Virus record (IMG/VR): IMGVR_UViG_3300030085_004215
Coordinates: 32,001 to 96,000 of that record
DNA length: 64,000 bases
Source of the DNA: a virus
Strand: one strand, 5' to 3'
Shown here piece after piece: positions 1-64,000 of this stretch. The notes beneath the pieces were generated by a model. The model had not been told where the DNA came from. It ran no database searches and saw only the letters and a program-made list of their open reading frames with translations. How positions within the stretch are numbered: position 1 is the first letter of the stretch; each line of letters starts with the position of its first letter. A program made the position numbers and the translations under genes.

Positions 1-696
1 AGGATGTCTAACAACATCTCCTAAATCAAATCTACAAAAACCACATCCATAAACACCAGTAAATCTCTTAACACTATCCTCCAAACCATTATCCGTTTTG
101 GTTCGTAAATCACTCTGTTGCAAATCTCCACTAACGATATATTTAGAACCCAAGCCAATTCTCGTTAGAAAAGTTTTGATTTGTGATGGTGTAGAGTTTT
201 GTGCCTCATCTAACATTACAATTTTATTCTGTAGTGTTAAACCTCTCATGTATGCAAGTGGAATAACTTTTATTATTCCAGCTTTTCTCAATACATCCAA
301 TCTCTGCTTACCGATTATCTGTTCCATATTATAATATACTGATTGCATAAATGGTTCAGTTTTCTCATCAATATCACCAGGTAAATATCCTATCCTTTCA
401 CCGTCTACCTCAACCATAGGTTTGGTGACAATAATACCGTCAAAGTTAGAATTTTTATCTGCAATACTCTGTAATGCCCAATATGTTGCAACATATGTCT
501 TACCACAACCTGCAGGCCCAACACAAAATGTAATAGTATTGGTATCAATATTATCCCAAAACTTTTGTTGATTTCGTGTTTTTGCTTTAAAATCCCATTT
601 GATTCTTTTCATTTGAGACAGTGCTTGTCGATGGTTTGCACATTCTTGATTACTTACAACCTTTGTAATAGTTTCAACTTTTCGTTTTCTACTCAT
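1..696 (-). CDS. phoH: PhoH-family ATPase (3' end runs off the window)
   Basis: Manual translation from ATG at 696: GPAGCGKT Walker A, PGDIDEK, YMRGLTL, DEAQN; AAGGGG SD upstream. Confidence 0.92.
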   Translation of the reverse strand, partial: MSRKRKVETITKVVSNQECANHRQALSQMKRIKWDFKAKTRNQQKFWDNIDTNTITFCVGPAGCGKTYVATYWALQSIADKNSNFDGIIVTKPMVEVDGERIGYLPGDIDEKTEPFMQSVYYNMEQIIGKQRLDVLRKAGIIKVIPLAYMRGLTLQNKIVMLDEAQNSTPSQIKTFLTRIGLGSKYIVSGDLQQSDLRTKTDNGLEDSVKRFTGVYGCGFCRFDLGDVVRHP

Positions 697-765
697 AATA
701 ACATCCCCTTTGAGTTAATTAGTTGTAAACCTGGGTTCAATTATAAATAGAATATATATTGTTGT

Positions 766-1707
766 TTACTTTATTTTTATACCACCTTTTAATGGATTTC
801 TTATTTTTTTCTCTGAAGTTTTTTCTTCTATTTTCAGCTCACTATCACTATCACGATTTTCGACAATGTCAAGTTTTTTTTCAATTTTTTCTCGTTTTAA
901 TATATTATCTTTTTTCTCACCATATACTTCCCACCACTTTTTTATTTTTTTATTTTTTTTCAAAAAAGGCTTCGAAGCTGCTCCAGTTTTTCCAGAATCT
1001 TCTTTTTCTTTAAGTAACAGTGCTTGGTTAAATGCTATCACCAACATTACAGCCAATGGGTCAAAGACGAATATTAAGACGAATATAAAAAAACTAACTA
1101 CAGTATCCACATCGGTGTTAAAAGTTCTAGCTAAATAAATTGCAGGTCCTACATCAACTCCAGTCTCAACGAGTGCAATTTTTAAATCACCTATCTCTTG
1201 TTTAAGACTCATCATAGTTGTATTAACTTCATTTATTTTAGGTTGATACTCTTCCCTAAGTTTTCTTTTGGCAGTTCTGTAATTATCAGGTAGTTCAGAT
1301 ACTGCGGCTTCTAACTCTTCTTTTAAAAACTTTTTATCCTCTGATAATTGTTTTAATCTATCTTCTTTATATAATAGTGCTGTTGATTCTTTTTCAAAAG
1401 TTACTGTTGCACCTTGATAGGCATTGGATAAATATCCAAATATTCCAGCAGAGGTTATTAATATCAATACCACAGTTGCTATTGATAAATAAACTTTTTG
1501 TAGGTAATTTATTTTATCCCAATATCTGTATAGAAATGCAGCAGTAACCAACTTACCAAATTCTAATGAACCTGCCATGATGATTACTGATAATGTTGCA
1601 CCACTAAATAATTTACTCAATCCAAATACTGAATAAAAACCTGCACTACCAGCAATTAGTAATGCAGCAATCCCCAAAAATATATGAAAATTCTTGGAGC
1701 GTTCCAT
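766..1707 (-). CDS. Multi-TM membrane protein with central coiled coil
   Basis: Three N-terminal hydrophobic helices, coiled coil, further TM (FIFVLIFVFDPLAV); AGGAG SD. Confidence 0.6.
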   Translation of the reverse strand: MERSKNFHIFLGIAALLIAGSAGFYSVFGLSKLFSGATLSVIIMAGSLEFGKLVTAAFLYRYWDKINYLQKVYLSIATVVLILITSAGIFGYLSNAYQGATVTFEKESTALLYKEDRLKQLSEDKKFLKEELEAAVSELPDNYRTAKRKLREEYQPKINEVNTTMMSLKQEIGDLKIALVETGVDVGPAIYLARTFNTDVDTVVSFFIFVLIFVFDPLAVMLVIAFNQALLLKEKEDSGKTGAASKPFLKKNKKIKKWWEVYGEKKDNILKREKIEKKLDIVENRDSDSELKIEEKTSEKKIRNPLKGGIKIK

Positions 1708-1720
1708 AGTTTTCTCCTAT

Positions 1721-1900
1721 TTATTCTTCTTCAAGTTCTATTAGATTTTGTAGGTGTTCTAATTGCTTTTCAACTCCAATTATCATCCTTAACCACTGTT
1801 CAAATCGTGGGTCGGTATCAGTTGGAATACGGTCTTTTAATCTACCTAATTCAGCTTCGATGTAAGACACCCTGTCTAATACTTCATTTTTTCTACGCAT
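1721..1900 (-). CDS. Small hypothetical protein (59 aa, not in ORF track)
   Basis: MRRKNEVLDRVSYIEAELGRL...LIELEEE*; GAGG SD; TATTTATA motif upstream. Confidence 0.7.
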   Translation of the reverse strand: MRRKNEVLDRVSYIEAELGRLKDRIPTDTDPRFEQWLRMIIGVEKQLEHLQNLIELEEE

Positions 1901-1927
1901 AATTAACCTCTATTATTATATAAATAT

Positions 1928-2650
1928 CTAAATTATCTCTAAGTTGTTATAAAATTCATTTTTTATGTATTTTTGTATATGTTCTGCTGCGATTTTATCT
2001 GCCTCTGAACTTGGGTGGTGGTCTAAAACTCCTGTATTTGGTGGGTGTATATCATCTTCAACATACACAGATGGTAGGTCCCAATCGCGACCACAAAAAT
2101 ATTGTTCAGCCATCTTTCTTTGTCTCTCATTAGTAATATCAGTTTCGGTTTTACACATACCCTTTTGACCAGTTAAATTTAAATGTGTATATCTCAAACC
2201 AGAATCTTTCCACCATTGTAACATTCGTTCCTCAAAATCATCAATCCCATGATATTCCATGTTGTAGGGATGTCTGTACGGCCACCCACCTGTAGAATAT
2301 ATAAAGTACACTAAGTTTTGTTGTTCTTCGTAATAACTCGTCAACACACCACAATAGTATTCAAGGAACTCATCTAAGAACTTTGGATTATCTTTAAATG
2401 TTTTATAAAACTCTGTACACCAGTGTTGTGTATTTCTTCTATCTGTTTTTGAGTAGCGGTCATACATAAACTGAATAGACCGAACCATGCCAGGTATCGT
2501 GAATACGGTGATGTCCGCATTTTGCCTTGCCTTAGCAGATTTACTCCAAATCGTCTCAACCCCACCTCCATAATATTTCATCTCACCTAACTTATTGTCT
2601 ATCCATTTTGGAAATGTATTCCAACTATCTCCTATATAATATACTTTCAT
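1928..2650 (-). CDS. Hypothetical protein, possibly SGNH-hydrolase-like
   Basis: N-terminal YYIGDSW and C-terminal DHHP resemble SGNH blocks I and V. Confidence 0.4.
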   Translation of the reverse strand: MKVYYIGDSWNTFPKWIDNKLGEMKYYGGGVETIWSKSAKARQNADITVFTIPGMVRSIQFMYDRYSKTDRRNTQHWCTEFYKTFKDNPKFLDEFLEYYCGVLTSYYEEQQNLVYFIYSTGGWPYRHPYNMEYHGIDDFEERMLQWWKDSGLRYTHLNLTGQKGMCKTETDITNERQRKMAEQYFCGRDWDLPSVYVEDDIHPPNTGVLDHHPSSEADKIAAEHIQKYIKNEFYNNLEII

Positions 2651-2652
2651 GT

Positions 2653-3186
2653 CTATATCATACCTAATTGATGTAAAATATATTCTTTTAATGGTTCTTT
2701 ATTATCTGCTGGAGTATGCACCCATGTCCACGCCATTGTTGTTTTCATAGTTTCTATATTACCTACGATTGCAGTTATTTGTTTTTTAAACTCACTAATC
2801 ATTTTATCATCTAATAATATTTCTGCACCAACCTCATCTGCAATATCCAATAACTTACCTAAATCTTTTTTCTTATTTGCTTCATTTGCTTCTTTAAATT
2901 TTTCATCATCACCACCTTTATCAGGATGTGTTTTTCCAGCAACTTTTCGATACAATTGTTTAAAGGTATCATCCTCAACTTCAGTATCAATTATTAAATT
3001 ATTATCATCCTCTACTTGCTGTGGTGATTCTTTTAATTCTTGTGGATTTTGCATAAACTTACGAAAATCGGTATTGAATTGTTCTACACTTCTTTTATAT
3101 ATTACACGAGTTTCTTCAAGTTCTAATTGTAAAAATCGAAGTTGTTGTCGAATTTTCTTTTGGTGTAACTGTTGCTGGATATCCAT
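2653..3186 (-). CDS. J-domain (DnaJ-like) protein
   Basis: YRKVAGKTHPDKGGDDEKFKEANEA: HPD motif in J-domain context. Confidence 0.75.
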   Translation of the reverse strand: MDIQQQLHQKKIRQQLRFLQLELEETRVIYKRSVEQFNTDFRKFMQNPQELKESPQQVEDDNNLIIDTEVEDDTFKQLYRKVAGKTHPDKGGDDEKFKEANEANKKKDLGKLLDIADEVGAEILLDDKMISEFKKQITAIVGNIETMKTTMAWTWVHTPADNKEPLKEYILHQLGMI

Positions 3187-3372
3187 TTAAATAACTATGG
3201 AATATCTTCGAATTCTGCATCAATTACCTTATAACATATATAATATTTATTGCCCTTTCTTAGGACAGCTTCTGCAAATGAATATTGTTTTTTTAATTCT
3301 TCAATGTTGAAACCACAATCTACATCCACTATCCCAAGAAGAGCAAATAAATCATTCTGTACTTTGATTAAT

Positions 3373-3846
3373 TTAGGAAATCTTGACAGAATGCTTTTTT
3401 GGTTTTTCGGGTTCTATTTTAGGTATATCAATAGAAAGAACACCATCAACAAATGATGCGTTTATATTCTCACCATCAAGTAATTCACCTAATTCAAAAG
3501 AACGCTTGAATGAAGAGTGTTTGAGTTCTCTACGGATGACCTTTGCTTTAACATCATCAAAAAAACCACCCTTGTTACCAGAAATTGTAAGGACACCGTC
3601 CTCAACATCTATTGATAAATCCTTTTTGGATAAACCAGGTATTTCTGCTATAACACCAACCTTATCATCATACTCATATACATTTACTTTTGGATATGCA
3701 GTACCTTGATATGGTTTTACTCCAACTTGTTTTTCAATCTCTGGAAATTGTTGTGAGACCATTTGGTCAAACAATCTATCGAATGGTGTTAGAAAATTAT
3801 CCCTGTCGATTATAGGGAATGGATTACGGACAACTACTTTAGTCAT
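3373..3846 (-). CDS. Small heat-shock protein Hsp20/alpha-crystallin
   Basis: YPKVNVYE, AEIPGLSKKDL, GVLTISG, SFKRSF, ASFVDGVLSIDIPK; AGGAG SD favours start at 3846. Confidence 0.93.
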   Translation of the reverse strand: MTKVVVRNPFPIIDRDNFLTPFDRLFDQMVSQQFPEIEKQVGVKPYQGTAYPKVNVYEYDDKVGVIAEIPGLSKKDLSIDVEDGVLTISGNKGGFFDDVKAKVIRRELKHSSFKRSFELGELLDGENINASFVDGVLSIDIPKIEPEKPKKHSVKIS

Positions 3847-3968
3847 TTTACTTCTCCTGTTTTGTTTACTTTTAGCCAAACTTATATCCTCACTTGAGCG
3901 ATATAATTATTATAGTAATCAATCTCATACGAGCATTGAATTTTTACTACATATATAAATATATGTTG

Positions 3969-4145
3969 TCAAACTTTTATTAAAATTTTTTTTGGTATAT
4001 TCCAAATTCTACCCATGCTATCCTTGACTCGAACCTCACTTACTTTAGATGAATCATCCCAAAAGTTTACTATTTCATCTTTGTATAAAACACCATCAGG
4101 TGTTGGGTAATCTGATAATACTTTATATCTATTCTTCTTCATCCT
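3969..4145 (-). CDS. Small hypothetical protein
   Basis: ORF MRMKKNRYKVLSDYPTPDG..., overlapping the end of the upstream thioredoxin; start uncertain. Confidence 0.5.
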   Translation of the reverse strand, partial: RMKKNRYKVLSDYPTPDGVLYKDEIVNFWDDSSKVSEVRVKDSMGRIWNIPKKILIKV

Positions 4146-4455
4146 CACCCTCAATAGATTCATCTTGAGCAAAATCTTCTTCTTCTAAATCTATTGGATA
4201 GTAAAGTTGAAATTTAGATATTAGCAACTCTGGGTCTTGTACTCCAACCATAGTTTCTAATACTTTACCATCAGAAACTATTTTAATAGTAGGAACACTT
4301 TTTACTCGATAACTCTCAGCAAGTACAGGGTCTTCATCTATATCTTCAATGTAAAGGGGATAACCTAAACTATCTAATTTTTCTATTATGGGCTTAAATG
4401 TTGTACATGGCCCACACCATTTTGCACTAAAATAATAAAACCTAATATCATCCAT
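4129..4455 (-). CDS. Thioredoxin
   Basis: FSAKWCGPC, VKSVPT. Confidence 0.9.
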   Translation of the reverse strand: MDDIRFYYFSAKWCGPCTTFKPIIEKLDSLGYPLYIEDIDEDPVLAESYRVKSVPTIKIVSDGKVLETMVGVQDPELLISKFQLYYPIDLEEEDFAQDESIEGEDEEE

Positions 4456-4528
4456 TATTCACTCCACTCTATATATTTGTAACTTTGTGTAGTAGTTTTG
4501 GTAGCGTAATCTACAACTATTTCATATA

Positions 4529-4777
4529 TCATTTTCCAATAGACTCCAATATTTTACTTCGTGGTTGAGCACCAATAAATCTACTGATTTCATTACCATT
4601 TTCTTCTATTACAGTTGTGGGTACACTACGAACATTATATTGTCTTGCCATATCCTCTTGCGAGTCAATATCTATAAATTCGATATTATGACCCTCTGAT
4701 GATAATTGTTCCATAATTGGTTTATATGATTGACAAGGCCCACACCAAGTTGCACTAAAATATTTTATCGATTTCAT
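4529..4777 (-). CDS. Thioredoxin
   Basis: FSATWCGPC, YNVRSVPT, RFIGAQ. Confidence 0.92.
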   Translation of the reverse strand: MKSIKYFSATWCGPCQSYKPIMEQLSSEGHNIEFIDIDSQEDMARQYNVRSVPTTVIEENGNEISRFIGAQPRSKILESIGK

Positions 4778-4843
4778 CGCTTTTTCCTAAATAGTATAGT
4801 TGGTGGTCCAACTCGTTTTTTCTTATCTAACAAAGATTCCTCT

Positions 4844-5230
4844 TTAACTTCCGAAGATTTTTTTCTTTTCACCGTGGTACTCGTAGGCATGACCATTTTC
4901 CTTAAGCAATTCATTTACGGATTTCTCGTGCCCCTTAACAAATATCTCTCCAAGTACACGACCATATTTACCACGACCATGAGATATAATACTGAACTTA
5001 CCATCGTCTGAATTTTCTAAAAGGTCTTTTACATATTCTTTTGCTGCCAAACCTTTTTTCTTTTCTTCCAAATCTCTTGTTCTACTTTCCCATGTATCAA
5101 CACCATAAAATCTAATTCTTGATTTTACCCATACATCAAAACCTAAATCAATCATAGCATCACAGGTATCACCATCAACAACCCTATCTAACTTACAACT
5201 ATAACCATGTTTTTTTACTTGTTTTCCCAT
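4844..5230 (-). CDS. Thermonuclease (SNase-like)
   Basis: RVVDGDT, RIRFYGVDTWES, GKYGRVLG. Confidence 0.85.
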   Translation of the reverse strand: MGKQVKKHGYSCKLDRVVDGDTCDAMIDLGFDVWVKSRIRFYGVDTWESRTRDLEEKKKGLAAKEYVKDLLENSDDGKFSIISHGRGKYGRVLGEIFVKGHEKSVNELLKENGHAYEYHGEKKKIFGS

Positions 5231-5242
5231 AATATTTTCCTA

Positions 5243-5524
5243 TTAAAGCCTTCTAATTCCAAATTGGTGGCCTATCTTTTTTAGACAGACAGCACTATTA
5301 TTAAATATACCATCGTTAATAGATTCGACAGCATTTTCTAAATCTGCAAAATCAAAAGGGATTTCAAATATCTGGTTATTATATTCATATGTGGTATTTT
5401 TCTTTTTGTAAATCAATTCACATTGTTCGAATACCTCTCTAAAATTTTGATACGCAGCATAGTCTCCAGCAAAACCTGCTACTTTATCTGATAAAATTAA
5501 ATATTTGTTATAATCAATCATCAT
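5243..5524 (-). CDS. Hypothetical protein
   Basis: ORF in tight operon arrangement. Confidence 0.55.
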   Translation of the reverse strand: MMIDYNKYLILSDKVAGFAGDYAAYQNFREVFEQCELIYKKKNTTYEYNNQIFEIPFDFADLENAVESINDGIFNNSAVCLKKIGHQFGIRRL

Positions 5525-5809
5525 TTATTTACCTGCTTCCAATTCACAACTTAGATGGTTAGTTCCACTACCTATATAATCATAATCAACTTCTGAAGTA
5601 TCTTCATCGCAGTATTCACAAATCCATTCGTTTACTATTCCTTCTGCTAAATGATTAGCATGAAAGCGTATACCTGATGAAGTATTTAAATTATCTGATT
5701 TAATATTTTGTTCAATCTCAGATGCTAACTTAGTTCTGAACGCATCAGAACTAATATTAGCTTGTGAATCTTTATGTTTATCAATAGTGTATTTTATTAC
5801 TTTATACAT
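5525..5809 (-). CDS. Hypothetical protein with C-terminal CxxC...HxxC motif
   Basis: WICEYCDEDTSEVDYDYIGSGTNHLSCE. Confidence 0.55.
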   Translation of the reverse strand: MYKVIKYTIDKHKDSQANISSDAFRTKLASEIEQNIKSDNLNTSSGIRFHANHLAEGIVNEWICEYCDEDTSEVDYDYIGSGTNHLSCELEAGK

Positions 5810-5845
5810 AACTAAAAATAAATATCAAGTTCCTTTCTCAAAATG

Positions 5846-5897
5846 TAAAAAAAATGGCGGGATGGAAAAGAAAGGAAAATAAAAAAACCACCCCGCC
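5846..5897 (-). terminator. Intrinsic terminator after AAA ATPase gene, with large pyrimidine loop
   Basis: Minus strand GGCGGGGTGG-loop-CCATCCCGCC followed by ATTTTTTTT. Confidence 0.75.
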
Positions 5898-5906
5898 TGG
5901 TCAACA

Positions 5907-7064
5907 TTAGCTGACCGAATCTGTATCTGCTTCGTTAAACAAATCGTCAGAAGAACCATCAGAAATATATTTCTGAACTAATTGTTTTACAAAAGTTCTC
6001 TCGGAATCAATCCCACCTTCATCAGCAAATTGAGGATAGATACTAACCTCTGCAGCTTCATCAAGTCCAAAACCATCATAAATTAAACCAGTCATTTCAA
6101 CTGATGTTCTTGTAGATACACCATTTGAAACTTTACCAGTATCAGATTTGGATTCCATACGAGTAGTATGAGCAATTTCTGAAACTGCTTTTAGTAAATC
6201 TGGTTCTACATTAGGAAACATATAACTTAGTAAACCTAATTCTTGCTCATCATCAAGAACATCCATCTCAACGATAGTGAATCTATCCATAAGAGCTTTA
6301 TCCATAACACGAGTAGAAGTATACTCGTTACCAATGTTAGCAGTTGCTACAAAGGTAACACCCTCAGCGACTGGGATAGTTTCCTGTCCACTAGCCTCAT
6401 CAAGCCTTAGGTATCTTTGACCTTGGTCAAGAACTGTCATCAAAATATTCCAAGCATCTGGATGAGCTCTTGATAACTCATCAAGAAGAATCACAGCGTT
6501 AGGTGTTTGAATAGCCTTTACAAAAAGTGATTCTGAAAAGTAAGTACCTTTCTTCTTATCAAAGTGAACATTACCAATCAAGGTAGCTCTTGGGTCTTGA
6601 GTAGAACCCATATTGAAATAAAAGTCAGGCCTATCAAGAGAATTAACCAATGATTTAGAAGCCATGGTTTTACCACAACCAGCCGGGCCAGTCATCAAAA
6701 TATTCTTACCACGAACAGCAGAACGGATAAGGTACTTCCACTTAAGTTCACTCATAACCAAACCTTTAGGTTTTAGGTTATATGAAGAGTGAATAAAATT
6801 TAAGATTTCAGCGTGTTCACTTGGAACCTCAACTGAAGATAAATCAATTGTAGGAGCCGAAGTTTTTTCGAACTCACTCATTGGTACAACCCACCAATAG
6901 GTTTTACCAGATTTATTAACTCTCTGTTCAAGAGCCATACCCTTTTCAAAAGCTCGTTTACGAGCTGATATTGAAATTGATGAGGTATGTTTGTTTCCAT
7001 CGGCATCCCATGCGTTGAAACGATTACCAGATTTTTCTACTTTTACGATTAGTGATTTATTCAT
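5907..7064 (-). CDS. MoxR/CbbQ/NirQ-type AAA+ ATPase
   Basis: GPAGCGKT Walker A, LLDELSRA Walker B, ATANIG, DKALMDRF, STR sensor. Confidence 0.88.
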   Translation of the reverse strand: MNKSLIVKVEKSGNRFNAWDADGNKHTSSISISARKRAFEKGMALEQRVNKSGKTYWWVVPMSEFEKTSAPTIDLSSVEVPSEHAEILNFIHSSYNLKPKGLVMSELKWKYLIRSAVRGKNILMTGPAGCGKTMASKSLVNSLDRPDFYFNMGSTQDPRATLIGNVHFDKKKGTYFSESLFVKAIQTPNAVILLDELSRAHPDAWNILMTVLDQGQRYLRLDEASGQETIPVAEGVTFVATANIGNEYTSTRVMDKALMDRFTIVEMDVLDDEQELGLLSYMFPNVEPDLLKAVSEIAHTTRMESKSDTGKVSNGVSTRTSVEMTGLIYDGFGLDEAAEVSIYPQFADEGGIDSERTFVKQLVQKYISDGSSDDLFNEADTDSVS

Positions 7065-7113
7065 ATTTATTTTCCTTTTGTTTTCTTTATTTTTTCTTTA
7101 TTTTCGATACCTT

Positions 7114-7143
7114 AATATAAGGCTTTTTGCCTATACGAGTCAA
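7114..7143 (-). promoter_or_regulatory. Early sigma70-type promoter (copy 1 of 13)
   Basis: TTGACT-N18-TATATT with A-rich UP element, upstream of AAA gene. Confidence 0.8.
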
Positions 7144-7273
7144 GTGTTTTTTTCACTTTTTTTAAATTATTTTTAAACATTAACTAATACCATCCAAAAA
7201 TAAAATGTAGCAAATATTAAACTACAAGTTAAAAACTCTGCTATTCTATAACCAATTAATTTCCAATTCATAA

Positions 7274-7459
7274 TTATTTTTCCTCTATTGTTAATTCTGA
7301 GTTTTCTAAAGTATCTTTTAAAGAGTATAAACTATCTAATGCAGAATCTATTGATACACGAGCATCTGAATTTGCGTTGTACTCTGGCATCTGAATGATA
7401 GCATCATCGAGTTCTGCTTCAATTATTTCTAATTCTACTAATATTTCTTTTTTAGTCAT
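7274..7459 (-). CDS. Small acidic hypothetical protein
   Basis: AAGGAG SD, TAATG coupling to upstream ORF. Confidence 0.65.
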   Translation of the reverse strand: MTKKEILVELEIIEAELDDAIIQMPEYNANSDARVSIDSALDSLYSLKDTLENSELTIEEK

Positions 7460-7584
7460 TACTTTTTCTCCTTATTTGGGTAAACTATTTTATCCATTTC
7501 AGCAAAAAATTCATCCATATCTTTTTGTATTTCTTCAAAAATTGTTTTCACTTTCAAATCCTTTATTTTTTTCTCATTTTTCAT
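7459..7584 (-). CDS. Small hypothetical protein (up to 41 aa)
   Basis: MKNEKKIKDLKVKTIFEEIQKDMDEFFAEMDK...; directly behind promoter copy 2; start may be the GTG after AAGGA. Confidence 0.55.
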   Translation of the reverse strand: MKNEKKIKDLKVKTIFEEIQKDMDEFFAEMDKIVYPNKEKK

Positions 7585-7589
7585 ACCTT

Positions 7590-7619
7590 AATATACGGCT
7601 TTTTTACTATATAAGTCAA
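7590..7619 (-). promoter_or_regulatory. Early promoter (copy 2)
   Basis: TTGACT-N18-TATATT. Confidence 0.8.
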
Positions 7620-8335
7620 GTGTTTTTTTCATTTTTTTTAAAAAAAGTCGTAAAATTAGGCCCATAATCGTGGTTATTACCATATTTTTTCTTAAAATAT
7701 TGAGTATAATACTCCCTTACACCTGGTCTACCATCAATAGATAAATCAAAATCCCTACCTACATAATCAGCTAATATCTTATAATTACCTGTCGTTCCCA
7801 TTGTATCTGTTTTCCAAGAAGTGGTCAACATCACACCATCAGGCCCATCAAAGAATTTTCCTGGCCCATCTATGATAACTAAATCTACATTCTTGTGTTT
7901 TTCTAAATCATGTTTATATATAACTGAATTCCAATCAGGTTCTGTTTTATCATCAGTATAACATTCTACATATTCCATACAATTATCTGGGTCAAATCCA
8001 AGTTCTTTCAATCTATCATAATATACTTTAATATTTTCATAAGAGTAGTATTCAAAATTCCAATCTACTGTATGCTTAATCTTATGAAGTAACAATGTAG
8101 TAAATCCCGCACCATACTCAATAACATGCTGTAGTTTTTGTTCTAAAATTTTCTTAACTTGTGAATGATAAAACTTAAAATGTGCACCGACTGGATTTGG
8201 GCCATGATAATCTAAATGACCATATTGTTCATGTATATCCAACATATATTGACAGTATAGTGGATATTCTGACATGAATAACTCCGTGCCACCACTTTTA
8301 TTATTTTCCGTTTCTCTATATTCTTTTATATTCAT
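7616..8335 (-). CDS. Class I SAM-dependent methyltransferase-like protein
   Basis: VIEYGAGFTT, SYEN, DLVIIDGP. Confidence 0.6.
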   Translation of the reverse strand: MNIKEYRETENNKSGGTELFMSEYPLYCQYMLDIHEQYGHLDYHGPNPVGAHFKFYHSQVKKILEQKLQHVIEYGAGFTTLLLHKIKHTVDWNFEYYSYENIKVYYDRLKELGFDPDNCMEYVECYTDDKTEPDWNSVIYKHDLEKHKNVDLVIIDGPGKFFDGPDGVMLTTSWKTDTMGTTGNYKILADYVGRDFDLSIDGRPGVREYYTQYFKKKYGNNHDYGPNFTTFFKKNEKNT

Positions 8336-8345
8336 TTTTTAGGAG

Positions 8346-8418
8346 TGGAGCTGACAGGGTTCGAACCTGCGACCCCCACAGTGCAAGTGTGGTGCTCTCC
8401 CAACTGAGCTACAGCCCC
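8346..8418 (-). tRNA. tRNA-Ala(TGC)
   Basis: Full cloverleaf GGGGCTG...CCACA-CTTGCAC-TGTGG...GGTTCGAACC...CAGCTCCA; G3:U70 Ala identity pair; CCA not encoded. Confidence 0.97.
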
Positions 8419-8436
8419 ATGTTATTATATATTTAA

Positions 8437-8622
8437 TTAATTACTTTTCTGCCACCAATGAAGTTTACCTTTGTCATCTTCAAAGCATTCCCAATCACAA
8501 TATACCCAAACACATTTCCAAGAATAAATAATATATTGGTTTTCATCTTTTGGTTTCATACTCCAGCCACAAGGACAGACTGGAGTATTTCCGAACCATT
8601 TTTTTAATAACCACTTTATCAC
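8437..8622 (-). CDS. Small Cys/Trp-rich protein (possible zinc ribbon)
   Basis: CPCG...WKCVWVYC; GTGA overlap with vWA stop. Confidence 0.5.
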   Translation of the reverse strand: MIKWLLKKWFGNTPVCPCGWSMKPKDENQYIIYSWKCVWVYCDWECFEDDKGKLHWWQKSN

Positions 8623-10682
8623 TTTTCCAAGAACTTTTTGTTCATTGTTTTAGCAACTTGTAAAACATTTTGAACATCAATATATTGAGCATCATTACCA
8701 TACATTTTCTTAAAGTTTGATTTCTCGCTATCAGAACTGTAGCTTGAATCACTAACAAAGTAAGATAAAACCTTAACACCCATTTTACGAATAGCTTTAA
8801 CTTGTTTGTTAGTATGAATTAATGCCTGGCCATGATTGTAACTAATTTCATTGTTATTAAACATTGGCATTCCATCTGAAAAATTTAAGAAGTATGAATC
8901 ACGATTTCTTGATGTAGGAACAATATCTTTCAGTATTGCTTCAAAACATAAACCTTCTGGTGTTGTTCCGCCAGGGTGAATATTTTTAAACATATTTCTA
9001 ACTTTCATAAAACTATCAGTACGAGAATCATAACCAATTAAAATTAAAGGAAGCGTATCTGAATTTCTACCATAACTACGATTTGTATTGTGAGTACTTC
9101 TAAAACTAACAACCACATCCACATTTGAAATCATGTCAACTGCCTTACAAATAGCAACAACTGATACCATTGTATTGAACCATTTATCCCCACCCATAGA
9201 ACCACTAGCATCAACTGAGATATGTAAGAACGCATCTGAATAAGATTCAACAAATGTTTGTTGAAAAACTCTATCATTACCAAAACCTAATTCAGCAATT
9301 AATCTCTTATCAATACGACCAGAATCTAATCTGTTCCATTTTAAATCACGAGATTCTCCACGAACTTGTAACTTACGACCTAACTTACTACCAAGTTTAA
9401 CACCCTTAATAATAGCATCTTCATAACCTCTTGTCCAAGTAGTTAGTACTGATGGGAACATATTTTCATCAATCATAGTTTGAGTAAGTTTTTTTACATA
9501 GATACAAGCAACACCTTTACCTGCAACATATCTACCTTGTTTATTATCCCAAACTTCACCAACACCCTCACCTGTATTAACTTTTTCAACACCAGCTTCT
9601 TCCATAGTTTTAACAATTTGATTATCTTTTTTAGTGAGAGTACCTTGTTTTTTAGTATCACCATTTACAAAATCTTTTTGTTTTGAAAATTGTTTACTAA
9701 GTTGTCTTTTTTGATTATTAGTAAGTTCTTCAACCTTACCTGGAATTTGTTCACCATCTTCATTACCACCCTCAGAACCTTCACCAGAACCCTCAAGTTG
9801 TGGATTATCACCAGTAACAGGTTGATTTTTTGTATCACCGAATTCATCAGTAACCTCTTTACCATCAGCCAAACAATCAAGAATAAGTTTGTATACTTGA
9901 GTTGCAACTTTATATGCTTCTTCAGTAGAATTCATTTTCTTGATATTACTAAAAATTAGTCTGTATATTTTATCAAGACCAGGTAGTACATCTAATCTAC
10001 GATTTTCATTAGTTAGATTTAAGATTCTGAAAATGTATGAATCCCAATCTAAATCAGTATACTCATTTGTTTTAAGTGCTTTATCAACAACTTTAGAGTG
10101 AAAATACTTATCATACATTGAATGATAATAACCTTTATAACCAGGTGAATTTGAGAACACATAATAATCAATTCTTCTATCTTCTACATAGTTCAATAAA
10201 TTTTTAAGATGTCCAAGAATATCAAATCTATCAAAACCTTTCTTCTCACCTAATACAAAAAGTTCTTCAGGTGTATTTTGTTCAAGATTTCTTAAGAAAT
10301 CAAAATCTGAAAGTTTAATATGAGAACCCTCATGAAGTGCTAACCCAACAACTGGGTCAAAGTTTTTCTCATCAATCTTGGAACCTATAACAACTGTTTT
10401 ACCATCTGTATATGAATCACCACGAGTTTGAAATTTAACATTTATATCAGAACGACTTGTTACAATAGTAACAAAGTTAGATATTGCTCTACGATAAGAT
10501 GCCAATTGTACATGGTCAGCACCTTTCTTGACTGGTTCATCATCAATGAACTCACTTCTACGAGTATCCCACTCAGTATCAGCCCAAAAAGAACTGAAAG
10601 GGTTTGTATTTTTAGATAGGTTTTTAGCACTATATTTTTCACGAAGTGCCATTGGGTTAAAATGTTTTAGTTTTGAATCCAT
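8619..10682 (-). CDS. vWA-domain protein with N-terminal HExxH metallopeptidase-like domain (partner of MoxR-type ATPase)
   Basis: LALHEGSH, NYVEDRRID, SGRID, MIDAS DASGSM, GGTTPEG, FSDGMP; start at second Met after AAGGA SD. Confidence 0.85.
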   Translation of the reverse strand: MDSKLKHFNPMALREKYSAKNLSKNTNPFSSFWADTEWDTRRSEFIDDEPVKKGADHVQLASYRRAISNFVTIVTSRSDINVKFQTRGDSYTDGKTVVIGSKIDEKNFDPVVGLALHEGSHIKLSDFDFLRNLEQNTPEELFVLGEKKGFDRFDILGHLKNLLNYVEDRRIDYYVFSNSPGYKGYYHSMYDKYFHSKVVDKALKTNEYTDLDWDSYIFRILNLTNENRRLDVLPGLDKIYRLIFSNIKKMNSTEEAYKVATQVYKLILDCLADGKEVTDEFGDTKNQPVTGDNPQLEGSGEGSEGGNEDGEQIPGKVEELTNNQKRQLSKQFSKQKDFVNGDTKKQGTLTKKDNQIVKTMEEAGVEKVNTGEGVGEVWDNKQGRYVAGKGVACIYVKKLTQTMIDENMFPSVLTTWTRGYEDAIIKGVKLGSKLGRKLQVRGESRDLKWNRLDSGRIDKRLIAELGFGNDRVFQQTFVESYSDAFLHISVDASGSMGGDKWFNTMVSVVAICKAVDMISNVDVVVSFRSTHNTNRSYGRNSDTLPLILIGYDSRTDSFMKVRNMFKNIHPGGTTPEGLCFEAILKDIVPTSRNRDSYFLNFSDGMPMFNNNEISYNHGQALIHTNKQVKAIRKMGVKVLSYFVSDSSYSSDSEKSNFKKMYGNDAQYIDVQNVLQVAKTMNKKFLEK

Positions 10683-10708
10683 TATTTTTTCCTTATTTTT
10701 CATACCTT

Positions 10709-10738
10709 AATATACGGCTTTTTTTATATATAAGTCAA
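10709..10738 (-). promoter_or_regulatory. Early promoter (copy 3)
   Basis: TTGACT-N18-TATATT. Confidence 0.8.
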
Positions 10739-10756
10739 GTGTTTTTTTTACTTTTT

Positions 10757-11281
10757 TTAATTTATTTTTTGTACCCATTTTCGTAATCTCTTTGGTAACA
10801 TCTGTTGGTCGGTAATCATATTGGTAAGTTGATTCTTCATAACCATAGATATCTTATCATCTAAATACAACTCTTTACAATAATCTAATGTTGGCTGATA
10901 TCCCCAATCATTATAATACTGTTTAACCATTGATTCAGATTCACTCATGCTAAGGTAATTGACAGTTGGTGTTTTCCACACAACCTTTCGTTTAGGTTTG
11001 GGGTTGTTCTTACTTTCCTCATATTGTTTCAACCACCTGTCCCAACTTTTATCGGAAACAATTCCTTTTGCAACTCTACCACTACCCGTAGAACGCCTAT
11101 CCATTCTTTGTAAATTCTTTTTAGTATCTGATTTGACTGGTTGAACATAACCACCTGTTTTATGTGGGTAAACTTGATGTGCAGAATATTTCTCTGTTTC
11201 AGAACATTCTATACATTCAGTATATCCAAGATGGATTCGGTGGGTATCCATCTCAATTCCACATTTTTTACATTCATTCAT
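10757..11281 (-). CDS. Hypothetical protein with N-terminal zinc finger
   Basis: MNECKKCG...YTECIECS; ATG 6 nt after promoter -10, no SD. Confidence 0.7.
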   Translation of the reverse strand: MNECKKCGIEMDTHRIHLGYTECIECSETEKYSAHQVYPHKTGGYVQPVKSDTKKNLQRMDRRSTGSGRVAKGIVSDKSWDRWLKQYEESKNNPKPKRKVVWKTPTVNYLSMSESESMVKQYYNDWGYQPTLDYCKELYLDDKISMVMKNQLTNMITDQQMLPKRLRKWVQKIN

Positions 11282-11287
11282 ACTTGC

Positions 11288-11317
11288 AATATAAGTATAA
11301 AATATAATACAAGTCAA
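11288..11317 (-). promoter_or_regulatory. Early promoter (copy 4)
   Basis: TTGACT-N18-TATATT. Confidence 0.75.
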
Positions 11318-11320
11318 GTA

Positions 11321-11878
11321 TTATTTTGTATAATCGTAAATAATAAAATCTTTTTCAAATAGATTATAAACAAGTTCATATGTTTTATCTGTATAATACT
11401 TTTGATATGGTTCATGTCTCGATAAATTCCACATTGGTAATTGATATTTATCTATATTAATCTTTTCACAAAACAAATCAAAACTATCTTGTAGGGATTC
11501 GTAACGACCTATCAAATCAATTTTTTCATTTAAATATTCAGATTGTAGTTTTGTTAAATTAGAATCTAACCCTTCATATAACCAAGTGGTAAAATCCATT
11601 TTCTGTGCAGTTGCTTTAAATTGATATTGTGGAGATTTGTGAAAGTGATAATAACTAACCATCCTATCATATGGATTTCTTACTACTGCAAATTTAAAAA
11701 ACGAATTCCAAACACTATCACGGCAATATCGTTTTATTACATTGCAACTATCGTGAGGATATCTTTTTCGGACTACCTTTTTATCATATCCTTGTGTATC
11801 AAAAGAATTACGAATACTCGTTCCAGCATTTTTTGGTATATGAATAAATATAAATTTATACTCGTGATTTATAAACAT
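11321..11878 (-). CDS. Sulfotransferase (family 2-like)
   Basis: FIHIPKNAGTSI (5'-PSB) and VRNPYDRMVSYY (3'-PB). Confidence 0.88.
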   Translation of the reverse strand: MFINHEYKFIFIHIPKNAGTSIRNSFDTQGYDKKVVRKRYPHDSCNVIKRYCRDSVWNSFFKFAVVRNPYDRMVSYYHFHKSPQYQFKATAQKMDFTTWLYEGLDSNLTKLQSEYLNEKIDLIGRYESLQDSFDLFCEKINIDKYQLPMWNLSRHEPYQKYYTDKTYELVYNLFEKDFIIYDYTK

Positions 11879-12111
11879 TAATTTAAATCAGGTTTTACTT
11901 CGTAATCATCCAACACCCTAAATGTTAATATAACCTTTTCATCTTCCCATGGCTCATAACTTTCCAACAAACAATTATCAGTAGTCATTTTCTCTACTAC
12001 TTTTTTTTGCTGAGATTCCTTATGACAGATAATATAAATTAAATCACCATCTGTCCTAACCATTACACTATTATCAGGTTTATTATATATTACATCATCT
12101 TTAAGTTTCAT
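11878..12111 (-). CDS. Hypothetical protein
   Basis: Coupled ORF. Confidence 0.55.
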   Translation of the reverse strand: MKLKDDVIYNKPDNSVMVRTDGDLIYIICHKESQQKKVVEKMTTDNCLLESYEPWEDEKVILTFRVLDDYEVKPDLN

Positions 12112-12796
12112 TTAATTTATCAAGAACTAATGTTTTAAATTCAACAATACCTTTACTTACATTTTCATCCCAATCAGTACCCGCATCTCCATCTGCACCA
12201 TCTGATATATACTTAAAAGATATAAAAGGAATATCATATAAATAACAAACCTTTGCTAAAGCATATGCTTCCATATCTACAACCTCACCATAATAATTAG
12301 TCTTATCCTCTACAAAACTATCTCCACTACCACAAGTTGCATTTTTACCTATAGGATTGAACTCTATATGTTGTGGTTGAATAATAACTGGTGGGTCTTG
12401 TTCGAATGGAGTTTCACCTTTTAAAAATCCAAGACCAGTAACATCCATATCTCTCTGTACAAACTTTGTACAATCCACTAACTCACCTTGTTTATATTTA
12501 CGACTTCCAGCAGTTCCATAGTTGATTACTAAATCGTATGGAATATAACTACCAAACTTACCAAACTTCTGTGTAAGTGCAAATGTGGCATTGACCTTAC
12601 CAACACCAGTATATAATATATTATATGGTTCTAATTGTCCTTGTGTTTCTACTTCAAGTGCAGATACAAAAAGAATGTTTTCTATTTTACCCATAAGTTT
12701 AGTATTACCCTTTATATGTTTAGGTTCGTATGGACACATCAAACATCCGTGTCCACAACAATAACCTCGTTCTGTTAAAAACTCTCGTGATAACAT
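12101..12796 (-). CDS. MTA/SAH nucleosidase-like (PNP_UDP family) with N-terminal Cys-rich DUF5522-like peptide
   Basis: TGVGKVNA, NYGTAGS, SGDSFV, VDMEAYA, KYISD; N-terminal RGYCCGHGCLMCPY. Confidence 0.85.
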   Translation of the reverse strand: MLSREFLTERGYCCGHGCLMCPYEPKHIKGNTKLMGKIENILFVSALEVETQGQLEPYNILYTGVGKVNATFALTQKFGKFGSYIPYDLVINYGTAGSRKYKQGELVDCTKFVQRDMDVTGLGFLKGETPFEQDPPVIIQPQHIEFNPIGKNATCGSGDSFVEDKTNYYGEVVDMEAYALAKVCYLYDIPFISFKYISDGADGDAGTDWDENVSKGIVEFKTLVLDKLNET

Positions 12797-13296
12797 TAGT
12801 CATATTTTAATACTGATTTTACTTTATCACTATTCAAAAAACTTAAATTGATTAAATAGACTTCATCCACTACATCGTATCCAGCTTCTTGACATAATTC
12901 TCGTGTGGCTTTTGCAGTACCACCTGTCGCATATACATCATCCACAATTACTACCGAACCCTCACCAGGTTTAATCTCTAATGTATCAGTACCATATTCT
13001 AATTCATAATCTTTACTGATTACTGGTGGTGGAAGTTTACCTTTTTTCCTAACTGGTACAAAACCTACTCCCATTCTCTTTGCAAGATAGGCACCAAATA
13101 TAAACCCTCTTGCTTCACATCCTACAATGTAAGTTGGATTATGTTCTAATAATCCCCTCATGAGTAAAGTGGAATGATTGAGTGCATTTGCATTTGCCAA
13201 TAGTGGGGTAATATCTTTAAATGTAACACCTTCTTTTGGCCAATCTGGCACATCTATTATATAATCGTTTAAGTTCATGTTATTCTCCAATGACAT
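12796..13296 (-). CDS. apt: Adenine phosphoribosyltransferase
   Basis: PDWPKEGVTFKDITPLL, EARGFIFG, RKKGKLP, LEYG, VDDVYATGGT. Confidence 0.93.
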   Translation of the reverse strand: MSLENNMNLNDYIIDVPDWPKEGVTFKDITPLLANANALNHSTLLMRGLLEHNPTYIVGCEARGFIFGAYLAKRMGVGFVPVRKKGKLPPPVISKDYELEYGTDTLEIKPGEGSVVIVDDVYATGGTAKATRELCQEAGYDVVDEVYLINLSFLNSDKVKSVLKYD

Positions 13297-13639
13297 TAGT
13301 TACCTGTATTAATATAATTGATAATGCTAACAATAAACATATGATGGTTTTAACCGTAGGAATCTCTCGTAAAAATAAATAGGACATAATACCAAAAACA
13401 ACTGTTCCTATACCAAATCCTATCATTCTAATATTCCAAGTAAATCCAAAATATTCATAACTTAATCGTGTTGCTAAAAAAAATAAATAACCTATTGGTA
13501 TACCGAATATGGCCATCCACTCTGGTGAACTCCAAAACCAATGACCCTTAAATCTATTAGTGAACTGAGCATTTAGTTGCCACCATGCGAATATGTTACT
13601 AATAAATAATAGTGCAATTGCACTAACTAATTTATTCAC
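13280..13639 (-). CDS. Four-TM small membrane protein
   Basis: Hydrophobic helices throughout. Confidence 0.6.
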   Translation of the reverse strand: MNKLVSAIALLFISNIFAWWQLNAQFTNRFKGHWFWSSPEWMAIFGIPIGYLFFLATRLSYEYFGFTWNIRMIGFGIGTVVFGIMSYLFLREIPTVKTIICLLLALSIILIQVTNVIGE

Positions 13640-13870
13640 TTAATACTCTTCTCCATAAAGTGAGTACTTCTTAATAGTAGGTGGTTTCTCTTTACCATCC
13701 TCTACATGAACTTCACCCTTTTGTGCATCAATATAGAATTCAGTCATTTGAGTTTCCATAAAGATAGCATTTAAAACTTCAGTAAGTGATGCATAAATTT
13801 TATCATCACCACCACTAACAATACTCCACCTATCACCAGGTGGTACACGAGTTGCTTTAAGTTCCTTCAT
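13640..13870 (-). CDS. Hypothetical protein
   Basis: ATRVPPGDRW; coupled ORF. Confidence 0.6.
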   Translation of the reverse strand: MKELKATRVPPGDRWSIVSGGDDKIYASLTEVLNAIFMETQMTEFYIDAQKGEVHVEDGKEKPPTIKKYSLYGEEY

Positions 13871-14102
13871 TTATAAGTTCCTTTTTTGGATATTCCATGA
13901 AAAAGTATTTATCCAATATTTCTAACTTATCATCATATTCAGCCATAATCTCTAACTCTTTTTCTATCGTTTCCATAATATCAGGATGTTCAGCAACACC
14001 TACAGTATTCTGTAATAAGTTCTCTACATTGATTCGATGTTTTTCAATATGTGCTTTAAAATGCAATCTACTTGCTTTTAATATTTGTTTTCTTATTGCC
14101 AT
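13857..14102 (-). CDS. Conserved phage hypothetical protein
   Basis: GVAEHPDIMETIEKEL motif typical of T4-like marine phage proteins. Confidence 0.65.
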   Translation of the reverse strand: MAIRKQILKASRLHFKAHIEKHRINVENLLQNTVGVAEHPDIMETIEKELEIMAEYDDKLEILDKYFFMEYPKKELINEGT

Positions 14103-14584
14103 TGTTTTGTTCCTTTAAAATTAAGTTTTCGTTTCTTCTTAAGATGAACCTCTGAGTTAGTTTTTTTTCTATGACAAGGTTTACATAATGTCTGTAGATT
14201 CTCTAACTTATAATAACTCCAATCTAAATCTTTTGCCTTTACTCCCTTTTGTTCTACTAATGGTCTGATATGGTCACAATCCCATCTTCTTGTTATCACA
14301 CCACAATGATTACATTTCCCTCTATCTCGTTTTCTCAAATGTGCTCTTTGTTCTCTTGAATGATATATTATCATATACTCCGTAGCACAATCTTCATGCC
14401 AACTCTTTCTCTCATTGATGGTTCCATCTTCTTTGATAATCATCTTACCACACCATCTACACATTCCTTTTATTTTCGTATAATAACTATCAGGTTTTGG
14501 TGGTTTTCTAAAATCACCATCCCACTCCTCTTTTTCTTTTCCAAATGTTCTCTCGTGTCTCCTACCAAATCTACTTAATGGCAT
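14093..14584 (-). CDS. HNH endonuclease
   Basis: RDRGKCNHCG, CDHIRPL, NLQTLCKPCHRKKT. Confidence 0.85.
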   Translation of the reverse strand: MPLSRFGRRHERTFGKEKEEWDGDFRKPPKPDSYYTKIKGMCRWCGKMIIKEDGTINERKSWHEDCATEYMIIYHSREQRAHLRKRDRGKCNHCGVITRRWDCDHIRPLVEQKGVKAKDLDWSYYKLENLQTLCKPCHRKKTNSEVHLKKKRKLNFKGTKQWQ

Positions 14585-14833
14585 TCAAACCTCTTCTCCA
14601 TCTGAATCATCCCAATAATTATTGAATGGGTCATTAATCTTAGTTTCCCAAATATCATCAGCACATTCCAACCCATCTTCATCTATACCAATATTGAAAT
14701 ATTCCCAAACATATCTCTGTAAATCTTTTGGTTGTATGTATAACCCATTTGTATTTCTTGGTCTTGTTTTCCTAAAGTTATCTTGGTCTCTACAAATTCG
14801 TTTAAATAAATATTCACCTAACTTATTTACCAT
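14585..14833 (-). CDS. Hypothetical protein
   Basis: Coupled ORF. Confidence 0.55.
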   Translation of the reverse strand: MVNKLGEYLFKRICRDQDNFRKTRPRNTNGLYIQPKDLQRYVWEYFNIGIDEDGLECADDIWETKINDPFNNYWDDSDGEEV

Positions 14834-15407
14834 TAATAATATTCATTGCCTCTTCTATACCATTTACCCTATTTGGGGTCTCGATATCTTGATTCCATGC
14901 TTGATTAATCAACATATAACCCTTATCATCTTTTCTATTCTTTTTCCAAAAATGATAGTTTGCAGGTGAATCATCAATTAAAAAATCACATTGTACAGTC
15001 CACTTAAATCTCCCTCTTCTAAAATAAACTGTTTCAAAGTTCAATCCCCTATCACCTAACCATTTCAATGTCCAATACCTACATATTGGTGCCTGAGATG
15101 TAATACAAACAAACTTATGTTCTCCTAATTCTATTTGTTCTCTAAGATAATCCACCTCTGATTTAAATTCAGTTCCATTACCCAAGATAGTTTCGGCGTG
15201 CTCTTCTCGGTATATCTTTTGTATCTCTTCATTAGTACCTTGATAACAATGTTCTAAATCCCAATGAACTGAGGTTTCCTCAACGGAGTAAACTCCATCA
15301 GAACCTTTGCGTATAAATTTGGGGTAATTCTTTTCTATAACTTTGTAGAGGTCTAATGAGAAATCTCTCAATACTCCATCTACATCTACACCTATTATGT
15401 ATGACAT
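14823..15407 (-). CDS. HAD-family 5'(3')-deoxyribonucleotidase-like protein
   Basis: IGVDVDGVLRDF, CITSQ, FLIDDSP, AWNQ. Confidence 0.82.
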   Translation of the reverse strand: MSYIIGVDVDGVLRDFSLDLYKVIEKNYPKFIRKGSDGVYSVEETSVHWDLEHCYQGTNEEIQKIYREEHAETILGNGTEFKSEVDYLREQIELGEHKFVCITSQAPICRYWTLKWLGDRGLNFETVYFRRGRFKWTVQCDFLIDDSPANYHFWKKNRKDDKGYMLINQAWNQDIETPNRVNGIEEAMNIINGK

Positions 15408-15550
15408 ATTATTTTCTCTTGAAATAGTTTAACATCCAAATCCAATAGATAACACCTACCAGTAATATTAGTATCTCTCCCATGATGATTCATACAAACC
15501 ATCATAACACTCAAGTATAAATATCGGATAAAAGTGCGAAACTTAATTAT

Positions 15551-17074
15551 TTATAAAACTTTAATTCCATATCGTTTTTCAAATCCAATACCATCATTAT
15601 GGGTATTCACAATTGGCATACCCTTTATATTAAGTGAGGTATTGAGTAACATCGGGCAACCTGTCTTCTTGTAAAATTCATTAATGAGATTATAAAAGTT
15701 CGGGTTATCATCCTTACTAACAGTCTGTACTCGTGATGTGTTATCAACATGACATATAGCAGGATATAAATCAGGTTGTTTACATTTAGCAACGAACTGC
15801 ATATACTGAGACTTCCTAACTGGCATATCGAATATTTCGTGTGCGTGTTCCTCAAGTACTGCAGGTGCAAAAGGTCTGAACTCCTGTCGTTTCTTAATCT
15901 TATTAACTCTATCTTTGATATCATCACCACGCGGGTCTGCCAACAAAGAACGATTACCTAACGCTCGAGGACCAAACTCCGCTCGACCACTCGCCACACC
16001 AACGATATCACCTTTAAGAAGCTTTTTCAAAGTTTGCTTAATTGGATATTCTCCTTGTATATCATAACCCAAGAAAGTATTCTTCCAATCGAGATGTTTA
16101 CCCAATACATATGCAGCACATCCCAACGATGAACCACCATCACCGGGATTTGGAATAATCCATATATTGGGATATCTTCTCGCCAATAAGGAATTCGCTA
16201 CACAATTTAATGCAACTCCACCACCATATACAAAGTTATCTATATTGGGTAACATGGATTGTGCTAACTCAAATACTTTAAGTATCTCTTCTTCACATAT
16301 TGCTTGTACATTTGCTGCTATATCAAACTTCCACTTATCACTTCCATCATCTGGATAACACTTAGGATTCCAATCCATACATCCTCGGTGTAGGTTTTGT
16401 TTAAACTCTACAATACCCTCATTGAAGAATTCATCGCGTATCTCTTTTTGTAATGTGGTATCTAATGTTCCCCATCCTGCCATACCCATAAGTATGTATT
16501 CATCTTCTTGAGGTTTTAAACCCAACCTCTGTGTCATAGCACTATACCATAACCCTAATGAATGTGGATATTGACGATTCCACAACTTTTTAAATTGGGT
16601 TTCCCCATTGTGGTTTGTTCTGATATGCCATATAGTGGTGGTATCCCATTCTCCTATTGCATCAATCATCACACCAATACTCTCTCTATAGGGAGAGGTA
16701 AAATATGCTGCACTCGCGTGTGATAAATGATGAGATATGTAATGGTTGGGTTTAAGATTAAATTGTTTTAAATACTTACTTGGTAGGTTCTGAAGAGTAA
16801 AGGTATCTTGAGTTTGACCTGCCCATAGTTGTCGTGATTTCTTTAACCAAGGCTGTTCAAACCACACGACTGTATCCCAATCCCCATAACGGCGTAATTG
16901 AGATAGTAGTTGTGGATTTAATAACTCATCATTTTTTATTTCTGAGTTTCGTTCACTATGGCCTGCAAACCTTATATCGGTATCGTGTATAAGTGCAGCA
17001 GTAGCATCATGATTTAAACCAGTTAATCCAAGTATTCTTTTGTTTTGATTGGGTTTGGTTATGTAACATTTCAT
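15551..17074 (-). CDS. Carbamoyltransferase (NodU/CmcH/TobZ family)
   Basis: HDATAA, HHLSHA, DAIGEW, GGVALNC, EFGPRALGNRS, FRPFAP, HVDNTSRVQTV, LNTSLN. Confidence 0.93.
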   Translation of the reverse strand: MKCYITKPNQNKRILGLTGLNHDATAALIHDTDIRFAGHSERNSEIKNDELLNPQLLSQLRRYGDWDTVVWFEQPWLKKSRQLWAGQTQDTFTLQNLPSKYLKQFNLKPNHYISHHLSHASAAYFTSPYRESIGVMIDAIGEWDTTTIWHIRTNHNGETQFKKLWNRQYPHSLGLWYSAMTQRLGLKPQEDEYILMGMAGWGTLDTTLQKEIRDEFFNEGIVEFKQNLHRGCMDWNPKCYPDDGSDKWKFDIAANVQAICEEEILKVFELAQSMLPNIDNFVYGGGVALNCVANSLLARRYPNIWIIPNPGDGGSSLGCAAYVLGKHLDWKNTFLGYDIQGEYPIKQTLKKLLKGDIVGVASGRAEFGPRALGNRSLLADPRGDDIKDRVNKIKKRQEFRPFAPAVLEEHAHEIFDMPVRKSQYMQFVAKCKQPDLYPAICHVDNTSRVQTVSKDDNPNFYNLINEFYKKTGCPMLLNTSLNIKGMPIVNTHNDGIGFEKRYGIKVL

Positions 17075-17113
17075 ATTAATATATATTAAGTTACATGAGG
17101 AAAATGTAATATT

Positions 17114-17500
17114 TTTTTACCTCGAAAGCGAGGTAAAAATAAAAGTGTTAATACTATGTTTACCTCATAGGTAGGGGGTGATAATAACTCGCTTAGGTAA
17201 AAAAAGCCACGCCAATATAAGCACGAGTTTGGCATTCTGACATATTGTCATACATTCACCGATTCACGATTAATAGCCCGGCGTGGCCATGTTCGGGTGT
17301 TGGGGTCATACCTGAACTACCTGATTGACCTAATGTTACACTTTTATTTTTTACTAACCCGTATTTCGTCATAACTGACTTTTTGTCATGATTGGTATTT
17401 TATTTTTTGTAAGGGTGACGAACTCCAAATCTGGAGTCACTTAAAGTATTACTTGAAGCCCACAGTTAAAGTAGTACTTGAGGTCTGACAATGTGTCATT
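17114..17500. repeat. Non-coding block with hairpin, 14-bp inverted repeat, three CTGACWNNNTGTCAT palindromes and two 16-bp direct repeats
   Basis: Hairpin 17114-17139; IR 17135-17148/17338-17351; palindrome cores 17238-17250, 17376-17388, 17486-17498; TTAAAGTAKTACTTGA at 17441 and 17466. Confidence 0.75.
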
Positions 17501-17576
17501 ATATTTAATGTGGTTGGGTAAGTAATCCAAGTCAATTTCCCCAAAATGGACAAATAATAATAGACATAGCCACCTT

Positions 17577-17606
17577 AATTTACGAAAAAAATACTATACG
17601 AGTCAA
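17577..17606 (-). promoter_or_regulatory. Early promoter (copy 5), firing into the non-coding block
   Basis: TTGACT-N18-TAAATT-AAGGT. Confidence 0.7.
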
Positions 17607-17619
17607 GTGTTTTTTTTAA

Positions 17620-18288
17620 TTATTCTAAAGTTTTTTGAAATTCTTCGAATGGTATATACTCGACTTCAAGTTCTTCTTTAACCTCTACTTCAAGTGGTAC
17701 TTTAAGTGTTTCCTGAATATTGACATTCTCGTCATTCTTTATATGGATATCACGAGGTATGTGGTCATCAATCACACTCACTAATGGTACATCTCTGTGT
17801 CTATACCAACCTTTCATAGTGGTTTGTAGTTCATATACACAATTCAAACAAAGGACTCGTAGGTTCTCTAACTTGGTATTTAGGTGGTCTTTGTCTATAA
17901 AATCCAATAGTAAAGGGTAGGTATCATCAGTTATGTGTGTGAAATCACACGGACAATTACTACACTTTTGTTCTAAATAACCCTCTTTAAAACATTTTTT
18001 CAGTAACACGGTCTCCCTATAGGGTGAGGGATTTTCACCTTGTAATATTTTTTTTAGGTCATAAGGTGATATACGAGTACTATTCCGTTTCCTAATCCCC
18101 TTACTGGAGGGTAGTGGGTTCCATAACCCGTATTCCTTACAATATTTTTTAAAGGTAATATAACTCATATTTAGGTATTCACTGGCCATTCTCATAGATT
18201 GGGTGGACTCTATGGCCCACTTTATCTTGTTTTCGGTGGGTCTTTTACTCGGACGACCAACATTACTATTTTTTATACTAATACCCAT
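17620..18288 (-). CDS. HTH plus degenerate HNH-fold protein
   Basis: SMRMASEYLNMSYITFKKY HTH; CSNC...LLDFIDKDHLNTKLENLRVLCLNC. Confidence 0.65.
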   Translation of the reverse strand: MGISIKNSNVGRPSKRPTENKIKWAIESTQSMRMASEYLNMSYITFKKYCKEYGLWNPLPSSKGIRKRNSTRISPYDLKKILQGENPSPYRETVLLKKCFKEGYLEQKCSNCPCDFTHITDDTYPLLLDFIDKDHLNTKLENLRVLCLNCVYELQTTMKGWYRHRDVPLVSVIDDHIPRDIHIKNDENVNIQETLKVPLEVEVKEELEVEYIPFEEFQKTLE

Positions 18289-18581
18289 GATAAAAATCCT
18301 TAAAATAATACTTGACTTTTAGATATAAATGGACAATATATTTTCATATTTATATCATCTTTATTATTATACCTATCTATGATAATAACTATCCCGATAG
18401 GGTAAAAAGTGGGTAGAAGTGGTTAATAATGTATAAGAAATTCGGTACACTACCATTTTCAGAATATTTCCACGAAGTGGTCCTTCAGGAAAAGTTCATG
18501 TATTATATTTATTTATAAGTGGAAACTTCTTCAGTATCGGAACCGTATAATCTATATATTCATAATCATTAAAGGAAAAAA

Positions 18582-18914
18582 ATGGAAACAATTAAAGAAT
18601 TTATAAACGAATACTCTTGGTTATTAGTGACAGGAGTAGGGTTATTATTGTTTCAAAACACCATAACTGAGATAGTTGAGGGAATTATGATATTCTTAGG
18701 TAATGATTATAATGAGGATGATGTTGTCGAAGTGGATGGTTCTCCTGGTCGTATAGTACGAGTGGGAATGTGGAAAACCGTATTCTTTATATATCATATC
18801 GTAGATGGTAAAGTAGTAGGTGGTAGTAAATTAGTTGTCGTGAATTCTAAACTAAAGGATTTAAAAATAGAGAAACCCCTACCCAACTTGGATTTATCTA
18901 AGTATCAAAAATGA
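18582..18914 (+). CDS. Small MscS-beta-domain-like membrane protein; only clear plus-strand gene
   Basis: TM segment then YNEDDVVEVDGSPGRIVRVGMWKT; AAGGA SD. Confidence 0.6.
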   Translation: METIKEFINEYSWLLVTGVGLLLFQNTITEIVEGIMIFLGNDYNEDDVVEVDGSPGRIVRVGMWKTVFFIYHIVDGKVVGGSKLVVVNSKLKDLKIEKPLPNLDLSKYQK

Positions 18915-19254
18915 GGTCTTTCCTATACAAGATATTGTTTTATGAGATTAACTTGTTTAAACATAAGAACAAAACCCTTGATTATTTAAACTCCAGAAAA
19001 CCACTTCGTATTCGTATACAAGAATATAATCAACTCCATAATAAATAAAGATACCCCAATCCAATCAATATCAAAATCACCATTTTAAAATACTCATAAT
19101 ACTCGTCTTGTTTTGAAAATTGAACTGGTCGTTTCTTCTTCTCTACCTTATCCCAATCACCTAATCTACCCATAAAACCACCACATTGCAATTATCCAAC
19201 CTAATGGTATACCTATTGAGATACCCATTAAAATATACTCTATTCCATTATCAT

Positions 19255-19545
19255 TCATTTTCTTTTCACCTCTACATCCAACATTCGACATAAATCCATT
19301 GTGAGATTATTGTATTCGGGATATTTCACTAAGGTTTCTAACAACTTATCAACATACTCAATTGGGATTGTATCGAGTTCGGGATACTCTATCAACATCA
19401 TACTCACTTGTAGAAATGTATGGATGGCCTCCTCTACCTCTTTTGGATGGCCTGGTTGAACTCCCTTTTTACCCGATTGATAATCCTTCATTAATCGTTC
19501 AAAATGTTCACGAAGTTCTTTTTCGTTGGGTTTATCGTTACTCAA
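19255..19545 (-). CDS. Hypothetical protein
   Basis: Probable TTG start after AAGGAAG, overlapping the upstream stop. Confidence 0.55.
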   Translation of the reverse strand: MSNDKPNEKELREHFERLMKDYQSGKKGVQPGHPKEVEEAIHTFLQVSMMLIEYPELDTIPIEYVDKLLETLVKYPEYNNLTMDLCRMLDVEVKRK

Positions 19546-19756
19546 CTTCTTCCTTATCCGTTGAGGTATCGTGAGTATTCCAATGATATTCACTTTCATA
19601 TTGAGGTGTTGAATTATATTCTTGTATTAATTGACCTCTCACTATACTTTCATCTTGTTCATTTAATTTAATATCTAAAAAATCCCAATCTATTGTGATA
19701 TTATCTTTAAGGTAGTCACGAATCATTTCGTATTTTTCTTTTAACTCTTCACTCAT
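19538..19756 (-). CDS. Hypothetical protein
   Basis: MSEELKEKYEM... after AGGA SD. Confidence 0.55.
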   Translation of the reverse strand: MSEELKEKYEMIRDYLKDNITIDWDFLDIKLNEQDESIVRGQLIQEYNSTPQYESEYHWNTHDTSTDKEEVE

Positions 19757-19962
19757 TATCTTTCCTATAACTTGGATTAACTCTTTTATTGAAATCCAAA
19801 GTGTGTTTATATTACTCTCTCTCAAGGTACTCTCCTTTCACGATTGACGATATTGATTTGGGTTGGTTCGTTAGAACCAATCCCATTAACTTATCGAGTC
19901 GTAACTTTGTTGGGTGATTCCACCTCTTATATATACATATATTTGTTTTGAAAAAATAGTCG

Positions 19963-21690
19963 TTACTTTGTTGTCAAATCGAATACTTTCATATTTTTCC
20001 ACCCATTTACTTTGGTGAGGTCTTTCTTATCAATAACCACTATTCTTTCCACACCTCTTACTTTGTAATGTGTATTACCATAATCTCTGATATTGGTTTT
20101 GAGTTTATTAAAATGGTTATCATTTTCTCCACCATGTACCCAAACCATAGTTCTGAAAGGTTTCATGTGGTCTGGAGTTTCCATCTGAATCCTGGCCAGA
20201 AATTCAGTATAGTGGTAATCATCCATTACATCTATCTGAAACTCTAACAAATCATATTTATCATTTTCATCCACTTGGTGAACCAAATCCAAATTATGTG
20301 GATACACTTTCTGTAAATCCTCTTTCCAACTACTATCTAATGTATCAACATTCCTGTCAAGTACTCTACCCATATTCAATAGTGTATTACTATGTAGTGG
20401 ATGAGTATCATCTTGTAGAATTTTTACAATTTCGGATACCTCATTCTTCTCTTGTGATGAATGTACGGTTCCTTTAGTTTTATGTTCCCAACCCATATCC
20501 AATACGAGTTTTCTCAAAAATGTTTTAATTTTCTCTTGAAATTTGGTATCACTAATCTTGGTCTTATCACGACCAGAGGGATTATCTGGAGATGAGGGTA
20601 GTATTTGGATAACTAATTTACGATAGTTATATCTTGAATCCCATGTACGAGTATGTTCACTATATAACCCAATTTCAAATAATCTAACCCTATTCGGTCC
20701 AAGTACATCAATGGTTGGGAAAGACCTATCTCCACCTTTGGAATCCCATAGAAATACATTATCCTCACCAACCCTATTCTTAAAATCCTCGAACTCGGCC
20801 GAGTTTTCAGGTGGTATCACATCCGTGTAATAAACTGATATATGATACTCCTTATCACCATCTTTAATTTTATGGAAATTACCTAAAACATCGTCCTCTT
20901 GGTTTACTGAGGGTATCATATCCTCAATAGTGGTAACAAGATTATCACCAAATACTGGTAAGTATAGTTTATTATTAGAACCAGTATTATCACCAATTTT
21001 GAAGTTTATACTAACATCAGTATTGTTGAATCTTCTACGAGTAAATTTTCTAATCTTGTAAAAATCAAAATTAAGACCTAAATCACTATATAGATTTATC
21101 TTATCGAAGAAACCAGTATATTCTCCACCTTGACCATGTAGTTTAAGAAAATCAACAAGACCAACAGAATAGAAATCTACTGAGATTCCTACACAATGAT
21201 TCATAAATTGTCTTTTAGAAATATTATGAATATCATCCTCTAAAAAATTCTGATTATCGAATTCATAATTAAATTTACCAATGATATAAGTATCACCAGA
21301 AATTTTGAAACCAACATAATCTCTAATCCCAATTTGATACATCCCTAATGAACCACCAATTCCGGCCAGGTCAATAGAGTAATCACTTGGTTTTTTCTTT
21401 TTACCAGTTTTTCTTCTGATAAAGTTACTTATCACAAAATTCATTCCAGAGTTTTCATCAACCACCTCTGGTCGTTTTGTTAATCCAACACCATTATCCG
21501 AATGGATAAATATATTATTATCAATATGGTTAAGAATCTTTCTTGATTCATAATCAAATGAGTTATCGTCTTGTTCGGCCGAGATATTCTCATCGGTGAA
21601 ATCGTTCTCCAATGGTTGGACAGTAATCCAACTATGTAAATCTTCACCAATATCATAACTACCGATTTTGTTTAATTTTGAAAAATCCAT
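19963..21690 (-). CDS. Large hypothetical protein with divergent GHKL-ATPase-like N-terminus
   Basis: QPLEND (N-box-like), SDNGVG (G1), AGIGG (G2); own early promoter. Confidence 0.5.
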   Translation of the reverse strand: MDFSKLNKIGSYDIGEDLHSWITVQPLENDFTDENISAEQDDNSFDYESRKILNHIDNNIFIHSDNGVGLTKRPEVVDENSGMNFVISNFIRRKTGKKKKPSDYSIDLAGIGGSLGMYQIGIRDYVGFKISGDTYIIGKFNYEFDNQNFLEDDIHNISKRQFMNHCVGISVDFYSVGLVDFLKLHGQGGEYTGFFDKINLYSDLGLNFDFYKIRKFTRRRFNNTDVSINFKIGDNTGSNNKLYLPVFGDNLVTTIEDMIPSVNQEDDVLGNFHKIKDGDKEYHISVYYTDVIPPENSAEFEDFKNRVGEDNVFLWDSKGGDRSFPTIDVLGPNRVRLFEIGLYSEHTRTWDSRYNYRKLVIQILPSSPDNPSGRDKTKISDTKFQEKIKTFLRKLVLDMGWEHKTKGTVHSSQEKNEVSEIVKILQDDTHPLHSNTLLNMGRVLDRNVDTLDSSWKEDLQKVYPHNLDLVHQVDENDKYDLLEFQIDVMDDYHYTEFLARIQMETPDHMKPFRTMVWVHGGENDNHFNKLKTNIRDYGNTHYKVRGVERIVVIDKKDLTKVNGWKNMKVFDLTTK

Positions 21691-21728
21691 TTCTTAATTC
21701 CTTGTATTTTCTTTATTTATTATACCTA

Positions 21729-21758
21729 AATATACGAACAAAAACATATATGTGTCAA
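21729..21758 (-). promoter_or_regulatory. Early promoter (copy 6)
   Basis: TTGACA-N18-TATATT. Confidence 0.8.
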
Positions 21759-22210
21759 GAGTTTTTTTCATAAATTTTTATTTTATGGTACATTTTATTT
21801 AAGGCCTCTTTTTGTTTCGGTGTAACCCGACCATATCGTTTTACCCCTTTTAGAACACTAGTCAAAAAGGATAAACTACTATCTTTCCATTTATCAGTAC
21901 CATCGGCCTCTTTTACTAAAAACATCAACTTAGTTATTTTTTCTTCTATACTCTGTATCTTCTCAACTCGTTTTGGGTCGTCATTTTCTTTTCTCCATTT
22001 CACATAACCATCTATAATTTTTTGGATTGCCGATTCCATCTTAGGTGTTATAGTTCTACCACCACTAATTGCATTAGTCATACTATGGACAAATTCCTTG
22101 TAACCGTCATTCATATAGTAATCACCGTCTGAGATGATGTAACTCAGTTGTTGGTGTTGTTTTTTGAATTTGTCCATATTATCGACAATCCTATGAGGGA
22201 CTTTACTCAC
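21755..22210 (-). CDS. Hypothetical protein with internal duplication
   Basis: Repeated F(V/L)xS...GR/x-TPK helical units. Confidence 0.6.
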   Translation of the reverse strand: MSKVPHRIVDNMDKFKKQHQQLSYIISDGDYYMNDGYKEFVHSMTNAISGGRTITPKMESAIQKIIDGYVKWRKENDDPKRVEKIQSIEEKITKLMFLVKEADGTDKWKDSSLSFLTSVLKGVKRYGRVTPKQKEALNKMYHKIKIYEKNS

Positions 22211-22214
22211 TTAC

Positions 22215-22415
22215 TTAGAAATCCTCCAGGAGTTCATCAAGTTCACTATCCATTCCATCAAAATCATTGATGAATCCATCATTCAATGTATCGAACATCA
22301 CATTATCCATCTTCATATCGTCAAGTGACATTTTTTTGGTTCCATATCCAACATCTTTAGTAGATGTATGTTTTTTGAGTTTTTTTGGTTTATTGACCAT
22401 TTTGTTTTTCTTCAT
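22215..22415 (-). CDS. Small hypothetical protein (basic N-terminus, acidic C-terminus)
   Basis: Start MKKNKM after AAGGA SD and promoter copy 7. Confidence 0.6.
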   Translation of the reverse strand: MKKNKMVNKPKKLKKHTSTKDVGYGTKKMSLDDMKMDNVMFDTLNDGFINDFDGMDSELDELLEDF

Positions 22416-22441
22416 TGTTTTTCCTTTATTTATCATGGTTA

Positions 22442-22471
22442 AATATACAAAACTTTTACTATATGTGTCAA
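22442..22471 (-). promoter_or_regulatory. Early promoter (copy 7)
   Basis: TTGACA-N18-TATATT. Confidence 0.8.
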
Positions 22472-22509
22472 GTGTTTTTTTCACTTTTTTAATTTTTTTT
22501 TTCGTAAGG

Positions 22510-23024
22510 AGTTGGTGGGAAGTACTCCGCCCTCCCACCATATGAGAATCAGAACTAACTACCGATATTAATTTCGCCACCTCGGTAGAGGGTGACCTTA
22601 AATCTTTCGATTGATGTCCGATGTGCTCTTCCGTTCCACCTCGGTAAAACATTTTCTACAAAGGGTCTGTGTTCCCTATAGAAGTAATCAAACCATGTAC
22701 CATCAATCTAAATCTTAGTGTTGGACTGGTTCTCCTCTTTATTCGCGAGTTCAAGGATATTCCGAGTTGTCCGTAGACTTTCATTTTAAGGTTCTCACAC
22801 CACTCAATCCCTACTCCTCTTTCGTGAACTGAGCCAACAAAATCTTTGGTGGTCTTTGTCTATGAGTTCCACCTTCTCTCATCTGCCTCATTATTCTTGA
22901 TTCTACCGAGGACTTTAGTAGAACCCCACATTCTTCTTACCCTATCCCGTCTTTACCCAATGTGGTAGGTGGGATTCAACAGGTTTTCATTAGTTCATCG
23001 GTTTATTTTCTCCTCATTTATCAT
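22510..23024 (-). ncRNA. Candidate large structured non-coding RNA (~480-510 nt)
   Basis: Own promoter, no credible ORF, series of hairpins incl. AAUC-GAAA-GAUU and a terminal 10-bp stem (22513-22540). Confidence 0.55.
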
Positions 23025-23029
23025 ACCTA

Positions 23030-23059
23030 AATATACGGCTTTTTTACTATATAAGTCAA
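23030..23059 (-). promoter_or_regulatory. Early promoter (copy 8)
   Basis: TTGACT-N18-TATATT; -35/spacer/-10 identical to copy 2. Confidence 0.8.
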
Positions 23060-23225
23060 GTACTTTTTTCATTTTTTTTCAATTTTTTTTTATCATTAAT
23101 ATCTAAATCTATTACACACCCTAAACAAATTTCTGGATAAAAAATCATTTTACCATCTAATGGACCAGAACAAACCTTACAAGTAATTTCTTCCAGTCCG
23201 ATAGTCATTAATGGTTTTTTCATTT

Positions 23226-23570
23226 TTAAAACAATTCTCCATTTACTTGGATTAAATCTTGTGTTAATGTACTTGGTTCATCAAAAGATGAAGTGATAAA
23301 TGGACCATCTTCATCTACATCTACATCCCATCCACACCCAACTCTGGCCATTACTTCGTCTACGATTTTATCCTCACCAAATGCAAGTTTATCAAACCAG
23401 TCGTACTTCATATCTAATACTGAAGTAGGATTACTGAAATCAATATCACCATTTTCTAAAATTTTAAAGACATTACCATTAATGGTATCAATTACAGAAT
23501 GGACTTGAAATAAAACTTTTATTTCACTTGTGTCACGATTGTTGTTTTCTAAATATGTTTCTAAGTTCAT
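23226..23570 (-). CDS. Hypothetical early protein
   Basis: Second Met after AAGGA SD; own promoter. Confidence 0.65.
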   Translation of the reverse strand: MNLETYLENNNRDTSEIKVLFQVHSVIDTINGNVFKILENGDIDFSNPTSVLDMKYDWFDKLAFGEDKIVDEVMARVGCGWDVDVDEDGPFITSSFDEPSTLTQDLIQVNGELF

Positions 23571-23596
23571 TATTTTTCCTTTATTTTTCATACCTT

Positions 23597-23626
23597 AATA
23601 TACAAAAGAAATACTATATAAGTCAA
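23597..23626 (-). promoter_or_regulatory. Early promoter (copy 9)
   Basis: TTGACT-N18-TATATT. Confidence 0.8.
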
Positions 23627-23635
23627 GTACTTTTT

Positions 23636-23995
23636 TTAATTTTTTTCAGAAAGTTTTGAAAAATATTCATCCTTACTGATACCCAGTCTACCATTAGTTT
23701 TTCTACCCCAAGTAAACTCACTCTTTAGTTTTTTGTTAGACAATACATTAACAAAAAACTCATTAGTTGGATTCTCACAAACAAACTCATAGTTTTTTAA
23801 GAATCTATCCACACCATTCATATCACTACTTTTTGTGAAATACATTCTTTCATATGGTAAATTTACAGTACTCATAGACAATTTGAAATTCTTGAAATAC
23901 TTATTGTACTCAACTCCGACATGTTGGATAGTACCACTTCTTTTATTTACCCAATAAGTGTAAGTACCTTCTTTTAGATGTTTTCTTGTATTCAT
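23636..23995 (-). CDS. Hypothetical early protein
   Basis: Second Met after AAGGA SD; contains no Ala. Confidence 0.65.
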   Translation of the reverse strand: MNTRKHLKEGTYTYWVNKRSGTIQHVGVEYNKYFKNFKLSMSTVNLPYERMYFTKSSDMNGVDRFLKNYEFVCENPTNEFFVNVLSNKKLKSEFTWGRKTNGRLGISKDEYFSKLSEKN

Positions 23996-24021
23996 TATTT
24001 TTTCCTTATTTTTCATACCTT

Positions 24022-24051
24022 AATATACTAAAGAAATAGTATATGTGTCAA
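24022..24051 (-). promoter_or_regulatory. Early promoter (copy 10)
   Basis: TTGACA-N18-TATATT. Confidence 0.8.
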
Positions 24052-24068
24052 GTGTTTTTTTCATTTTT

Positions 24069-24413
24069 TTATAAATAATTTGGACCCGTCCAACTATAAT
24101 AATCTTGGTTCTTATCAAAGATATTACCACGAGTATGTTTTGCTGCTGCATTATATCCTGCGGCCTTGAATACATCACCACACTTCATAGGTAGACCTTT
24201 ATGTTGTCCATCTACTTTTGCAACAAATCCCCAAACACGATTCCTCTCTACAATCTTGTCGAACTTACGACCTGGTTTTATGTCTAATTCTAAATCTCTG
24301 GCATGAGTATGTTTAGACCAGTTGTGATAACTCGTTTGAATACCTTTCAATAGGTTTTCAACACCTGTTTTGTAATCGTTTTTTGGTGGTAATGGTTTAA
24401 TTCCGTTAATCAT
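24069..24413 (-). CDS. Conserved phage early hypothetical protein
   Basis: GRKFDKIV...VWGFV...GDVFKAAGYNAAAKHTRGNI motif seen in T4-like marine phages; AAGGAG SD. Confidence 0.7.
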   Translation of the reverse strand: MINGIKPLPPKNDYKTGVENLLKGIQTSYHNWSKHTHARDLELDIKPGRKFDKIVERNRVWGFVAKVDGQHKGLPMKCGDVFKAAGYNAAAKHTRGNIFDKNQDYYSWTGPNYL

Positions 24414-24439
24414 TATTTTCTCCTTATTTTTGATACCTT

Positions 24440-24469
24440 AATATACGAAGAAAATATAATACGAGTCAA
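24440..24469 (-). promoter_or_regulatory. Early promoter (copy 11)
   Basis: TTGACT-N18-TATATT. Confidence 0.8.
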
Positions 24470-24517
24470 GTACTTTTTTTATATTTTTTGAAGTTTTTTA
24501 ATGAATGGAATAAAACT

Positions 24518-24802
24518 TTATTTGTATAACATTTCCCATAGGTTTTTCAGAAAAAGTGATAGAAAACCAACTCCGATGACACCTCTCCATTTTGTCGTAT
24601 TTTCTCTGAATTGAGTATTCTGTTTTGTCTCTGCCCATAATCCCTCGTGTGGATTAAATAGATTCTCCTTCAAAAACCTTAATGATTCATCTGTCCTACC
24701 ATGTGCCATGGACATTTCGTGTTTCAACTCATCAAGTTTTTTTTCAATTGAATCAATCTTATTATGGACTAAATCAAATTCTTTTCTATCGGCTTGGTTC
24801 AC
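24518..24802 (-). CDS. Coiled-coil protein with C-terminal TM helix
   Basis: Heptad pattern then WRGVIGVGFLSLFL. Confidence 0.6.
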   Translation of the reverse strand: MNQADRKEFDLVHNKIDSIEKKLDELKHEMSMAHGRTDESLRFLKENLFNPHEGLWAETKQNTQFRENTTKWRGVIGVGFLSLFLKNLWEMLYK

Positions 24803-24846
24803 CTTAACATACCCCTATGTTTAGTTGATAATAAATACTGTATATA

Positions 24847-25044
24847 TTAATTTCTGTACTTTCTTGGAGTTGGTTTTTTTGGTTTATATCCACTTTCTAA
24901 AACTTTTTTATCTTCAATCAAGTTATCAATCAATCTGTTCTTTCTTTCCATAGATTTTATAGTGAATAAACCCATTGACAAACCACCCATTATTACTCCA
25001 ATAATAATACCACAAAAAAATGCCAACCAAATAGGATTAATCAT
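24847..25044 (-). CDS. Small single-TM protein
   Basis: N-terminal hydrophobic helix. Confidence 0.55.
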   Translation of the reverse strand: MINPIWLAFFCGIIIGVIMGGLSMGLFTIKSMERKNRLIDNLIEDKKVLESGYKPKKPTPRKYRN

Positions 25045-25148
25045 TTTGTCTTTGATGTTCGTATAACACTAATACATACATTAAAACACATCCCATTGCG
25101 ATTAGTCCTACTGGAACCACATTAAGATATATTATTAAAATTGCCTCA

Positions 25149-25337
25149 CTAATCGTCATCTGTTTCCTCGTTGGTTAAATACTCAGAATCTTGATGTACC
25201 ACAATGACACTTCCACTTTCTTCACTTGGATTATCTTCATAATCTTTACGAAGTTCTATGGCCTCTTTTTCAATCTCTATCGAAAGGTTTTCAAGTTCTT
25301 TTAATTGTTCTTGTGTTAAAATTGGTTCTTTACTCAT
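25149..25337 (-). CDS. Small acidic hypothetical protein
   Basis: ATGA coupling. Confidence 0.55.
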   Translation of the reverse strand: MSKEPILTQEQLKELENLSIEIEKEAIELRKDYEDNPSEESGSVIVVHQDSEYLTNEETDDD

Positions 25338-25591
25338 CCTAATAACCTATCTTCATCATCAACTATATCTTTATCTTCTTTCCACCATTCTACCTGTCTA
25401 TTCTGTAATGATGACCTCAATCCTAAATCAAAATCATTTTCAGTCTGTACTTTCCATAATTTATCAAATTCACTTTCATCTATCTGTTTTCGTTTAACAA
25501 AATAGGTTTTTGCACCCGATATACCAACATCATCCGATAAATCAACTTTATCAATTATCTCATCAAATTTATTAACTAATAAATACTTCAA
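25334..25591 (-). CDS. Hypothetical protein
   Basis: AGGAG SD with TTG start. Confidence 0.6.
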   Translation of the reverse strand: MKYLLVNKFDEIIDKVDLSDDVGISGAKTYFVKRKQIDESEFDKLWKVQTENDFDLGLRSSLQNRQVEWWKEDKDIVDDEDRLLG

Positions 25592-25603
25592 CTCAAACTC
25601 CTT

Positions 25604-26140
25604 TTATTCAAGGACGATACCAATCATATCCCAACTCTCTCTATTGTATTGTGCACCGACCCATAGTGTATCACCAATCATATTTTGGACTGGTGCAATC
25701 ATATTTACAACCTCACCATCATCACTATAACTGGCATAATTACTCGTTCTAACTTCATGACCAACAAAATGTGTTATATAAGTGGTATCATAACCGACCC
25801 ATTGTACTTCATCACTTAACCCACCATGAACATAATAACCCATAGTATCACCAACATGCCAATATAGATTACTTTCGAAATACACTTTCCATCTATCAAC
25901 TGCCCCATCTTGGTCTGTTAAGAACCCCTCTAACCTATGTAATGTTTGCCATTTAAATCTATTGATTGTAAGATGATATAATCCGTTATCATCTTGTGGT
26001 AAACCCACTGTCCAAACAAATTCAAATTCTCGTTCCTCCTCATAGTGTTTATCTTCACACCCTATGAATATGAATAGACTAACGAGAACTATTCTTTTTA
26101 TTAATCTTGAATGTCTTTGAATCTTTTTTACTAAATTCAT
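25604..26140 (-). CDS. Putative lipoprotein
   Basis: Basic N-region, hydrophobic stretch, FIG-C lipobox. Confidence 0.55.
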   Translation of the reverse strand: MNLVKKIQRHSRLIKRIVLVSLFIFIGCEDKHYEEEREFEFVWTVGLPQDDNGLYHLTINRFKWQTLHRLEGFLTDQDGAVDRWKVYFESNLYWHVGDTMGYYVHGGLSDEVQWVGYDTTYITHFVGHEVRTSNYASYSDDGEVVNMIAPVQNMIGDTLWVGAQYNRESWDMIGIVLE

Positions 26141-26246
26141 TGTAACTCTTCCTTTTCTTTTTTGGTTTTTTCTTTGTTTGGATTGTTTCTCTGAAGGCCT
26201 CTTCTTCGAGTTCTTCCCAATCCAAATTGTTATGAAATTTACTCAT
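26079..26246 (-). CDS. Small charged hypothetical protein (55 aa)
   Basis: MSKFHNNLDWEELEEEAF...; AAGGAG SD right after promoter copy 12. Confidence 0.55.
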   Translation of the reverse strand: MSKFHNNLDWEELEEEAFRETIQTKKKPKKKRKSYNEFSKKDSKTFKINKKNSSR

Positions 26247-26258
26247 TTACAACTCCTT

Positions 26259-26288
26259 AATATAACACCAAAAATACATACGAGTCAA
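26259..26288 (-). promoter_or_regulatory. Early promoter (copy 12)
   Basis: TTGACT-N18-TATATT. Confidence 0.75.
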
Positions 26289-26527
26289 CGCTTTTTTACT
26301 CTTAATTTCTCTATGAAACTTAAAAACTCTTCTATACTATAAGTAGTACCCTGGTCATCGAAAATACTAAAATTTTCTAATGATTCTGGTTGGTTGTGAA
26401 TCAGATTGTGTAGTGCAAGCATACCATCTCCTGCATACCAAGTTCCTAAACTCTCTTCACCTAAAATATTAGAATCAAACATTAAATTTTCTTTAGATTC
26501 ATTTTTCCCTAATATGAAAAACGTCAT
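26285..26527 (-). CDS. Hypothetical protein
   Basis: Coupled ORF. Confidence 0.55.
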   Translation of the reverse strand: MTFFILGKNESKENLMFDSNILGEESLGTWYAGDGMLALHNLIHNQPESLENFSIFDDQGTTYSIEEFLSFIEKLRVKKR

Positions 26528-27764
26528 TTACCATCCCCTCTTCAAGTGGTTTCACTCTTCTAATTTCAACATCAAATATATCTATCTCAAATCTTCCTTC
26601 TTCACCCGAATCAGAGAGTATATTTGATAAATTTTCAATAATATCTCTACTATAGTTCGTTATTCTATCACAATCAAATCTTAAAATAATATCATTATCT
26701 ACTTCCGAATGATGTGTCTTGATTTTTTTTGATAAATCGTACAATGTATTCTGTTGTTCTGAACTTATGTATTTATTTACACCATAACCTTTATGTCCAA
26801 CCCAATCTCCATAAATTGTGGTACACCACGGTTCTAAATATTCTAAATTCTGTAAATTACAATTCTCTACCACAAAACCTATATCATATACTTTAGGTAT
26901 GACTGGATGTAACCATTCATCATGAGTTATTATTGCACCCCATTTTCTAATAAAGTTTCGTGTACTCCGTTGGTTCTGAGCCAACCACTCCGATGATTCT
27001 CTACCCTTCATAAAAACTTGACCTGCAGGATTTCTAATTGCACCATCTTTGAATCTACTACCTCTACAAGTCATATGATACACAAACCCTTTCCAAGTCT
27101 GTATCAACTCGTATCCTGCCAAAAGAAATCTGTTGAATATATCAGAGTCCTCTTTGGATTGTGGTGCAAATAGTGGGTCATGTCCACCAACAAAATCCCA
27201 ATCCTTTTTCATTATGGCCCATGGTGCAAATATTCCTTTTGAAATCTCTTGATTGAGAGATAATGGCCCGTATAACAAACCATCCTTACCAGTTTGGATA
27301 TCATCAACAAACTTTAATAATTCAGTTTCTTTAAACTCCTCTGGTTCTATTCCGAAATCTTCTAATATTTTTTCTTTACCATCTGGATGTAATGGTGGTT
27401 CTATTCTTGTTAGTGATACGACAGTTCCATCTTTAATAAGTTTATCTATCTGTACATCTGAATTAGGACAGAGATACATATCTGCATGAAATATCATAAC
27501 TATATCATTACTTGAATACTCATTTATTAATGTATCATATAGAATAGTATGTCCTAATCTTTCTGGACCTGGATTGACATGTAATCTAACCTTTTTATCA
27601 GTTTTCATAATTTCCTCAACCCACTCAACTGTCCCATCTGTACTTGCATCACTTGCAATACAAATCTCGTGTTCTATAGATTGGTTCCTACGAATACTAT
27701 TATATGCCTGTTTTAAATATTTTAAGTTATTCCTACTTGGTAATATAAAACTTATAGGTCTCAT
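26499..27764 (-). CDS. Glycosyltransferase family 2
   Basis: ISFILPSRN, DASTDGT, HADM, GGHD, EDSD. Confidence 0.88.
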   Translation of the reverse strand: MRPISFILPSRNNLKYLKQAYNSIRRNQSIEHEICIASDASTDGTVEWVEEIMKTDKKVRLHVNPGPERLGHTILYDTLINEYSSNDIVMIFHADMYLCPNSDVQIDKLIKDGTVVSLTRIEPPLHPDGKEKILEDFGIEPEEFKETELLKFVDDIQTGKDGLLYGPLSLNQEISKGIFAPWAIMKKDWDFVGGHDPLFAPQSKEDSDIFNRFLLAGYELIQTWKGFVYHMTCRGSRFKDGAIRNPAGQVFMKGRESSEWLAQNQRSTRNFIRKWGAIITHDEWLHPVIPKVYDIGFVVENCNLQNLEYLEPWCTTIYGDWVGHKGYGVNKYISSEQQNTLYDLSKKIKTHHSEVDNDIILRFDCDRITNYSRDIIENLSNILSDSGEEGRFEIDIFDVEIRRVKPLEEGMVNDVFHIREK

Positions 27765-28672
27765 TTATTTGTCAACTCCCAATGTTCTTTCCATTTTTCT
27801 TCTGTATAGTTTTGTTCAAATCTCTTAAGTGTCGTATCACTACACAAATCCCAAAATTTTTGTGACCTTAGTTTTCTTGCAACTTCTTTGGCCCCTTCTA
27901 AATCACCAACCTCGACTGTAGTTAGTGGATGTAATATTTCTTGTGTATCCAATCCTTTGTATCCAATACAAGGTGTTCCATGAAACCCACAGTTCATGGC
28001 AAATGTACCAGCAGCATGTGTCCTCATCAGATGAACACCTATACTAAAACCACCTAATGTATCTAACCAATCTCTCCAATTCATATAAGGTAGGTAATCT
28101 ATATCCTCAATGGCATCTTCTTGGTCTTGTTTTCTACCCATCGAGGGTGCCGACATAGGATATCCTATCTCTCTTGCCACTATGTAAGAATCAAAACCAC
28201 CATACCAACTAACAAAGTTACCACCAATCATTATACTGTTACTCCATCCAAACTCTCTTCTATTAAATCCATCAGTAATCATCAAACTTCTCATCACTCT
28301 TACATCCTTACAACCTAAACCAAGATAGTAATTCACATCACTTTCATTGTGACAATATACCCAATCTGCATCTGTTATCGTATTATAGTATTTGAATTGA
28401 TTTTCAATGGTGTAATCTTGAAAATACCAATGTGGTCCTTCCTGCATTACTGCAACTTTATCACAACATTCTCTGTATGTATTTAAATCTACATTAGGAT
28501 TTGTTTTTGGTATTATAACAATACCCAAATCAAACTTTTCACTCGGTATGTTGTTTATATTATAATGTGGTGCATCTAATGCCATCATCCAACCATATTC
28601 AGTTCTGGCATTGGGAAAATCTCTTGGTATTTTACCTTCTATTTGACTTTCTGAAAAAAATACAACCTTCAT
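27761..28672 (-). CDS. Glycosyltransferase-like protein (GT-B type)
   Basis: C-terminal AGTFAMNCGFHGTPCIG; island context. Confidence 0.55.
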   Translation of the reverse strand: MKVVFFSESQIEGKIPRDFPNARTEYGWMMALDAPHYNINNIPSEKFDLGIVIIPKTNPNVDLNTYRECCDKVAVMQEGPHWYFQDYTIENQFKYYNTITDADWVYCHNESDVNYYLGLGCKDVRVMRSLMITDGFNRREFGWSNSIMIGGNFVSWYGGFDSYIVAREIGYPMSAPSMGRKQDQEDAIEDIDYLPYMNWRDWLDTLGGFSIGVHLMRTHAAGTFAMNCGFHGTPCIGYKGLDTQEILHPLTTVEVGDLEGAKEVARKLRSQKFWDLCSDTTLKRFEQNYTEEKWKEHWELTNK

Positions 28673-29340
28673 TTTATCTCTGATATTGTAACAAAATTTA
28701 ATTTATATTGTGATAATAAATATTCTAAAACCTGTTCAAAATGTAGAAAATTTTCTTCATTCCACACATTTTGATTGTGTGTTCCATTGATATGTGATTG
28801 AAACATAAATGTATTTCCATATAAACTTAATGAATCTGGTTCATTAATACCATCACACCCCTCAAAAAAATTACATCCCCATTTTATTCCTTGATTTATT
28901 TCACTATGTCCTGCAACCCACTCAAAATTACCACTAATTGCATCTGCACTTTGTTGGTTCACTCCCCAACCTGGTGCCCTAAATCCATTTGGTTTGTAAC
29001 CACACTTCTCCCACAAGTTTAAACTTTCTTGAACCCGTTCCATTGCAAGACCATAACTTAATTCGTAAAACTCCATCTCACCCAAGTTTTCGGTTTTACA
29101 TGCATGATAATGACCATGATTACTCATTTCAATCCAATCATATTGTTTCCAAAAATCCACAAACTCTTTTGTGATTGGATACTTACCATGATAATTACTC
29201 GGAATAAATAAATTAAATTTTACTCCATAATTGTGGTGTAGATTTTCAAGATATTGTATTTGGACATCACCCTCAACACCCCACTCTTTTTCTGGATGTA
29301 CATCATCAATTGCCACAACTACATTTGTTTCCATTACCAA
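28669..29340 (-). CDS. Polysaccharide deacetylase-like protein (DUF2334/NodB fold)
   Basis: IDDVHP, HGHYH, FRAPGW, SH. Confidence 0.75.
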   Translation of the reverse strand: MVMETNVVVAIDDVHPEKEWGVEGDVQIQYLENLHHNYGVKFNLFIPSNYHGKYPITKEFVDFWKQYDWIEMSNHGHYHACKTENLGEMEFYELSYGLAMERVQESLNLWEKCGYKPNGFRAPGWGVNQQSADAISGNFEWVAGHSEINQGIKWGCNFFEGCDGINEPDSLSLYGNTFMFQSHINGTHNQNVWNEENFLHFEQVLEYLLSQYKLNFVTISEIK

Positions 29341-29732
29341 CTCACTTCCCAGTCCTCAAATTCAGCAGCAATACAATCTATCTTGTAGTCCTTACGTCCT
29401 TCTCCAACCTGGTCTTGTATCACATTCTTTGCAGTATTTCTAATACCATTTAATCCGTGAGTTAAACCAAGATTACCATCACCTTCCCCTGCTCGATATG
29501 AAGACTCATTATACCATATATGTGTATTCATCTGTGCCAATACTATAATTGCCCTAATCATCTCACCTGTAGGTTTTTCCCAATTCAGTAACATATCTAA
29601 ATCATGAACTATATCCTTGATTTCTTTTGCATACTCTTCTTTATGTTCTGGTATCTTTACCTCTTTTAATTGTATTATTGATAACCTGTCAATTAACTCT
29701 GAAATCGTTGGTAAATATTTTCTATCTGCCAT
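29334..29732 (-). CDS. Conserved hypothetical protein
   Basis: ELIDRLSIIQLK, N..IW..E, LNGIRN. Confidence 0.6.
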   Translation of the reverse strand: MADRKYLPTISELIDRLSIIQLKEVKIPEHKEEYAKEIKDIVHDLDMLLNWEKPTGEMIRAIIVLAQMNTHIWYNESSYRAGEGDGNLGLTHGLNGIRNTAKNVIQDQVGEGRKDYKIDCIAAEFEDWEVSW

Positions 29733-30534
29733 CTAATTGTTCCTTATATTTTTTAATACCTATTAATGGGTCTGTTGGTGTCCAATTAGGTAAAAAAGTA
29801 TGTGTTGCAGCACAAGTATAATCTTGATACCCAATTGGTTTTTGATTCACATTTGTAAAATGATATGGTACATCTAACACATCACATATATCATTATATG
29901 ATGTTGGTTTACCAGTACCTACATCGTAAATACCACTTATATTACCATTAATTGTTGTATATTCTTTCATTGCAAGTATACATGCATCAACTACATCCTC
30001 AACCCAAATAAAATCTCTTTGTGGTGATTTATGTTCATTACCATCTTGTGGAAATATTCCAAAATTATCTGATTTATATATTTGATATGGTATTGATGAC
30101 ATTAAACCTTTATGTTCCTCTCCGATTCCATATGTATTGAAAAATCTCAATGATATAAATTTATCACCTAATAATGACATACCAAGTTTTTCTGCACAAT
30201 ATTTTGACCAAGAATATGAATTAGTAGGACCAGAACTCCTTACAAGAGAACCACCATATCCATAAATTGCAGAACTACTTGCAAACACCACCCTCTTATC
30301 GTATTTTTTTGCAAATTCAAACACCACTCTACTACGAACAAAATTATGATAAAACATATTATTAATATCGGGTTCTCTTAAATCTGCACAGGCACCTATA
30401 TGAAAAATACCATCACACTCCTTGAAGGCATTTTCATCATAATTATCATCAATACCAAACCCAATATATTCATCGAACCTATTTGCAAGATTTTTTCCTA
30501 TGAACCCTTTGTGACCAGTAATTATGTAACTCAT
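29722..30534 (-). CDS. NAD-dependent epimerase, ADP-heptose-6-epimerase (HldD)-like
   Basis: ITGHKGFIG, FHIGA, ASSSAIYG, YSWSK, RFFNTYGIGEEHKG, RDFIWVED. Confidence 0.8.
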   Translation of the reverse strand: MSYIITGHKGFIGKNLANRFDEYIGFGIDDNYDENAFKECDGIFHIGACADLREPDINNMFYHNFVRSRVVFEFAKKYDKRVVFASSSAIYGYGGSLVRSSGPTNSYSWSKYCAEKLGMSLLGDKFISLRFFNTYGIGEEHKGLMSSIPYQIYKSDNFGIFPQDGNEHKSPQRDFIWVEDVVDACILAMKEYTTINGNISGIYDVGTGKPTSYNDICDVLDVPYHFTNVNQKPIGYQDYTCAATHTFLPNWTPTDPLIGIKKYKEQLDGR

Positions 30535-31526
30535 TTTTTTGCCTCTTTTAGAAAATCTTCATAAGTAAAAAATTTAGATTGATTGTTGAGTAACTTTGCC
30601 TCATTGTGTTTAGACATCTGAGATATAATATCCCACCAATTTCCCTTTTTATCAACATAACCTCGTTGATTAGTTTCATCCTTAATATATAATCGTTTTC
30701 TTGGGTGTCGTCTGTTGTGTACTCTCAAAATATTTTTAACAACAAATTGTACATAAGAATCACCAAGAACTAATTTTGCCATTCTACCAAAACTTGTATC
30801 CTCTGCACACATCAATAACGAATGTGGTATATTAACACCAGATTTTATAACATCCGATTTAATTACAAGACAACTACCATCAAACTTTGGGTAATCTATA
30901 ATTTTAATATCTAACTCATCACCCATCTCATTAATTTCGTTCATCCTATCAATAGTCATATAGGCTTTTTCTGATGCCTCATGGTTATCTGTCCACTCTT
31001 GTTTATCCACATACTCAACATCTTCAAAATATGGATGTTCTAAAACTTTCCAAGAATCATCCCAATTTTTTCTGTATCCGAATGTAAGTACATATCTGTT
31101 GATATTGTTTTGTTTAGCATACTCATCAACACTTTCTATGGTCGTTAGTGTTTCTTTTGGGAATAGACTATCTGTCTCACCCCATAAAACAAAATCAACA
31201 TCCTCACAATAATTGTGATTCAAATCTCTTCTGTAACCTGGTATGTTATAGATTGGGTCATCGTTGGTTTTTGTAGTTACATTTACTTTATATCCTGCAC
31301 TTTCCAACCGTCTTGTCTTGTTAAAAAAACTTACAAATATTTTCTTTTCATCACCATCTATTCTTTCTAAATATTCAGAGATATTCCAAGTGAAATCAAA
31401 TATAATGTTTTCCTTATTTTCTACTCCATCACAAAAATTTAAACATGATTGAATATATTCATCAACCATTTCTATTTCGTAAAACATTACATGACAACCA
31501 ACCACATATTTATTTTTCAATAACAT
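30531..31526 (-). CDS. Putative GT-A glycosyltransferase
   Basis: WGETD, FDGSCL, EDT; island context. Confidence 0.5.
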   Translation of the reverse strand: MLLKNKYVVGCHVMFYEIEMVDEYIQSCLNFCDGVENKENIIFDFTWNISEYLERIDGDEKKIFVSFFNKTRRLESAGYKVNVTTKTNDDPIYNIPGYRRDLNHNYCEDVDFVLWGETDSLFPKETLTTIESVDEYAKQNNINRYVLTFGYRKNWDDSWKVLEHPYFEDVEYVDKQEWTDNHEASEKAYMTIDRMNEINEMGDELDIKIIDYPKFDGSCLVIKSDVIKSGVNIPHSLLMCAEDTSFGRMAKLVLGDSYVQFVVKNILRVHNRRHPRKRLYIKDETNQRGYVDKKGNWWDIISQMSKHNEAKLLNNQSKFFTYEDFLKEAKK

Positions 31527-32310
31527 AATTATCCTTTATTGTATTCCACACATTTTTCATCAAATCATTTCTTTGTGTTTTATCAAACCCATTAAAATGC
31601 CAAACCCAACCTGTCTCAAAAAGTAGGTTTCCTTGTAGTACACCTCTCATATGTAGTTGTGAGAGATTGAACTTATCACTTAAAAATTTCAATTCATAAT
31701 CACTTGCACGAATCATATAATTTATAGGAGTTTGGTCTGAACCCTTTTTCAATGTATTATGTTGTCGGTTTCTGAGTTCATCTTCATTCTCGTAATAGAA
31801 ATCAGTAACAGTTTTACAAAACTCCTTATGTTTTTTATTCATAACAATGAACCCACAATTAAAATATGTAGTCCAATCAAATTTTACATCGGGCCAGAAA
31901 TCTTGATAACCTTTTATACTATTATGACTCCATTCTATGAAAAATTTATCTTGAACTGCACCAAACTCACCACCTGCCTCATCAAAGAAATTAGGACAAT
32001 CCCAATGAACCATAGTATCTATATCAACCAATGCAACATTTTCATAATCAACATCATTTGCATCTAATACATCAAATACATGCCACCTTTGCCAAGTTGG
32101 TTTCATACCTTCACCATCACCATATACACCACCACCCGAAGGTCTTAGTTCATCTTGAAGTATAATTAATTCAACATCATTTTTCTTACACCAATACTCC
32201 CAAGTTTTAAAACACCATTCTTTATAATCAAGAAAATCTGGTGCATTTTCAAAACATGTCATAAAAACTACATTCTTACCCATCATACCACTCATTATTA
32301 TATTTTGCAA
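31510..32310 (-). CDS. Glycosyltransferase (GT8/GT34-like)
   Basis: VDIDT DxD, YFNCGF, DQTPIN, WHFNG. Confidence 0.75.
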   Translation of the reverse strand: MQNIIMSGMMGKNVVFMTCFENAPDFLDYKEWCFKTWEYWCKKNDVELIILQDELRPSGGGVYGDGEGMKPTWQRWHVFDVLDANDVDYENVALVDIDTMVHWDCPNFFDEAGGEFGAVQDKFFIEWSHNSIKGYQDFWPDVKFDWTTYFNCGFIVMNKKHKEFCKTVTDFYYENEDELRNRQHNTLKKGSDQTPINYMIRASDYELKFLSDKFNLSQLHMRGVLQGNLLFETGWVWHFNGFDKTQRNDLMKNVWNTIKDNYVIEK

Positions 32311-32887
32311 TTATTCCTTCAACATCTGTTAAAGGACCTCCACTACCTCGGATTTCACCTGCAGGTAATCCTATTTCTTTTATCACATTAAACCCATCTA
32401 TTTCAGATTCAAATCGTTTTACTGCACCTTTTACTCCATCATCGTAATACATATGTCCCTTTCCATAATCATCAAAGATAAAATATGATGTCTCATTGGA
32501 TAGGTTTGCACAATTAATGATATCACTATATACATTAATATTATCATGAACACAATCGATAAAAAATACATCAAATTTATCTTCTAAATTCCATTCACCA
32601 TCATATAAATCTTTTTGTATGTAGGTTATATTATCTCTGTCTGAATTTAATTCACGAGCCATTCTTAGATTCGGTTCTTCTCTCCAATCCATAGTTACAA
32701 CCTCTTTGAATAAAAAAGATAACACTCTCGTAGTATGACCGTGATTAGTACCACACTCTAAAACTTTTAGTTCACTTGGGTTCTTATCTTTAAAAAAAGA
32801 TAAAACATCATTCTTAAAAGTTATACTGGTCGTTTCTTTATAATCTCTCTTTCGTGGTATATCCTTAAAAACACTATCTTTGTTCAT
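32276..32887 (-). CDS. Class I SAM-dependent methyltransferase
   Basis: VLECGTNHGHTT, FFIDCVH, IFDDY. Confidence 0.8.
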   Translation of the reverse strand: MNKDSVFKDIPRKRDYKETTSITFKNDVLSFFKDKNPSELKVLECGTNHGHTTRVLSFLFKEVVTMDWREEPNLRMARELNSDRDNITYIQKDLYDGEWNLEDKFDVFFIDCVHDNINVYSDIINCANLSNETSYFIFDDYGKGHMYYDDGVKGAVKRFESEIDGFNVIKEIGLPAGEIRGSGGPLTDVEGIIAKYNNEWYDG

Positions 32888-33752
32888 CTACAACTCCCAA
32901 AAATCTATGAAAAACACCCTTGTTAAAATTTTCTAAAACACCCTGTCTAAAACTACTTGATGATACATACTCTGAGTTCATTCTCCCTCGTTCACCCTCA
33001 ATACAAAATTCACTTACTCTGTAATAAGGTGATAGAAATCTAAGTTTTGGGTATAAGTTATTGCCCTCTATATATTTCATAAACTTAACACATTGCATAT
33101 TCCAATTCTGCATTAGGGAATCACTATATTGTTTGGCATCAGTTTTACCTAAACGAGATTCCATATCACAACCAGTAAAATCAAATACCCCACCTAAATC
33201 ATCCATAACCTTTCGTTTTATAAAATCAAAAGAACCTCTTATCATACCCCTATCTTGAGGACAGTTATTTGATAATACTATCCATTCATCATCATATGGC
33301 ATTTCATTTCTAACATAATTACCGACATCACCATTATTATAAAACTTTGTTAATTTATTTCCCAACACTAAATTTAGTAAATCATCACGAAGTATAAAGT
33401 TATCATCACCAGATAATAAAAACATATCATAATCTTTGTAATCATAATCTTCTGCCCATTGATTATAAACTCCCCAATCACCTAATGTGTTTGGTTTTTT
33501 AATGTAATTCCAACCAAAACTTTCTATGGTTTCTATTGTGGCAATATCTTTGTAGTAGAAATTATCAAGTGATACGAGTATTTCATCACTACCTGGATGT
33601 ATAGTTTTTTCTCCTACTGCATGTTTTGGGTCTCTATGTGATACACAAAAATAATCCACTTCCCAATCATTTGGAAATGGTTGTCTTGGTAATTGTTTAT
33701 AGAAATATTCTGGATAATGCCACCCACAAACTATAACCGCTAATTTTTTCAT
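32874..33752 (-). CDS. Putative GT-A-fold protein
   Basis: LSGDDNFI, IRGSFDF; island context. Confidence 0.45.
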   Translation of the reverse strand: MKKLAVIVCGWHYPEYFYKQLPRQPFPNDWEVDYFCVSHRDPKHAVGEKTIHPGSDEILVSLDNFYYKDIATIETIESFGWNYIKKPNTLGDWGVYNQWAEDYDYKDYDMFLLSGDDNFILRDDLLNLVLGNKLTKFYNNGDVGNYVRNEMPYDDEWIVLSNNCPQDRGMIRGSFDFIKRKVMDDLGGVFDFTGCDMESRLGKTDAKQYSDSLMQNWNMQCVKFMKYIEGNNLYPKLRFLSPYYRVSEFCIEGERGRMNSEYVSSSSFRQGVLENFNKGVFHRFLGVVDEQR

Positions 33753-34346
33753 TTAATATCCCACAATTTTAGAAATACAACTTTTTTCTGTATGACCATA
33801 AACACATTCTATCTTACAATCAACTTCAGTTATTGGTTTTTCATTTCTTTTTAAATTTATCTCATCCCTAAGTTTAGAACCACCACAAAAATATATATTT
33901 ACACCTCGTTCAACCGCCTCTTTTATTACTGGTTGATTGAAAACATTATTTAATTTATCACCATCATTATCAATATCAACAAAACACATATCAAAATCAT
34001 GTGGTGCATTAAACCAATCAAATATATCATCAACTTGATAAAATTTAACAAATGGAATAAGGTCATATTTATGTAAATGTCCACCAACTCTGTCCACATT
34101 ATTATCGGATACTTGCCAGATATTATTTGGTTTATATGAATCATATGTGTTTACAACTCCATTTTCAGATACATCTCTTACTCCCATTGCAAGTGCACTT
34201 GTAACATATCCAAAACCAGTACCAAACTCTAAAATATTTTTTGCATTATTTGTAACCACTTCATCGTAAATAAATTGTAAAAACCCTTGTGGATATCCTG
34301 TCCATTGATGTTTAGTGTTGTTATCACTAATTTGTTGAAACGACAT
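33753..34346 (-). CDS. SAM-dependent methyltransferase-like protein
   Basis: ILEFGTGFG, DMCFVDID. Confidence 0.7.
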   Translation of the reverse strand: MSFQQISDNNTKHQWTGYPQGFLQFIYDEVVTNNAKNILEFGTGFGYVTSALAMGVRDVSENGVVNTYDSYKPNNIWQVSDNNVDRVGGHLHKYDLIPFVKFYQVDDIFDWFNAPHDFDMCFVDIDNDGDKLNNVFNQPVIKEAVERGVNIYFCGGSKLRDEINLKRNEKPITEVDCKIECVYGHTEKSCISKIVGY

Positions 34347-35278
34347 TATAAAAAACTCTTTACTTTATCAATAACATATTCCAAATCAACCATAGACATT
34401 GTTTCATTCATTGGTAAACTTACTGTTCTATCCTTAATTCGTTCAGATTCTTTATATGTACGATATCTTTTTGCCAAATTTAATTTACTATATACAGAAT
34501 TTAAATGTAAAGCATCATAATGAATTCCACAAGTTATTCCAACATCTTTCATCTTTTTAATAAATGATACATTGTCCGTAGTTTCTATTCTATATAAATG
34601 TTTACTTGAATTACTATAACCAAGTTCTTTATTATAAGTATCAACAATATAATCCAAATACGACATTTTTTCTTCGAAGTTTTTAAAATTATTTTGTATT
34701 ATTTTTGCCTGTATTGAACTCATATACATTTTATAACCAGGAAAAGATATACCCCTTTCCCAATTGTTATCGGCATAGGTCATTCCATTCAATACTGCTT
34801 CCTTAAACCATTTATATTTGTTATAATCATCAGTTACAATCATACCACCATCTGCACCACCAAGTGGTTTAGTTGGATAGTGACTGAATATCATTAAATC
34901 ATTTGGTTCACATTCTTTTTTGAATTGATTTGGTTCTAACTTTTGTGCAGAATCAACAATCTTATAATCTTTAAATTGATGTAATACATATGAATCTCCA
35001 ACCCATTCAGTATCGTCTATGAATTTAAATTCATTACCACTCGTGATTATTGCATTAACCACAACTGGTGGTAAAACACTTGGTAGATTTGGAACTACAT
35101 TTTTATTAACAAACGATAAGAAGATGGCACTTGTAGCACTATTAACTGAACAGGCATACTTTGCACCAACATATTCTGCAATTTGTTTTTCTAAATCTGA
35201 TACTACATCTGCATGTAGATAATGATTAAACTCTGAAGTATCTATAATGTGGTGGTCTAAATTAAATAACTGAATCAT
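34346..35278 (-). CDS. DegT/DnrJ/EryC1/StrS sugar aminotransferase (shortened)
   Basis: VNSATSA, VDSAQ, FSHYPTKPLGGADGG, GIHY. Confidence 0.85.
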   Translation of the reverse strand: MIQLFNLDHHIIDTSEFNHYLHADVVSDLEKQIAEYVGAKYACSVNSATSAIFLSFVNKNVVPNLPSVLPPVVVNAIITSGNEFKFIDDTEWVGDSYVLHQFKDYKIVDSAQKLEPNQFKKECEPNDLMIFSHYPTKPLGGADGGMIVTDDYNKYKWFKEAVLNGMTYADNNWERGISFPGYKMYMSSIQAKIIQNNFKNFEEKMSYLDYIVDTYNKELGYSNSSKHLYRIETTDNVSFIKKMKDVGITCGIHYDALHLNSVYSKLNLAKRYRTYKESERIKDRTVSLPMNETMSMVDLEYVIDKVKSFL

Positions 35279-36428
35279 TTAATACCTTTCGTATATTATC
35301 ACATATAAATTTCATATCATAATCATCTAACCTGGCAGAACCTGGAAGATTTACACCCCTATTAGAAATATCGTAACTAACTTTATTTTCAGAATAAACT
35401 TCACCATCTGATGTATGAATTGCAAATGGTGGTAACATAGATAATGGATAAAAGAATGGTCGAATAGGAACATCAAGTTCTGCCATCTTTTGAATAAAAG
35501 TTTCTTTATCTATATTATAAGATTTACCGATTACCATTGTCGTAATCCATGCACCATTCTCTACAACCTCTGATGATTCATTGAAATATAAATCATCCAA
35601 ATCTGATAATGCTTCTCTATAAAATTGTAACTGATATTGTTTCTTCAAAACTATCTCATCTAATCTTTGAAATTGTGCATAACCTAATGCAGCTTGTAAA
35701 TTGAATGGCATGTATTTATATGTTACAAATTCATTGAAATACATTTTTTGGTTTGGGTCTCTCATATGTGGTGGTAATGCACCATCTCTACCATGGTCTC
35801 TCCAAATCATACACTTTTTATACAACTCTTCATCATCCAACAATAACATTCCACCTTCACCCGTTGTTAAGGTTTTAGTTCTATGAAAACTAAATACTGA
35901 ACCAATACCGAACTTACCTGCAGGTATATCTTTATACTTAGAACCCAATGCTTCTGCTGCATCTTCAATCAAGGGTATATCGTATTTTTTAGATATTTCT
36001 GTTATCTCATCCATATGTGGCATGTTACCAAAAATATCAACAACTATTATTGCTTTAGTTTTTTCTGTTATACATTTCTCAATTGATTGTGGTGATGAAC
36101 ACCAATTATGTTCATCAATATCACAGAACACGGGTTTTGCATTTAAATATGTTACTGGTGCTGCAGTTGCAATCCAAGTTATATCTGGTACTATTACTTC
36201 ATCACCTTCACCAACTCCTAAACATTTTAATAACAGATGAATCGCAGTAGTACAATTTGGAGTCATTATTCCAAATTTTCTATCATGATATTCTGCAAAC
36301 TCATTTTGAAACTTTTCTACATAGTAATATGGTTTTTCATACCAACCAGTTTTCATTGCATCTACCACGATATCTATTTCGTGTTGTGTGATATCTGGTC
36401 CAGCCATATCTATATTTCTACCACTCAT
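35262..36428 (-). CDS. DegT/DnrJ/EryC1/StrS sugar aminotransferase
   Basis: GDEVIVP, EDAAEALG, FSFHRTKTLTTGEGG. Confidence 0.92.
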   Translation of the reverse strand: MSGRNIDMAGPDITQHEIDIVVDAMKTGWYEKPYYYVEKFQNEFAEYHDRKFGIMTPNCTTAIHLLLKCLGVGEGDEVIVPDITWIATAAPVTYLNAKPVFCDIDEHNWCSSPQSIEKCITEKTKAIIVVDIFGNMPHMDEITEISKKYDIPLIEDAAEALGSKYKDIPAGKFGIGSVFSFHRTKTLTTGEGGMLLLDDEELYKKCMIWRDHGRDGALPPHMRDPNQKMYFNEFVTYKYMPFNLQAALGYAQFQRLDEIVLKKQYQLQFYREALSDLDDLYFNESSEVVENGAWITTMVIGKSYNIDKETFIQKMAELDVPIRPFFYPLSMLPPFAIHTSDGEVYSENKVSYDISNRGVNLPGSARLDDYDMKFICDNIRKVLNDSVI

Positions 36429-37182
36429 TTTCTGCCTCTATTTTTATTGATACAAAATATTTTTTTCCTTTATCATAAAAAAAGGTTCCACCCTTATTAC
36501 CAAAGGTTCTACCTCTAATTCTATTTAATAAATCTCTTGCAGTATACTTTTCATCCAATTCTAAACAAGAATGTTTATCCAATTCTTTTTTCAAATGAAA
36601 ATTACCTTTACTATTATCAACAACTTTGGTTGTATAATCAGATGTGATTATCCTTTCAAAATTTGATTTAAATAAATTTATAGTGTTTATTAAGTTTGCT
36701 TGGTAAACACTACCACCTGTATCTGTCCAATTATACCTTATTTCATTTTGAAATAAAATCTCACCCTCATCAATATTTTCATTAATAAAATGTATTGTAG
36801 TTCCCGCAGCAGTTCCATCCACAAGTGACCAGTAGTAAGGATGCATTCCACGATTCCACGGTATCATACTTGGGTGTAAATTAATAAAACCAATTTTTAC
36901 AGATTTAATACTTTCTTTTTTAACAATGGTAGGAAACCATAATAGTAATACTAAATCAACATTATTATCTTTATTTAATTGTCTGAATTCGTCTGAATTT
37001 ACACTTAATGTACCTTTAAAATTTACACCCCTGTCAATAGAAAGTGCTTTTATATCTTCCTCATAAGGTAACTCTGCAGTTACAACATATGATATATTAA
37101 AATCAAGCCAATCTTGGGCATCAATAACAAAATCTAATAATTCGTATCCAACTTCATTTGCTGCACAAATTCCGATGTTCAT
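36418..37182 (-). CDS. Sugar N-formyltransferase
   Basis: INLHPS..PWNRG, GTTIHF..IDEG. Confidence 0.85.
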   Translation of the reverse strand: MNIGICAANEVGYELLDFVIDAQDWLDFNISYVVTAELPYEEDIKALSIDRGVNFKGTLSVNSDEFRQLNKDNNVDLVLLLWFPTIVKKESIKSVKIGFINLHPSMIPWNRGMHPYYWSLVDGTAAGTTIHFINENIDEGEILFQNEIRYNWTDTGGSVYQANLINTINLFKSNFERIITSDYTTKVVDNSKGNFHLKKELDKHSCLELDEKYTARDLLNRIRGRTFGNKGGTFFYDKGKKYFVSIKIEAENEW

Positions 37183-37874
37183 TTTGAATCGTGCTCACTA
37201 TCACGGCCGTCGAACTGCAGGTCATTATTGAACTCTGCCTTCACTGCAGTTTGTTTATCTTCTTCACTAGCGATTGACCAGTACATTACACCTAAAGTCT
37301 TTCTATCCATACCCTCTGTTATGGTAGGGAATCCGTGCCAGGATGTATCAGAACACTTAAACACATTTAAACAATTAAATTTATATGGTAGTGTGGTGTG
37401 TTCTTTACCATTATGTAACCTCAAATCAAATGATGAATCGTATTCTTCTGATACACATAATATTGCAGAGTATTCTCGTTTCCAATCAGTATTTTTTCCA
37501 TGAATGGTGGCATCTCTATGCATTCCAAGATACCCACCCTCACCATATCTATTTGGTGTAATCATCATACCACCACCATAATGTGAAGTATCAGGAAAAG
37601 CATTCTCAGTTAAACCAAATACCTCGTTAGGGTCAAAGTGTGTTGCGATATAATCTAACACTAATAGTGCAGGTGGTGGTACATTTTCTCTACCTAACTT
37701 TGAACAATATTGTACCTGTCCATCACCTTCACCATAACGAACCCAATCATCTACTTGATTAAAACTTTCTGCTGCTGCTAAAACTAAACTACGAGATGGA
37801 ATAAAATCCTCAATCGATACTGCAGGATATGGTGTATCAATTCGTTTTAAGTTTTTTGAATTCATCATAATCAT
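37179..37874 (-). CDS. 2OG-Fe(II) oxygenase
   Basis: GGYLGMHRD, SWHG, RKT. Confidence 0.78.
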   Translation of the reverse strand: MIMMNSKNLKRIDTPYPAVSIEDFIPSRSLVLAAAESFNQVDDWVRYGEGDGQVQYCSKLGRENVPPPALLVLDYIATHFDPNEVFGLTENAFPDTSHYGGGMMITPNRYGEGGYLGMHRDATIHGKNTDWKREYSAILCVSEEYDSSFDLRLHNGKEHTTLPYKFNCLNVFKCSDTSWHGFPTITEGMDRKTLGVMYWSIASEEDKQTAVKAEFNNDLQFDGRDSEHDSK

Positions 37875-38256
37875 TTATATAATCTGTTATATCATACTTG
37901 GTATTTGCAAATACCAATAATACTGAATCTTCTGTTAAATATTTTTGTTCATCCCATATCATTTCTGGTATCAATAACCCTTGTTGTGGGGATTCTAATA
38001 AAAATTTCTTTCTATTTGTACCATCATCACAAGTAACTTCAATTTTACCATGAACACATATTAATAATTGCTTTGTTTTAAAATGTGAATGTTCACCCCT
38101 TACATCAGAATCTCTAACTCCATATACATAGAATACCCTACGAATAGGAAATGGCACATCTCCATTTGATTCAATCGGAACTAAATTACCATCTTGTTCT
38201 ATAATAGTTCTCATATTATAGAATAACACATCGTCTATATTTGTTTTTTTTCTCAT
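37837..38256 (-). CDS. FdtA/WxcM-like sugar 3,4-ketoisomerase (cupin)
   Basis: PFPIRRVFY, RGEHSH, QLLICVHG, DYINDY. Confidence 0.88.
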   Translation of the reverse strand: MRKKTNIDDVLFYNMRTIIEQDGNLVPIESNGDVPFPIRRVFYVYGVRDSDVRGEHSHFKTKQLLICVHGKIEVTCDDGTNRKKFLLESPQQGLLIPEMIWDEQKYLTEDSVLLVFANTKYDITDYINDYDEFKKLKTN

Positions 38257-38636
38257 TTATTTTCTGTCACCCATTCCTCTTTAAAAAATCCAACTGGTTT
38301 TCTGAACTCATCTTTTGGATTATATTTTTCTGTAAGGTAGTACATCAAAATAGAACCAGGTTCTAATGCTTTATACCCATGATAAATTCCTGGTTTCATT
38401 TCAATCACTCTTGGATTTTTATCTGATAAGTAAACAAACTCACACCCATCTTCTTCTGTTGCCATTCCTACTTTGAAAGAACCCTTCAAACAAGTCCAAT
38501 AATCGGATTGTATATCATGTTTATGCCAGGCAACAATATGTTCTGTACTATTAACATATGAAACATTTATTTGTCCGTCTATAACTTCGAATACATCTAA
38601 TAATCTTTGTGCTCTATCATCTTCATTATAGTACAT
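38253..38636 (-). CDS. RmlC-like dTDP-sugar 3,5-epimerase
   Basis: EDDR, AWHKH..Q.D, PGIYHGY, YNPKDE. Confidence 0.8.
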   Translation of the reverse strand: MYYNEDDRAQRLLDVFEVIDGQINVSYVNSTEHIVAWHKHDIQSDYWTCLKGSFKVGMATEEDGCEFVYLSDKNPRVIEMKPGIYHGYKALEPGSILMYYLTEKYNPKDEFRKPVGFFKEEWVTENK

Positions 38637-39395
38637 TTATTTACCCCCTACAAAAAATAACAACATTGAATTTTTTTCAGACCTTGGGTGTATATTACCA
38701 TTAAGACCTATTGATAATTCTTTTCTATGTTCATTCAGTTCGTTGAATTGAGTTTCAAATGCACTTGATGGTGTAAAGTATTCTATTTCATTATCCTCTA
38801 ACCAATTTAAAATTACTTGTGAATCACCTGTCCCTATAGTGGTGTTCACAAATACATCGTGAAAAATTACTGGTATTTGTTTATTAGATGTAAGTAAAGG
38901 TTCTACCAACCAATCTATTGCCCATTGGTGAAATTCAGTACTATGTATTGCATCCACAAATAATAAATCAACTTGTTTATTATTGAACAAATCATAATTT
39001 ACAGTCTGTTGGGAATCTCCTATTGTTAGTGTTCTAATTGGTGGATTATCATGTGCAAAATCATCAACTCCAGCCAATTCTCTTAAATACCTACCTGATG
39101 CCCAATTGACTGTTGAATCTTTTATATCATAAGAATATATGTGACCAAATGGTTGACCATTCTCTCTTAATGCATTTAACAACCAACTTGTTGACCAACA
39201 TGAAAGTGAACCTATCTCAACACTAATTTGTGGTTTAATATCCTTACCCAACAAGTATAATATTTCTGATTCTAAATCATCGAATTGGTGTTCACCTACA
39301 AATTTTATAAACTCTCTTTGTTTACTTCTTACTTGTTTTAAATCTGAACTATGTATCTTATACAAATCCAATATGTATTGCTTAATATTAATCAT
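38637..39395 (-). CDS. Class I SAM-dependent methyltransferase (Methyltransf_24-like)
   Basis: VEIGS, GDS, LFVDAIH, IFHD. Confidence 0.78.
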   Translation of the reverse strand: MINIKQYILDLYKIHSSDLKQVRSKQREFIKFVGEHQFDDLESEILYLLGKDIKPQISVEIGSLSCWSTSWLLNALRENGQPFGHIYSYDIKDSTVNWASGRYLRELAGVDDFAHDNPPIRTLTIGDSQQTVNYDLFNNKQVDLLFVDAIHSTEFHQWAIDWLVEPLLTSNKQIPVIFHDVFVNTTIGTGDSQVILNWLEDNEIEYFTPSSAFETQFNELNEHRKELSIGLNGNIHPRSEKNSMLLFFVGGK

Positions 39396-40579
39396 GAAAA
39401 CACCATCACTTTCGGAACATGCGTTATAAACTTACCACCATTTTCTACAAACTCCCTTTCCTTATCTGCAATTAATTCCTTGAAATTCCATGCACCTAAA
39501 AACGCGTGAGTATAATCATTTAAATTTATACTATCCCTATCAACAACTGGTATATGACTGCCAGGTGCTATCGTGTTTTGTTTTTCTGGAGTTGTATCTG
39601 TTATACATTCTATACTTGCTTCGTTGATGCCACAATAATTAAATACTGTAGTTGATTTAGAGGTTGCACCAATACTGATTATTTTACCACCACTTTCACG
39701 AATATCATAGATTAAATTAAGTAAATCTATTCGTGAATCCTCAACTCTCTTTGCAAATATTTTATATGTTTCAAAATTATCAATTCCAAAATCTTTTTCT
39801 TCCTTGATATTTTTATAATAATTTTGAGTTATAGTATTATCAGATGGTATGTTTGGTTTCTTTACATAAATTCTATTTGAACCACCATGAACAGAAAGAT
39901 TTTCAACATCAAATATCATCAGTCCATTTCTTTTTAATATGTTATCTAATGCGGTTACCGAAAATATATGTGCGTGTTCATCATAAATCTGGTCATAAGA
40001 ACCTCGTTCTAACATTTTTAATAGAGATGGGTCTTCGAAAACAAAAACTCCTTTATCACTCAATAGGTTTCGAACCGCACTAAAACAATCATCTAAATCT
40101 TGAATGTGACAAATACAATTCGCGGCATAAATTAAATCCATGCCTTCTGTAAAAGTATTTTTTATCTTATTTGATAATTCAGTATCCCAAAACTCTGTAT
40201 ATGTATTATATCCCATTTCACCAGTTATCTTAGCAAAATTATCACAAGGTTCAACACATACTGAATAATCGTTTCCAAAATTTTCTATAAATGTACCTGA
40301 ATTAGAACCTATTTCTAAAACTGTTAGTGGATTAAATCTATCAGATAATTTATTCGCGGTCTCTCTGAAATGTTTAATCATAGGAGTTGATTGTGAAGTG
40401 TTATAAACATAATTTTCATTAAACATCATTTCTGGTTTGACAAAATCTTTTAAAGACACTAAACTTGTATCCTCATCAAACACAACTTTCAAATCATACC
40501 AAAATTCATCTTCACTCCATTTCTCAACGAAGTTGTTTGCAATTGGTTGTCTACCTAAATCTAAAAACTCTTTTTTCAT
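39392..40579 (-). CDS. NDP-hexose C3-methyltransferase
   Basis: LDLGRQPIANNF, EIGSNSG, YDQIYDEH, VHGGSNR, GATSKST, PGSHIP, AWNF. Confidence 0.88.
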   Translation of the reverse strand: MKKEFLDLGRQPIANNFVEKWSEDEFWYDLKVVFDEDTSLVSLKDFVKPEMMFNENYVYNTSQSTPMIKHFRETANKLSDRFNPLTVLEIGSNSGTFIENFGNDYSVCVEPCDNFAKITGEMGYNTYTEFWDTELSNKIKNTFTEGMDLIYAANCICHIQDLDDCFSAVRNLLSDKGVFVFEDPSLLKMLERGSYDQIYDEHAHIFSVTALDNILKRNGLMIFDVENLSVHGGSNRIYVKKPNIPSDNTITQNYYKNIKEEKDFGIDNFETYKIFAKRVEDSRIDLLNLIYDIRESGGKIISIGATSKSTTVFNYCGINEASIECITDTTPEKQNTIAPGSHIPVVDRDSINLNDYTHAFLGAWNFKELIADKEREFVENGGKFITHVPKVMVFS

Positions 40580-40583
40580 TTAC

Positions 40584-41714
40584 TTACCTACTTTGTTCAT
40601 GTATTAATCTAATAGTATCAGAAATATACTTAATTTTATCATCTGATAGATTACTGGTAGAGGGTAAATATAAGCCGTTATCTCCTAACCAATCGGATAC
40701 AGGATAATCCCCACTACAATCAGCACCATACTTCTTTAAACTTGGTTGTCTATCCATTCCAGCAAAAAAGTGTCTGGTCTGTATCTTTTTATCTGATAAC
40801 TTTTTCATTAAAGTATCCCTATCAATACCAAAATCTAATTTATCTACCACTACACAATTCATCCAATAAACATTTTTACCCCATTCTTTTTCAGGTTGAA
40901 ATGTCAATCCCTCTACCCCTCTGAGATATTCCCTATACTTCTTATTATTATTTATTCTCATCTCAACATATTCATCTAACTTTTCAATTTGAGCTAAAAC
41001 TATGGCTGAAGAAATGTTTGATAATCTATAATTGTAACCTATATCATCATGTATAAAGTTTCTTGGGCCATCAAGAGAAAAACATAAGTTTTTATAATAA
41101 CGACACTTATCTGCTAACTCTTTATCATCAGTCAATACTATTCCACCCTCACCCGATGTTATTAATTTGTTTGCAAAAAAACTAAAAATAGAAATATCTC
41201 CAAAAGAACCACACTTTTTATTTTTATATTCACCACCATGTACTTCTGCTGCATCTTCAATTATTTTCAAATTATGTTTTTCAGCAATTTGTATTATGGA
41301 ATCCATATCACATGGATGGCCATAAATATGAACTGCCATTATTGCCTTTGTGCGACTTGTTATTTTCTCTTCTATTTTATTAACATCTATATTCCAAGTA
41401 TCAGATTCTGCATCAACAAATACTGGCATTGCTCCTTGATATGAAACTGCAAACGCACCATACACACCATTAAAATTTGGTACGATAACTTCATCACCCT
41501 TCTCTATTCCAAGTGCCTTCAATGCGATATGTAATGCAACAGTACCATTAGAGACTGTAATTCCGTGTTCACGATTACAATAAGAAGAAAATTGACTTTC
41601 TACTTTTGATACATATTCTCCTGCAGATGATATCCAACCAGTGTCAAATGCATCTAATAAATACTTTCTTTCGTTTCCAATTAATGTTGGTTCACATACT
41701 GGTATAAATTCCAT
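40584..41714 (-). CDS. Perosamine-synthetase-like DegT aminotransferase
   Basis: GWISS, SNGTVALH, EDAAEVHG, FSFFANKLITSGEGG, GYNYR. Confidence 0.92.
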   Translation of the reverse strand: MEFIPVCEPTLIGNERKYLLDAFDTGWISSAGEYVSKVESQFSSYCNREHGITVSNGTVALHIALKALGIEKGDEVIVPNFNGVYGAFAVSYQGAMPVFVDAESDTWNIDVNKIEEKITSRTKAIMAVHIYGHPCDMDSIIQIAEKHNLKIIEDAAEVHGGEYKNKKCGSFGDISIFSFFANKLITSGEGGIVLTDDKELADKCRYYKNLCFSLDGPRNFIHDDIGYNYRLSNISSAIVLAQIEKLDEYVEMRINNNKKYREYLRGVEGLTFQPEKEWGKNVYWMNCVVVDKLDFGIDRDTLMKKLSDKKIQTRHFFAGMDRQPSLKKYGADCSGDYPVSDWLGDNGLYLPSTSNLSDDKIKYISDTIRLIHEQSR

Positions 41715-41717
41715 CGA

Positions 41718-42131
41718 TTAACCTTTAAAATATGTTTTATCTTTTTCAACAGATACATAGGGCCCTTGTTTAATCTCAATTATTTTTGTTTCCTCTAACA
41801 TATCCCATCTATGTCCACCACTAAGAAACAAAATAACTTCACCCGTAGTAAGTTCAACTTCTTTAATATACTCATTTTCATTAGAAAAAACAGTAAATTT
41901 AACTCTACCCTTAGATACTAATGCAAACTCTTGTGTTTTATCAATCACTCGTTCATGTCTATTATGATAATGTTCTTTGACATAATCTCCACTTTTATAA
42001 AAATTTATTCCAAGTTGTAATGGACTATTATTATCAGTAAGAAAATTATATTTTTCTCCTTCAAAATCATTGTAGACTGCTATGGCCATTATTTCACCAT
42101 CTTTATCTTTTACTTCTTCAAAACCTTTAGA
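41718..42131 (-). CDS. Cupin-fold protein (WbuC-like)
   Basis: HYH, TQE, GGH, EIKQGPY. Confidence 0.75.
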   Translation of the reverse strand, partial: SKGFEEVKDKDGEIMAIAVYNDFEGEKYNFLTDNNSPLQLGINFYKSGDYVKEHYHNRHERVIDKTQEFALVSKGRVKFTVFSNENEYIKEVELTTGEVILFLSGGHRWDMLEETKIIEIKQGPYVSVEKDKTYFKG

Positions 42132-43077
42132 CATTACCAATCCCCTCATAATATTTTAAATACCATTCATAACTTTTACCTAAACCATAATCTAAATCAA
42201 ACTTAGGTTCATAACCTGTAACACTTTTTAAAAGGGTAATATCAGGACACCTTCTATCAACTGAACCCTCTGGTGGTTTTACCAACTCAACATTTGGATG
42301 ATAACCACTTATATCAAATAATTTAGTCACTAAATCTAATATTTTAGTCTCTACATCTGTACCAAGATGTAAAATTTTTCCATTACATTCATCACTATTC
42401 ATTACCAACTCCATTTGATTAATTGCATCATCAATGTAACAAAATGACCGTGTTTGATTATGACCATATATTTTAAATGGGTCTTCTTTACTATGAATTC
42501 TTTTTATCACCTGTGGTATTACATGCTCAAACCCCATCCTACCACCATAAAAATTATGTGGTCTAACAATTTTAACATCTAAATCATATTGTTTATGGTA
42601 ATTTAAACATAATAGTTCACCATATATTTTAGTACCTGCATAGGAAAATCGTGGATTAGAAACATCATCTATTGATACTACAACACTTTCATCAGTAGGT
42701 ACATTTTTATCTTTTGTAGATGCATATACCTCTGAAGATGATGTTGATAATATTTTAATATCATTCTCAACACACCAATCTAATATGTTTATATTAATTA
42801 ATGTATTTATTTTTAAAACTAAATGTGGTATTGAATAGAAATTACCAGTTCCGTTTATTGCAGCAAAATGGTAAACACAGTCATAATCTGTATCTAATTT
42901 ACTCAACTGCGACTTGTCCGTTAAATCACATTCTATAAACTTTATATGTTCTACAAAACTATCAAGAACTCCTCTTGAATTGTTATCACAAATAGTAACA
43001 TCATGGCCAGTATCATACAAATGATTTGCCATATATGAACCAATAAATCCTGTCCCACCTGTAATTAGTATTTTCAT
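42127..43077 (-). CDS. NAD-dependent epimerase/dehydratase
   Basis: TGGTGFIG, SSSEVY, YAGTK, TRSFCY. Confidence 0.9.
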   Translation of the reverse strand: MKILITGGTGFIGSYMANHLYDTGHDVTICDNNSRGVLDSFVEHIKFIECDLTDKSQLSKLDTDYDCVYHFAAINGTGNFYSIPHLVLKINTLININILDWCVENDIKILSTSSSEVYASTKDKNVPTDESVVVSIDDVSNPRFSYAGTKIYGELLCLNYHKQYDLDVKIVRPHNFYGGRMGFEHVIPQVIKRIHSKEDPFKIYGHNQTRSFCYIDDAINQMELVMNSDECNGKILHLGTDVETKILDLVTKLFDISGYHPNVELVKPPEGSVDRRCPDITLLKSVTGYEPKFDLDYGLGKSYEWYLKYYEGIGNV

Positions 43078-43646
43078 TTATCTAAATAATATTTTGAGTT
43101 TTCATCCCTAAAACCTATATCACTCAACTTGTTAAGTCCAAGTAAACTAAGCATTTCATTGAAATATTTTTCACCATTTATCACACAACTCTCATAATTT
43201 ATAAGTACATAATCTAAATTATATTTGTTTATAAATGAAAAGATAAATTTATAGGCTTCTTTTGTATTATGATAGGCCTTTTCAAGTGTTTGTGTGTGTG
43301 GTCTAAAACCCACATTAACACCTGACATTGATGTTGTATAAAAATCTCTCATGGTAACAACAACTTTAACTTGATAACCTAACTCAACTAACCTGGTATA
43401 CATCCCATCTGTATCGGGTATCCCAAATGTATCATTAACCACATAAGGATAATTATTCACATCATCCCATTTGTGTGGATATGTTCTTCTCCAAACTACT
43501 AAATCATCTGTTGGGTCTTTGAAATCGATTTCTTGTTCATGGTTTTGATTCCAAGTTCTACCACTACATCCAGCTTTTATCAGTAAATTAGTAATGAACC
43601 TCGTACACGATGATTCTGCTCCCAATACTATATAAGCCCTTTTCAT
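43074..43646 (-). CDS. Sulfotransferase-like protein
   Basis: VLGAESSCTR, MRD...S, YE. Confidence 0.5.
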   Translation of the reverse strand: MKRAYIVLGAESSCTRFITNLLIKAGCSGRTWNQNHEQEIDFKDPTDDLVVWRRTYPHKWDDVNNYPYVVNDTFGIPDTDGMYTRLVELGYQVKVVVTMRDFYTTSMSGVNVGFRPHTQTLEKAYHNTKEAYKFIFSFINKYNLDYVLINYESCVINGEKYFNEMLSLLGLNKLSDIGFRDENSKYYLDK

Positions 43647-44446
43647 TATATTTCTCTCCTCATACCATCTGGTACTTTCATAACAAACTTCTCGTTTTCT
43701 TCAACTATCGTTTTAAAAATATTCAAATCAAGTTGTAGTTTATCAACTAAATCTGCTAGACCCTTTGTATCCTTTGGTAAACAAGTACCACCGAATCCAC
43801 CAAATTCTTTATTAACATTTAAGTAATGTCCATCACCCACACAATGAAATAAAAATGCATCTTTAATCTTATCGTAATCTGCACCTAACTCTCCACAGAT
43901 TTTATAAAAACTATTTGCAAATGTAATTCTTAAAGCCTTATATGAATTACTGAAGTATTTCATCAACTCTGCCTCTATTGGTGATACTTGAACCACATGA
44001 ACTGGTAAGTGGCCATGTGTCTTTTTTATTAAATCAAATGTTTCAGTATCTTCTGCACCGATAACTAATACATTATGGTTATAAATAAAATCCTCTACTG
44101 CACTTCTCTCTCTTAAGAATTCAGGTACAAAATAAATTTTTAAATTGGTATATCTTTCTCTAAAAACTTTAGTAGTACCTGGAACCACAGTACTTTTTAT
44201 TGCAACCACACCACTATAGTTTTTCTCACTCAAATCCTTAATTACAGATTCCACTATAGATACATCACAAGAACCATCGTCAGATGATGGTGTTGGTACA
44301 CATATAAAACATACTTCAGTATTTAACACATCATCAATCTTAGTATATAATTTTACATCATGATGTGATACTTCATGACCTACCTTTTCAAAACCCTCTT
44401 TACATGCAGAACCAACTACACCTAAACCAACTATACCTAATTTCAT
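43646..44446 (-). CDS. UDP-glucose/GDP-mannose dehydrogenase family (lacks C-terminal domain)
   Basis: GLGVVG, CVPTP, KSTVVPGT, PEFLRE, AELMKY..N, GFGGTCLPKD. Confidence 0.9.
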   Translation of the reverse strand: MKLGIVGLGVVGSACKEGFEKVGHEVSHHDVKLYTKIDDVLNTEVCFICVPTPSSDDGSCDVSIVESVIKDLSEKNYSGVVAIKSTVVPGTTKVFRERYTNLKIYFVPEFLRERSAVEDFIYNHNVLVIGAEDTETFDLIKKTHGHLPVHVVQVSPIEAELMKYFSNSYKALRITFANSFYKICGELGADYDKIKDAFLFHCVGDGHYLNVNKEFGGFGGTCLPKDTKGLADLVDKLQLDLNIFKTIVEENEKFVMKVPDGMRREI

Positions 44447-45240
44447 TAAACTCCTCCTTTTTGTGATTGTCTCACTTTTATAAACTCACCTTTGTGGTGG
44501 TCGATAATACCTTCAAAATCTTTTGGTGCACCAGTTGCAACAGATAATGGCCCATTAGATACTTTTAATTTATCAACTAATGTATCGAATGTCCAACAAT
44601 CATCCCACCTCTCTTGTTCAAATACTCTACCAGATACATATTGGTCAAAGAATTCTGTTATAAATTCTCTACCCCTCTTTTCTAAATTAAAAGATATATG
44701 TGAAGTCTCAGTATGTATATTTCTATGTCTTGATAACACATCGTGTTTTTTTGCCCATCTTATATAATCAGAATCTAAATCACAACCATCTACACTATCT
44801 GAATTTTTTGGTGTCATACAAGTATCTGCATCTAAATAAATTAATAATGGAGTTTCACATAATTGTGATGCATGTAATATCGATGGAGCTTTTCTAAACC
44901 AATATATAGAATTCCTATTCCAATAATCAACTTCCCACTCTCCACTCATTTTATCACACTCGTTAAATCTTGATTCTTTTAAAAAATGTTCTGCACTTTC
45001 ATATGGTGTTTCATCCCACAACTGTGTTTCCTCAAAAATGTCATAAATATGATAAGTATCAGGTATATCTATTTCATTAAAGTTTATTGTGTTTTCTTTT
45101 TCAAAGGAGTTTTCGTGGTATAAATACCAATTGACTTTAGGATAGTATTTTTGTATTGTTTCCCATCCACCTGCATGTTTATCATAAAATAATCTTGCAG
45201 AAAATGTTGATATAAAACTTACTTCTTCATGGATTTTCAT
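44446..45240 (-). CDS. Putative glycosyltransferase (DxD)
   Basis: IYLDAD, HTET, WDDC, HHKG. Confidence 0.6.
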   Translation of the reverse strand: MKIHEEVSFISTFSARLFYDKHAGGWETIQKYYPKVNWYLYHENSFEKENTINFNEIDIPDTYHIYDIFEETQLWDETPYESAEHFLKESRFNECDKMSGEWEVDYWNRNSIYWFRKAPSILHASQLCETPLLIYLDADTCMTPKNSDSVDGCDLDSDYIRWAKKHDVLSRHRNIHTETSHISFNLEKRGREFITEFFDQYVSGRVFEQERWDDCWTFDTLVDKLKVSNGPLSVATGAPKDFEGIIDHHKGEFIKVRQSQKGGV

Positions 45241-45944
45241 AATAACTCGTGTTTTTTTAAATGTTTAATTATATTTGGATTTACAACCTTTTTAAATTTA
45301 TTCCAAGCCTTTTTTTCAGTTGGTTTGAATGAACAAACTTTTAATGGTTTTGTCGCACTTTCATATCGTAAATCAAAATGTGTCAAACCACAGTTATAAG
45401 TAGTATCGATTGAACTGAAAAGATGTTTTATTTCCTCTATCGCTCTAAGATTAACGATAACTTGTTCATCACTTGATATTGGTGTGTGTCGATTCTCTTC
45501 CATAGTTGAAACAATTGAACCCAAAAATTGTCCTGCTTCTTTTTTAACAAAAATAGAACCACAATTCCACTGTGGTGTACCAATATACTCACAACCACCA
45601 ATTAATCCATCAAACTTTGGAAAAGTAAAAAATTCATTTGGCCAACAATCCTGGTCATGTAACCAAAAATCATCATCAATTATTTCTGCGGATAGTAGTT
45701 CATGTGCACCATACCAAAAGTTATTAAATCCACTAAAATCACAAATGTTATAAAGGTGATAACTCTCTATACCTCTGTATTCAAAATCAAAATTTGTACC
45801 GATTATAATGTCTTCTTTTGTCCAACCAAGTTCTAATGACCAATCTATTTGTGCTCGAAAGTATTTAAATAATTCTTCATTCTCGTATCTCCCACCACCA
45901 TGATATGTTGTATTAATTTGTACAAATGGCATCACAAGTTTCAT
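45237..45944 (-). CDS. Putative glycosyltransferase (DxD)
   Basis: WLHDQD, WNCGSIF, DEQ, YN. Confidence 0.6.
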   Translation of the reverse strand: MKLVMPFVQINTTYHGGGRYENEELFKYFRAQIDWSLELGWTKEDIIIGTNFDFEYRGIESYHLYNICDFSGFNNFWYGAHELLSAEIIDDDFWLHDQDCWPNEFFTFPKFDGLIGGCEYIGTPQWNCGSIFVKKEAGQFLGSIVSTMEENRHTPISSDEQVIVNLRAIEEIKHLFSSIDTTYNCGLTHFDLRYESATKPLKVCSFKPTEKKAWNKFKKVVNPNIIKHLKKHELL

Positions 45945-46129
45945 TACTTTTTACTCCCTTGAATTTGTAGTACTCTTACCATCTCATCCCATCTTCTATC
46001 TCTTTCGTCCCTTCTCTTCTGTACATCTGGTCCCCATTGTTCCATAAACTCTTCGAATTTCTTTTCTAACCGTTCTACTTTCTTTTGTAAAACAGCAATT
46101 GCCAGTTCATTACTTATTTTGTTTTTCAT
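45944..46129 (-). CDS. Small coiled-coil protein
   Basis: MKNKISNELAIAVLQKKVERLE...; coupled to downstream gene. Confidence 0.55.
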   Translation of the reverse strand: MKNKISNELAIAVLQKKVERLEKKFEEFMEQWGPDVQKRRDERDRRWDEMVRVLQIQGSKK

Positions 46130-47004
46130 TTTACAACATCCTTGATGTAATCTTCTACATTTTTTGTTGCTTTCCAACCAAGTAACCTATTGGCTAAATC
46201 ATCTTCACATAGTGTTGTAGGATATTCACCATCTCTTGCAGGAATATATTTTGTTGGATAATTTTCACCAAACATCTTTGCAAGTTCATTAATAGAATAA
46301 TTAACACCCCTACCCAATTCAAATTCTTCACCACTAACCTTTGCATTATATGCATTAGGAATCAGTAAGGAATTACCACACTTTACTAATCCATCAACAA
46401 TATCCTCTACATGAGTAAAATCTCTTCTTTGTTCACCATCACCTGTAATTGTTAATTGTCTACCCTCACGATACTGTTTTTCAAAAATACCTAATACAGT
46501 CGCATAATCTCCATCTTCAAGTTGATGTTCTCCATAGACATTATAAAATCTACAAGTTGCAGTAGGAACATCAAATACTTTGTTGAATAATTTACACAAT
46601 TCCTCACCCTGCCACTTAGACCATGCATAAGGACTACCATATAACCCGTGATGTTTAGAACTTGAACCCGCATAAACTATTGGTATATCTACCAACCTTA
46701 CATACTCTAATACATTTAAAGTAGATAATAAATTATTATTTAAGTGTGGTTTTGGGTCTTTTAATGATGGTTGTATACGAGCCAATGCAGCCAGATGATA
46801 TACCACATCTATCTCATCCTTAAATATCGAATACAAATCCATATTACATAAATCTGAATCTATATAATCACACCCATCTTGTTCATTTTCTCTTTTACCA
46901 GTTGAATAATTATCAACCGATACAACCTCATGATTATCATTTAATAATCTTTTTATTAAATTGGTGCCTACAAAACCAGCACCACCAGTAACTAATACTC
47001 TCAT
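46126..47004 (-). CDS. NAD-dependent epimerase/dehydratase
   Basis: TGGAGFVG, PYAWSK, RFYNVYG, GDGEQRRDFTHV. Confidence 0.92.
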   Translation of the reverse strand: MRVLVTGGAGFVGTNLIKRLLNDNHEVVSVDNYSTGKRENEQDGCDYIDSDLCNMDLYSIFKDEIDVVYHLAALARIQPSLKDPKPHLNNNLLSTLNVLEYVRLVDIPIVYAGSSSKHHGLYGSPYAWSKWQGEELCKLFNKVFDVPTATCRFYNVYGEHQLEDGDYATVLGIFEKQYREGRQLTITGDGEQRRDFTHVEDIVDGLVKCGNSLLIPNAYNAKVSGEEFELGRGVNYSINELAKMFGENYPTKYIPARDGEYPTTLCEDDLANRLLGWKATKNVEDYIKDVVK

Positions 47005-47636
47005 CTCATTGCCTTTACATACATATTATTTTGGTTCATTTGTTTTTCAATTGTCTTTGGGTGGTATAAACTCAATTCTTCTTGTGGTGGTAAATGTGCA
47101 TATGTTTTACAACCAACTATTTGTTCATGAACTGGTCTTGACCAACGAATTTCACTGTCACGGCGAAATACTCGTGATTGATAATCAGGATAATTAATCC
47201 AACCATTTTCCGTAGTTCTCCATCCCCATGCATTTAAATGTTCTTGTGTAATACCATCAACAGTATTTATTCGAGGAACCCAAATTAAATCGACAGGATT
47301 CATATCTAAAACTTGTTTTAATTGTTGTAAAAGAATTTCATTAGGGTATTCATCTGCATCTAAATGAAAAACATAATCACCCGTACATTGTTCTATAACA
47401 AAATTCTTGTGTTTTGCAAAATCTGGATTATGACTATTTAAAGATTTTTCGTGAAAAAATATATTAGGATACTGGTCGTGAATATATTCATCAAACACTC
47501 TCCAACATTGATAATCGGAATGGTCGTCTACGATTACAATTTCATCATCTTCATCTTTATATTTAACTAATAACTTTAATAATCGTTCTATTTCTTCATG
47601 TTCATTATGAACAGTGATACCATATGAAATTTTCAT
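47001..47636 (-). CDS. Glycosyltransferase family 2
   Basis: ITVHNE, VDDHS, LDADE, PDYQ.R, VHE. Confidence 0.88.
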   Translation of the reverse strand: MKISYGITVHNEHEEIERLLKLLVKYKDEDDEIVIVDDHSDYQCWRVFDEYIHDQYPNIFFHEKSLNSHNPDFAKHKNFVIEQCTGDYVFHLDADEYPNEILLQQLKQVLDMNPVDLIWVPRINTVDGITQEHLNAWGWRTTENGWINYPDYQSRVFRRDSEIRWSRPVHEQIVGCKTYAHLPPQEELSLYHPKTIEKQMNQNNMYVKAMR

Positions 47637-48127
47637 TCCGTTTCGTCTACTCCATATTTTGCTATCATCTCTTTTGCAAATTCATCAAGAGTATCTTTAG
47701 GAATCATTTTGTATTTTAATTCAAGATATACCCTATTCTTCAGACACTTAATTCTATCATATGTTCTGAATAAATCATATTTTTTGTTTACTTCTTTTAA
47801 ATCACGATAAATTTCTTTTAATTGTGCCCTACCCACAAATTCAGGTAAATCACCTTTGATTGCATTATCATCAATCTTCAAACCACCTAACTTTTGAAAC
47901 AGAACCTCAAGTTTTGTTTGAGTGACTGGAGCAGTTATTGCAGTATCTAATTGTAACCCAACAACAAATCGTTTCACTCTCTTTGTACTTTTCTTTCTGA
48001 TTGCATGGTCAGGTGATAGAATCAATACTGTACGACGTGCACTTCTTTTTTTAGATGCAGATTTATAAATAAAATTTACAATATCACCTGGTTCAAGTTT
48101 TGTCCATGCAGTATTTCTTAATGCCAT
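47633..48127 (-). CDS. Hypothetical protein
   Basis: Coupled ORF. Confidence 0.6.
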   Translation of the reverse strand: MALRNTAWTKLEPGDIVNFIYKSASKKRSARRTVLILSPDHAIRKKSTKRVKRFVVGLQLDTAITAPVTQTKLEVLFQKLGGLKIDDNAIKGDLPEFVGRAQLKEIYRDLKEVNKKYDLFRTYDRIKCLKNRVYLELKYKMIPKDTLDEFAKEMIAKYGVDETE

Positions 48128-48129
48128 AA

Positions 48130-48624
48130 TTAATCTCTGTAATCGTCTATATGTTCATCAGTAATTATACCCATATCATAACACGCATCTACAAATTCAT
48201 GTTGTCCATATATCTTTGCATTCTCAATATCAAGTACTTCTTCGTAACCTTTATATTTAGGGTCTTTTTTTTCTAATTGAGTTAATTTTCTTATTGATGC
48301 AAATTTATAGTTCCAATTAGTAGGTGTTCCCTCTGGATAAATCATACCAAACTTACCCATATTTAAAACAGTAGGAAACCATAGTAGTTCTCTCTCCTCA
48401 TCATAAAAAGAAACTTCGTTAATTAGTTCTGTAGAGGATTTTCGTAATTGTTCAGTCTCTGGCGAATCGTGAGTGTATTGAGAGTTACTTGAAAACCCAC
48501 ACCTAAAACACATATATGAAGAAAATTCCATATTATTTTTTGAAAACTTTTCCTCAAAACAATTTTTAGATAAACAAACTGGACAAGTTATTTTAACTTC
48601 ATTTATTTCAGTTTTCATTTCCAT
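48130..48624 (-). CDS. Zinc-ribbon hypothetical protein
   Basis: CPVC...CFRCG. Confidence 0.6.
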   Translation of the reverse strand: MEMKTEINEVKITCPVCLSKNCFEEKFSKNNMEFSSYMCFRCGFSSNSQYTHDSPETEQLRKSSTELINEVSFYDEERELLWFPTVLNMGKFGMIYPEGTPTNWNYKFASIRKLTQLEKKDPKYKGYEEVLDIENAKIYGQHEFVDACYDMGIITDEHIDDYRD

Positions 48625-49952
48625 TATGATGTCCTTTTAAGTTTAGGTAATTTTAATTCTGATTTTGGTTTTTTATCATCAGATACCTTATTTAATTTAG
48701 GTAAATTTAATTCTACTTTCTTAGGTACTGTACTTAAGATATTATCCATGATTACTTTCAACTCACCTTTCATTTTTTCATATGAAAAATCTTTTGATGT
48801 AATTACTCGTAACTTACTACTATTGGTCAAATACTTATCATAATTATTATAAATATCCTTCATTAACTGAGATGCATAAAGATAATTTACATTGAACCAT
48901 TTATTCTCCTTGTTATCTACAAACCAATCTGGATTAAATGCATCTTTTGGTGCAGGTACTAAACTACCTTTCAAGGGTACACTATAGTTTTGTAGGAAAT
49001 CAGCTTGACCAGAATACACTGGTGCAATCACTGGCTTTCCACTTTGTGCAGCTTCTAATAAAGGTCTACCAAACCCCTCACCATGTGTAAATGAAATATG
49101 TGCTTTAATTTTATCATGATTGTAGAGTTCATTCATTTGGTTATCTGTAAAATCACCGTGTAATAAATATACATTTGGTAGTTTTGCTTTTCCAAATTCT
49201 TCTTTTATTTGTCTAATTTTTTTCAAGAGGTTTTCTCTATCAAGTAAACTAAATCCAGCAGCACTTGTTTTCAACACAAGAGCAGGTGAGTTCTTTTTGT
49301 TTTTGAAAGATTGGTAAAATGTTTTTAGTAACATACCTACATCTTTTCTATCCTGTCCTATGTTTCCACCCAACCAATGACCAACAAATAAGTAACAGAA
49401 ATCCTCTTCTATTACACTCAATTTTTTAATAACAACTTCATCAGTAGTTTTAACTTTACGATAAACATCTACATCCACTCCCTCAAACAATACATCAGTA
49501 TCACAAGTTAATTTTAAAACTTTACCAGGTTGTTCTTTAACATCAAATTCTGTATTTTTGTGTACATCTCGTGCAAAATTAGATGTGAATATTACTGAAT
49601 CCATTTTATTACAACCCTCAAGCCATTTTGGATGTGCAATAGAAGTTTCTATTCCTGCAGTAAATCCTATGTTCTTTTTAGCAATAGGAGTAAACTCTGG
49701 TGGAATTACTATATGTATATGAACATCTGGTTGTCTACTCATTTGATTGGTGGTCATAATATGAGATTTTATTTTAGTGTGATGTTCGTTATTACTTTCA
49801 AGTGCAGTTCTTGGTGTAGTACCCCATGGCACAGAATTAATCTTTACATCATATTCATCAAGTTCAATCAATGCTCTACATATATCTCTTGCATGATTTC
49901 CATATCCACTTCTCGTGGTTACTGGTGCAGTTACTAATATCATTGGTTTCAT
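48624..49952 (-). CDS. Glycosyltransferase family 4 (GT-B)
   Basis: SGYG, RKDVG, HGEGFGRPLLEA. Confidence 0.88.
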   Translation of the reverse strand: MKPMILVTAPVTTRSGYGNHARDICRALIELDEYDVKINSVPWGTTPRTALESNNEHHTKIKSHIMTTNQMSRQPDVHIHIVIPPEFTPIAKKNIGFTAGIETSIAHPKWLEGCNKMDSVIFTSNFARDVHKNTEFDVKEQPGKVLKLTCDTDVLFEGVDVDVYRKVKTTDEVVIKKLSVIEEDFCYLFVGHWLGGNIGQDRKDVGMLLKTFYQSFKNKKNSPALVLKTSAAGFSLLDRENLLKKIRQIKEEFGKAKLPNVYLLHGDFTDNQMNELYNHDKIKAHISFTHGEGFGRPLLEAAQSGKPVIAPVYSGQADFLQNYSVPLKGSLVPAPKDAFNPDWFVDNKENKWFNVNYLYASQLMKDIYNNYDKYLTNSSKLRVITSKDFSYEKMKGELKVIMDNILSTVPKKVELNLPKLNKVSDDKKPKSELKLPKLKRTS

Positions 49953-49955
49953 ATC

Positions 49956-51389
49956 TTACGCCTTATATATATTTATTTTTTCTCTTGGTGTCCACTTTTC
50001 AAATGCAGTTTCCATATGGTCTATAAATAAACCACACATTGCTCTTGCACTCATATTTGCATCATCACTTGTTACAAACTCATGTCCTTTAATACCACAT
50101 TCAGTTCGTTTATCTGCACCCATATCATACCACTCTTTTAATTTATCTGCAGCATCCATCCAATCACATCTATCATCCATAATATATGGTGTAGGTACTG
50201 AACCCATCATTGAACGAGTTCTTGGCCAAACTGGTTTTACCCATTCACCATGAGTTAAATCTTTATTGTTCTCCCACTTTCTCCAATCGTGAAGTGATTT
50301 AATTTCTTTGTAATCTTCAGGAGTTAGTAACTTATCTTTAAGTCTAAAACCACATTGGTCTTGTAAACCACCTGTAACATTAACAATGATTGGTGTTCCT
50401 GCCATAAGAGATTCACAAGTACCCAATCCAAATCCCTCGTTAGATGCAAGATTCATTGTAACATCTGAAAGATTATACAGAAAATTCATATGTCTATCAT
50501 CTAATTTTTGAGTAGAGAAAAATACATTTAAATCTGGATATAAATGTCTAATCATTCTTGGTAAATCAGTACCATTTTGGTCTGATGGTTGGGTATGCAT
50601 AATATATGCAACTCTATCTTTTTTGTTTTCTGGCAACCTATCTCTGAATTCATTGAATGCCGTAATACAATCACTAGTCATTTTCCTACGAATGTTTCTA
50701 TTAACATATAAAAGTATAAAATCATATGGTTTTTTATCAATTAGTTTTTGTTTGAAATTCCTCATTTCAAGTAATTCTTTTTCGTCTGTTATAGGATAAA
50801 AGAATTTTTCATTGATACCATGTGGAATGTATGTACAATCCCAGTCTGTTCTTGGTTTATTTTTAGCAACATCATTTACTATTGCAACAGTCTGTTTACT
50901 AATATTCATAATCAAATCAGAACACTCGTAAAAATTTTCATTGTATTGTGGTGCAGGCCAATCATCCCAAATATTATAATAGAAGATTGGAATGTTCTGT
51001 CTGATTTCATGTTCCATTTCATATAACCAAGTCCAAAATCTTGGGTCTGTATAATGCATTATTGCATCAGGTTTTTCAATCTCCATAACTTGTCTTAACA
51101 TTGCCGGGTCACCATAACCATTCGTTGGATAAATTTTTAAATACCCATCTTTGCCAGTTTCTTTCTTAACTGCTTCAGCCATATCTACTGTCTTACCTAC
51201 ATCTGGATGTTTTATCGCACCTGCCATTTGTACCCAATCATATTTATCAATCGTACCCAAAACGAATTCACGAGACATGGTTCCAACACCAGAGGCCATC
51301 CTTAAATCATCTGATAGGAGTAATATCTTTTTTTTCTTAATCCTATCTATCTTGACGGATTTTAATTTTGGTAATTTAATTTGTTCCAT
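49956..51389 (-). CDS. Glycosyltransferase family 4 (GT-B)
   Basis: IPHGI, NRNIRRK, NEGFGLGTCESLMAGTP. Confidence 0.88.
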   Translation of the reverse strand: MEQIKLPKLKSVKIDRIKKKKILLLSDDLRMASGVGTMSREFVLGTIDKYDWVQMAGAIKHPDVGKTVDMAEAVKKETGKDGYLKIYPTNGYGDPAMLRQVMEIEKPDAIMHYTDPRFWTWLYEMEHEIRQNIPIFYYNIWDDWPAPQYNENFYECSDLIMNISKQTVAIVNDVAKNKPRTDWDCTYIPHGINEKFFYPITDEKELLEMRNFKQKLIDKKPYDFILLYVNRNIRRKMTSDCITAFNEFRDRLPENKKDRVAYIMHTQPSDQNGTDLPRMIRHLYPDLNVFFSTQKLDDRHMNFLYNLSDVTMNLASNEGFGLGTCESLMAGTPIIVNVTGGLQDQCGFRLKDKLLTPEDYKEIKSLHDWRKWENNKDLTHGEWVKPVWPRTRSMMGSVPTPYIMDDRCDWMDAADKLKEWYDMGADKRTECGIKGHEFVTSDDANMSARAMCGLFIDHMETAFEKWTPREKINIYKA

Positions 51390-51410
51390 TTATAACCCTT
51401 ATTAATTTTA

Positions 51411-51605
51411 TTAGAATTTACTTCCACTTTGATATAAGTTATCGTGGTCTAAGATTTTTTCTCTAATATCCTCATCATAAACAAATAAATCTAAACTTCT
51501 GTTTACAAGTCGTTGTAAAGAGAACTCATTATCTATTGTTTTTTCTTTGAATTTTTTATATAACTCGGATATAACTTTGACCGAAGTCAGTTTTACATTG
51601 TCCAT
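51411..51605 (-). CDS. Small putative ribbon-helix-helix DNA-binding protein
   Basis: LTSVKV strand followed by two helices. Confidence 0.5.
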   Translation of the reverse strand: MDNVKLTSVKVISELYKKFKEKTIDNEFSLQRLVNRSLDLFVYDEDIREKILDHDNLYQSGSKF

Positions 51606-51644
51606 ATATTCCCCATTTGTATATACATATATATAAATATAAAG

Positions 51645-52052
51645 TTATGAAATTATAATCGATTTTTTATTTATTTTTTCCGCATATCTTAATGCAGAGA
51701 GTGTCCCATTTGTTACTTGATTATCAACTACGAATGCCACAACACTATCCGAATAATCTACTATATCTTTGTTTCTTCTATGGTAATTACCCACATTATA
51801 TTGTTTACTGTATCTAAATGCACCTAACACACAATGTTGATTATGAGGTTCGTGATATGCTGGAAACTCGGAATATTTTATACCAAATTCAAGTGAAAAC
51901 TTTTTTGCATATTTATCTGCACCTTGTTTGGCTCCACCACTAACAATTTCTAAGTTATCCCCAAGTTTTTCTTTGAGATTGAATACGAAATCTTTTATTT
52001 TTCTTGTATTTGTATATGTCCTACTCCCTATAATTGCTATCTTCTCCATCAT
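51645..52052 (-). CDS. SLOG/DprA-like (YspA-type) protein
   Basis: AIIGSR, VSGGAKQGAD, RRN..IV, GT. Confidence 0.8.
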   Translation of the reverse strand: MMEKIAIIGSRTYTNTRKIKDFVFNLKEKLGDNLEIVSGGAKQGADKYAKKFSLEFGIKYSEFPAYHEPHNQHCVLGAFRYSKQYNVGNYHRRNKDIVDYSDSVVAFVVDNQVTNGTLSALRYAEKINKKSIIIS

Positions 52053-52464
52053 TCCTCTTTTGTTTTTTTATAACTGGTTTATCTGATTTCATAAAATCAA
52101 ATATCTCTTTAAATTTATCAATTCCGTCACATATTTGAGTAGGTTTAGAGTAATTATATGTAAATCTTACATACTGATTTACTGTAGTATTGGTTATTGG
52201 TTTGATATCAAAGAAAATAAAATCATTTTGATTATCAAATGATGTAGGTCTGATTATACTCTTTAAAGAATGTATATTATTTGATTGGTATTTCTCTACA
52301 AAATCCGTTATCTTTTTATCATCAAGTGAATCTTTGTCTGTCCAAAAATATATTCTTCCTGCATTAACCGTTGTGGATATCGTGGTTAATTTATTTAGGA
52401 TGTTATCAGTATCTTGTAATACATCTGGTAAGTATAATCTTATGTTGGTCTTAATTGAAATCAT
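52021..52464 (-). CDS. Hypothetical protein
   Basis: Coupled ORF. Confidence 0.55.
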   Translation of the reverse strand: MISIKTNIRLYLPDVLQDTDNILNKLTTISTTVNAGRIYFWTDKDSLDDKKITDFVEKYQSNNIHSLKSIIRPTSFDNQNDFIFFDIKPITNTTVNQYVRFTYNYSKPTQICDGIDKFKEIFDFMKSDKPVIKKQKRNDGEDSNYRE

Positions 52465-53324
52465 AGCATTTTCCTATCACATAAATCCTTATTATTCTTG
52501 AACTCACAATACTTACAGTTCTTTGTAGATACTATCTTCTTATACTCTTTTACATTGTGATTACCATCCTCATCAAAACAATCTTCAATAAACTCATTTA
52601 ACCTATTCATAACTTTGTTAATACTTGGTTTACCATTTGCTGGTGTAAAAACTTGTAATCTTTTTTGAGGATAGTCTAAGTTTTCATAGAGTTTTCTCTT
52701 CAATATTAAATATTCAATATCTATTTTATCCTCTGAAATATCCCTTTGTTTAGAGAAAAACTTTTTATACAACAATAACTGATTAGTTTTGTTCTTATCT
52801 GCTTTTTGCCATTTGTTCCAACCCATAGTAGAAGTTTTAATATCTATAATTTTAACTCTACCAGTTTTTTTATTATGAATAACCACATCCATATAACCAA
52901 TAAAATTTAAATTATCGTGAATAGGAAATTTAATGTCTAATTCTATACCTAACAATTCATTATCTTTTTTAGGAAAGTAAGATGATTTTCTTTTTAAGAA
53001 TTCATTTATTATATTAATACCATCTTGATAAAACGATTTCATTTCTTCAAGTGTGACAGGTAACTCTTCAGAATTATTTTTGGTTATTTTATAATTCTCT
53101 TCCATCCTATATAGGAATATATCATTCAAAGGTAAACTATCTGCAACTTTAATAGTCTTTTCATAATATGCTACAAGATATGCCTGTATTGTTTCATGGA
53201 GTGCAGTACCAAAAATGGTGTATATATTACCTTGAAATGTACCAAGTTTATCTACATAGTTAAGTTTCCACATATGTGGACACTTATCCCATTGTGAAAA
53301 TTGAGAATAACTTATTTTTGCCAT
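52461..53324 (-). CDS. PD-(D/E)XK nuclease, RecB/Cas4-like with Fe-S cysteines
   Basis: SYSQ..CP, GTALHE, GYMD, IIDIKT, QLLLY, CKYCEF...C. Confidence 0.88.
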   Translation of the reverse strand: MAKISYSQFSQWDKCPHMWKLNYVDKLGTFQGNIYTIFGTALHETIQAYLVAYYEKTIKVADSLPLNDIFLYRMEENYKITKNNSEELPVTLEEMKSFYQDGINIINEFLKRKSSYFPKKDNELLGIELDIKFPIHDNLNFIGYMDVVIHNKKTGRVKIIDIKTSTMGWNKWQKADKNKTNQLLLYKKFFSKQRDISEDKIDIEYLILKRKLYENLDYPQKRLQVFTPANGKPSINKVMNRLNEFIEDCFDEDGNHNVKEYKKIVSTKNCKYCEFKNNKDLCDRKML

Positions 53325-53415
53325 TTTTCTTCTATCTTATCACACACCCAATCTATAACATCTACCGATAGTGCAAGTAAACATACAGTAAGAAATATCC
53401 AAAATCCAGTCTCCA

Positions 53416-53808
53416 TTATTTACCCCACTTTCCATTCTTTACTATTGTAGCCATTATACCATAATTACTAATATCAAGATACGCATCTTCCATTGGTTCC
53501 CCCTCAACTGCGGATTGTCTATTATTCATCAGTAGAGTTTTTAACCTCTGAATCTTATCGTTCATTCTAAACCACAAACCAGTAAGTGATAGATGTACTT
53601 CTTCATCAGTTTGTAATTGTGTTCCTACAGAAATATTACCTGGGCCATAATCATGTTGTTTTTTCAAAAACAATTCATATTGTTCTTGTTGCAATCGTTT
53701 GAACTCTTGTGTCATTTCAGGCCATTCCTTTTCCATTTGTTCTACGATTGGATGTTGTTTGGCAACAACTTCTTTTCTTGTAGTATCTTTTATATATGTT
53801 TCACTCAT
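53416..53808 (-). CDS. DUF1599-like nucleotide-modification-associated protein
   Basis: KKQHDYG, RMNDKIQRL, DAYLDISNYG. Confidence 0.75.
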   Translation of the reverse strand: MSETYIKDTTRKEVVAKQHPIVEQMEKEWPEMTQEFKRLQQEQYELFLKKQHDYGPGNISVGTQLQTDEEVHLSLTGLWFRMNDKIQRLKTLLMNNRQSAVEGEPMEDAYLDISNYGIMATIVKNGKWGK

Positions 53809-53831
53809 TTACTTCTCCAATTTGATACTTA

Positions 53832-53861
53832 AATATAACACTTTTTTACTATACAAGTCAA
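53832..53861 (-). promoter_or_regulatory. Early promoter (copy 13)
   Basis: TTGACT-N18-TATATT. Confidence 0.75.
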
Positions 53862-53868
53862 GTACTTT

Positions 53869-54477
53869 TTATAATATTTTATCAATTATTCCATATTCTA
53901 AACACTGTTCGGCAGTTAAATATGTATCATTTCTTTGAATCATTTCCCAAAAGTTTGCATCTTTTTTAGTAACATCATCAAGTAATGAATTGATATCTTT
54001 TTGTAAATCCTTTAAATGGTCAACACCTTTCATGACATCACCCACTTTTCCTGCTTCAAATGCAGAACCCTCGTGAACCATAACTGTTGAATGTGCCGTC
54101 ATTCTTCTTTCACCCGTTCCACATGCTAATAAAACTGATGCAGCACTCATACAAGTACCTAACGCCAGTGTGTTTACCTTAACTGGTAATGTTCTGATAT
54201 AATCGACCAACCCCAACATTGAATATACATCACCCCCATACGAAGCAATTACCAAAGTAATATCTCTATCTGGATTTACTCTCACTAAGTAATCTAATTT
54301 TACTATCGTACTATACAAACAATCAATATCAAATTCCATTGTGAGGTAAGTTACATTACTACTTGAATTAACTCCCCACTCCATTTCTGACATTGAGAAT
54401 CTATGTTTCTGTTTGAAGTCTTTATTTTTTTTATCTAAACTTGCAGCTGCCATACTTGGTCTATTTTGCATACTCAT
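53869..54477 (-). CDS. clpP: ClpP-family protease subunit
   Basis: SYGGDV, CMSAAS (Ser), MVHE (His), DTYLTAEQCLEYGIID. Confidence 0.87.
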   Translation of the reverse strand: MSMQNRPSMAAASLDKKNKDFKQKHRFSMSEMEWGVNSSSNVTYLTMEFDIDCLYSTIVKLDYLVRVNPDRDITLVIASYGGDVYSMLGLVDYIRTLPVKVNTLALGTCMSAASVLLACGTGERRMTAHSTVMVHEGSAFEAGKVGDVMKGVDHLKDLQKDINSLLDDVTKKDANFWEMIQRNDTYLTAEQCLEYGIIDKIL

Positions 54478-54905
54478 TATTTACTCCATATTTTTTTCAA
54501 TTGTTTATCTTCAACACCATATTTCATTAGAATGGTCTTTATTTGTTCTGGTGTTAATATTTCAAGGTGTTCTTCTACCTCTCGTGTACTACACTCAAAG
54601 TAATCAACAAGGTGTTCCATTGCCCATTTTTCTACTTTAGATTTTTTCTTCGATTTTACATATTTTAAAAAAACTCTTCCTTTAGGAAGTATATCAGTAT
54701 AAAATTGATACAGATTTTTTGGTTTTATCTGCCAGTATTTTTGTATTTCATTTACAACCTGAATCCAATCATCCTTCATACTCAAAAATCTATGAACCAT
54801 ATAATTACTCCATGTCTTTTTATCACCCTCTTCAAGTGAATCCCAATACATAGTATTTTGTACATTTGTAATTTGTTTTATGTGGTCAAATAAACTCTTA
54901 GACAT
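54477..54905 (-). CDS. Clamp-loader small subunit-like protein (T4 gp62-like)
   Basis: LFDHIKQI, YMVHRFLS, VNEIQ, KYVK pattern. Confidence 0.6.
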   Translation of the reverse strand: MSKSLFDHIKQITNVQNTMYWDSLEEGDKKTWSNYMVHRFLSMKDDWIQVVNEIQKYWQIKPKNLYQFYTDILPKGRVFLKYVKSKKKSKVEKWAMEHLVDYFECSTREVEEHLEILTPEQIKTILMKYGVEDKQLKKIWSK

Positions 54906-54949
54906 AAGATAACCTTTGATGTATATAAATAGGGCACTTTTTTCTCAAA

Positions 54950-55792
54950 TCAATTTTTAATTTTGGTTCTACCAAATAGTTGCCATTCAGAATCATTCAA
55001 TCTTAAAATACCTCTATCGTTAATATTCTTGTGGTTTTTATCACTTAAGTTTGAATGTTCCAATTCACAACCAAGATTCTCTGCTATCATACTAACAAGT
55101 TCTATCATAAATTTTTCTTGTTTTACTTTGGGATTAATCTCATGTAATCCACCGATTATATTTTTCAGAGGTATTTGTATATTGTTAAAAGAATCATAAA
55201 GTCGTTTAGCCTTTACTGCACGTTTTTCAGAATCTAATTTTATCACTTCTTCTCCTAAAGTACTATCAACTTGGAAAGATATTGAGATATCTGCTGTATT
55301 GAATTCGAAAACATCACTCCAACCACAACCTACAAACTTTTTCCATCGACCGTCTTTTTTCATTAATGCATCATTTCTACGATTGAATTTGACATCGATT
55401 CCGTAATAATTACAAATTTTAAGTAAACTTTTTTTTATTGCAGTATCCAAAGTATCCATATCAAAATCATGAACAAAATGTAAGTTTTGAACAGTAGGAC
55501 ATTCTAAGTAAAATCCAACAGGACTCCACTCTGATTTTGGTGGAGGTTTAGTTCTAAAATCCTTTTCTACATTCAATGGTTGTTCAAATAATCGAAGAGC
55601 TTCTGGCATATTTGACATGATGTGTGATAAATCAATTTCGTAAACACTACTAAATGGTACAATCGGTTCTACGGCAGCAAATGACACCATATAAGGTGGT
55701 TTAATATCAACAAGGTGTTGTACTTCCCACAAACCCGTATAAAGTTCTCGTGTTACTAACCCACAATCAATATATTTAATCCGAGGTTCCAT
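54950..55792 (-). CDS. Lipoate-protein-ligase-like (BPL/LplA/LipB fold) protein
   Basis: RRNDALM...KKFVG resembling the RND...KKIxG motif; start uncertain. Confidence 0.55.
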   Translation of the reverse strand: MEPRIKYIDCGLVTRELYTGLWEVQHLVDIKPPYMVSFAAVEPIVPFSSVYEIDLSHIMSNMPEALRLFEQPLNVEKDFRTKPPPKSEWSPVGFYLECPTVQNLHFVHDFDMDTLDTAIKKSLLKICNYYGIDVKFNRRNDALMKKDGRWKKFVGCGWSDVFEFNTADISISFQVDSTLGEEVIKLDSEKRAVKAKRLYDSFNNIQIPLKNIIGGLHEINPKVKQEKFMIELVSMIAENLGCELEHSNLSDKNHKNINDRGILRLNDSEWQLFGRTKIKN

Positions 55793-56249
55793 TCCACTCA
55801 TAATCATAACTTTCAAATAATTCTTCACCTTCTTTAATGTCACGATTTGCGATGAAATAGAAATCCCTATCACCCCTCGTGTATCCATCAAGATTAGGTG
55901 TATCAGAGTGATTTTGAAAAAACCATGTGGATTGGTAGTTTAGTCCTTTAGTAGTGTACATCCAAAGTTGACCATCTGATTCACTCCATTCAAAGTCCTC
56001 ATCCATTACTTTTAGTCCAGCCTGTGCTTGTACATCATATACACATCGTAATAAACCCTTTGGGAAATGAGAAATATCTTCCCACTCTACCCAAACCTTA
56101 ACACTTTTTGGAGCTAAGTCCCATACACTCGTTCCCTTTGGTATATCTCTTATTGCGACAGCACCAACACCATCACATACTTTTGATGCACAAGGTCTAG
56201 CCCATATGTGGTTTTCAAACCAATTAATTACAAACTCTTTATTATTCAT
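55776..56249 (-). CDS. SET-domain protein
   Basis: GVGAVAIRDIPKG, NHSDTPN, ANRDIKEGEELFESY. Confidence 0.88.
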   Translation of the reverse strand: MNNKEFVINWFENHIWARPCASKVCDGVGAVAIRDIPKGTSVWDLAPKSVKVWVEWEDISHFPKGLLRCVYDVQAQAGLKVMDEDFEWSESDGQLWMYTTKGLNYQSTWFFQNHSDTPNLDGYTRGDRDFYFIANRDIKEGEELFESYDYEWNGTSD

Positions 56250-56859
56250 ATACTGAAATACCTATTGGTTTTGAATTTTCTGGATTAAAATGATATTGTT
56301 TTTCTAAATGGTAATCAACTACAGGACAGAGTGATACAGAAACTATTAAATCAATATAACTTTTAAAGGTTATGTAATCTCCCTTTTTACAATCAGATAC
56401 TCTTCCCTCTAATCTATATCCATCTGCTGCAGGTTTTACCTTTTCAAATAAATTTATAGTATTATCATTTAGATGTTCAACATCTAATTCAAAATCTTTG
56501 ATACTATTAAGAAAATTTGTTTTACAACTTCCACGACCTTGGTTTTCCTCATCATCACAATATCCTTGTACTAAATGGTGAAAACACCCATCTTTTGATG
56601 ATTCGTATTCAGTTTCATCTATACACTTTGCAATGATTCTTCGTACTTTATAATCCGACCAGAGAGTTGAACCCTTCGTAATTTTTCTATCATTCATCCA
56701 TAGAGTTTGATGCATACTTAGGAATTCTTTTTTTGGATTATCTTTACTCCAAATAGCAACATCTAATATTTGAGGACCTTCTAATAATTCAAATTTAAAA
56801 AAATGGTCTTTAGGTACTATGAATGCAAACCCATCTCTTTCAACTTTATACTTGGTCAT
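56242..56859 (-). CDS. DUF1989 / urea-carboxylase-associated family protein
   Basis: EGPQILD, LWS, HHL..GYC, SC..NF, INLF, GDYI, SLCP. Confidence 0.8.
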   Translation of the reverse strand: MTKYKVERDGFAFIVPKDHFFKFELLEGPQILDVAIWSKDNPKKEFLSMHQTLWMNDRKITKGSTLWSDYKVRRIIAKCIDETEYESSKDGCFHHLVQGYCDDEENQGRGSCKTNFLNSIKDFELDVEHLNDNTINLFEKVKPAADGYRLEGRVSDCKKGDYITFKSYIDLIVSVSLCPVVDYHLEKQYHFNPENSKPIGISVYE

Positions 56860-57757
56860 ATACTACTTGTTTTTCCTTATAAACTAAAACCAAACCACTT
56901 GAAATCATTACAAGTCCAAGTATCTGCCATAATGATGGTGTCATTGATAAGAAAAAATAACCGAGTGTCACTCCAAATATAGGTGTTCCTAACTCAACCA
57001 TACCTGTATTGGTAGCTCCAATATTTTTAACTGCTATCCAATAACAGAAGTAAGCTATAAAACTTGCCACAACTGAAATATAAGTGATTGCAAGTAACCC
57101 ATTAAATGTTACCTCTGAAAGTGTTGTCATAGGTGATTGGAATAATGAAACATAAACAAAGACTTGTAAGAAGTCATAAAATACAATCGTAAGTGGTTTG
57201 TATTTTTTCATAATACCTTGACCAACCACGAGATATCCAACCCAAGTCAAACAAGCGGCCACATCTAATAATATACCCTTAGCATTTAAACCTTCGGTTG
57301 AGAATGATGGTATCAGTTCAATAGCAAACATACAACCAAGAGTTCCCAATCCTAAAGCAATCTTTCTATTATTACTAAATTTTTCTCCATAGTAAAATAT
57401 AGAAATCAAACATAGTATAAATGGATACATATAGAATATTGCGTAAATAACAGGTAAGTTCGGGTCAAGTAATTCCCAAGCAAACCAATACACCAATAAA
57501 TGTACTGCCAATATTACACCATTAATCAAGAATTGTTTTCTATCTTCCTTTTCAACATAAAACAAATTTTCACCTGTTGTCTGTTTTTTCCATAACATTA
57601 CCCCACCAAACAATAGTGTAGCGATTAAAAACCTAACCGATAAAACCGATACAGGCCCTGCACCTTCAGCAAATATAAAACTACCAGTAACTTCAAGGGT
57701 TGACCAAGCAAATACTGCAGTTGCTATTGCTAAAAATCCTTTTAAGAATTTATTCAT
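56846..57757 (-). CDS. EamA/DMT-family transporter
   Basis: About ten TM helices in two EamA repeats (VRFLIA, YMYP, GEK, PIFG). Confidence 0.88.
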   Translation of the reverse strand: MNKFLKGFLAIATAVFAWSTLEVTGSFIFAEGAGPVSVLSVRFLIATLLFGGVMLWKKQTTGENLFYVEKEDRKQFLINGVILAVHLLVYWFAWELLDPNLPVIYAIFYMYPFILCLISIFYYGEKFSNNRKIALGLGTLGCMFAIELIPSFSTEGLNAKGILLDVAACLTWVGYLVVGQGIMKKYKPLTIVFYDFLQVFVYVSLFQSPMTTLSEVTFNGLLAITYISVVASFIAYFCYWIAVKNIGATNTGMVELGTPIFGVTLGYFFLSMTPSLWQILGLVMISSGLVLVYKEKQVVYDQV

Positions 57758-58565
57758 TTTTATTTCCTATATTTAAGTTAAAACCATAATACAACTTAAC
57801 CCTTAAATCACCTTCTCCACTAAATTCAGCGGAAACAAATTGGTTGGGTTCTCCGTACTGATAAACAAGACCATAAAGTGCCTGTGTTTCATCTTCAGTT
57901 CTTTCAAAACCTGCTAATGCTGATAGACCATATTTACCACTCTTGATAATTGCTCTACCCCATTGATAATCTTCTCTAAATTCTGTAACATAATCAATAT
58001 ATTTACTATATCCACTTACATCAAGAACTTGTCTATCTTGATTATCAACTGATACACCGATAAAATGAACATCACCTACCTCATAACTTAATCTTGCAGT
58101 AGTTAGTACATCATATCCGTTTTCGATATCATTACCATAATAGGTTTCTAAAAACCACTTACCAACTCCACCATAGACACTAACACCATCTCCGAAATAC
58201 AAGAGTCCAACATCATTAGGTGTTGGTGTTGCGTAAGTAAACCTATCACCTCTTGTTAAATCTAAGTATGGTACATTAGAACCAAATGGAATTGCTTGTC
58301 GTCCTAAACCAACTGTGAACTTATCACTATATGGTTTATAGAACAGTTCCTCAACATAAACGGATTTATCACTCCACGGTGCTTCAATCCAAATCGATGC
58401 CATCCATTTTGAATTATCATCTTTTATGAATGACCAGAGTGCTGGTTTGTCAAAGGATACCGAATCACCGACTGTGGTATATCCAACTACACTATTTTTT
58501 ATTATTGCAGATTGAGTTGATACAAATGAAACCATCATTATCAACATAACCATTATTTTCTTCAT
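57750..58565 (-). CDS. Secreted beta-rich, porin-like outer-membrane protein
   Basis: Signal peptide; YVEELFY, VGLGRQAIPFG, alternating aromatic beta-strands. Confidence 0.55.
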   Translation of the reverse strand: MKKIMVMLIMMVSFVSTQSAIIKNSVVGYTTVGDSVSFDKPALWSFIKDDNSKWMASIWIEAPWSDKSVYVEELFYKPYSDKFTVGLGRQAIPFGSNVPYLDLTRGDRFTYATPTPNDVGLLYFGDGVSVYGGVGKWFLETYYGNDIENGYDVLTTARLSYEVGDVHFIGVSVDNQDRQVLDVSGYSKYIDYVTEFREDYQWGRAIIKSGKYGLSALAGFERTEDETQALYGLVYQYGEPNQFVSAEFSGEGDLRVKLYYGFNLNIGNKNE

Positions 58566-58581
58566 ATATAACCTCTTATTA

Positions 58582-59112
58582 TTATTTTCTAATTGCTTCC
58601 ATATTAATCGAAATACGAAAATCTTTTCTCTCTATATAAGTAGTGGTATGATTTACGAAATTAGGAAAAAAAATTAAATTATTTTTCTTTGGTAGATATT
58701 TGTAAACCTTTTCTCTTTCTTCAAATAAAATATGTCCACCTGTCATATCATCTGGCACTTCTAAATAGTAAACACCGACCATATTTGATGTCATTGAATG
58801 GTTATGCCAGTTGATTGGACAATAATCTTCATTACATACCATCAAATAATACATACTCTCATCCCTACCTATAGTGTAATCTTTACCATCAAATTTTTTT
58901 AATAAATCAACGAACTTTTTATTTAATGTATTAAATACACCCACCTTAGTATTAATTGGCATATTATAACCAAATTGTAAGAGGTTTCTGTTTGCATTAA
59001 AGTGTTCAATACTATGTGTTATTGATTCATTTATAGTATTATCATTCTTTAAAAAGTTTTCTACACAATATATGGGTAAATTTTTAAATATTCTATTGTA
59101 TTTCATATCCAC
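58582..59112 (-). CDS. 2OG-Fe(II) oxygenase-like protein
   Basis: WHNH, GVYYL, GGHILF, IFFP...H, RISI. Confidence 0.8.
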   Translation of the reverse strand: MDMKYNRIFKNLPIYCVENFLKNDNTINESITHSIEHFNANRNLLQFGYNMPINTKVGVFNTLNKKFVDLLKKFDGKDYTIGRDESMYYLMVCNEDYCPINWHNHSMTSNMVGVYYLEVPDDMTGGHILFEEREKVYKYLPKKNNLIFFPNFVNHTTTYIERKDFRISINMEAIRK

Positions 59113-59533
59113 ATTTTTTAAGTAAATTTATACTATTAATATTCCAATCATCAACCTCAGACCAAAGATAATCTAATTTCCTTAACTTACCTGCAGTAAT
59201 ACCTGAACTTACTAAATTAAAACCATAACCTTTATTTCTAAAATCCTTATGTACATATAAGTTTAAATATTCTTTAGTGTGATAATTTAACCAAGACCAT
59301 CCTCTTACTTTATCATCTATATTTAAAACGGATAAACACCATCCATCAGATAATCTCTCGTATGCATCAGATATACTCCACATACCATCCCAATTTAATT
59401 CTCGTTGAAATTCTTCAATTGCAATAGATAATTTATCTTCAGTATCCTTTGGAATTAGTTGATTCCAAAATTGTACTTCCTTGCATGTATTATAAAACTG
59501 ATAGTTATCGAGATAACGATGAAGTTTAATCAC
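59093..59533 (-). CDS. GNAT acetyltransferase
   Basis: LYVHKDFRNKGYG, N..S..L..KCGY. Confidence 0.82.
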   Translation of the reverse strand: MIKLHRYLDNYQFYNTCKEVQFWNQLIPKDTEDKLSIAIEEFQRELNWDGMWSISDAYERLSDGWCLSVLNIDDKVRGWSWLNYHTKEYLNLYVHKDFRNKGYGFNLVSSGITAGKLRKLDYLWSEVDDWNINSINLLKKCGYEIQ

Positions 59534-60189
59534 TTAAAATAACTCTCTAATCGTTCTTCTTTTAGTTCTTGTTCTGTTTTCTCAAAATCTTTTCTTTTCA
59601 TACCAAGATTTGGTCGTTTATCATACTTATATTCTTTATACTTTCCGTCCTGTCTAACATAATGTATAAATAATTGAACACATTCAGTACCTTTATATGG
59701 TAATCTCCAATGGTTCATTTGTGTACCTTCATAAAAACATACATCACCATATGAAAGAGAAATGGATTTTGGTTTAGGTTTAGAATCTACTACTTGTTGA
59801 GCATGACCCTCTTCTCCATATTTATCAAAATCATATTTACACATTAATATTGGCCATTTCTCATCATATCTGATTGGTATAGTAGCCGAAAATTCACATG
59901 AAGGTCTATCGGTATGTGGTTTTAAAAAATCAAGATTATTGTAAATTCTAAGAAATGAATAACAAGGAAAAAGTTTTTCACCAACCACCTTTTCTGCAAG
60001 TGGTGTTAGAGTTTTCATCAGAGTATCGTTTAAAGTATCACCATATAGTACAAGTGTACCTTGAACCTGGTTATCATCAAATAGAAGTTCATTATTTTCT
60101 GATTTTAATGTGTAGTATTCATACATCAAATCCAATACATCTTTATGTATGTGATTCTTTACAACCTTATAACCACTTTTATTAAACAT
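59530..60189 (-). CDS. 2OG-Fe(II) oxygenase-like protein
   Basis: HTDRPSCEFS, HWR, QLFIHYV. Confidence 0.78.
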   Translation of the reverse strand: MFNKSGYKVVKNHIHKDVLDLMYEYYTLKSENNELLFDDNQVQGTLVLYGDTLNDTLMKTLTPLAEKVVGEKLFPCYSFLRIYNNLDFLKPHTDRPSCEFSATIPIRYDEKWPILMCKYDFDKYGEEGHAQQVVDSKPKPKSISLSYGDVCFYEGTQMNHWRLPYKGTECVQLFIHYVRQDGKYKEYKYDKRPNLGMKRKDFEKTEQELKEERLESYFK

Positions 60190-60687
60190 TTACTCCCACT
60201 CAGGTATATTATATCCAGCTATTGATTTAGTTGTTGGTATTAAATAACTCTCTACCAAAACCTCATCATAAAAATCTCTATATCGTATGTAGTGTCCTGC
60301 ATCTACTGAACCCGAAACTGCATCATACCATTGATGTTCTGAATCTTCTATACGAAATCTAACAACCTCACCCTGCAAACTTTCAGGTACAAGAGATGAA
60401 CTCCAAAACTTAGTTTTAAGAGATTCATCAGTTTGTAGTGATTGTGAAAAATAATCCCAACTTGCAGTTGCCTCATTTATATCATCAAATGTATGATGAA
60501 ATCCTAATACAGATACAACTGGTTTTTGGTCAAAAATATCTACAATTGTAAATGGATAGGATGAAGAATCATAACCAGTGTAGTCATTTTCATCTACACT
60601 AATATATCCAGTCTCTATACCACCACTTACTTCTGGTTCTGCAACATTGAGAGAAGCCTCTCCGTGAATTAAAAATGTTTTTGCCAT
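60190..60687 (-). CDS. Hypothetical acidic protein
   Basis: ORF directly downstream of the 906-aa gene. Confidence 0.6.
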   Translation of the reverse strand: MAKTFLIHGEASLNVAEPEVSGGIETGYISVDENDYTGYDSSSYPFTIVDIFDQKPVVSVLGFHHTFDDINEATASWDYFSQSLQTDESLKTKFWSSSLVPESLQGEVVRFRIEDSEHQWYDAVSGSVDAGHYIRYRDFYDEVLVESYLIPTTKSIAGYNIPEWE

Positions 60688-60693
60688 AATATA

Positions 60694-63414
60694 TTAAGGA
60701 GCGAGTGGCCCTCCGTTGAATTGTGGTCCACCCTCATGGTATGCACCATTATTAGGATGTCCTTGATGGACATATGTTGATTGGTCTCTTGAATCTGCAG
60801 AATCAAAAGATTTTTGCCATATTAGAATTTTACAAACATTATACGCACCATCTGATGAACTTGGATTTGGATATGAGTTACCACCAAATGCAAATCTATT
60901 ACTTGGACTTCTTGGATTAGTTCCAGGTGTCGGAAAATTAAAAGAATTTTGCATATTAGCTGGAGGTGTTTCATAATTCTTGTAAACGGTGTAGTAAGGA
61001 CTTGATTGGTCTGTTACCCAATAAGTAAATTTATGTTTACTAAAATACTGAGGAGATACTTTTGGGTTAGATGGATATAATCTGAACGCAGTATTACCTG
61101 CTGGTTGATTCCATACTGCAGAATATGGACTTGGTGCCCATTGTGAACCATTGTACCAATAATATCTTGCACCTGGCCCGTTTGGATAAACAGCTATATC
61201 AAAATTTGCACCTGTTGCCATACCCATCAATCTTCTTCTGGTTGGAGAATTTGGTTGATAAGCTTGATTTGGTGGCCATGAAGTACCTGCCTGATATGGA
61301 GAAGCAGTAAAACAAAGCATTACTGTCATTGGATATTGAGATGAAAACATAACTTGTGCATGGTATAAATTACTTGGCTGTCTCTGTAATCGTGCTCCTT
61401 TATAAGATGTGTTTAAAGGTACAGTTGAAAACTCTGGATTAGGATACTCACCTTGTATTGGTGCCAATGATGCTTTAGGTCTTGGTGTTGAGCTTAGTGG
61501 TGATGGTGCTGGATGAAAAGTCAAATCTGCATTTAATCTTGAATCCATAGCATACCAAGTTGGACCTGCTGCAGGGAATGATTGTGGATTACCCGCATCG
61601 TAATTTCCTATAACTTGATTCTCATCCAATAAATCAAATTGTGAAGGCCCATTATGAACTTTTAATGCATTCATAAAATAATTTTCTGTAGGTTTTATAT
61701 CATAGATATCCCAATGAGATTTTTTACCAACAACTTCTTTCATACTCACAATTTTACATGGAACCATTTCTCCATAAATAGCAGTTGTTACTTTCATATC
61801 TGGTCGTTTATAAGTTAAGCAAGTCATACCAGGTCGTAACCTCATAACTTCCATTCGCTTTTTAGAATAGGTTAGACTAGGGTCATAAGATGCCCAACCA
61901 AATGTAGGTTTAATTTCATCTCTAATTCCTCTTTCAACTCCAGCCTCATTATGTGTACCAAAAGGTTCTAAACCATCTGTTCTATCCATACGAATATCAT
62001 AATCCATCGAATTTATCACCTTGAGTGGTTTTTCAAATAAAAATTCACTTGTAAAATATGTACCACCAAGTTCAAATGTTATCTCAACTACTCGTTCTGG
62101 CATTTCTGCATCAGCAGCTTTTGCCATTGTTGCTTCAACTATTTCTTTTTCAGTTGAACTTAAAACAATATCTTCTTTAAATGGATTGGTTATAATACTA
62201 TCCAATCCTTGAACAAAATTTTCATGTTTGGCAGATATTTGAAACCCATTCAGATGAAGTACATTCTGAGGATTTGTAACTGTTTTTACTCTTACCCTTT
62301 CGGTAATTACTTCTAATTTTTTTATTTCATAATCCTTACCATCCTTTAACAATACATCACCAACTTCTAATAAATGTACAGGTACAAATCTACCACGATT
62401 ATTTTCTTTTATCAGTACTGAAGCGGATGATAAAAATTTATGAGTATCATTTATTTTAATATAATGAAAGTGGTGGGGAAATTGTTGTTCAACCAAAGTA
62501 TCATTTTCAGATACTTCATCAGTATAGAATAAGTTTGCAGATGATACACGATGTAGTTCTCGTTGATTATTTCTTTCTTCATAATCCCAAAGTTGTGTAT
62601 ATAAATTTGGAGTTAAATTAAAGTAATCCTTACGAAACATCATTTTATAATGTTTAATTTCTACATTAAAACCTGTAACATGGTCTTTTTCCATATCTAT
62701 AAAGTGTTCAACATAATCATATTTCGATAGTCGTGTAAGAAATTTTCTCTTATCAGTAAATTTTTCTATATGAACTCCATGTTTTCTATCGATATTTCTT
62801 TTCTTAAAAACAAACCATCTATTAGGTTCATATATATCATCGTAAAAACCAGCTGCTCTATCTGGTTTCTCAGTATAGGGTGCAGTGATTGAAGTACCTG
62901 CAAAATCATTTAGATACTTTTTAAATGCAATTTTATCTGCTGCAAATTTATCAATAGTACAATTCTTATCCCATGCAATTCTTACTATTAAATCTTTTCT
63001 TTTATTATATTTAAAATCAAATATATCTGTTTCAGGATCAACTGTTTTTAATCTTAGGTTTACCTTATTTTTATCGGTAATTGTTTGAAATTCCCTATAC
63101 CAATTACCTTGTTTAATCTTACCCTCTGCTTTTTCATTTATCAATAATATTATATTTTCATATTTCCATTTTTTTACAACATCCATTATAGGTTTAAAAT
63201 CAAACCACTCTACTATATCATTATCAAATGCAGAATTTGTATTAATTTCAGTTACATAACCTGTGTAATCATCAGGTAAGATATCATAGCAATACAAAAG
63301 TATTTCATTTTTTCGCAGATAGGTGGTGTCCATTAGAAACTCATCTATGTCGTCTGTCTGGCTATTAATGATATATTTGTATATAAACTTATCGAAAACT
63401 AAATCTTTTTTCAT
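60694..63414 (-). CDS. Multidomain protein: permuted ATP-grasp-like + two Hint-like segments + Pro-rich LamG-like C-terminal domain
   Basis: YDILPD...TEINTN; FVFKK...GVHI; YVEHFI; ENYFMNALKVHN; YDAGNPQSFP..GPTWY. Confidence 0.65.
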   Translation of the reverse strand: MKKDLVFDKFIYKYIINSQTDDIDEFLMDTTYLRKNEILLYCYDILPDDYTGYVTEINTNSAFDNDIVEWFDFKPIMDVVKKWKYENIILLINEKAEGKIKQGNWYREFQTITDKNKVNLRLKTVDPETDIFDFKYNKRKDLIVRIAWDKNCTIDKFAADKIAFKKYLNDFAGTSITAPYTEKPDRAAGFYDDIYEPNRWFVFKKRNIDRKHGVHIEKFTDKRKFLTRLSKYDYVEHFIDMEKDHVTGFNVEIKHYKMMFRKDYFNLTPNLYTQLWDYEERNNQRELHRVSSANLFYTDEVSENDTLVEQQFPHHFHYIKINDTHKFLSSASVLIKENNRGRFVPVHLLEVGDVLLKDGKDYEIKKLEVITERVRVKTVTNPQNVLHLNGFQISAKHENFVQGLDSIITNPFKEDIVLSSTEKEIVEATMAKAADAEMPERVVEITFELGGTYFTSEFLFEKPLKVINSMDYDIRMDRTDGLEPFGTHNEAGVERGIRDEIKPTFGWASYDPSLTYSKKRMEVMRLRPGMTCLTYKRPDMKVTTAIYGEMVPCKIVSMKEVVGKKSHWDIYDIKPTENYFMNALKVHNGPSQFDLLDENQVIGNYDAGNPQSFPAAGPTWYAMDSRLNADLTFHPAPSPLSSTPRPKASLAPIQGEYPNPEFSTVPLNTSYKGARLQRQPSNLYHAQVMFSSQYPMTVMLCFTASPYQAGTSWPPNQAYQPNSPTRRRLMGMATGANFDIAVYPNGPGARYYWYNGSQWAPSPYSAVWNQPAGNTAFRLYPSNPKVSPQYFSKHKFTYWVTDQSSPYYTVYKNYETPPANMQNSFNFPTPGTNPRSPSNRFAFGGNSYPNPSSSDGAYNVCKILIWQKSFDSADSRDQSTYVHQGHPNNGAYHEGGPQFNGGPLAP

Positions 63415-63447
63415 AACTATAAATATATATTAGTTAAAAAAAATATA

Positions 63448-64000
63448 CTATTTAAATGGAGGACCATGAAACCAAGTAACTATAGCATGTCGTGTACCTT
63501 TTGTTACTGGTGTTACTGCATGTTGTAAATATGATGGAAAAAATATTATAGTGCCAGGTGTTTTTGGATAATGTAAAATTGGGTTACCACTATCATCGGC
63601 GTGTTGCAAGTGACCAAATAACAGTTCACCACCCTCATATTCCGATGGGTCATTTACAAGAATGGTGCTTGATAACTTTCTAAAACAAGTTGGTATATCA
63701 CCACCAGCATCAACATGAAAATCATACTTACCTCGTTCTGAGGATTCATATCTCAGTAGGATAGATGGTTCCATTAGGTTATCTAATTCAAATCCATAAA
63801 ATTGCTCGTTGGCTTCATGAGTTAATTGTTCTAATTTATTGTAATACCACTCTGTAAACTCAGCAAAGGGGATTGCATTTTCGTATGCAACTCGTGGTGT
63901 ATCATCACCACGATAATTACCCATATCAGCATCACCCATTGTTAATGCAGGTCTATCTTCTGTATCGGTACGATTCATTAGTTCTTGAAGTCTTTTCAGT
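63448..64000 (-). CDS. PKHD/prolyl-4-hydroxylase-type 2OG-Fe(II) oxygenase (frame open to window edge)
   Basis: FHVD, RKLS, YEGGEL, FPSYLQHAVTPVTKGTR, WFHGP. Confidence 0.9.
   Translation of the reverse strand, partial: LKRLQELMNRTDTEDRPALTMGDADMGNYRGDDTPRVAYENAIPFAEFTEWYYNKLEQLTHEANEQFYGFELDNLMEPSILLRYESSERGKYDFHVDAGGDIPTCFRKLSSTILVNDPSEYEGGELLFGHLQHADDSGNPILHYPKTPGTIIFFPSYLQHAVTPVTKGTRHAIVTWFHGPPFK

What the first reader, a model, noticed from the sequence alone, without database searches (positions are those of the whole stretch)
17571..22028. Sharp-edged zone almost free of GpC, except inside GGCC
Seen: by manual reading, 17571-22028 (~4.45 kb) contains only 11 GpC dinucleotides. Ten are in GGCC (18184, 18214, 19426, 19449, 20194, 20797, 21364, 21577, 21803, 21905) and one in TGCA (19187). 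A rough estimate from base composition is about 100. CpG is common here, so this is not simply low GC content. The avoidance reaches the proteins: the 110-aa plus-strand protein has no Ala, the 222-aa protein 2 and the 575-aa protein 4, all in GGCC context. GpC is ordinary just left of ~17290. To the right it returns gradually: TGCA/GGCA first, AGC/GCT mostly after ~35 kb. Inference: this is the first-injected end of a linear genome, purged of targets of a host defence recognising GpC-centred sites before phage protection is expressed (compare the site-depleted T5/T7 early regions). Tolerance of GGCC would fit pre-existing methylation of its inner C. A two-base target with a positional gradient would be an undescribed phage-host conflict signature.
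Basis: partly seen in the sequence, partly recalled or inferred. Interest (0 to 1): 0.9.

Follow-up and report, generated by a model that had tools for sequence, protein, structure and literature searches.

The report
GpC-free, almost alanine-free phage operon
In one lineage of an uncultured marine phage, a 4.5-kb early gene unit has lost nearly every GC dinucleotide, even at the cost of removing alanine from its proteins, which suggests that an unidentified enzyme reading a very short GC-centred DNA word acts on this phage.

Summary
Confirmed. Window 17571-22028 holds 11 GpC where 83-112 are expected (P about 1e-23). Ten are in GGCC and one in TGCA; CpG and GC-free words are normal.

The DNA is a 120-kb fragment (66% complete) of an uncultured marine T4-like myophage with nearly all genes on the minus strand.

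The purge is selection on double-stranded DNA, in place and in this lineage only:
- Orthologues in related phages have ordinary GpC (HNH 20-21 vs 2; GHKL ATPase 21 vs 4).
- Family-conserved alanines were replaced, mostly by Ser.
- All 9 alanines kept inside the zone are coded G|GCC.

The simplest avoided word is 5'-GCD-3' on either strand, so GGCC needs no methylation.

The core coincides with one promoter-to-stop unit (GHKL ... HNH). To the right GpC returns patchily, unit by unit, up to about 32 kb.

The agent is unidentified. The "first-injected end" idea is neither shown nor excluded: no termini could be mapped, and contigs of 4 of 4 runs cross the edge.

This scan noted similar GC-word-free blocks in other phages before. 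I re-checked one, Syn9 and RGCY.

The parts
17571..22028 (.). Core GpC-free zone: 11 GpC, 10 in GGCC and 1 in TGCA
17620..18288 (-). HNH (homing-type) endonuclease gene, 222 aa, 2 Ala and 2 GpC, both GGCC. It is the last gene of the unit. Syntenic orthologues have 20-21 GpC.
   Evidence: PHROG HNH endonuclease 2.3e-12; PADLOC HEase 4e-6; orthologues
18312..18342 (+). The only plus-strand copy in the genome of the early-promoter-like motif, upstream of the inverted 110-aa gene
18582..18914 (+). Inverted 110-aa gene with no Ala. A 45%-identical homologue in relative G003 lies on that record's plus strand.
19255..19599 (-). 114-aa ORF of unknown function; 1 Ala, 2 GpC, both GGCC
19963..21690 (-). 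GHKL-type ATPase (Hsp90/MORC/MutL-like fold), 575 aa, 4 Ala, all G|GCC. Homologues have 13-28 Ala.
21729..21758 (-). Promoter-like site TTGACA-N18-TATATT that would drive the core unit; its spacer has no GpC
21755..22210 (-). 151-aa gene that straddles the right edge. Its two 3' alanines are in GGCC; its two 5' alanines are in TGCA and GGCA context on the coding strand. It is homologous to the gene upstream of the GHKL gene in relative L005 (36% identity).
22029..32000 (.). Partly purged stretch specific to this lineage (GpC ratio to orthologues about 0.3-0.9). It holds six more promoter-like sites (22442-26288) and small ORFs, then the start of a sugar-biosynthesis cluster.
17075..17619 (.). 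Non-coding boundary block: hairpin/terminator-like sites, a promoter-like site at 17577-17606 (-), 19-nt iteron-like repeats, and a 125-nt element (17155-17279) conserved at 86.5% and 75% with relatives G006 and G008. GpC is ordinary from about 17290 leftwards.
15551..17074 (-). Carbamoyltransferase gene immediately left of the edge. It is not purged: 41 GpC, ratio 1.05 to 5 orthologues.

Best explanation
Selection acting on double-stranded DNA has removed, in this phage lineage only, every GpC that reads 5'-GCD-3' (= 5'-HGC-3') on either strand. The removal is complete in one early transcription unit, from the promoter-like site at 21758 to the stop codon of the HNH gene at 17620. This unit holds the GHKL ATPase gene, a 114-aa ORF, an inverted 110-aa gene and the HNH gene. 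Removal is partial in the promoter-rich units just upstream.

Most likely reason (inferred): an enzyme that reads this very short GC-centred word acts on the phage DNA. It could be a frequent cutter or nickase of the host or of a competitor. Less likely, it is a base-modifying enzyme. Each site carries a cost everywhere in the genome, so GpC is pared down to roughly one per alanine codon genome-wide. In this unit a single hit is not tolerable, because its products must be made from an intact, unmarked template before the phage has neutralised or repaired the damage. So even alanines were given up, and the indispensable ones were recoded to the only safe context, G|GCC.

Shown: the purge, its DNA-level symmetry, its lineage specificity, its origin in place, and its fit to the unit.

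Inferred: the agent, and why this unit is the critical one.
For: 1. Selection rather than mutation.
- Against the 74%-identical orthologue (L005), the 4 shared alanines changed from TGCC, TGCT, TGCA and TGCA to GGCC in 4 of 4 cases. Each needs two flanking changes.
- The 15 other alanines of the relative are S 7, V 3, D 2, G 2, M 1 and T 0 here, so transversions dominate.
- Eight full-length homologues have 13-28 Ala against 4 here. Family-conserved Ala columns are replaced: S64, G138, M567.

2. Double-strand symmetry.
- All 9 retained Ala codons inside the zone are GCC preceded by G.
- AGCC, TGCC and CGCC are absent on the coding strand.
- Codon-boundary G|C is 0 observed against 25.5 expected.
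- AGC and GCT are equally rare on one strand.
- Non-coding DNA is purged too: 1 GpC in 1060 bp.

3. In place and lineage-specific.
- Syntenic relatives G006 and G008 keep the order carbamoyltransferase, HNH, 151-aa homologue, glycosyltransferases. Their HNH genes carry 21 and 20 GpC against 2 here.
- The own/orthologue GpC ratio is 1.05 for the carbamoyltransferase, 0.10 for HNH, 0.33-0.53 at 21.7-22.6 kb, mostly 0.3-0.9 for 24.5-32 kb (two short genes at 1.2-1.4), and about 1 beyond.
- Usage of tetranucleotides without GC is native: r = 0.92-0.93 against 0.94 +/- 0.03 for control pieces.

4. Genome-wide per-site cost.
- NGC codons are 3-5% of their NNY pairs (CGC 10%) against 10-26% for other pairs.
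- Boundary G|C observed/expected is 0.47.
- GpC per gene is about equal to Ala per gene.

5. Fit to a unit.
- The extended promoter-like motif occurs 12 times in the window against 0.32 expected by chance, always on the minus strand.
- The unit 21758 to 17620 has 1 non-GGCC GpC in 4139 bp. Units upstream have 2.8, 11.9, 1.8, 0, 14.4 and 7.1 per kb, which is non-monotonic (P = 0.005 and 0.003).

6. Independent precedent for regional GC-word purges in a cultured T4-like cyanophage whose record is circular: Syn9 has 3 RGCY in 34-52 kb and none in 42-52 kb, against about 3 per 2 kb elsewhere.
Against: - No agent is identified. The host is unknown, and no GC-specific nuclease or C5-methyltransferase was found in the 120 kb.
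- Roughly 2,200 GpC remain elsewhere in the 120 kb (about 18.6 per kb outside the depleted domain). The agent must therefore be slow, repairable or soon neutralised. That is an assumption.
- Units with the same promoter-like motif left of the edge (7143, 7619, 10738, 11317) have ordinary GpC. Being early is therefore not enough.
- The promoters are consensus matches without expression data. No RNA run held the stretch.
- The patchiness of the upstream units could reflect protein or RNA constraint rather than unit-level selection.
- Nothing shows that the GHKL, HNH or small proteins are needed first.
Confidence: 0.42

Rival explanations
1. Leading-end model. The genome has fixed ends, the boundary at about 17.1-17.6 kb is a terminus, and the zone is a T5-like first-step-transfer segment. 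It sits in the cell, exposed to a GC-reading nuclease, before protection is expressed. Exposure time falls with distance from the end.
For: - The shape fits: a very sharp left edge (24 vs 2 GpC per kb) and a relaxing right side.
- The boundary block is non-coding, repeat-rich and carries iteron-like repeats conserved in relatives.
- In the T5 record the first-step-transfer genes also point towards the terminus. They include an HNH gene and a small divergent block.
- All genes of this phage run in one direction.
Against: - The baseplate and DNA polymerase are T4-like. From recall, T4-like phages package by headful with circular permutation.
- No end repeats are on record and the record is a fragment.
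- Contigs of 4 of 4 runs cross the edge. This does not exclude a terminal repeat.
- The return of GpC is patchy by unit, not monotonic.
- Relatives with the same boundary block lack the extreme purge.
- Syn9, whose record is circular, shows a regional GC-word purge too.
Confidence: 0.22
2. Self-modification model. The phage itself marks GCD sites after replication, as in the GpC-directed C5-methyltransferase/TET/glycosyltransferase pathways. This unit must stay free of bulky marks, for example to be read by the unmodified host polymerase straight after entry.
For: - Phage C5-methyltransferases with 2-3-nt GpC words exist: GpC[C/T], GpC[C/T/G] and GpCN (passages of PMC8256090). Their role is open (passages of bioRxiv 10.1101/2023.12.21.572611).
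- The genome carries a large sugar-nucleotide and glycosyltransferase cluster at 26.5-51 kb.
- It also carries an operon of a thymidylate-synthase-like enzyme, an AsnB-like enzyme, a PLP enzyme, an HD hydrolase and a methylase-like protein.
Against: - No C5-methyltransferase (PF00145) or TET/JBP (PF12851) was found in the 120 kb, although a third of the genome is missing.
- The published words include GCC, which is the tolerated context here.
- Genome-wide minimisation of GpC is odd if the mark is beneficial.
- Other units with the same promoter-like motif are not purged.
Confidence: 0.13
3. Mutational footprint. The cause would be context-specific cytosine deamination, either of 5-methyl-C at methylated GpC or by a GC-preferring deaminase, concentrated on heavily transcribed or single-stranded DNA. 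It would be a GpC analogue of vertebrate CpG decay.
For: GpC is mildly depleted over the whole genome (observed/expected about 0.5-0.9). The core lies downstream of a cluster of seven promoter-like sites.
Against: - GC in the relative corresponds here to TC 7, GT 3, GA 2, GG 2, AC 1, CT 1 and AT 1, so only 4 of 17 changes are the expected transitions.
- Ala went to Ser 7, Val 3, Thr 0.
- Retained alanines acquired two specific flanking changes each.
- GT and AC are not enriched in the core.
- Long ORFs are intact.
Confidence: 0.04
4. Import. The block was acquired by recombination from a donor phage that is GpC-poor throughout.
For: - The region is mosaic. In one run a contig matches the GHKL gene with 7 differences in 1839 nt, while its flanks differ by 4% and 10% and two stretches are replaced.
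- GHKL is absent from the syntenic relatives G006 and G008.
- Promoter repeats could mediate cassette shuffling.
Against: - The purge covers genes of different history: HNH is syntenic in relatives, the 110-aa gene lies elsewhere in G003, GHKL occurs with its upstream partner in L005, and non-coding DNA is included.
- The composition without GC words is native.
- A whole genome without alanine codons is implausible, so a donor would need the same local purge. The question only moves.
Confidence: 0.06
5. RNA-level avoidance. Early mRNAs escape an endoribonuclease or RNA-modifying toxin with a GC-containing 2-3-nt word. Analogues, from recall, are GCU-specific MqsR and GA-specific CmdT.
For: Defences with dinucleotide specificity on RNA exist: CmdTAC, seen as a listing and abstract. 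The hierarchy GCT before GCA resembles GC[U/A] words (recalled).
Against: - The word is avoided on both strands. Every retained GCC is preceded by G (9 of 9).
- AGC and GCT are equally rare.
- Non-coding spacers and promoter spacers are purged as well.
Confidence: 0.04

Closest known systems
First-step-transfer (pre-early) region of phage T5
   Same: - A few kb at one place in the genome is kept free of a nuclease target while the rest is not. This property of T5 is recalled, not tested here.
- Genes point towards the boundary.
- The block holds an HNH gene and a small divergent gene block.
- It is bounded by a repeat-rich non-coding signal (T5 record annotation).
   Different: - T5's region is a defined terminal repeat with an injection stop signal. 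No terminus is shown here and the phage is T4-like.
- T5 avoids 6-bp sites. Here a 2-3-bp word is avoided, which forces amino-acid changes.
Classical restriction-site (palindrome) avoidance in phage genomes, and 'antidote first' gene order such as T7 gene 0.3 (recalled)
   Same: Selection removes target words from DNA. The strongest protection lies where early expression matters.
   Different: - Known cases concern 4-6-bp sites that can be removed synonymously and genome-wide.
- Here the word is so short that alanine itself is purged.
- The purge is confined to one unit, and about 2,200 sites remain elsewhere in the 120 kb.
Phage GpC-directed cytosine hypermodification: C5-methyltransferase, TET and glycosyltransferase (PMC8256090, passages read; bioRxiv 10.1101/2023.12.21.572611, passages read)
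   Same: Phage enzymes exist that read GpC plus one flanking base. This genome has many glycosyltransferase and sugar genes.
   Different: - No C5-methyltransferase or TET was found in the 120 kb.
- The published words (GpC[C/T], GpC[C/T/G], GpCN) include GCC, the context tolerated here.
- Those papers do not describe GpC-free zones in the passages I read. Their supplements were not seen.
Chlorovirus frequent cutters and nickases with 2-4-nt words: CviJI RGCY and Nt.CviPII CCD (recalled); M.CviPI GpC (mentioned in PMC8256090)
   Same: These enzymes have words as short as the one avoided here. One has the same 'D at the third place' form.
   Different: They belong to eukaryotic algal viruses. 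No homologue was sought or found here, and none is known with GCD specificity.
GC-word-free blocks noted earlier by this scan in other phages (e1-6017232 VGCB/RGCY in T4-like cyanophages; e1-5337450 GAC/GTC plus GpC in a lake phage)
   Same: Regional purge of a very short GC-containing word in large myophages, in one case also stripping alanine. I confirmed a regional RGCY-free stretch in the first 100 kb of Syn9.
   Different: - The word differs. Here everything except GGCC is avoided, whereas RGCY includes GGCC.
- Here the purge is lineage-specific, fits a single unit and has a sharp edge.
- Those notes are AI notes, not publications.

Membership tests
T5-type first-step-transfer / leading-end region | Lies at a physical terminus of the packaged DNA | not testable with these tools
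   Only assembled contigs were available. They cross 17.1-17.6 kb in 4 of 4 runs laid, and the tool reports no places where molecules begin or end. The record is 'linear', with no end repeats, and 66% complete.
T5-type first-step-transfer / leading-end region | Local absence of nuclease target sites that occur elsewhere in the genome | tested here: met
   11 GpC against 83-112 expected. The lowest distant window of the same size has 51.
T5-type first-step-transfer / leading-end region | Avoidance falls monotonically, or as one step, with distance from the end | tested here: not met
   Non-GGCC GpC per kb in successive promoter-delimited units: 0.2, 2.8, 11.9, 1.8, 0, 14.4, 7.1.
Type II restriction-site avoidance | The avoided word is a 4-8-bp, usually palindromic, recognition site | tested here: not met
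   15 of 16 NGCN tetramers are absent or, for TGCA, reduced to one copy, including the non-palindromic ones. Only GGCC remains.
Type II restriction-site avoidance | A cognate enzyme exists in the host | not testable with these tools
   The host is unknown. psbA is absent from the 120 kb.
Phage C5-MT/TET/GT GpC hypermodification cluster | C5-cytosine methyltransferase gene | tested here: not met
   PF00145 gives no match at E <= 0.1 in the 120 kb. A third of the genome is missing.
Phage C5-MT/TET/GT GpC hypermodification cluster | TET/JBP dioxygenase gene | tested here: not met
   PF12851 gives no match at E <= 0.1.
Phage C5-MT/TET/GT GpC hypermodification cluster | Associated glycosyltransferases | tested here: inconclusive
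   GT2 and GT4 genes and sugar-nucleotide enzymes are present. They are not next to any C5-MT or TET, and their substrate is unknown.
GHKL (Bergerat-fold) ATPases, for the 575-aa protein | Bergerat fold with N-box and DxGxG-type motifs | tested here: met
   - Invariant E39, D42 and N43, and a DNGVG stretch at residues 65-69.
- AF2 model with mean pLDDT 80.6.
- Foldseek best hits Hsp90, MORC3 and MutL, E down to 7.5e-11.
- Atlas neighbours carry HATPase_c_3.
- Only 1 of 9 family members reaches Pfam HATPase_c_3, at E = 1.1e-4.
HNH homing-type endonucleases, for the 222-aa protein | Match to HNH endonuclease profiles | tested here: met
   phrog_10822 at 2.3e-12 and PADLOC HEase at 4e-6. There is no Pfam hit at E <= 0.01. 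Activity and target are not tested.

The most novel reading that the evidence does not exclude
Marine bacteria, or competing phages, wield an undescribed DNA-acting enzyme that reads only three bases, 5'-GCD-3'. It may be a frequent nickase or cutter, or a base-modifying enzyme. This phage lineage has answered by paring GpC down to its alanine codons genome-wide. It has also rewritten one early operon (GHKL ATPase, small proteins, HNH), the candidate antidote or first-needed function, into GpC-free DNA and nearly alanine-free proteins. In the bolder variant, the operon also marks a T5-like first-entering end in a T4-like myophage.
Probability: 0.35. Interest if true: 0.9.

Novelty: new variant of a known kind. 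Interest (0 to 1): 0.78.

Why it matters
Site avoidance is the main genomic trace of nucleases that phages meet. Here the trace is a word so short that avoiding it rewrites proteins. Alanine falls from about 4.5% to about 1% of residues across the unit's ORFs (0.7-0.9% in the two largest proteins). Indispensable alanines are moved into one safe context.

This shows three things:
- Selection on DNA words can override amino-acid composition in a bounded set of genes.
- An unidentified GC-reading activity exists in an abundant group of uncultured marine myophages. Eighty related loci were kept out of 96 DNA-polymerase matches.
- One operon stands out as the place where that conflict is decided, which gives a concrete handle: its GHKL ATPase, HNH and small proteins can be expressed and tested.

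Together with the RGCY-free block of Syn9, it suggests that regional purges of GC-centred words are a recurrent, undescribed feature of large marine phages. I found no paper describing it in four searches.

Tried and rejected
- DNA search of the zone against cultured phages: only a 59-nt chance-like match.
- Single-protein search for GHKL relatives in viral contigs: none. An exact 36-nt word of the gene in viral contigs: none.
The 173-kb contig that carries a near-identical GHKL protein could therefore not be read, and close strains could not be compared at DNA level.
- Rfam on 14-26 kb: no match at E <= 1.
- Profile of the GHKL family against PDB sequences: nothing at E <= 1. phmmer of the thymidylate-synthase-like protein against PDB: nothing, so dCMP versus dUMP specificity stays open.
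- PADLOC: no defence-system hit for 9 of 10 zone proteins; only the HNH matched.
- Terminase search in the 120 kb: one sub-threshold P-loop match, so no packaging type could be inferred.
- psbA: absent, so no host clue.
- A paper on Mel-JY01: none in the library.
- No RNA holder was listed for the stretch, so nothing can be said on expression.
- Laid contigs gave no places where molecules begin or end; contigs cannot show this.
- Two joints in laid contigs, 17624>23053 (short side 27 nt) and 24272>17572 (one contig), may be promoter-repeat artefacts. I did not build on them.
- Mel-JY01, the nearest cultured relative by PolB at 44%, has no GpC-poor zone: lowest 2-kb observed/expected 0.57.
- In 13 loci with an upstream flank and 7 longer related contigs, the lowest value is 0.18, in one 1-kb window of L025 and one of G008. 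None comes near the 4.5-kb purge.
- A model in which GC needs an A/T flank could not be excluded from tetramer counts alone: S-flanked non-GGCC expected 2.74, observed 0, P = 0.065. It is disfavoured because 9 of 9 retained alanines use G|GCC.
- Supplements of PMC8256090 (Figs S8-S11, motif specificities) were not seen. They may show whether any phage methyltransferase has a GCD-like word.

Full report
**What the DNA is**

The window is bases 32001-96000 of a single 120,405-bp IMG/VR virus record. The record is classed linear, without end repeats, and is 66% complete by CheckV. All but one of the ORFs of 150 aa or more lie on the minus strand, and the exception overlaps a longer minus-strand ORF.

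The record encodes a T4-type baseplate wedge protein, a family-B DNA polymerase and a DnaB-like helicase. The polymerase's best cultured match is Microcystis phage Mel-JY01 at 43.9% identity. Relatives are plentiful in marine viromes: 96 polymerase matches were found, and the 80 loci kept have 46-90% identity. Twenty listed sequencing runs from 10 studies hold at least part of the stretch; 17 are labelled marine or seawater, 2 estuary and 1 has no label. No psbA was found. The host is unknown.

- Expectation is 112 from base composition and 83 from the GpC density of the same genome outside the depleted domain. P is 1.5e-34 and 3.9e-23.
- GC is the only strongly depleted dinucleotide. CpG is slightly raised and GGCC is enriched about four-fold.
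- The left edge is abrupt: 24 GpC in the kilobase before 17571 and 2 in the kilobase after.
- Non-coding stretches inside the zone are purged too: 1 GpC in 1060 bp.
- No other part of the 120 kb comes close. The lowest distant 4458-bp window has 51 GpC.

**It is selection on double-stranded DNA, not mutation and not RNA-level**

The 575-aa gene has a 74%-identical orthologue on a metagenome contig, L005. That contig's GpC is ordinary, 43 observed against 76 expected, which is like this genome's average. Codon-by-codon comparison shows the following:
- The relative's gene has 21 GpC and 19 Ala. The gene here has 4 and 4.
- The four shared alanines read TGCC, TGCT, TGCA and TGCA in the relative and GGCC in all four cases here. 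Both flanking bases were changed while the alanine was kept.
- The other 15 alanines of the relative are Ser 7, Val 3, Asp 2, Gly 2 and Met 1 here. Only 4 of the 17 lost GC dinucleotides became GT or AC, the products expected of cytosine deamination.

Eight full-length homologues from a whole-library search have 13-28 alanines, and alanine columns conserved across the family are replaced here.

The signal is symmetric between the strands:
- Every one of the 9 alanine codons kept inside the zone is GCC preceded by G.
- No codon boundary reads G|C (0 observed against 25.5 expected).
- AGC and GCT are equally rare on one strand.

An RNA-level word would not require the preceding G.

**The avoided word**

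GGCC is the only GpC tetramer that reads GCC on both strands. The pattern therefore reduces to avoiding 5'-GCD-3' (equivalently 5'-HGC-3') on either strand, and no protective methylation of GGCC has to be assumed.

Tetramer counts alone cannot exclude the alternative that GC needs an A/T neighbour. S-flanked tetramers other than GGCC are expected 2.7 times and seen 0 times (P = 0.065). However, under that alternative C|GCC, G|GCG and C|GCG would also be safe for alanine, and none is used.

There is a hierarchy. GCT/AGC is avoided over the widest span, out to about 56 kb. GCA/TGC is avoided only in the core.

**It arose in place, in this lineage**

Two related contigs, G006 and G008, have polymerases 81% and 87% identical. 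They keep the gene order carbamoyltransferase, HNH, homologue of the 151-aa gene, small genes, glycosyltransferases. Their HNH genes are 62-70% identical to the one here. They carry 21 and 20 GpC and 11 and 10 Ala, against 2 and 2 here.

I compared GpC in aligned orthologous segments along the whole record. The own/relative ratio is:
- 1.05 for the carbamoyltransferase (five relatives);
- 0.10 for the HNH;
- 0.33-0.53 at 21.7-22.6 kb;
- mostly 0.3-0.9 between 24.5 and 32 kb, with two short genes at 1.2-1.4;
- about 1 beyond that and on the left side.

Other points:
- The gene upstream of the GHKL gene is also its neighbour in L005 (36% identity, E = 8e-25).
- The inverted 110-aa gene has its homologue elsewhere in another relative.
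- Genes of different history therefore share the purge, which follows location rather than origin.
- Tetranucleotide usage restricted to words without GC is native: r = 0.92-0.93 against 0.94 +/- 0.03 for control pieces.

**Two layers of depletion**

1. Genome-wide and family-wide. GpC is removed wherever it is free to go.
   - NGC codons are 3-5% of their NNY pairs (CGC 10%), against 10-26% for other pairs.
   - Boundary G|C observed/expected is 0.47.
   - The number of GpC in a gene roughly equals its number of alanines, here and in relatives.
   - Relatives have overall observed/expected of 0.52-0.97 and a broad AGC/GCT-poor domain in the same part of the map.
   - The cassette next to the carbamoyltransferase gene shows a mild depletion of GCA-type words in G006 and G008.
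2. The extreme purge of 17.6-22 kb, with its tail to about 32 kb. This belongs to this lineage alone among 13 loci and 7 longer contigs examined. Mel-JY01 has no such zone.

**Anatomy of the core**

A 30-nt promoter-like motif (TTGACW, 18 nt, TATAWT, with a conserved spacer) occurs 12 times in the window against 0.32 expected by chance, always on the minus strand. Across the whole record there are 17 minus-strand copies and one plus-strand copy. Seven copies crowd into 21.7-26.3 kb.

The copy at 21729-21758 lies just upstream of the GHKL gene. From there to the stop codon of the HNH gene at 17620 there is one non-GGCC GpC in 4139 bp. The core therefore fits one promoter-to-stop unit within the resolution of the data.

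The unit contains:
- the GHKL ATPase gene. The fold assignment rests on invariant N-box residues, an AF2 model with mean pLDDT 80.6, and Foldseek hits to Hsp90, MORC3 and MutL. Pfam support is weak, 1 of 9 members;
- a 114-aa ORF;
- an inverted 110-aa gene with its own plus-strand promoter-like site;
- the HNH endonuclease gene.

Promoter spacers inside the purged stretch lack the AGCC that three of the four copies left of the edge carry.

Upstream units have 2.8, 11.9, 1.8, 0, 14.4 and 7.1 non-GGCC GpC per kb, which is a patchy rather than monotonic return.

Left of the unit lies a 545-bp non-coding block. It has terminator-like hairpins, iteron-like 19-nt repeats, and a 125-nt element conserved with G006 (86.5%) and G008 (75%). 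GpC is ordinary there and in the carbamoyltransferase gene.

**Interpretation**

The facts call for an agent that reads a GC-centred word of two to three bases on duplex (or either single) DNA. They also call for a cost per site that is small everywhere and prohibitive in this unit.

A classical restriction enzyme does not fit, because roughly 2,200 GpC remain in the rest of the 120 kb. A frequent nickase or cutter whose damage is slow, repairable or soon neutralised would fit. So would a modifying enzyme. I prefer the reading that the unit must be expressed from an intact, unmarked template before the phage has countered the agent, because the core matches a unit and the upstream return is unit-wise.

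This reading is inferred, and it has weak points. No agent was found. Units with the same promoter-like motif left of the edge are not purged. No expression data exist.

It has a real parallel in the T5 record, where first-step-transfer genes also point to the terminus and include an HNH gene. Against it stand four points:
- no evidence for a terminus here;
- the T4-like affinity of the phage;
- the patchiness of the return;
- a comparable regional purge of RGCY in Syn9, whose record is circular: 3 RGCY in 34-52 kb and none in 42-52 kb, against about 3 per 2 kb elsewhere in the first 100 kb.

A self-modification model is kept alive by two things. One is published phage methyltransferases with GpC-plus-one-base words (PMC8256090, passages). 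The other is this genome's sugar and pyrimidine-modification genes. However, no C5-methyltransferase or TET was found in the two thirds of the genome available, and the published words include the tolerated GCC.

**Known or new**

Four full-text searches found no description of a GpC-free or alanine-free phage gene block, nor of RGCY avoidance in cyanophages. A fifth search on 'alanine-free' returned only unrelated papers. The library lacks most subscription journals.

This scan has noted related GC-word-free blocks in other phages. I verified one claim in part (Syn9).

I class the finding as a new variant of a known kind, namely localised target-site avoidance. It is unusual for the shortness of the word, for the effect on protein composition, for the recoding of retained alanines, and for the sharp, lineage-specific, unit-sized extent.

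Noticed in passing
window 8345-8418 (-): Phage tRNA-Ala with anticodon TGC. Alanine codons outside the zone are mostly GCA. The alanines kept inside the zone are GCC, which this tRNA would read poorly (the decoding rule is recalled).
   Followed up: partly
window 17155-17279: A non-coding 125-nt element conserved at 86.5% (G006) and 75% (G008), more than the neighbouring genes at DNA level. It overlaps a minus-strand terminator-like hairpin. It may be a small RNA or a regulatory site. There is no Rfam match.
   Followed up: partly
window 17438-17481, 18297-18315, and copies in G006/G008: 19-nt iteron-like repeats (AAGTAnTACTTGA core) in the boundary block, in both orientations. They are conserved in relatives that lack the purge. 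They may mark an origin, a packaging site or an operator array.
   Followed up: partly
window 7114-53861 and the rest of the record: A family of 30-nt promoter-like sites with a conserved spacer: 17 on the minus strand and 1 on the plus strand of the record. Their similarity may mediate cassette shuffling. Laid contigs show joints 17624>23053 and 24272>17572 at such sites, but the evidence is weak.
   Followed up: partly
window 19853-21691 in run X12 (record 11): One contig matches the GHKL gene with 7 differences in 1839 nt. Its flanks differ by 4% (17198-18908) and 10% (22273-22864), and 18908-19853 and 21691-22273 are replaced. This suggests a recent exchange or sweep of this gene between diverged strains.
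   Followed up: no
window about 26500-51400 (-): A large sugar-nucleotide and glycosylation cluster:
- GT2 and two GT4-type glycosyltransferases;
- two epimerase/dehydratases;
- three DegT-type aminotransferases;
- an N-formyltransferase;
- several methyltransferases, including a C-methyltransferase;
- a UDP-glucose dehydrogenase-like protein;
- a 2OG-Fe(II) oxygenase.
Its substrate (DNA, virion or host surface) is unknown.
   Followed up: partly
L006 2752-8233 (record 18751-24232): An operon of a divergent thymidylate-synthase-like protein, an AsnB-like amidotransferase, a PLP (threonine-dehydratase-like) enzyme, an HD phosphohydrolase and a protein with a partial N6/N4 methylase domain. It is a candidate pyrimidine hypermodification pathway. 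Whether the base is C or U was not resolved.
   Followed up: partly
whole record: GCGC occurs once in 120 kb. TGCA makes up about a quarter of all GpC contexts outside the depleted domain, about twice the share expected from base composition. These are further word biases of the genome.
   Followed up: no
Syn9 NC_008296, 34-52 kb: RGCY is rare in the first 100 kb examined (about 3 per 2 kb) and almost absent over 34-52 kb: 3 sites in all, and none in 42-52 kb. This stretch covers the block of small ORFs gp55-gp74 and its neighbours.
   Followed up: partly
That would fit a structural RNA constraint. There is no Rfam match.
   Followed up: no

Follow-up and report, generated by a model that had tools for sequence, protein, structure and literature searches.

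Does a strongly promoted early unit of a phage that holds no gene produce one large structured RNA, or something composed of parts? This question is raised by the minus strand of a 64,000-nt stretch of DNA (positions 32,001 to 96,000 of the IMG/VR record IMGVR_UViG_3300030085_004215, here called the window), where about 520 nt downstream of an early promoter carry no credible open reading frame (ORF). A preliminary description had proposed a large structured phage RNA, likened in size to the ornate RNAs ROOL, GOLLD and OLE. The analysis confirms the ORF-less stretch as a genuine non-coding unit, which belongs to an uncultured T4-like phage from the sea, and we consider with moderate confidence that it is a mosaic of three structured-RNA modules placed end to end and not one integrated fold. 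In large uncultured marine phages, early units under strong promoters are given over to RNA and not to protein and, if the modular explanation is right, what appears to be one giant RNA can be put together from portable modules.

The early promoter and its leader

The promoter had been placed at 23030-23059, and the pattern TTGACT-18 nt-TATATT was found there on the minus strand (23059-23030). It occurs 12 times in the window, compared with 0.07 expected occurrences, and is part of a longer repeated cassette with a leader common to the copies. Transcription would start near 23023, as we infer. The cassette leader (23005-23029, minus strand) carries the SD sequence GAGGAG at 23015-23010. In the other cassettes, the AUG of a gene lies within about 6 nt of the SD, whereas such an AUG is absent in the cassette at 23030-23059. 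As the preliminary description had stated, only mini-ORFs follow on the minus strand: the two-codon AUG AAC UAA at 22998-22990, within the conserved block ACCGAUGAAnUAR, and the overlapping AUG AAA ACC UGU UGA at 22990-22976. Equivalents of the two-codon mini-ORF are AUG AAU UAG in L185, another IMG/VR phage contig, and AUG GCG UAG on an RNA-library contig of run X16. The bar-type layout, in which an AUG lies 5-12 nt from an SD and is followed by a single codon and a stop, is found in three sequences only: the window, L185 and the X16 contig.

The ORF-less unit is limited on its 3' side by the next promoter cassette (22442-22471, minus strand), which lies upstream of a 66-aa ORF (22415-22215). 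A terminator scan of positions 20000-27000 returned 0 terminator-like sites. With no terminator ahead of that cassette, transcription would probably continue through it into the 66-aa gene.

Coding potential and composition of the stretch

The minus-strand ORFs within the stretch are all of 42 aa or less, apart from one listed ORF of 145 aa (22652-22215). We read the latter as an artefact; it crosses the next promoter cassette into the 66-aa gene. One minus-strand frame has 4 stops in 175 codons compared with 17 and 15 in the other two, and 1% of shuffles match the value of 4. The stops in this open-most frame include all three stop kinds, therefore no single codon reassignment opens the frame. 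Its read-through translation, with X at the stops, had no match in Pfam or PHROG, and a protein-database search of the read-through frame among proteins of 96-307 residues gave no match. The homologs described below show no conserved ORF and none has a longer one. The preliminary description had named an intact ORF in homologs as the mark of a decayed gene, and no such ORF was found. By our own reading of the sequences, the peptides from the invariant AUG of the core module vary in length and sequence between its members, and the substitutions between core homologs are compensatory for the helices and rewrite the encoded peptide.

With gathering scores, Rfam 15 matched only a tRNA-Ala in the whole window and left the stretch unmatched. 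When the region 22350-23150 was searched at E up to 10, the sole match was a chance one to SNORD20 (E 3.6), and the homolog loci likewise had no Rfam match. ARAGORN found one tRNA (8345-8418) in the window and no tRNA or tmRNA in the stretch. These results agree with the earlier statement that no hallmarks of RNase P, tmRNA or group I/II introns were recognised. BLAST against 50,697 phage records returned a chance match of 51 nt in the promoter region as the sole match. The flanking 575-aa ORF had no relative in IMG/VR, and the flanking 121-aa ORF had weak local matches only, at loci without the RNA homolog.

The GC content in 200-nt windows is 0.40-0.44 over 22500-22999 and 0.24-0.36 on both flanks. 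Folding of the full-length stretch gave a z of -2.1 (-1.6 for the opposite strand), and the single modules gave -0.55 (5'), +0.07 (core) and -1.34 (3'). Thermodynamics alone is weak for more-than-chance structure; it is the comparison of homologs that carries weight.

The core module and its family

The core module (22849-22702, minus strand) is a member of a marine-phage RNA family, which was described with the covariance model R1. On the minus strand it forms P1 (22839-22834/22724-22719), P2 (22833-22824/22811-22803) with the loop GAAAGAGGAGUA, P3 (22801-22799/22792-22790) with the loop GUGAGA, P4 (22778-22776/22771-22769) and P5b (22757-22753/22737-22733), whose loop contains the palindrome UCGCGA (22748-22743). 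The single strand UUAAAAUG at 22789-22782 is invariant. The window core is the best-scoring member of the family and keeps all 31 model pairs; its score of 176.9 bits, over model positions 1-148 (full length, with P1-P5 intact), arises partly by construction, since R1 was built from the window copy and two others. Independent support for R1 came from the loci L223 (79.9 bits), L238 (63.6 bits) and L221 (41 bits).

Among the 8 distinct sequences of the family, in an alignment fitted to the model, 94.3% of 227 cells pair and 19 of the 31 pairs changed on both sides, a number that 0 of 500 shuffles reached. Slid controls were paired at 33-48%. The core of the locus L114 is 94% identical to the window core over 145 nt; both have P1-P5 and the invariant block, and in both P2 bears a GGAG loop. 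The invariant block, GGUGUGAGAACCUUAAAAUG, lies between P2 and P4 in all 8 distinct members, and the invariance of 18 of its bases is partly by construction because 11 metagenome loci, which supply 5 of the 8 distinct sequences, were retrieved with an 18-mer as the search pattern; the final UG lies outside the pattern. The GGAG loop on P2 is present in 5 of the 8 members only. The loop of P5b is palindromic in every member while its sequence changes.

The comparison of homologs shows the predicted core RNA to be an independently conserved, covarying element. Its family is uncatalogued and has no entry in Rfam 15. A literature search found no description of the 5' module or the core, and in full texts the 15-mers of the invariant block were unmatched, with 12-mers occurring in human and animal papers among the matches listed.

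The 5' module

The 5' module (23004-22846, minus strand) appears as a leader-type structured RNA in a two-sequence comparison. Its sole genomic homolog is L185 (nhmmer E 2.8e-4), where it is the 5' leader of a 148-aa ORF. The minus-strand helices are a (22984-22981/22942-22939), b (22975-22971/22948-22944), c (22970-22967/22958-22955), H1 (22965-22961/22930-22926), which crosses b and c, and H2 (22925-22918/22906-22899) with the conserved loop AAAGUCCU. They are followed by a terminal pseudoknot, in which AUGAG (22882-22878) pairs with CUCAU (22866-22862) and GGUGG (22873-22869) with CCACC (22852-22848). All 31 proposed pairs are kept in the window and L185 and 15 of them changed on both sides, the structure being derived from the same two genomic sequences that test it; slid controls were paired at 31-42%, with 0-2 pairs changed on both sides. 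The 5' module, too, is shown by its homolog to be an independently conserved, covarying element at the level of the predicted pairs. In L185, it ends in an H-type pseudoknot just upstream of the ribosome-binding site of the gene. An SD and an ORF follow the module in L185 and in the X16 contig, while in the window it runs directly into the core.

The covariation among homologs on which the preliminary description had staked its RNA is present in both modules, and the seven hairpins that it named are all found in the sequence. As conserved structure they fared differently: CCACAUU/AAUGUGG and UUCUACU/GGUAGAA covary with L185, AUGAG/CUCAU is conserved without covariation, and in a variant contig three substitutions disrupt AAUC-GAAA-GAUU.

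The 3' module and the pairing between the ends

The hairpin-rich 3' module (22505-22701, minus strand) has a structure that is predicted only. With nhmmer, no match to it was found in 1.57 Mb of loci, and local comparison with the 3' regions of the loci L176 and L114 gave nothing significant. The 11-mer UACCGAGGUGG occurs twice in the module (22646-22636 and 22587-22577), compared with 0.01 expected occurrences, and CCUCGGUA in the 5' module (22911-22904) is its complement. The repeat and its upstream complement had been noted before as allowing long-range pairing. Both are real, but the 8-bp pairing UACCGAGG/CCUCGGUA overlaps the covariation-supported hairpin H2 and competes with it.

The terminal 10-bp hairpin UGGUGGGAGG/CUUCCCACCA (22540-22513, minus strand) differs in a DNA variant contig. 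Since no U-tract follows it, the hairpin is not an intrinsic terminator by the scan. Next to it lies the tail ACUCCUU (22506-22512, minus strand), whose complement is found both in the 5' SD and in the loop of P2. By pairing this tail with the 5' SD, the minimum free energy (MFE) fold of the full-length stretch closes the molecule. Of the ten substitutions in the 3' module among the contig differences listed (40 of 71), 7 fall on unpaired positions, 2 keep a local hairpin and 1 breaks a pair, according to our own mapping on the predicted fold.

Arrangement of the modules in other phages

The 5' module and the core were shown to occur apart in other phages, each with its own copy of a promoter cassette of the same kind. 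L185 has the 5' module without the core in front of its ORF, and in contigs of the L114 type the core stands by itself and has a terminator. In L114, a leader of 25 nt accompanies the core, together with an anti-SD hairpin and the terminator, whereas the window core is flanked by the 160-nt 5' and the 200-nt 3' modules and has no terminator. Only L223 and L238 have the core immediately ahead of an ORF, at a distance of 19 and 13 nt, respectively, and the downstream proteins are unrelated or without an assigned family. In L176 and L225, the core is followed by about 400 ORF-less nt, and in L221 its neighbour is a tRNA-like element, in DNA that is poor in ORFs. Most often, at 7 of 14 loci with the window excluded, the core forms a discrete unit that has a promoter of its own as well as a strong terminator.

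Both modules are sporadic among relatives. The core was found in 2 and the 5' module in 1 of 48 records that share a DUF7717-like early gene. None of the 41 searched contigs (of 80) of DNA-polymerase relatives matched beyond the 30-nt cassette leader. In pattern scans, 1 of 2 stretches (L114), 1 of 29 and 2 of 26 were true, the last two being already known, and the single stretch returned by a further scan was L185's own contig. The scan of genome contigs gave 7 stretches, all of them chance matches in coding or unrelated DNA.

The joints of the window were also found elsewhere, on an RNA-library contig that spans 22719-22883 and on a DNA contig that spans 22534-22864. RNA-library contigs of the runs X16, X18 and X19 cover parts of all three modules and also flanking genes; DNA is possible in such libraries. 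These joints recur in other samples in sequences that differ from the window, so the tandem arrangement persists in a population.

Discussion

In the explanation that we favour, the modules would move between phages together with the repeated promoter cassettes, in the manner of the gene-shuffling PeSL cassettes of T4-type phages, and in the window two of them would have come into tandem with no gene between. Start-site-like single strands are found in the form of the 5' SD with the start-codon-stop mini-ORF, the GGAG loop on P2 and the invariant A-tract with AUG after P3, and the modules would display them on folded scaffolds. Because of these motifs we propose, tentatively and with well under even confidence, that the modules may interact with the ribosome or with a factor recognising the regions where translation starts. 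Where a module precedes a gene, as in L185, L223 and L238, it would determine how that gene is translated or how stable its message is; where modules have no gene behind them (L114 type, L176 type, window), they would serve as decoys or form a long regulatory leader. RegA (PF01818) and RegB (PF10715) had no match in the genomes G000, G042, G076 and G084, which are 19-66% complete, and the control genomes were unmatched too.

A much bolder version, which we regard as a long shot, is that marine T4-like phages carry a mobile kit of RNA modules that mimic start sites by an SD with start-stop, a GGAG loop or an A-tract with AUG. Such modules could be plugged in before a gene or strung together as an early RNA of about 0.5 kb that holds no gene. 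Through its palindromic loop this RNA would self-associate, and during host takeover it would sequester a factor that recognises start sites. If true, the start-site-mimic reading would describe a new phage way to steer translation early in infection. The conserved start-stop mini-ORF, the invariant A-tract with AUG and the loop that stays palindromic despite sequence change are testable features, and the two covariance models, for the core and the 5' module, allow the modules to be traced.

That the roughly 520 nt fold as one integrated ornate RNA, perhaps multimeric like ROOL and GOLLD, is quite unlikely in our judgement. The size would fit, the GC content is raised and hairpins are many. 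In addition, the tail closes the molecule with the 5' SD in the MFE fold, the duplicated 11-mer is complementary to the 5' module, the palindromic P5b loop could give loop-loop dimers, and the 5'-module/core and core/3'-module joints recur on contigs from other samples. However, the modules are found separately and in other combinations, the long-range pairing collides with H2, and the full-length MFE fold fails to reproduce the covarying core helices. No Rfam large-RNA family matched at E up to 10, and in a comparison set without a full-length homolog no covariation crossed the module borders. What stands of the large phage RNA proposed at the outset is a promoter-driven, non-coding unit of which two thirds are structured with covariation; its unity is not supported, as the 5' third and the middle third occur apart, and nor is a single ornate RNA of the ROOL/GOLLD/OLE type.

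The modules might also be stable small RNAs acting in trans in a role unrelated to start sites, such as early processive antitermination or interference with host defence or RNase. We consider this unlikely: no target is indicated and direct 5' leaders of ORFs make up half of the contexts, although the core is mostly a discrete unit with promoter and terminator, adjoins a tRNA-like element in L221, and belongs with the 5' module to the early-region accessory elements that are sporadic among relatives. A non-functional remnant, in which cassette recombination deleted the genes behind the leader modules and the stacked leaders are merely tolerated, would account for the empty AUG position of the cassette, for a 3' module without homolog, and for a 5' module that leads to an SD and an ORF in L185 and the X16 contig but straight into the core in the window. 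We think it very unlikely, with the window core scoring best and every model pair kept in both conserved modules, and with the same joints recurring in diverged form in other samples. A decayed or recoded protein gene is scarcely credible; the rarity of stops in one frame speaks for it, and against it stand the three kinds of stops, the empty protein searches, the helix-compensating substitutions that rewrite the peptide and the homologs with no longer ORF.

PeSL (promoter-early stem-loop) cassettes of T4-type phages were reportedly treated by Arbiol and co-workers in 2010. Comeau et al. 2014 (PMC4122927) describe PeSLs as motifs composed of a terminator and a promoter, by which ORFs are swapped. 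The window resembles them in the repeated early-promoter cassettes of a variable early region, with 12 copies, a shared leader and unrelated content swapped between them. In contrast, its cassettes between 20000 and 27000 have no terminator-like stem, and RNA modules, not an ORF, lie between the cassettes considered here. With the large ornate RNAs ROOL, GOLLD and OLE (Kretsch et al., bioRxiv 10.1101/2024.12.08.627333), the unit taken whole shares the size class, the phage association and a palindromic loop that could mediate self-association. It differs from them in being modular and not co-inherited, in its lack of an Rfam match at E up to 10, and in being known from sequence alone and not as multimers.

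The translational operators of T4 include the pseudoknot in the gene 32 leader and the sites of RegA and RegB, according to Uzan and Miller 2010 (PMC3014915). The 5' module of L185 is similar in that it ends in an H-type pseudoknot just upstream of a ribosome-binding site, and GGAG and the A-tract with AUG are the kinds of sites that RegB and RegA, respectively, recognise according to the same review (PMC3014915). The modules have no sequence similarity to the T4 operators, however, and the proteins downstream of them have no assigned family. The bar regions of phage lambda are two-codon minigenes. The putative minigene of the window differs in that its second codon varies between copies (AAC, AAU, GCG). 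As in the bar regions, an SD and an AUG with a single sense codon and a stop lie close to the predicted 5' end of a phage transcript under a strong promoter, an arrangement kept in 2 genomic copies and 1 contig.

A promoter cassette without its gene

We treat the window as DNA of an uncultured marine T4-like phage, because its DNA polymerase is of the T4 gp43 type and its sequence occurs in marine metagenomes. The parent IMG/VR virus record has 120,405 bp and is estimated to be 66% complete, and every window ORF of at least 150 aa lies on the minus strand. The polymerase was searched with the protein of L012, a 90%-identical relative, in place of the window's own protein. The best cultured-phage match among 50,697 records was 42% identical, and 2,679 records matched, most of them T4-like phages that infect enterobacteria, cyanobacteria and vibrios. 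In 15 DNA runs (marine/seawater metagenomes), 40-99% of the words sampled from the stretch under study were present, and two of these runs are perhaps the source.

The sequence scan identified an early promoter, TTGACT-18 nt-TATATT, at 23059-23030 on the minus strand. The window has 12 matches to the motif TTGACW-N18-TATATT, each on the minus strand, versus 0.07 expected, with the first base of the -35 hexamer at 7143, 7619, 10738, 11317, 21758, 22471, 23059, 23626, 24051, 24469, 26288 and 53861. The alignment of the 12 copies gave a cassette of an A-tract, two hexamers and the leader AAGGUAUGAAAAAUAAGGA.AAAAUA, immediately followed by the gene AUG. The A-tract, the 18-nt spacer and the leader are common to all 12, and a gene's AUG lies within about 30-50 nt downstream in 10 of them. 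The cassette at 23059 retains the leader and the Shine-Dalgarno (SD) sequence GAGGAG (23015-23010, minus strand), and the usual gene-start position is empty. In its place stands the two-codon mini-ORF AUG AAC UAA (22998-22990, minus strand), so that promoter, SD and mini-ORF follow each other as in the preliminary description. The next cassette, with its promoter at 22471-22442 (minus strand), drives a 66-aa gene.

The stretch is non-coding and matches no known RNA family

The ORF-less unit between these cassettes is non-coding. From the mini-ORF to the next A-tract, minus-strand ORFs do not exceed 42 aa, in agreement with the earlier statement that no credible ORF is present. The single exception, a frame of 145 aa that crosses the promoter of the next cassette and continues into the 66-aa gene, was read as an artefact. 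The GC content is 0.40-0.44 over 22500-22999 and 0.24-0.36 in the adjoining DNA. A decayed gene was considered as an alternative. Frame 1 of 22505-23030 (minus strand) has 4 stops in 175 codons, compared to 17 and 15 for the other two, a depletion equalled by 1% of the shuffles. The four stops are TGA, TAA, TAG and TAG, and therefore no single reassignment opens the frame. Its product, with X at the stops, had no match in Pfam or PHROG at E up to 10, nor in a large protein collection (proteins of 96-307 residues). In the homologues, compensatory helix changes alter the peptide, and none has the longer ORF that the preliminary description had named as the sign of a decayed gene. Because of the mixed stops, the absent protein matches, the compensatory changes and the lack of a longer ORF in homologues, we reject the decayed gene and retain the non-coding reading.

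The search against Rfam 15 at gathering scores over the whole window returned a tRNA-Ala at 8346-8418 alone and nothing in the stretch. With permissive filters over 22350-23150, the sole match was SNORD20 (E 3.6), which is chance. ARAGORN found neither a tRNA nor a tmRNA in the stretch. The stretch belongs to no Rfam family. The tRNA-Ala, with the anticodon UGC, at 8345-8418 (minus strand), is the sole match of Rfam and ARAGORN in the window. The folding energy is only mildly unusual, with a z of -2.1 for the full stretch and -1.6 for the opposite strand, and of -0.55, +0.07 and -1.34 for the 5' module, the core and the 3' module, respectively. The seven hairpins named earlier and a duplicated 11-mer were all found in the sequence. 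In the variant from the DNA run X7, three substitutions disrupt pairing in the AAUC-GAAA-GAUU hairpin.

The core module is a conserved folded RNA

The BLAST search against cultured phages gave no real match to the stretch, and the DNA-polymerase relatives (41 searched of 80 contigs) had only the 30-nt cassette leader in common with it. When an 18-mer from the 22700-22830 part was used as an IMG/VR search pattern, one true contig, L114, was obtained, with 94% identity over RNA positions 184-327. We also fetched 48 loci around relatives of a shared early protein (the window's 114-aa ORF, with matches to phrog_5014 and phrog_818), which yielded a diverged core copy in the contig L176 and a match to the 5' third in L185. 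The 18-mer invariant in the three core copies was present in 24 stretches among metagenome contigs. By the covariance model, 11 of these are members (E 1.8e-8 or better); 3 others seem to form a wider class and 10 are chance matches. A scan of 185,579 genomes of bacteria and archaea with the same 18-mer gave 7 stretches, all chance. The core (22849-22702, minus strand) is single-copy in the window's phage, and 2 of the 48 records from the early region contain it; our literature searches gave no description of this RNA family.

RNAalifold proposed the core fold from the three copies, and the covariance model R1 was made from that fold. On the minus strand, P1 closes the domain and P2 is a hairpin with the loop GAAAGAGGAGUA. 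P3, a 3-bp hairpin with the loop GUGAGA, is followed by the single strand UUAAAAUG, the small helix P4 and the two-part P5, whose outer stem is UCCUU/GAGGA in the window. R1 scored the window copy at 176.9 bits and copies outside its building set at 79.9 (L223), 63.6 (L238) and 41.0 bits (L221). Among 8 distinct sequences, standard pairs form in 94.3% of 227 cells and both sides have changed in 19 of 31 pairs, in an alignment that was fitted to R1 and in which 5 of the 8 had been found via the 18-mer. None of 500 shuffles reached any of the five measures, and when the partners were slid by 1-3 columns, 33-48% were paired, with 4-9 pairs changed on both sides.

The block GGUGUGAGAACCUUAAAAUG is present in all eight members, and its last two letters lie outside the search pattern. 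The P2 loop holds GGAG in five; the other three have unrelated loops. In every member the loop on the outer stem of P5 includes a perfect palindrome of differing sequence, with 6 nt in the window as well as the L114 type, 8 nt in L221, 10 nt in L176, L225 and L238, and another 10 nt in L223. Such lengths were reached in 0.5-11% of per-loop shuffles. The palindrome may serve for dimerisation between loops or fold into a tiny capping hairpin; the window loop cannot form the latter, because its palindrome has only 6 nt.

In the three wider-class loci (L217, L227 and L239), the 18-mer stands directly 3' of a hairpin at the same position and another conserved region follows, including a covarying GGAUU/AAUCC-type hairpin. 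Together they perhaps point to a wider superfamily. About 95 nt after the RNA in L217, a motif similar to a hammerhead core (CUGAUGAG, followed by a short stem and CGAAAC) was seen at about 1215-1245 (plus strand), with no Rfam match at E up to 1.

The flanking modules

For the 5' module (23004-22846, minus strand), nhmmer aligned RNA positions 18-181 with L185:11353-11514 at E 2.8e-4 over 1.57 Mb. In L185, the module comes after a promoter-like site and stands directly ahead of an SD and an acidic ORF of 148 aa, which matched no known protein family. The conserved block ACCGAUGAAnUAR spans the mini-ORF, which reads AUG AAC UAA in the window and AUG AAU UAG in L185. Other conserved blocks are GGUAAAnACGnGnUAGGGUA, the hairpin loop AAAGUCCU, and GAUGAG, CUCA and GACAAAnACC. 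RNAalifold gave helices a, b, c, H2 and S2, and the variable letters within the second block, GGUAAAnACGnGnUAGGGUA, covary with the upstream strand in helix b. AUGAG/CUCAU and GGUGG/CCACC make up an H-type pseudoknot. The CCACAUU/AAUGUGG hairpin (H1) of the preliminary description covaries between the window and L185 in five of five pairs and crosses helices b and c. Altogether, 31 of 31 pairs form in both sequences and 15 have changed on both sides, compared to 31-42% paired and 0-2 such changes in the slid controls. Since the structure was derived from the same two sequences, this support is suggestive rather than proof. The covariance model R2 of this module found it single-copy in the window's phage and, over the 48 early-region records, only in L185 itself; the second-block pattern found only the L185 contig in IMG/VR.

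The 3' module (22701-22505, minus strand) had no nhmmer match among the loci searched (1.57 Mb), and its fold is a prediction only. Neither L176 nor L114 resembled it significantly in their ORF-less 3' regions. The module ends with a 10-bp hairpin (22540-22513, minus strand) followed by ACUCCUUACG and an A-run, with no U-run, and the scan of 20000-27000 found no terminator. In the full-length MFE structure, the molecule is closed by the ACUCCUU tail, whose sequence complements both the 5' SD and the P2 loop.

Assembled contigs from other samples covered parts of the stretch. The DNA contig from X7 spans 22534-22864 (core and 3' module) with 31 differences. The RNA-library contigs, which also touch flanking genes and indicate sequence presence, not transcription, cover 22871-22979 (X16), 22719-22883 (X18), and 22557-22607, 22610-22732, 22797-22847 and 22880-23028 (X19). 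X18 crosses the border between 5' module and core. Since X18 and X7 span module joints, the composite exists in other samples. On its upstream side, the X16 contig reads AUG GCG UAG at the position of the mini-ORF, and downstream it runs on into an SD-like stretch, like L185.

The modules occur in different contexts

In 7 of the 14 core-holding loci other than the window, the core is of the L114 type, with its own promoter, an anti-SD hairpin and a terminator. In L114 itself, the order is cassette promoter, 25-nt leader, the common 145 nt, the hairpin, whose loop is CCUCC, and the terminator. In L176 and L225, about 400 ORF-less nt lie between the core, with its promoter, and the next cassette; this part (L176 3554-3960, plus strand) has several strong hairpins and makes another long unit without ORFs, with a tail that differs from the window's. 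In L223 and L238, an ORF comes after promoter and core, beginning 19 and 13 nt beyond the model end, respectively; the two proteins are unrelated, that of L238 being DUF7717. In L221 and L229, the core directly follows a tRNA-like T-arm and acceptor end, and in the window it lies between the 5' and 3' modules.

The preliminary description had proposed one large structured non-coding RNA, to be checked by covariation among homologues. Both the core and the 5' module have homologues with changes on both sides, and we regard the covariation as solid, though for the 5' module it is suggestive. The non-coding nature of the unit stands. Of the three parts, the core and the 5' module are conserved folded RNAs, and these two are separable from each other. 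Phage-encoded structured RNAs and leader elements are already known as a broader kind; the arrangement of two modules and a tail within a single ORF-less unit is new to us, as is the 5' module.

Promoter-early stem-loop (PeSL) cassettes of T4-type phages were reportedly the subject of Arbiol et al. in 2010. They shuffle ORFs in these phages, according to PMC4122927. Whereas PeSL cassettes move ORFs, the promoter cassettes here are proposed to carry RNA modules in much the same way, and by this analogy we infer that the modules would travel together with them.

The stretch offers testable features. The mechanism that we favour, though at less than even odds, is that the conserved single strands would mimic translation start sites, namely the SD with its start-stop, the GGAG loop and the A-tract with AUG. 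In T4, RegB cuts GGAG start regions and RegA binds A-rich unstructured stretches with AUG, as stated in PMC3014915. Our search for RegA and RegB gave no match, but its control had none either. A leader pseudoknot ahead of a ribosome-binding site also recalls T4 gene 32.

Some further features were observed beside the core. The T-arm/acceptor-like end (GGUUCGAAUCC...) adjoins its 5' side in L221 (about 10324-10360, minus strand) and in L229, where the scan showed no Rfam tRNA at E up to 1. In L223 (2118-2240, plus strand), the core's invariant AUG opens a short frame whose UAA directly abuts the AUG of a 167-aa ORF, as in translationally coupled genes. Members of a small early protein family (phrog_5014, phrog_818; for L238, DUF7717) lie no more than a few kb from the core, on either side, in the window (24069-24413, minus strand) and three other lineages: L114 (1032-1403, minus strand), L238 (140-514, minus strand) and L176 (about 460 nt after the core).

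Follow-up and report, generated by a model that had tools for sequence, protein, structure and literature searches.

Our analysis supports the division of a phage protein, P0001, into four parts: a permuted ATP-grasp ligase, two Hint modules (Hint1 and Hint2) and a LamG/ConA-like jelly-roll. The best-supported explanation of this architecture, which on balance we favor from the pattern of conserved residues, is that Hint2 would cleave the chain a single time, between Asn588 and Gly589. The gene lies in a window of 64,000 nucleotides, the whole stretch of DNA that was analyzed (positions 32,001 to 96,000 of IMG/VR record IMGVR_UViG_3300030085_004215), and its host contig is a 120-kb marine tailed phage, ~66% complete. 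The protein and its parts are as follows.

60694..63414, minus strand: whole ORF of P0001, 906 aa plus stop, intact frame
62536..63414, minus strand: residues 1-293, circularly permuted ATP-grasp carboxylate-amine ligase of the GSS/GspS/YgiC type (AF2, Foldseek and VIA)
63238..63249, minus strand: Glu56-Ile-Asn58-Thr59, candidate Mg2+-binding E-x-N motif (role by analogy)
62803..62805, minus strand: Lys204, candidate ATP-phosphate-binding lysine (invariant in 48 sequences; model strand 200-204)
62221..62535, minus strand: residues 294-398, Hint1, a degenerate Hint module (hhalign)
61651..62220, minus strand: residues 399-588, Hint2, a BIL-derived Hint (hhalign)
61645..61656, minus strand: His587-Asn588 / Gly589-Pro590, predicted autocleavage junction (conservation)
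60697..61650, minus strand: residues 589-906, LamG/ConA-like jelly-roll (AF2, VIA and Foldseek)

P0001 has 17 homologues, 34-53% identical to it and mostly 889-923 aa long. A pseudogene or annotation artefact was rejected, the frame being intact and the homologues full-length. No curated family in Pfam or PHROGs covers the protein: the best Pfam match to its whole length was AXH at E 0.08, and PHROGs gave none. Against the PDB, phmmer and a profile search returned noise alone (E > 0.4), and tblastn and megablast against GenBank phages found no match for P0001, for P0030 or for the 9-kb region. The ~66% complete contig held no paralogue of the LamG domain, of the Hint/AXH modules or of a P0133-type protein. 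A match of P0025 (2395 aa) to residues 350-409, in 20 stretches, was taken as summed weak repeat matches and was not used; P0025 is a fibre protein rich in repeats that ends in a Peptidase_S74 chaperone.

An initial annotation, made from the DNA letters alone, had read ATP-grasp motifs in permuted order at the N-terminus, and the predicted fold bears this out. The AF2 model of the domain (pLDDT 87, pTM 0.85) gave 33 Foldseek matches in the PDB at E ≤ 1e-3 (best E 4.2e-6); among the matches listed, all are GSS, GspS, YgiC/YjfC, trypanothione synthetase or Cp1B-type ligases. When compared by VIA with this permuted group, 225-271 residues of the model (within residues 2-293) aligned at Z 10.2-14.0. 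The permuted enzymes align from residue 2-6 onwards, whereas for non-permuted ATP-grasps the alignment starts only near residue 85 and scores Z 5-6.7. The domain therefore shares its whole fold and the same permutation with GSS, GspS/trypanothione synthetase, E. coli YgiC/YjfC and fungal Cp1B (Foldseek E 4e-6 to 1e-3), at sequence identities of only 7-12%. Unlike these relatives, which have 370-630 residues, the P0001 ligase has ~290 and lacks their substrate-binding elaborations; it is also fused to Hint modules and reaches significance with no curated sequence model. The best result of the Pfam ATP-grasp models on 18 members was ATP-grasp_3 at E 0.15, below significance, in 2 of the 18. Targeted literature searches returned no report of a Hint fusion to the permuted ATP-grasp class.

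Five residues of the ligase domain (D44, E56, N58, T59 and K204) do not vary among 48 sequences, down to ~10% identity, and E56, N58 and T59 are present in 17/17 members of the P0001 clade. As the permuted order demands, E56-x-N58 comes N-terminal to K204. We tentatively take the motif residues to be equivalent to those of human GSS; their catalytic roles are candidate assignments by motif analogy. Their conservation suggests that the ligase is probably active, and the chemistry predicted from the likeness to its class is ATP-dependent carboxylate-amine ligation. To our knowledge, every characterized member of the permuted class links a carboxylate, in many cases that of a peptide C-terminus, to an amine through an amide bond.

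At the other end of the protein, the initial annotation had noted a Pro/Ser/Asn-rich region resembling LamG-type structural proteins. Composition agrees (Pro, Ser and Asn make up 32% of this domain and 11-15% of the others), and so does the fold, modelled by AF2 at moderate confidence (pLDDT 71.5, pTM 0.79). VIA aligned the model with 98 chains at Z ≥ 8, led by the trans-sialidase lectin domain 2a75 (Z 16.2, 206 residues aligned, rmsd 2.8) and including the tailspike of cyanopodophage Pan3, 9vyh (Z 15.9, 228/269 residues aligned). Foldseek found 213 matches in the PDB and 311 in BFVD, both at E ≤ 1e-3; the top BFVD matches were ConA-like/LamG proteins of tailed phages, and the best viral ones came from cyanophages and uncultured tailed phages. 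Pfam gave no match to this domain even at E ≤ 10. An atlas feature search returned Laminin_G_3-bearing phage clusters at 0.92-0.93, which serves as a lead only. Binding domains of phage tailspikes and fibres have the LamG/ConA jelly-roll fold; the P0001 domain, whose modelled fold is of this sugar-binding type, may bind a carbohydrate or a receptor. P0001 shares the jelly-roll with the Pan3 tailspike and with phage LamG/ConA structural proteins, but it has no detectable sequence similarity to them, and its LamG domain follows a Hint junction rather than a fibre or spike shaft. A complex prediction of the ligase with the LamG domain, run without controls, scored 0.00 (mark 0.32) and gave no answer.

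Between these two domains lie the Hint modules. For the upstream one, residues 285-404 matched a profile of 207 canonical Hint modules by hhalign (93.2%, E 2.9e-7, 119 columns), and Hint1 matched Hint1 of P0030 at 95.3%. The degenerate Hint without His-Asn that had been suspected here is thus real, at about 62242-62463. It has Asn294 at the nucleophile position in 18/18 members, lacks a terminal His-Asn and, in the P0001 sub-clade, has lost part of the block A/B hairpin. Hint2 matched the same profile more strongly (98.3%, E 1.2e-14) over 126 columns that run up to the terminal HN; this value supersedes the 73.6% of an earlier single-sequence hhalign using query-only columns. The match begins at template position 18 of 151, the first block A hairpin being deleted or diverged. 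Asn399, placed by eye from the alignments, occupies the nucleophile position in 18/18 members. The initial annotation was thus right that neither Hint has a block-A Cys or Ser. The block-B Thr and His are aligned to Leu459 and Lys462, each in 18/18 members, and the block-F His position holds Glu in 14/18 and His in 1. With the N-terminal Cys and the block-B Thr/His lost, an N-terminal thioester is impossible in Hint2. The module retains the block-F Asp569 and the terminal His587-Asn588, and it carries a clade-specific insert of ~35 aa.

The initial annotation had located a Hint block ending in His587-Asn588 at 61651-61656 and followed by Gly589; this is confirmed, and Pro590 comes next. It had also made its reading hinge on conservation of HN among homologues. 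H587, N588, G589 and P590 are identical in 17/17 aligned members that reach the junction, the 18th being truncated, and the HN-GP motif recurs at 19 of 20 viral loci that were fetched independently; the remaining locus stops short of the junction. D569 and H567 likewise show no variation among the members that cover them (17-18 of 18). Conservation of the junction is far beyond chance. Mean pairwise identity is highest in Hint2, at 68.8% (74.2% over residues 439-588), compared with 47.8% in the ligase, 39.7% in Hint1 and 34.4% in the fast-evolving LamG-like domain. Because it is the most constrained region of the protein, Hint2 is not a passive linker. An invariant run at 457-467 lies distant from the junction.

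P0001 belongs to a wider superfamily, with no fewer than 271 clusters of proteins and, in viral contigs that reach 213 kb, a minimum of 294 stretches. Of 120 superfamily proteins fetched (≥480 aa), 100 have the ligase domain at residues ~2-290, followed by Hint arrays. The layout is a ligase, a Cys-less Hint, one to three canonical Cys...His-Asn Hints and a stop; the Hints form head-to-tail arrays and are canonical and bacterial-intein-like. Hint1 of P0001 is the counterpart of the first, often Cys-less, Hint. The canonical modules exceed the Pfam cut-offs of Hom_end_hint, PT-HINT (PF07591) and AXH, and their family profile matches the BIL domain 2lwy over its full length (E 1.7e-13), as well as inteins. 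The initial annotation had anticipated a constant N-terminal part with variable C-termini after HN; this holds only in part, because most superfamily proteins stop 1-2 residues past the last His-Asn and a domain after it is the exception. From these sequence relationships we place P0001 as a derived member, a LamG-bearing offshoot, of a large phage ligase-Hint superfamily, in which the ligase-Hint fusion predates the addition of LamG. Since the fusion is the older, coupling of ligase and Hint cannot depend on LamG. Neither a ligase-Hint fusion nor a tandem-Hint phage family turned up in the papers reached by our targeted literature searches.

The gene sits in a phage accessory-gene island, with these neighbors.

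63448..63978, minus strand: 2OG-Fe(II) oxygenase (PF13640, Pfam E 1.6e-12), upstream
60190..60687, minus strand: 165-aa ORF, downstream, with no match in Pfam or PHROGs
59530-60189, minus strand: phrog_2954 protein, farther downstream, in 16/20 related loci
59093-59533, minus strand: GNAT acetyltransferase, farther downstream, in 16/20 related loci
58582-59112, minus strand: second 2OG-Fe(II) oxygenase, farther downstream, in 9/20 related loci

The upstream 2OG-Fe(II) oxygenase is a conserved neighbor, found immediately upstream at 18/20 related loci (the remaining 2 are truncated), and a functional tie to P0001 may be conceived. The 165-aa ORF is found downstream at 14/20 loci. Genes of the farther block (58582..60189, minus strand) were assigned via Pfam and PHROGs. 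SET genes also surround P0001, together with the 2OG-oxygenase and GNAT genes. Elsewhere, the phage contig bears a large sugar-nucleotide/glycosyltransferase cluster that includes a UDP-glucose/GDP-mannose dehydrogenase-family gene.

In the reaction proposed for Hint2, Asn588 would cyclise and the chain would be cut between Asn588 and Gly589. This would yield a 588-residue ligase-Hint fragment with a succinimide end and a 318-residue LamG domain that begins with Gly. Self-cleavage here is plausible because Hint2 invariably keeps its block-F Asp and its terminal His-Asn, which the sister module lost; Hint1 serves as an internal control, having lost its His-Asn across the same evolutionary span over which Hint2 kept it. 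According to PMC4031507, BILs have no +1 nucleophile, and type-A BILs with a terminal His-Asn give mainly cleavage products, with the C-terminal cut made via Asn cyclisation, in agreement with the initial claim that Hints lacking a +1 nucleophile can cleave by that route. Several assisting Hint features (the block A hairpin, the block-B Thr/His and the block-F His) are gone, which speaks against cleavage. Hint2 may also have another or an additional role, as 150 residues at 74% identity exceed what cleavage needs.

We also consider it possible, though clearly less probable than a single cut, that the protein is not cleaved. Both Hints would then be dead and exapted as a structural or binding unit, like the eukaryotic AXH, with an intact ligase beside a glycan- or receptor-binding LamG domain. 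The ligase might, for example, amidate carboxylates of a glycan, of some component of the cell envelope or of a virion protein, and HNGP would be kept for folding. Loss of the nucleophile, of the block-B Thr/His and of part of block A fits this picture; so does the conservation of Hint2 over 150 residues, with the 457-467 run and the ~35-aa insert, which would suit a binding surface. The non-catalytic AXH is a clear sequence relative of the superfamily Hints, and the sugar-nucleotide/glycosyltransferase cluster in the phage points the same way. A search for free-standing homologues of the LamG domain, at lengths of 174-557 aa, found none, leaving no independent sign that the domain functions separately; this counts for an intact protein and against cleavage. 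What stands against an intact protein is that the residues of Asn cyclisation (Asp569, His587 and Asn588) are invariant, whereas the truly decayed Hint1 lost their counterparts, and that position +1 always holds a small residue, with Pro after it. In inteins C-terminal cleavage works without an N-terminal nucleophile, as in Cys1 mutants, and this too counts against an intact protein.

Two further readings engage the ligase in what follows cleavage. That the fused ligase would activate a partner carboxylate and join it to the alpha-amine of Gly589, leaving LamG covalently bound to a partner from the virion or the host, is in our view very unlikely. The class does take amines, including glycine, as acceptors in GSS/hGSH synthetase chemistry (PMC12568646), and for type-A BILs the amino group of the C-fragment has been proposed to attack an activated acyl group (PMC4031507). 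An acyl-phosphate would be a chemical analogue of the BIL thioester, and Gly589 is invariant. However, the ligase-Hint fusion long predates LamG, most relatives end 1-2 residues after His-Asn, no partner gene was found, and the enzymes of the ligase class characterized so far work on small molecules or on short peptides. The initial proposal of a built-in ligase attaching a freed, Gly-initiated adhesin is left without support. We give hardly any credence to a conjugation in cis, in which a Hint would unmask the ligase's own substrate, a C-terminus to be joined to an amine such as a polyamine. That substrate would be the Asn588 carboxylate after opening of the succinimide; in canonical relatives it would be the residue that precedes Cys1. 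An ancient fusion, seen in 100/120 fetched relatives, demands a reason independent of LamG, and PMC12568646 mentions in passing that YgiC/YjfC are peptide-spermidine ligases and that GspS and GSS use peptide C-terminal carboxylates. This reading is purely inferential, though, and a canonical Hint thioester could transfer its acyl group without ATP, making the ligase redundant.

To return to a single cut by Hint2, cleavage rather than splicing would be expected from the likeness of P0001 to type-A BILs (Clostridium thermocellum, 2lwy), with which it shares the Hint fold, the C-terminal His-Asn (in Hint2) and the absence of Cys, Ser or Thr at +1 (Gly589, 17/17). Unlike those domains, the P0001 Hints have Asn for Cys/Ser and no block-B Thr/His, and could perform at most the C-terminal half-reaction; moreover, type-A BIL hosts are bacterial surface or secreted proteins and P0001 is a phage ligase fusion. 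As in the pretoxin-HINT of polymorphic toxins, a Hint precedes the C-terminal domain, and the canonical relatives score above the cut-off of PF07591. In the polymorphic toxins the Hint lies directly upstream of the C-terminal domain and is predicted to release it by autoproteolysis (PMC3113570). In P0001, by contrast, a LamG jelly-roll takes the place of the toxin and an enzyme that of the N-terminal trafficking or filamentous region, and the setting is a phage accessory island. Hedgehog-type (Hog) proteins likewise place a functional domain before a precursor-processing Hint, but they use an N-terminal Cys thioester and have no terminal His-Asn, the opposite residue set to that of P0001. A Hog identity was rejected for want of Cys1. 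An intein was rejected as well: the +1 residue is Gly, with no nucleophile, and the flanking ligase and LamG domains are unrelated and do not make up the two halves of a single protein.

Taken singly, the domains are all of known kinds, but their combination seems to be unpublished. For the study of inteins and Hints, the superfamily offers natural head-to-tail BIL arrays, a direct sequence bridge from BIL Hints to the eukaryotic AXH module and what may be a natural Hint of the 'C-terminal-cleavage-only' sort, its nucleophile position being occupied by Asn. That ligase and Hints together form one self-processing conjugation device, widespread in marine phages, in which a Hint would free a chain end and the ligase would join it with ATP to an amine or carboxylate (of a polyamine, a glycan, or a virion or host protein), we regard as unlikely. 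The freed ends would be the C-terminus in canonical arrays and Asn588 and Gly589 in the LamG offshoot, and the 2OG-oxygenase, GNAT and SET genes would belong with the device to one protein-modification island. Protein engineering routinely employs cleavage and ligation by Hints, and such a protein might find use there as a tool. If the two chemistries are coupled, they would provide a new route to covalent protein conjugates and an undescribed coupling of intein-type and ATP-grasp reactions. For phage biology, our findings suggest that large marine phages carry a conserved, fast-evolving locus for protein processing.

The ORF at 60694..63414 on the minus strand is intact and encodes a protein of 906 aa, hereafter the query. 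Among 5.8 billion proteins, a word-indexed search retrieved 17 homologues, mostly 889–923 aa long and 34–53% identical to the query. When phmmer was run exhaustively over 1.84 billion representatives, no more than 18 proteins reached E ≤ 1e-3, counting the query itself. No curated family matched it, the best Pfam hit being AXH at E 0.08 only, and PHROGs gave no match. The metagenomic protein P0025 (2395 aa) was set aside as a relative. It is fibre-like, with ~20 near-identical repeats of ~105 aa and a Peptidase_S74 intramolecular-chaperone end, and query residues 350–409 matched it in 20 stretches, probably as summed weak repeat matches.

The initial annotation had proposed that a Hint domain ends at His587-Asn588 and cuts the chain there. 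Residues His587-Asn588-Gly589-Pro590 are identical in all 17 aligned members that reach the junction. The same junction occurs in 19 of 20 independently fetched viral loci, the remaining locus stopping short of it, so the His-Asn pair is indeed conserved among homologues. We calculated mean pairwise identity for each domain across the 16 full-length members, leaving out the fragments P0015 and P0017.

Domain conservation in the immediate family (query residues, domain, mean pairwise identity)
1–293, ligase, 47.8%
294–398, Hint1, 39.7%
399–588, Hint2, 68.8%
439–588, part of Hint2, 74.2%, with 35% of positions invariant
589–906, LamG, 34.4%

Residues 1–300, folded from a 48-sequence alignment, gave a model with pLDDT 87.0 and pTM 0.85. 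Foldseek against the PDB returned 33 matches at E ≤ 1e-3; those listed include E. coli YjfC and YgiC, glutathionylspermidine synthetase, trypanothione synthetase, the fungal ligase Cp1B, and (homo)glutathione synthetases from yeast, human and plant. A structure-alignment search (VIA) of 48,161 representative chains, run independently of Foldseek, placed the YgiC/YjfC/GSS class on top (Z 10.2–14.0, 225–271 residues aligned, model range 2–293). The ordinary ATP-grasps LysX/ArgX, RimK, Ddl, PurT/PurK, TTLLs and synapsin aligned only over residues ~85–293, at Z 5–6.7; alignment starting just at ~residue 85 is the pattern expected under circular permutation. The eukaryotic glutathione synthetase fold is the classic permuted ATP-grasp. 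In the query sequence, Glu56-x-Asn58-Thr59 comes first and Lys204 afterwards, and D44, E56, N58, T59 and K204 are the sole invariant columns across the 48 sequences, which reach down to ~10% identity. Both sets of fold matches and the motif order bear out the earlier reading of ATP-grasp motifs in permuted order. PMC12568646 names homoglutathione synthetase and the 'peptidylpolyamine synthetases YgiC and YjfC' as the nearest structural homologues of Cp1B, and describes homoglutathione synthetase as joining gamma-glutamylcysteine and beta-alanine. Enzymes of this class form a bond between an amine and a carboxylate, the latter in many cases the C-terminal end of a peptide.

At the other end of the protein, residues 589–906 were folded from a 21-sequence alignment into an all-beta model (pLDDT 71.5, pTM 0.79). 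VIA matched this model to 98 chains at Z ≥ 8, led by trypanosome (trans-)sialidase, whose lectin-like domain aligned over 206 residues at Z 16.2 and rmsd 2.8. The tailspike of cyanopodophage Pan3 followed at Z 15.9 (228/269 aligned), and further matches were the lectin-like sub-domain of the clostridial neurotoxin binding domain, a type IV pilus PilC module, CBMs and pentraxins. Foldseek returned the same families from the PDB (213 matches at E ≤ 1e-3) and 311 matches from BFVD at this threshold, the leading ones coming from uncultured tailed phages and Synechococcus phages and labelled 'ConA-like lectin/glucanase' or 'LamG-like jellyroll'. An atlas feature search agreed, and the three structural searches confirm that the C-terminus is LamG-like, as first suggested. 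No sequence-level family match was found for the domain, and no stand-alone homologue of it at 174–557 aa.

The exhaustive search also yielded P0030 (917 aa), which has only its N-terminal domain in common with the query (28% identity, hhalign 98.4%) and continues with two textbook Hints. The second of these starts with Cys, carries a block-B Thr-x-x-His and ends in His-Asn followed by Lys; it scores above the Pfam cut-offs for AXH (69.7 bits vs 33), Hom_end_hint and PT-HINT. Residues 1–620 of P0030, used as a query, retrieved 271 proteins at E ≤ 1e-3; nearly all of the 120 listed have Hint-family Pfam matches, and JGI labels some of the retrieved proteins 'intein/homing endonuclease'. A second scan, with a distant-branch query, found at least 294 encoding stretches in viral contigs of up to 213 kb.

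A junction survey of 152 fetched proteins and a module HMM applied to 15 representative proteins revealed a common plan. A ligase domain (~2–290) is followed by a first Hint, often without Cys, and then by one to three canonical Cys...His-Asn Hints arranged head to tail with spacers of 1–8 residues. In most of these proteins the stop codon lies 1–2 residues past the last His-Asn. The ligase HMM found its domain in 100 of 120 fetched proteins that were 480 aa or longer, with E-values from 1e-26 to 1e-103, and not in the other 20, a proportion biased upward by seeding the set with a ligase-containing query, so that the absolute number is what counts. Another member, P0153 (753 aa; L041:4899-7157, plus strand), consists of the ligase and three Hints and ends His-Asn-Ser-Pro-stop. 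Its phage is a close relative of the query phage (clamp loaders 88% identical), and its locus is a GNAT/oxygenase island resembling that of the query. Architectures at this locus seem to swap between close relatives. Elsewhere, a stand-alone Hint ORF of 166 aa (L035:9724-10221, plus strand; PT-HINT E 1.8e-12, AXH 2.8e-12) lies ~2.4 kb downstream of another superfamily member.

To place the query's own modules, we ran them against a profile built from 207 canonical modules of the fetched proteins. Hint2 (residues 405–592) matched at 98.3% and E 1.2e-14 over 126 columns; the aligned part of the template begins at position 18 and extends as far as the terminal His-Asn, with no match for its first ~17 positions. 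By eye, the invariant Asn399-Phe-Val-x-Gly403 looks like the counterpart of the canonical Cys-Phe-Val-Ala-Gly start, the first hairpin after it having been deleted. The block-B Thr and His are replaced by Leu459 and Lys462, each in 18/18 members, and the block-F Asp is retained (Asp569, 18/18). At the position matching the block-F His, 14 members have Glu, 2 have Asn, 1 has His and 1 has Asp. Hint1 (residues 285–404) matched at 93.2% and E 2.9e-7 over 119 columns, with Asn294 in the Cys1 column. It wholly lacks the terminal His-Asn, and in the query's sub-clade it is also without a ~25-residue stretch that more distant members retain. We read Hint1 as the superfamily's first, Cys-less Hint, decayed further, and Hint2 as the first canonical Hint, having lost the N-terminal thioester set and kept the Asn-cyclisation set.

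What might Hint2 still do? PMC4031507 describes the C-terminal Asn of inteins as the nucleophile in the cyclisation step, in which it is assisted by the His just before it and by two block-F positions, 4 (mostly Asp) and 13 (mostly His). It also describes bacterial-intein-like (BIL) Hints without a +1 nucleophile, and type-A BILs with a terminal His-Asn whose products are mostly those of cleavage. In the query family the Asn-cyclisation residues are invariant, block-F His excepted, and the sequence excludes an N-terminal Hint reaction. The sister module, Hint1, serves as a picture of neutral decay. This contrast, together with the invariant set, leads us to rank first, with slight rather than strong preference, a single predicted autocleavage, in which Hint2 would cut the chain once, at Asn588|Gly589, by cyclisation of Asn588. 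The strong conservation of Hint2 far from the junction rules out a passive linker. It also exceeds what cleavage needs and would suit a binding or regulatory unit in a protein that stays whole and uncut, a rival reading that we rate as less likely.

The initial annotation went further, suggesting that the fused ligase could attach the freed, Gly589-initiated adhesin to a partner. We found no support for this step, and it is weakened by the ligase-Hint fusion being ancient and the LamG domain a late addition. A conjugation in cis, with the ligase acting on the C-terminus made by Hint processing, would account for the ancient fusion; it is speculation.

The query phage has a 120,405-bp IMG/VR record, of which the window covers bases 32001–96000, with ~66% completeness as estimated by CheckV, a GC content of 28–35% and almost all ORFs on the minus strand. 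Elsewhere on the contig are T4-like replication genes (B-family DNA polymerase, clamp, clamp loader, UvsX, SSB, DnaB-like helicase, RNR) and baseplate-wedge genes. From this content and the sugar cluster listed below, the source is a large marine tailed phage; no near relative was found among GenBank phages.

Features of the window (coordinates, strand where noted, description)
11321–11878, sulfotransferase, outside the sugar cluster
15551–17074, carbamoyltransferase, outside the sugar cluster
26499–51389, minus, unusual-sugar and glycosyltransferase cluster of deoxy-amino-sugar type
56846–57757, minus, EamA-type transporter, near the target
57750–58565, minus, 271-aa ORF with hydrophobic N-terminus, adjoining the transporter gene

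The sugar cluster encodes DegT-type aminotransferases, an FdtA-like isomerase, an N-formyltransferase, a C-methyltransferase, epimerases/dehydratases, a UDP-glucose/GDP-mannose dehydrogenase-family protein and several glycosyltransferases, suggesting synthesis of a complex glycan by the phage. ClpP, SET and MoxR genes also lie within the window, as does a single tRNA-Ala gene (anticodon TGC, 8345–8418, minus strand). A DUF1599 'nucleotide modification associated domain 1' gene (53416–53808, minus strand) and a thymidylate-synthase-like gene on the contig (L003:1933-2616) may point to modified DNA bases in this phage.

The target is closely surrounded by a GNAT gene and four to five genes of the 2OG-Fe(II) oxygenase type, in the window at 58582–63978 and just past its end (L004:636-1118); only one further oxygenase was seen in the window (37179–37874). 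Of 20 related loci, 18 have a PF13640 2OG-Fe(II) oxygenase directly upstream of the target and two are truncated there; downstream are a 165-aa ORF (14/20), a phrog_2954 gene (16/20) and a GNAT (16/20). This synteny is weak evidence because the 20 loci represent one phage lineage. For the distant branch, we scanned as many as three ORFs upstream and four downstream of the gene at each locus (123 ORFs, one overlapping ORF having been dropped beforehand). Pfam placed at least one 2OG-Fe(II) oxygenase near the superfamily gene in 12 of 18 loci, a count useful as a lead only. It found SET-domain genes in 4/18 loci, and in many of them genes for sugar modification. Accessory regions of marine phages often carry such oxygenases. 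That the Pro-rich LamG domain is a hydroxylation substrate is pure speculation. The EamA-type transporter is 89–96% identical in eight of the ten related loci holding it and 63–69% in the other two, and the 271-aa ORF is 64–90% identical across related loci; target identity in most of the transporter-holding loci is just 47–52%. The target diverges much faster than its neighbours.

The component domains are of known kinds; literature searches of non-subscription journals found no published description of the ligase-Hint fusion or its superfamily, and none treating AXH and Hint domains together. The superfamily module profile matched the solved Clostridium thermocellum BIL domain 2lwy over its full length (E 1.7e-13), then the AXH domains of Ataxin-1 and HBP1 (E 8.3e-13 to 3.4e-11), then classical inteins, and the AXH-matching canonical Cys...His-Asn module of P0030 is residues 439–544. 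As judged by these profiles, the eukaryotic AXH module of Ataxin-1 and HBP1 is clearly related in sequence to these BIL-type Hints.
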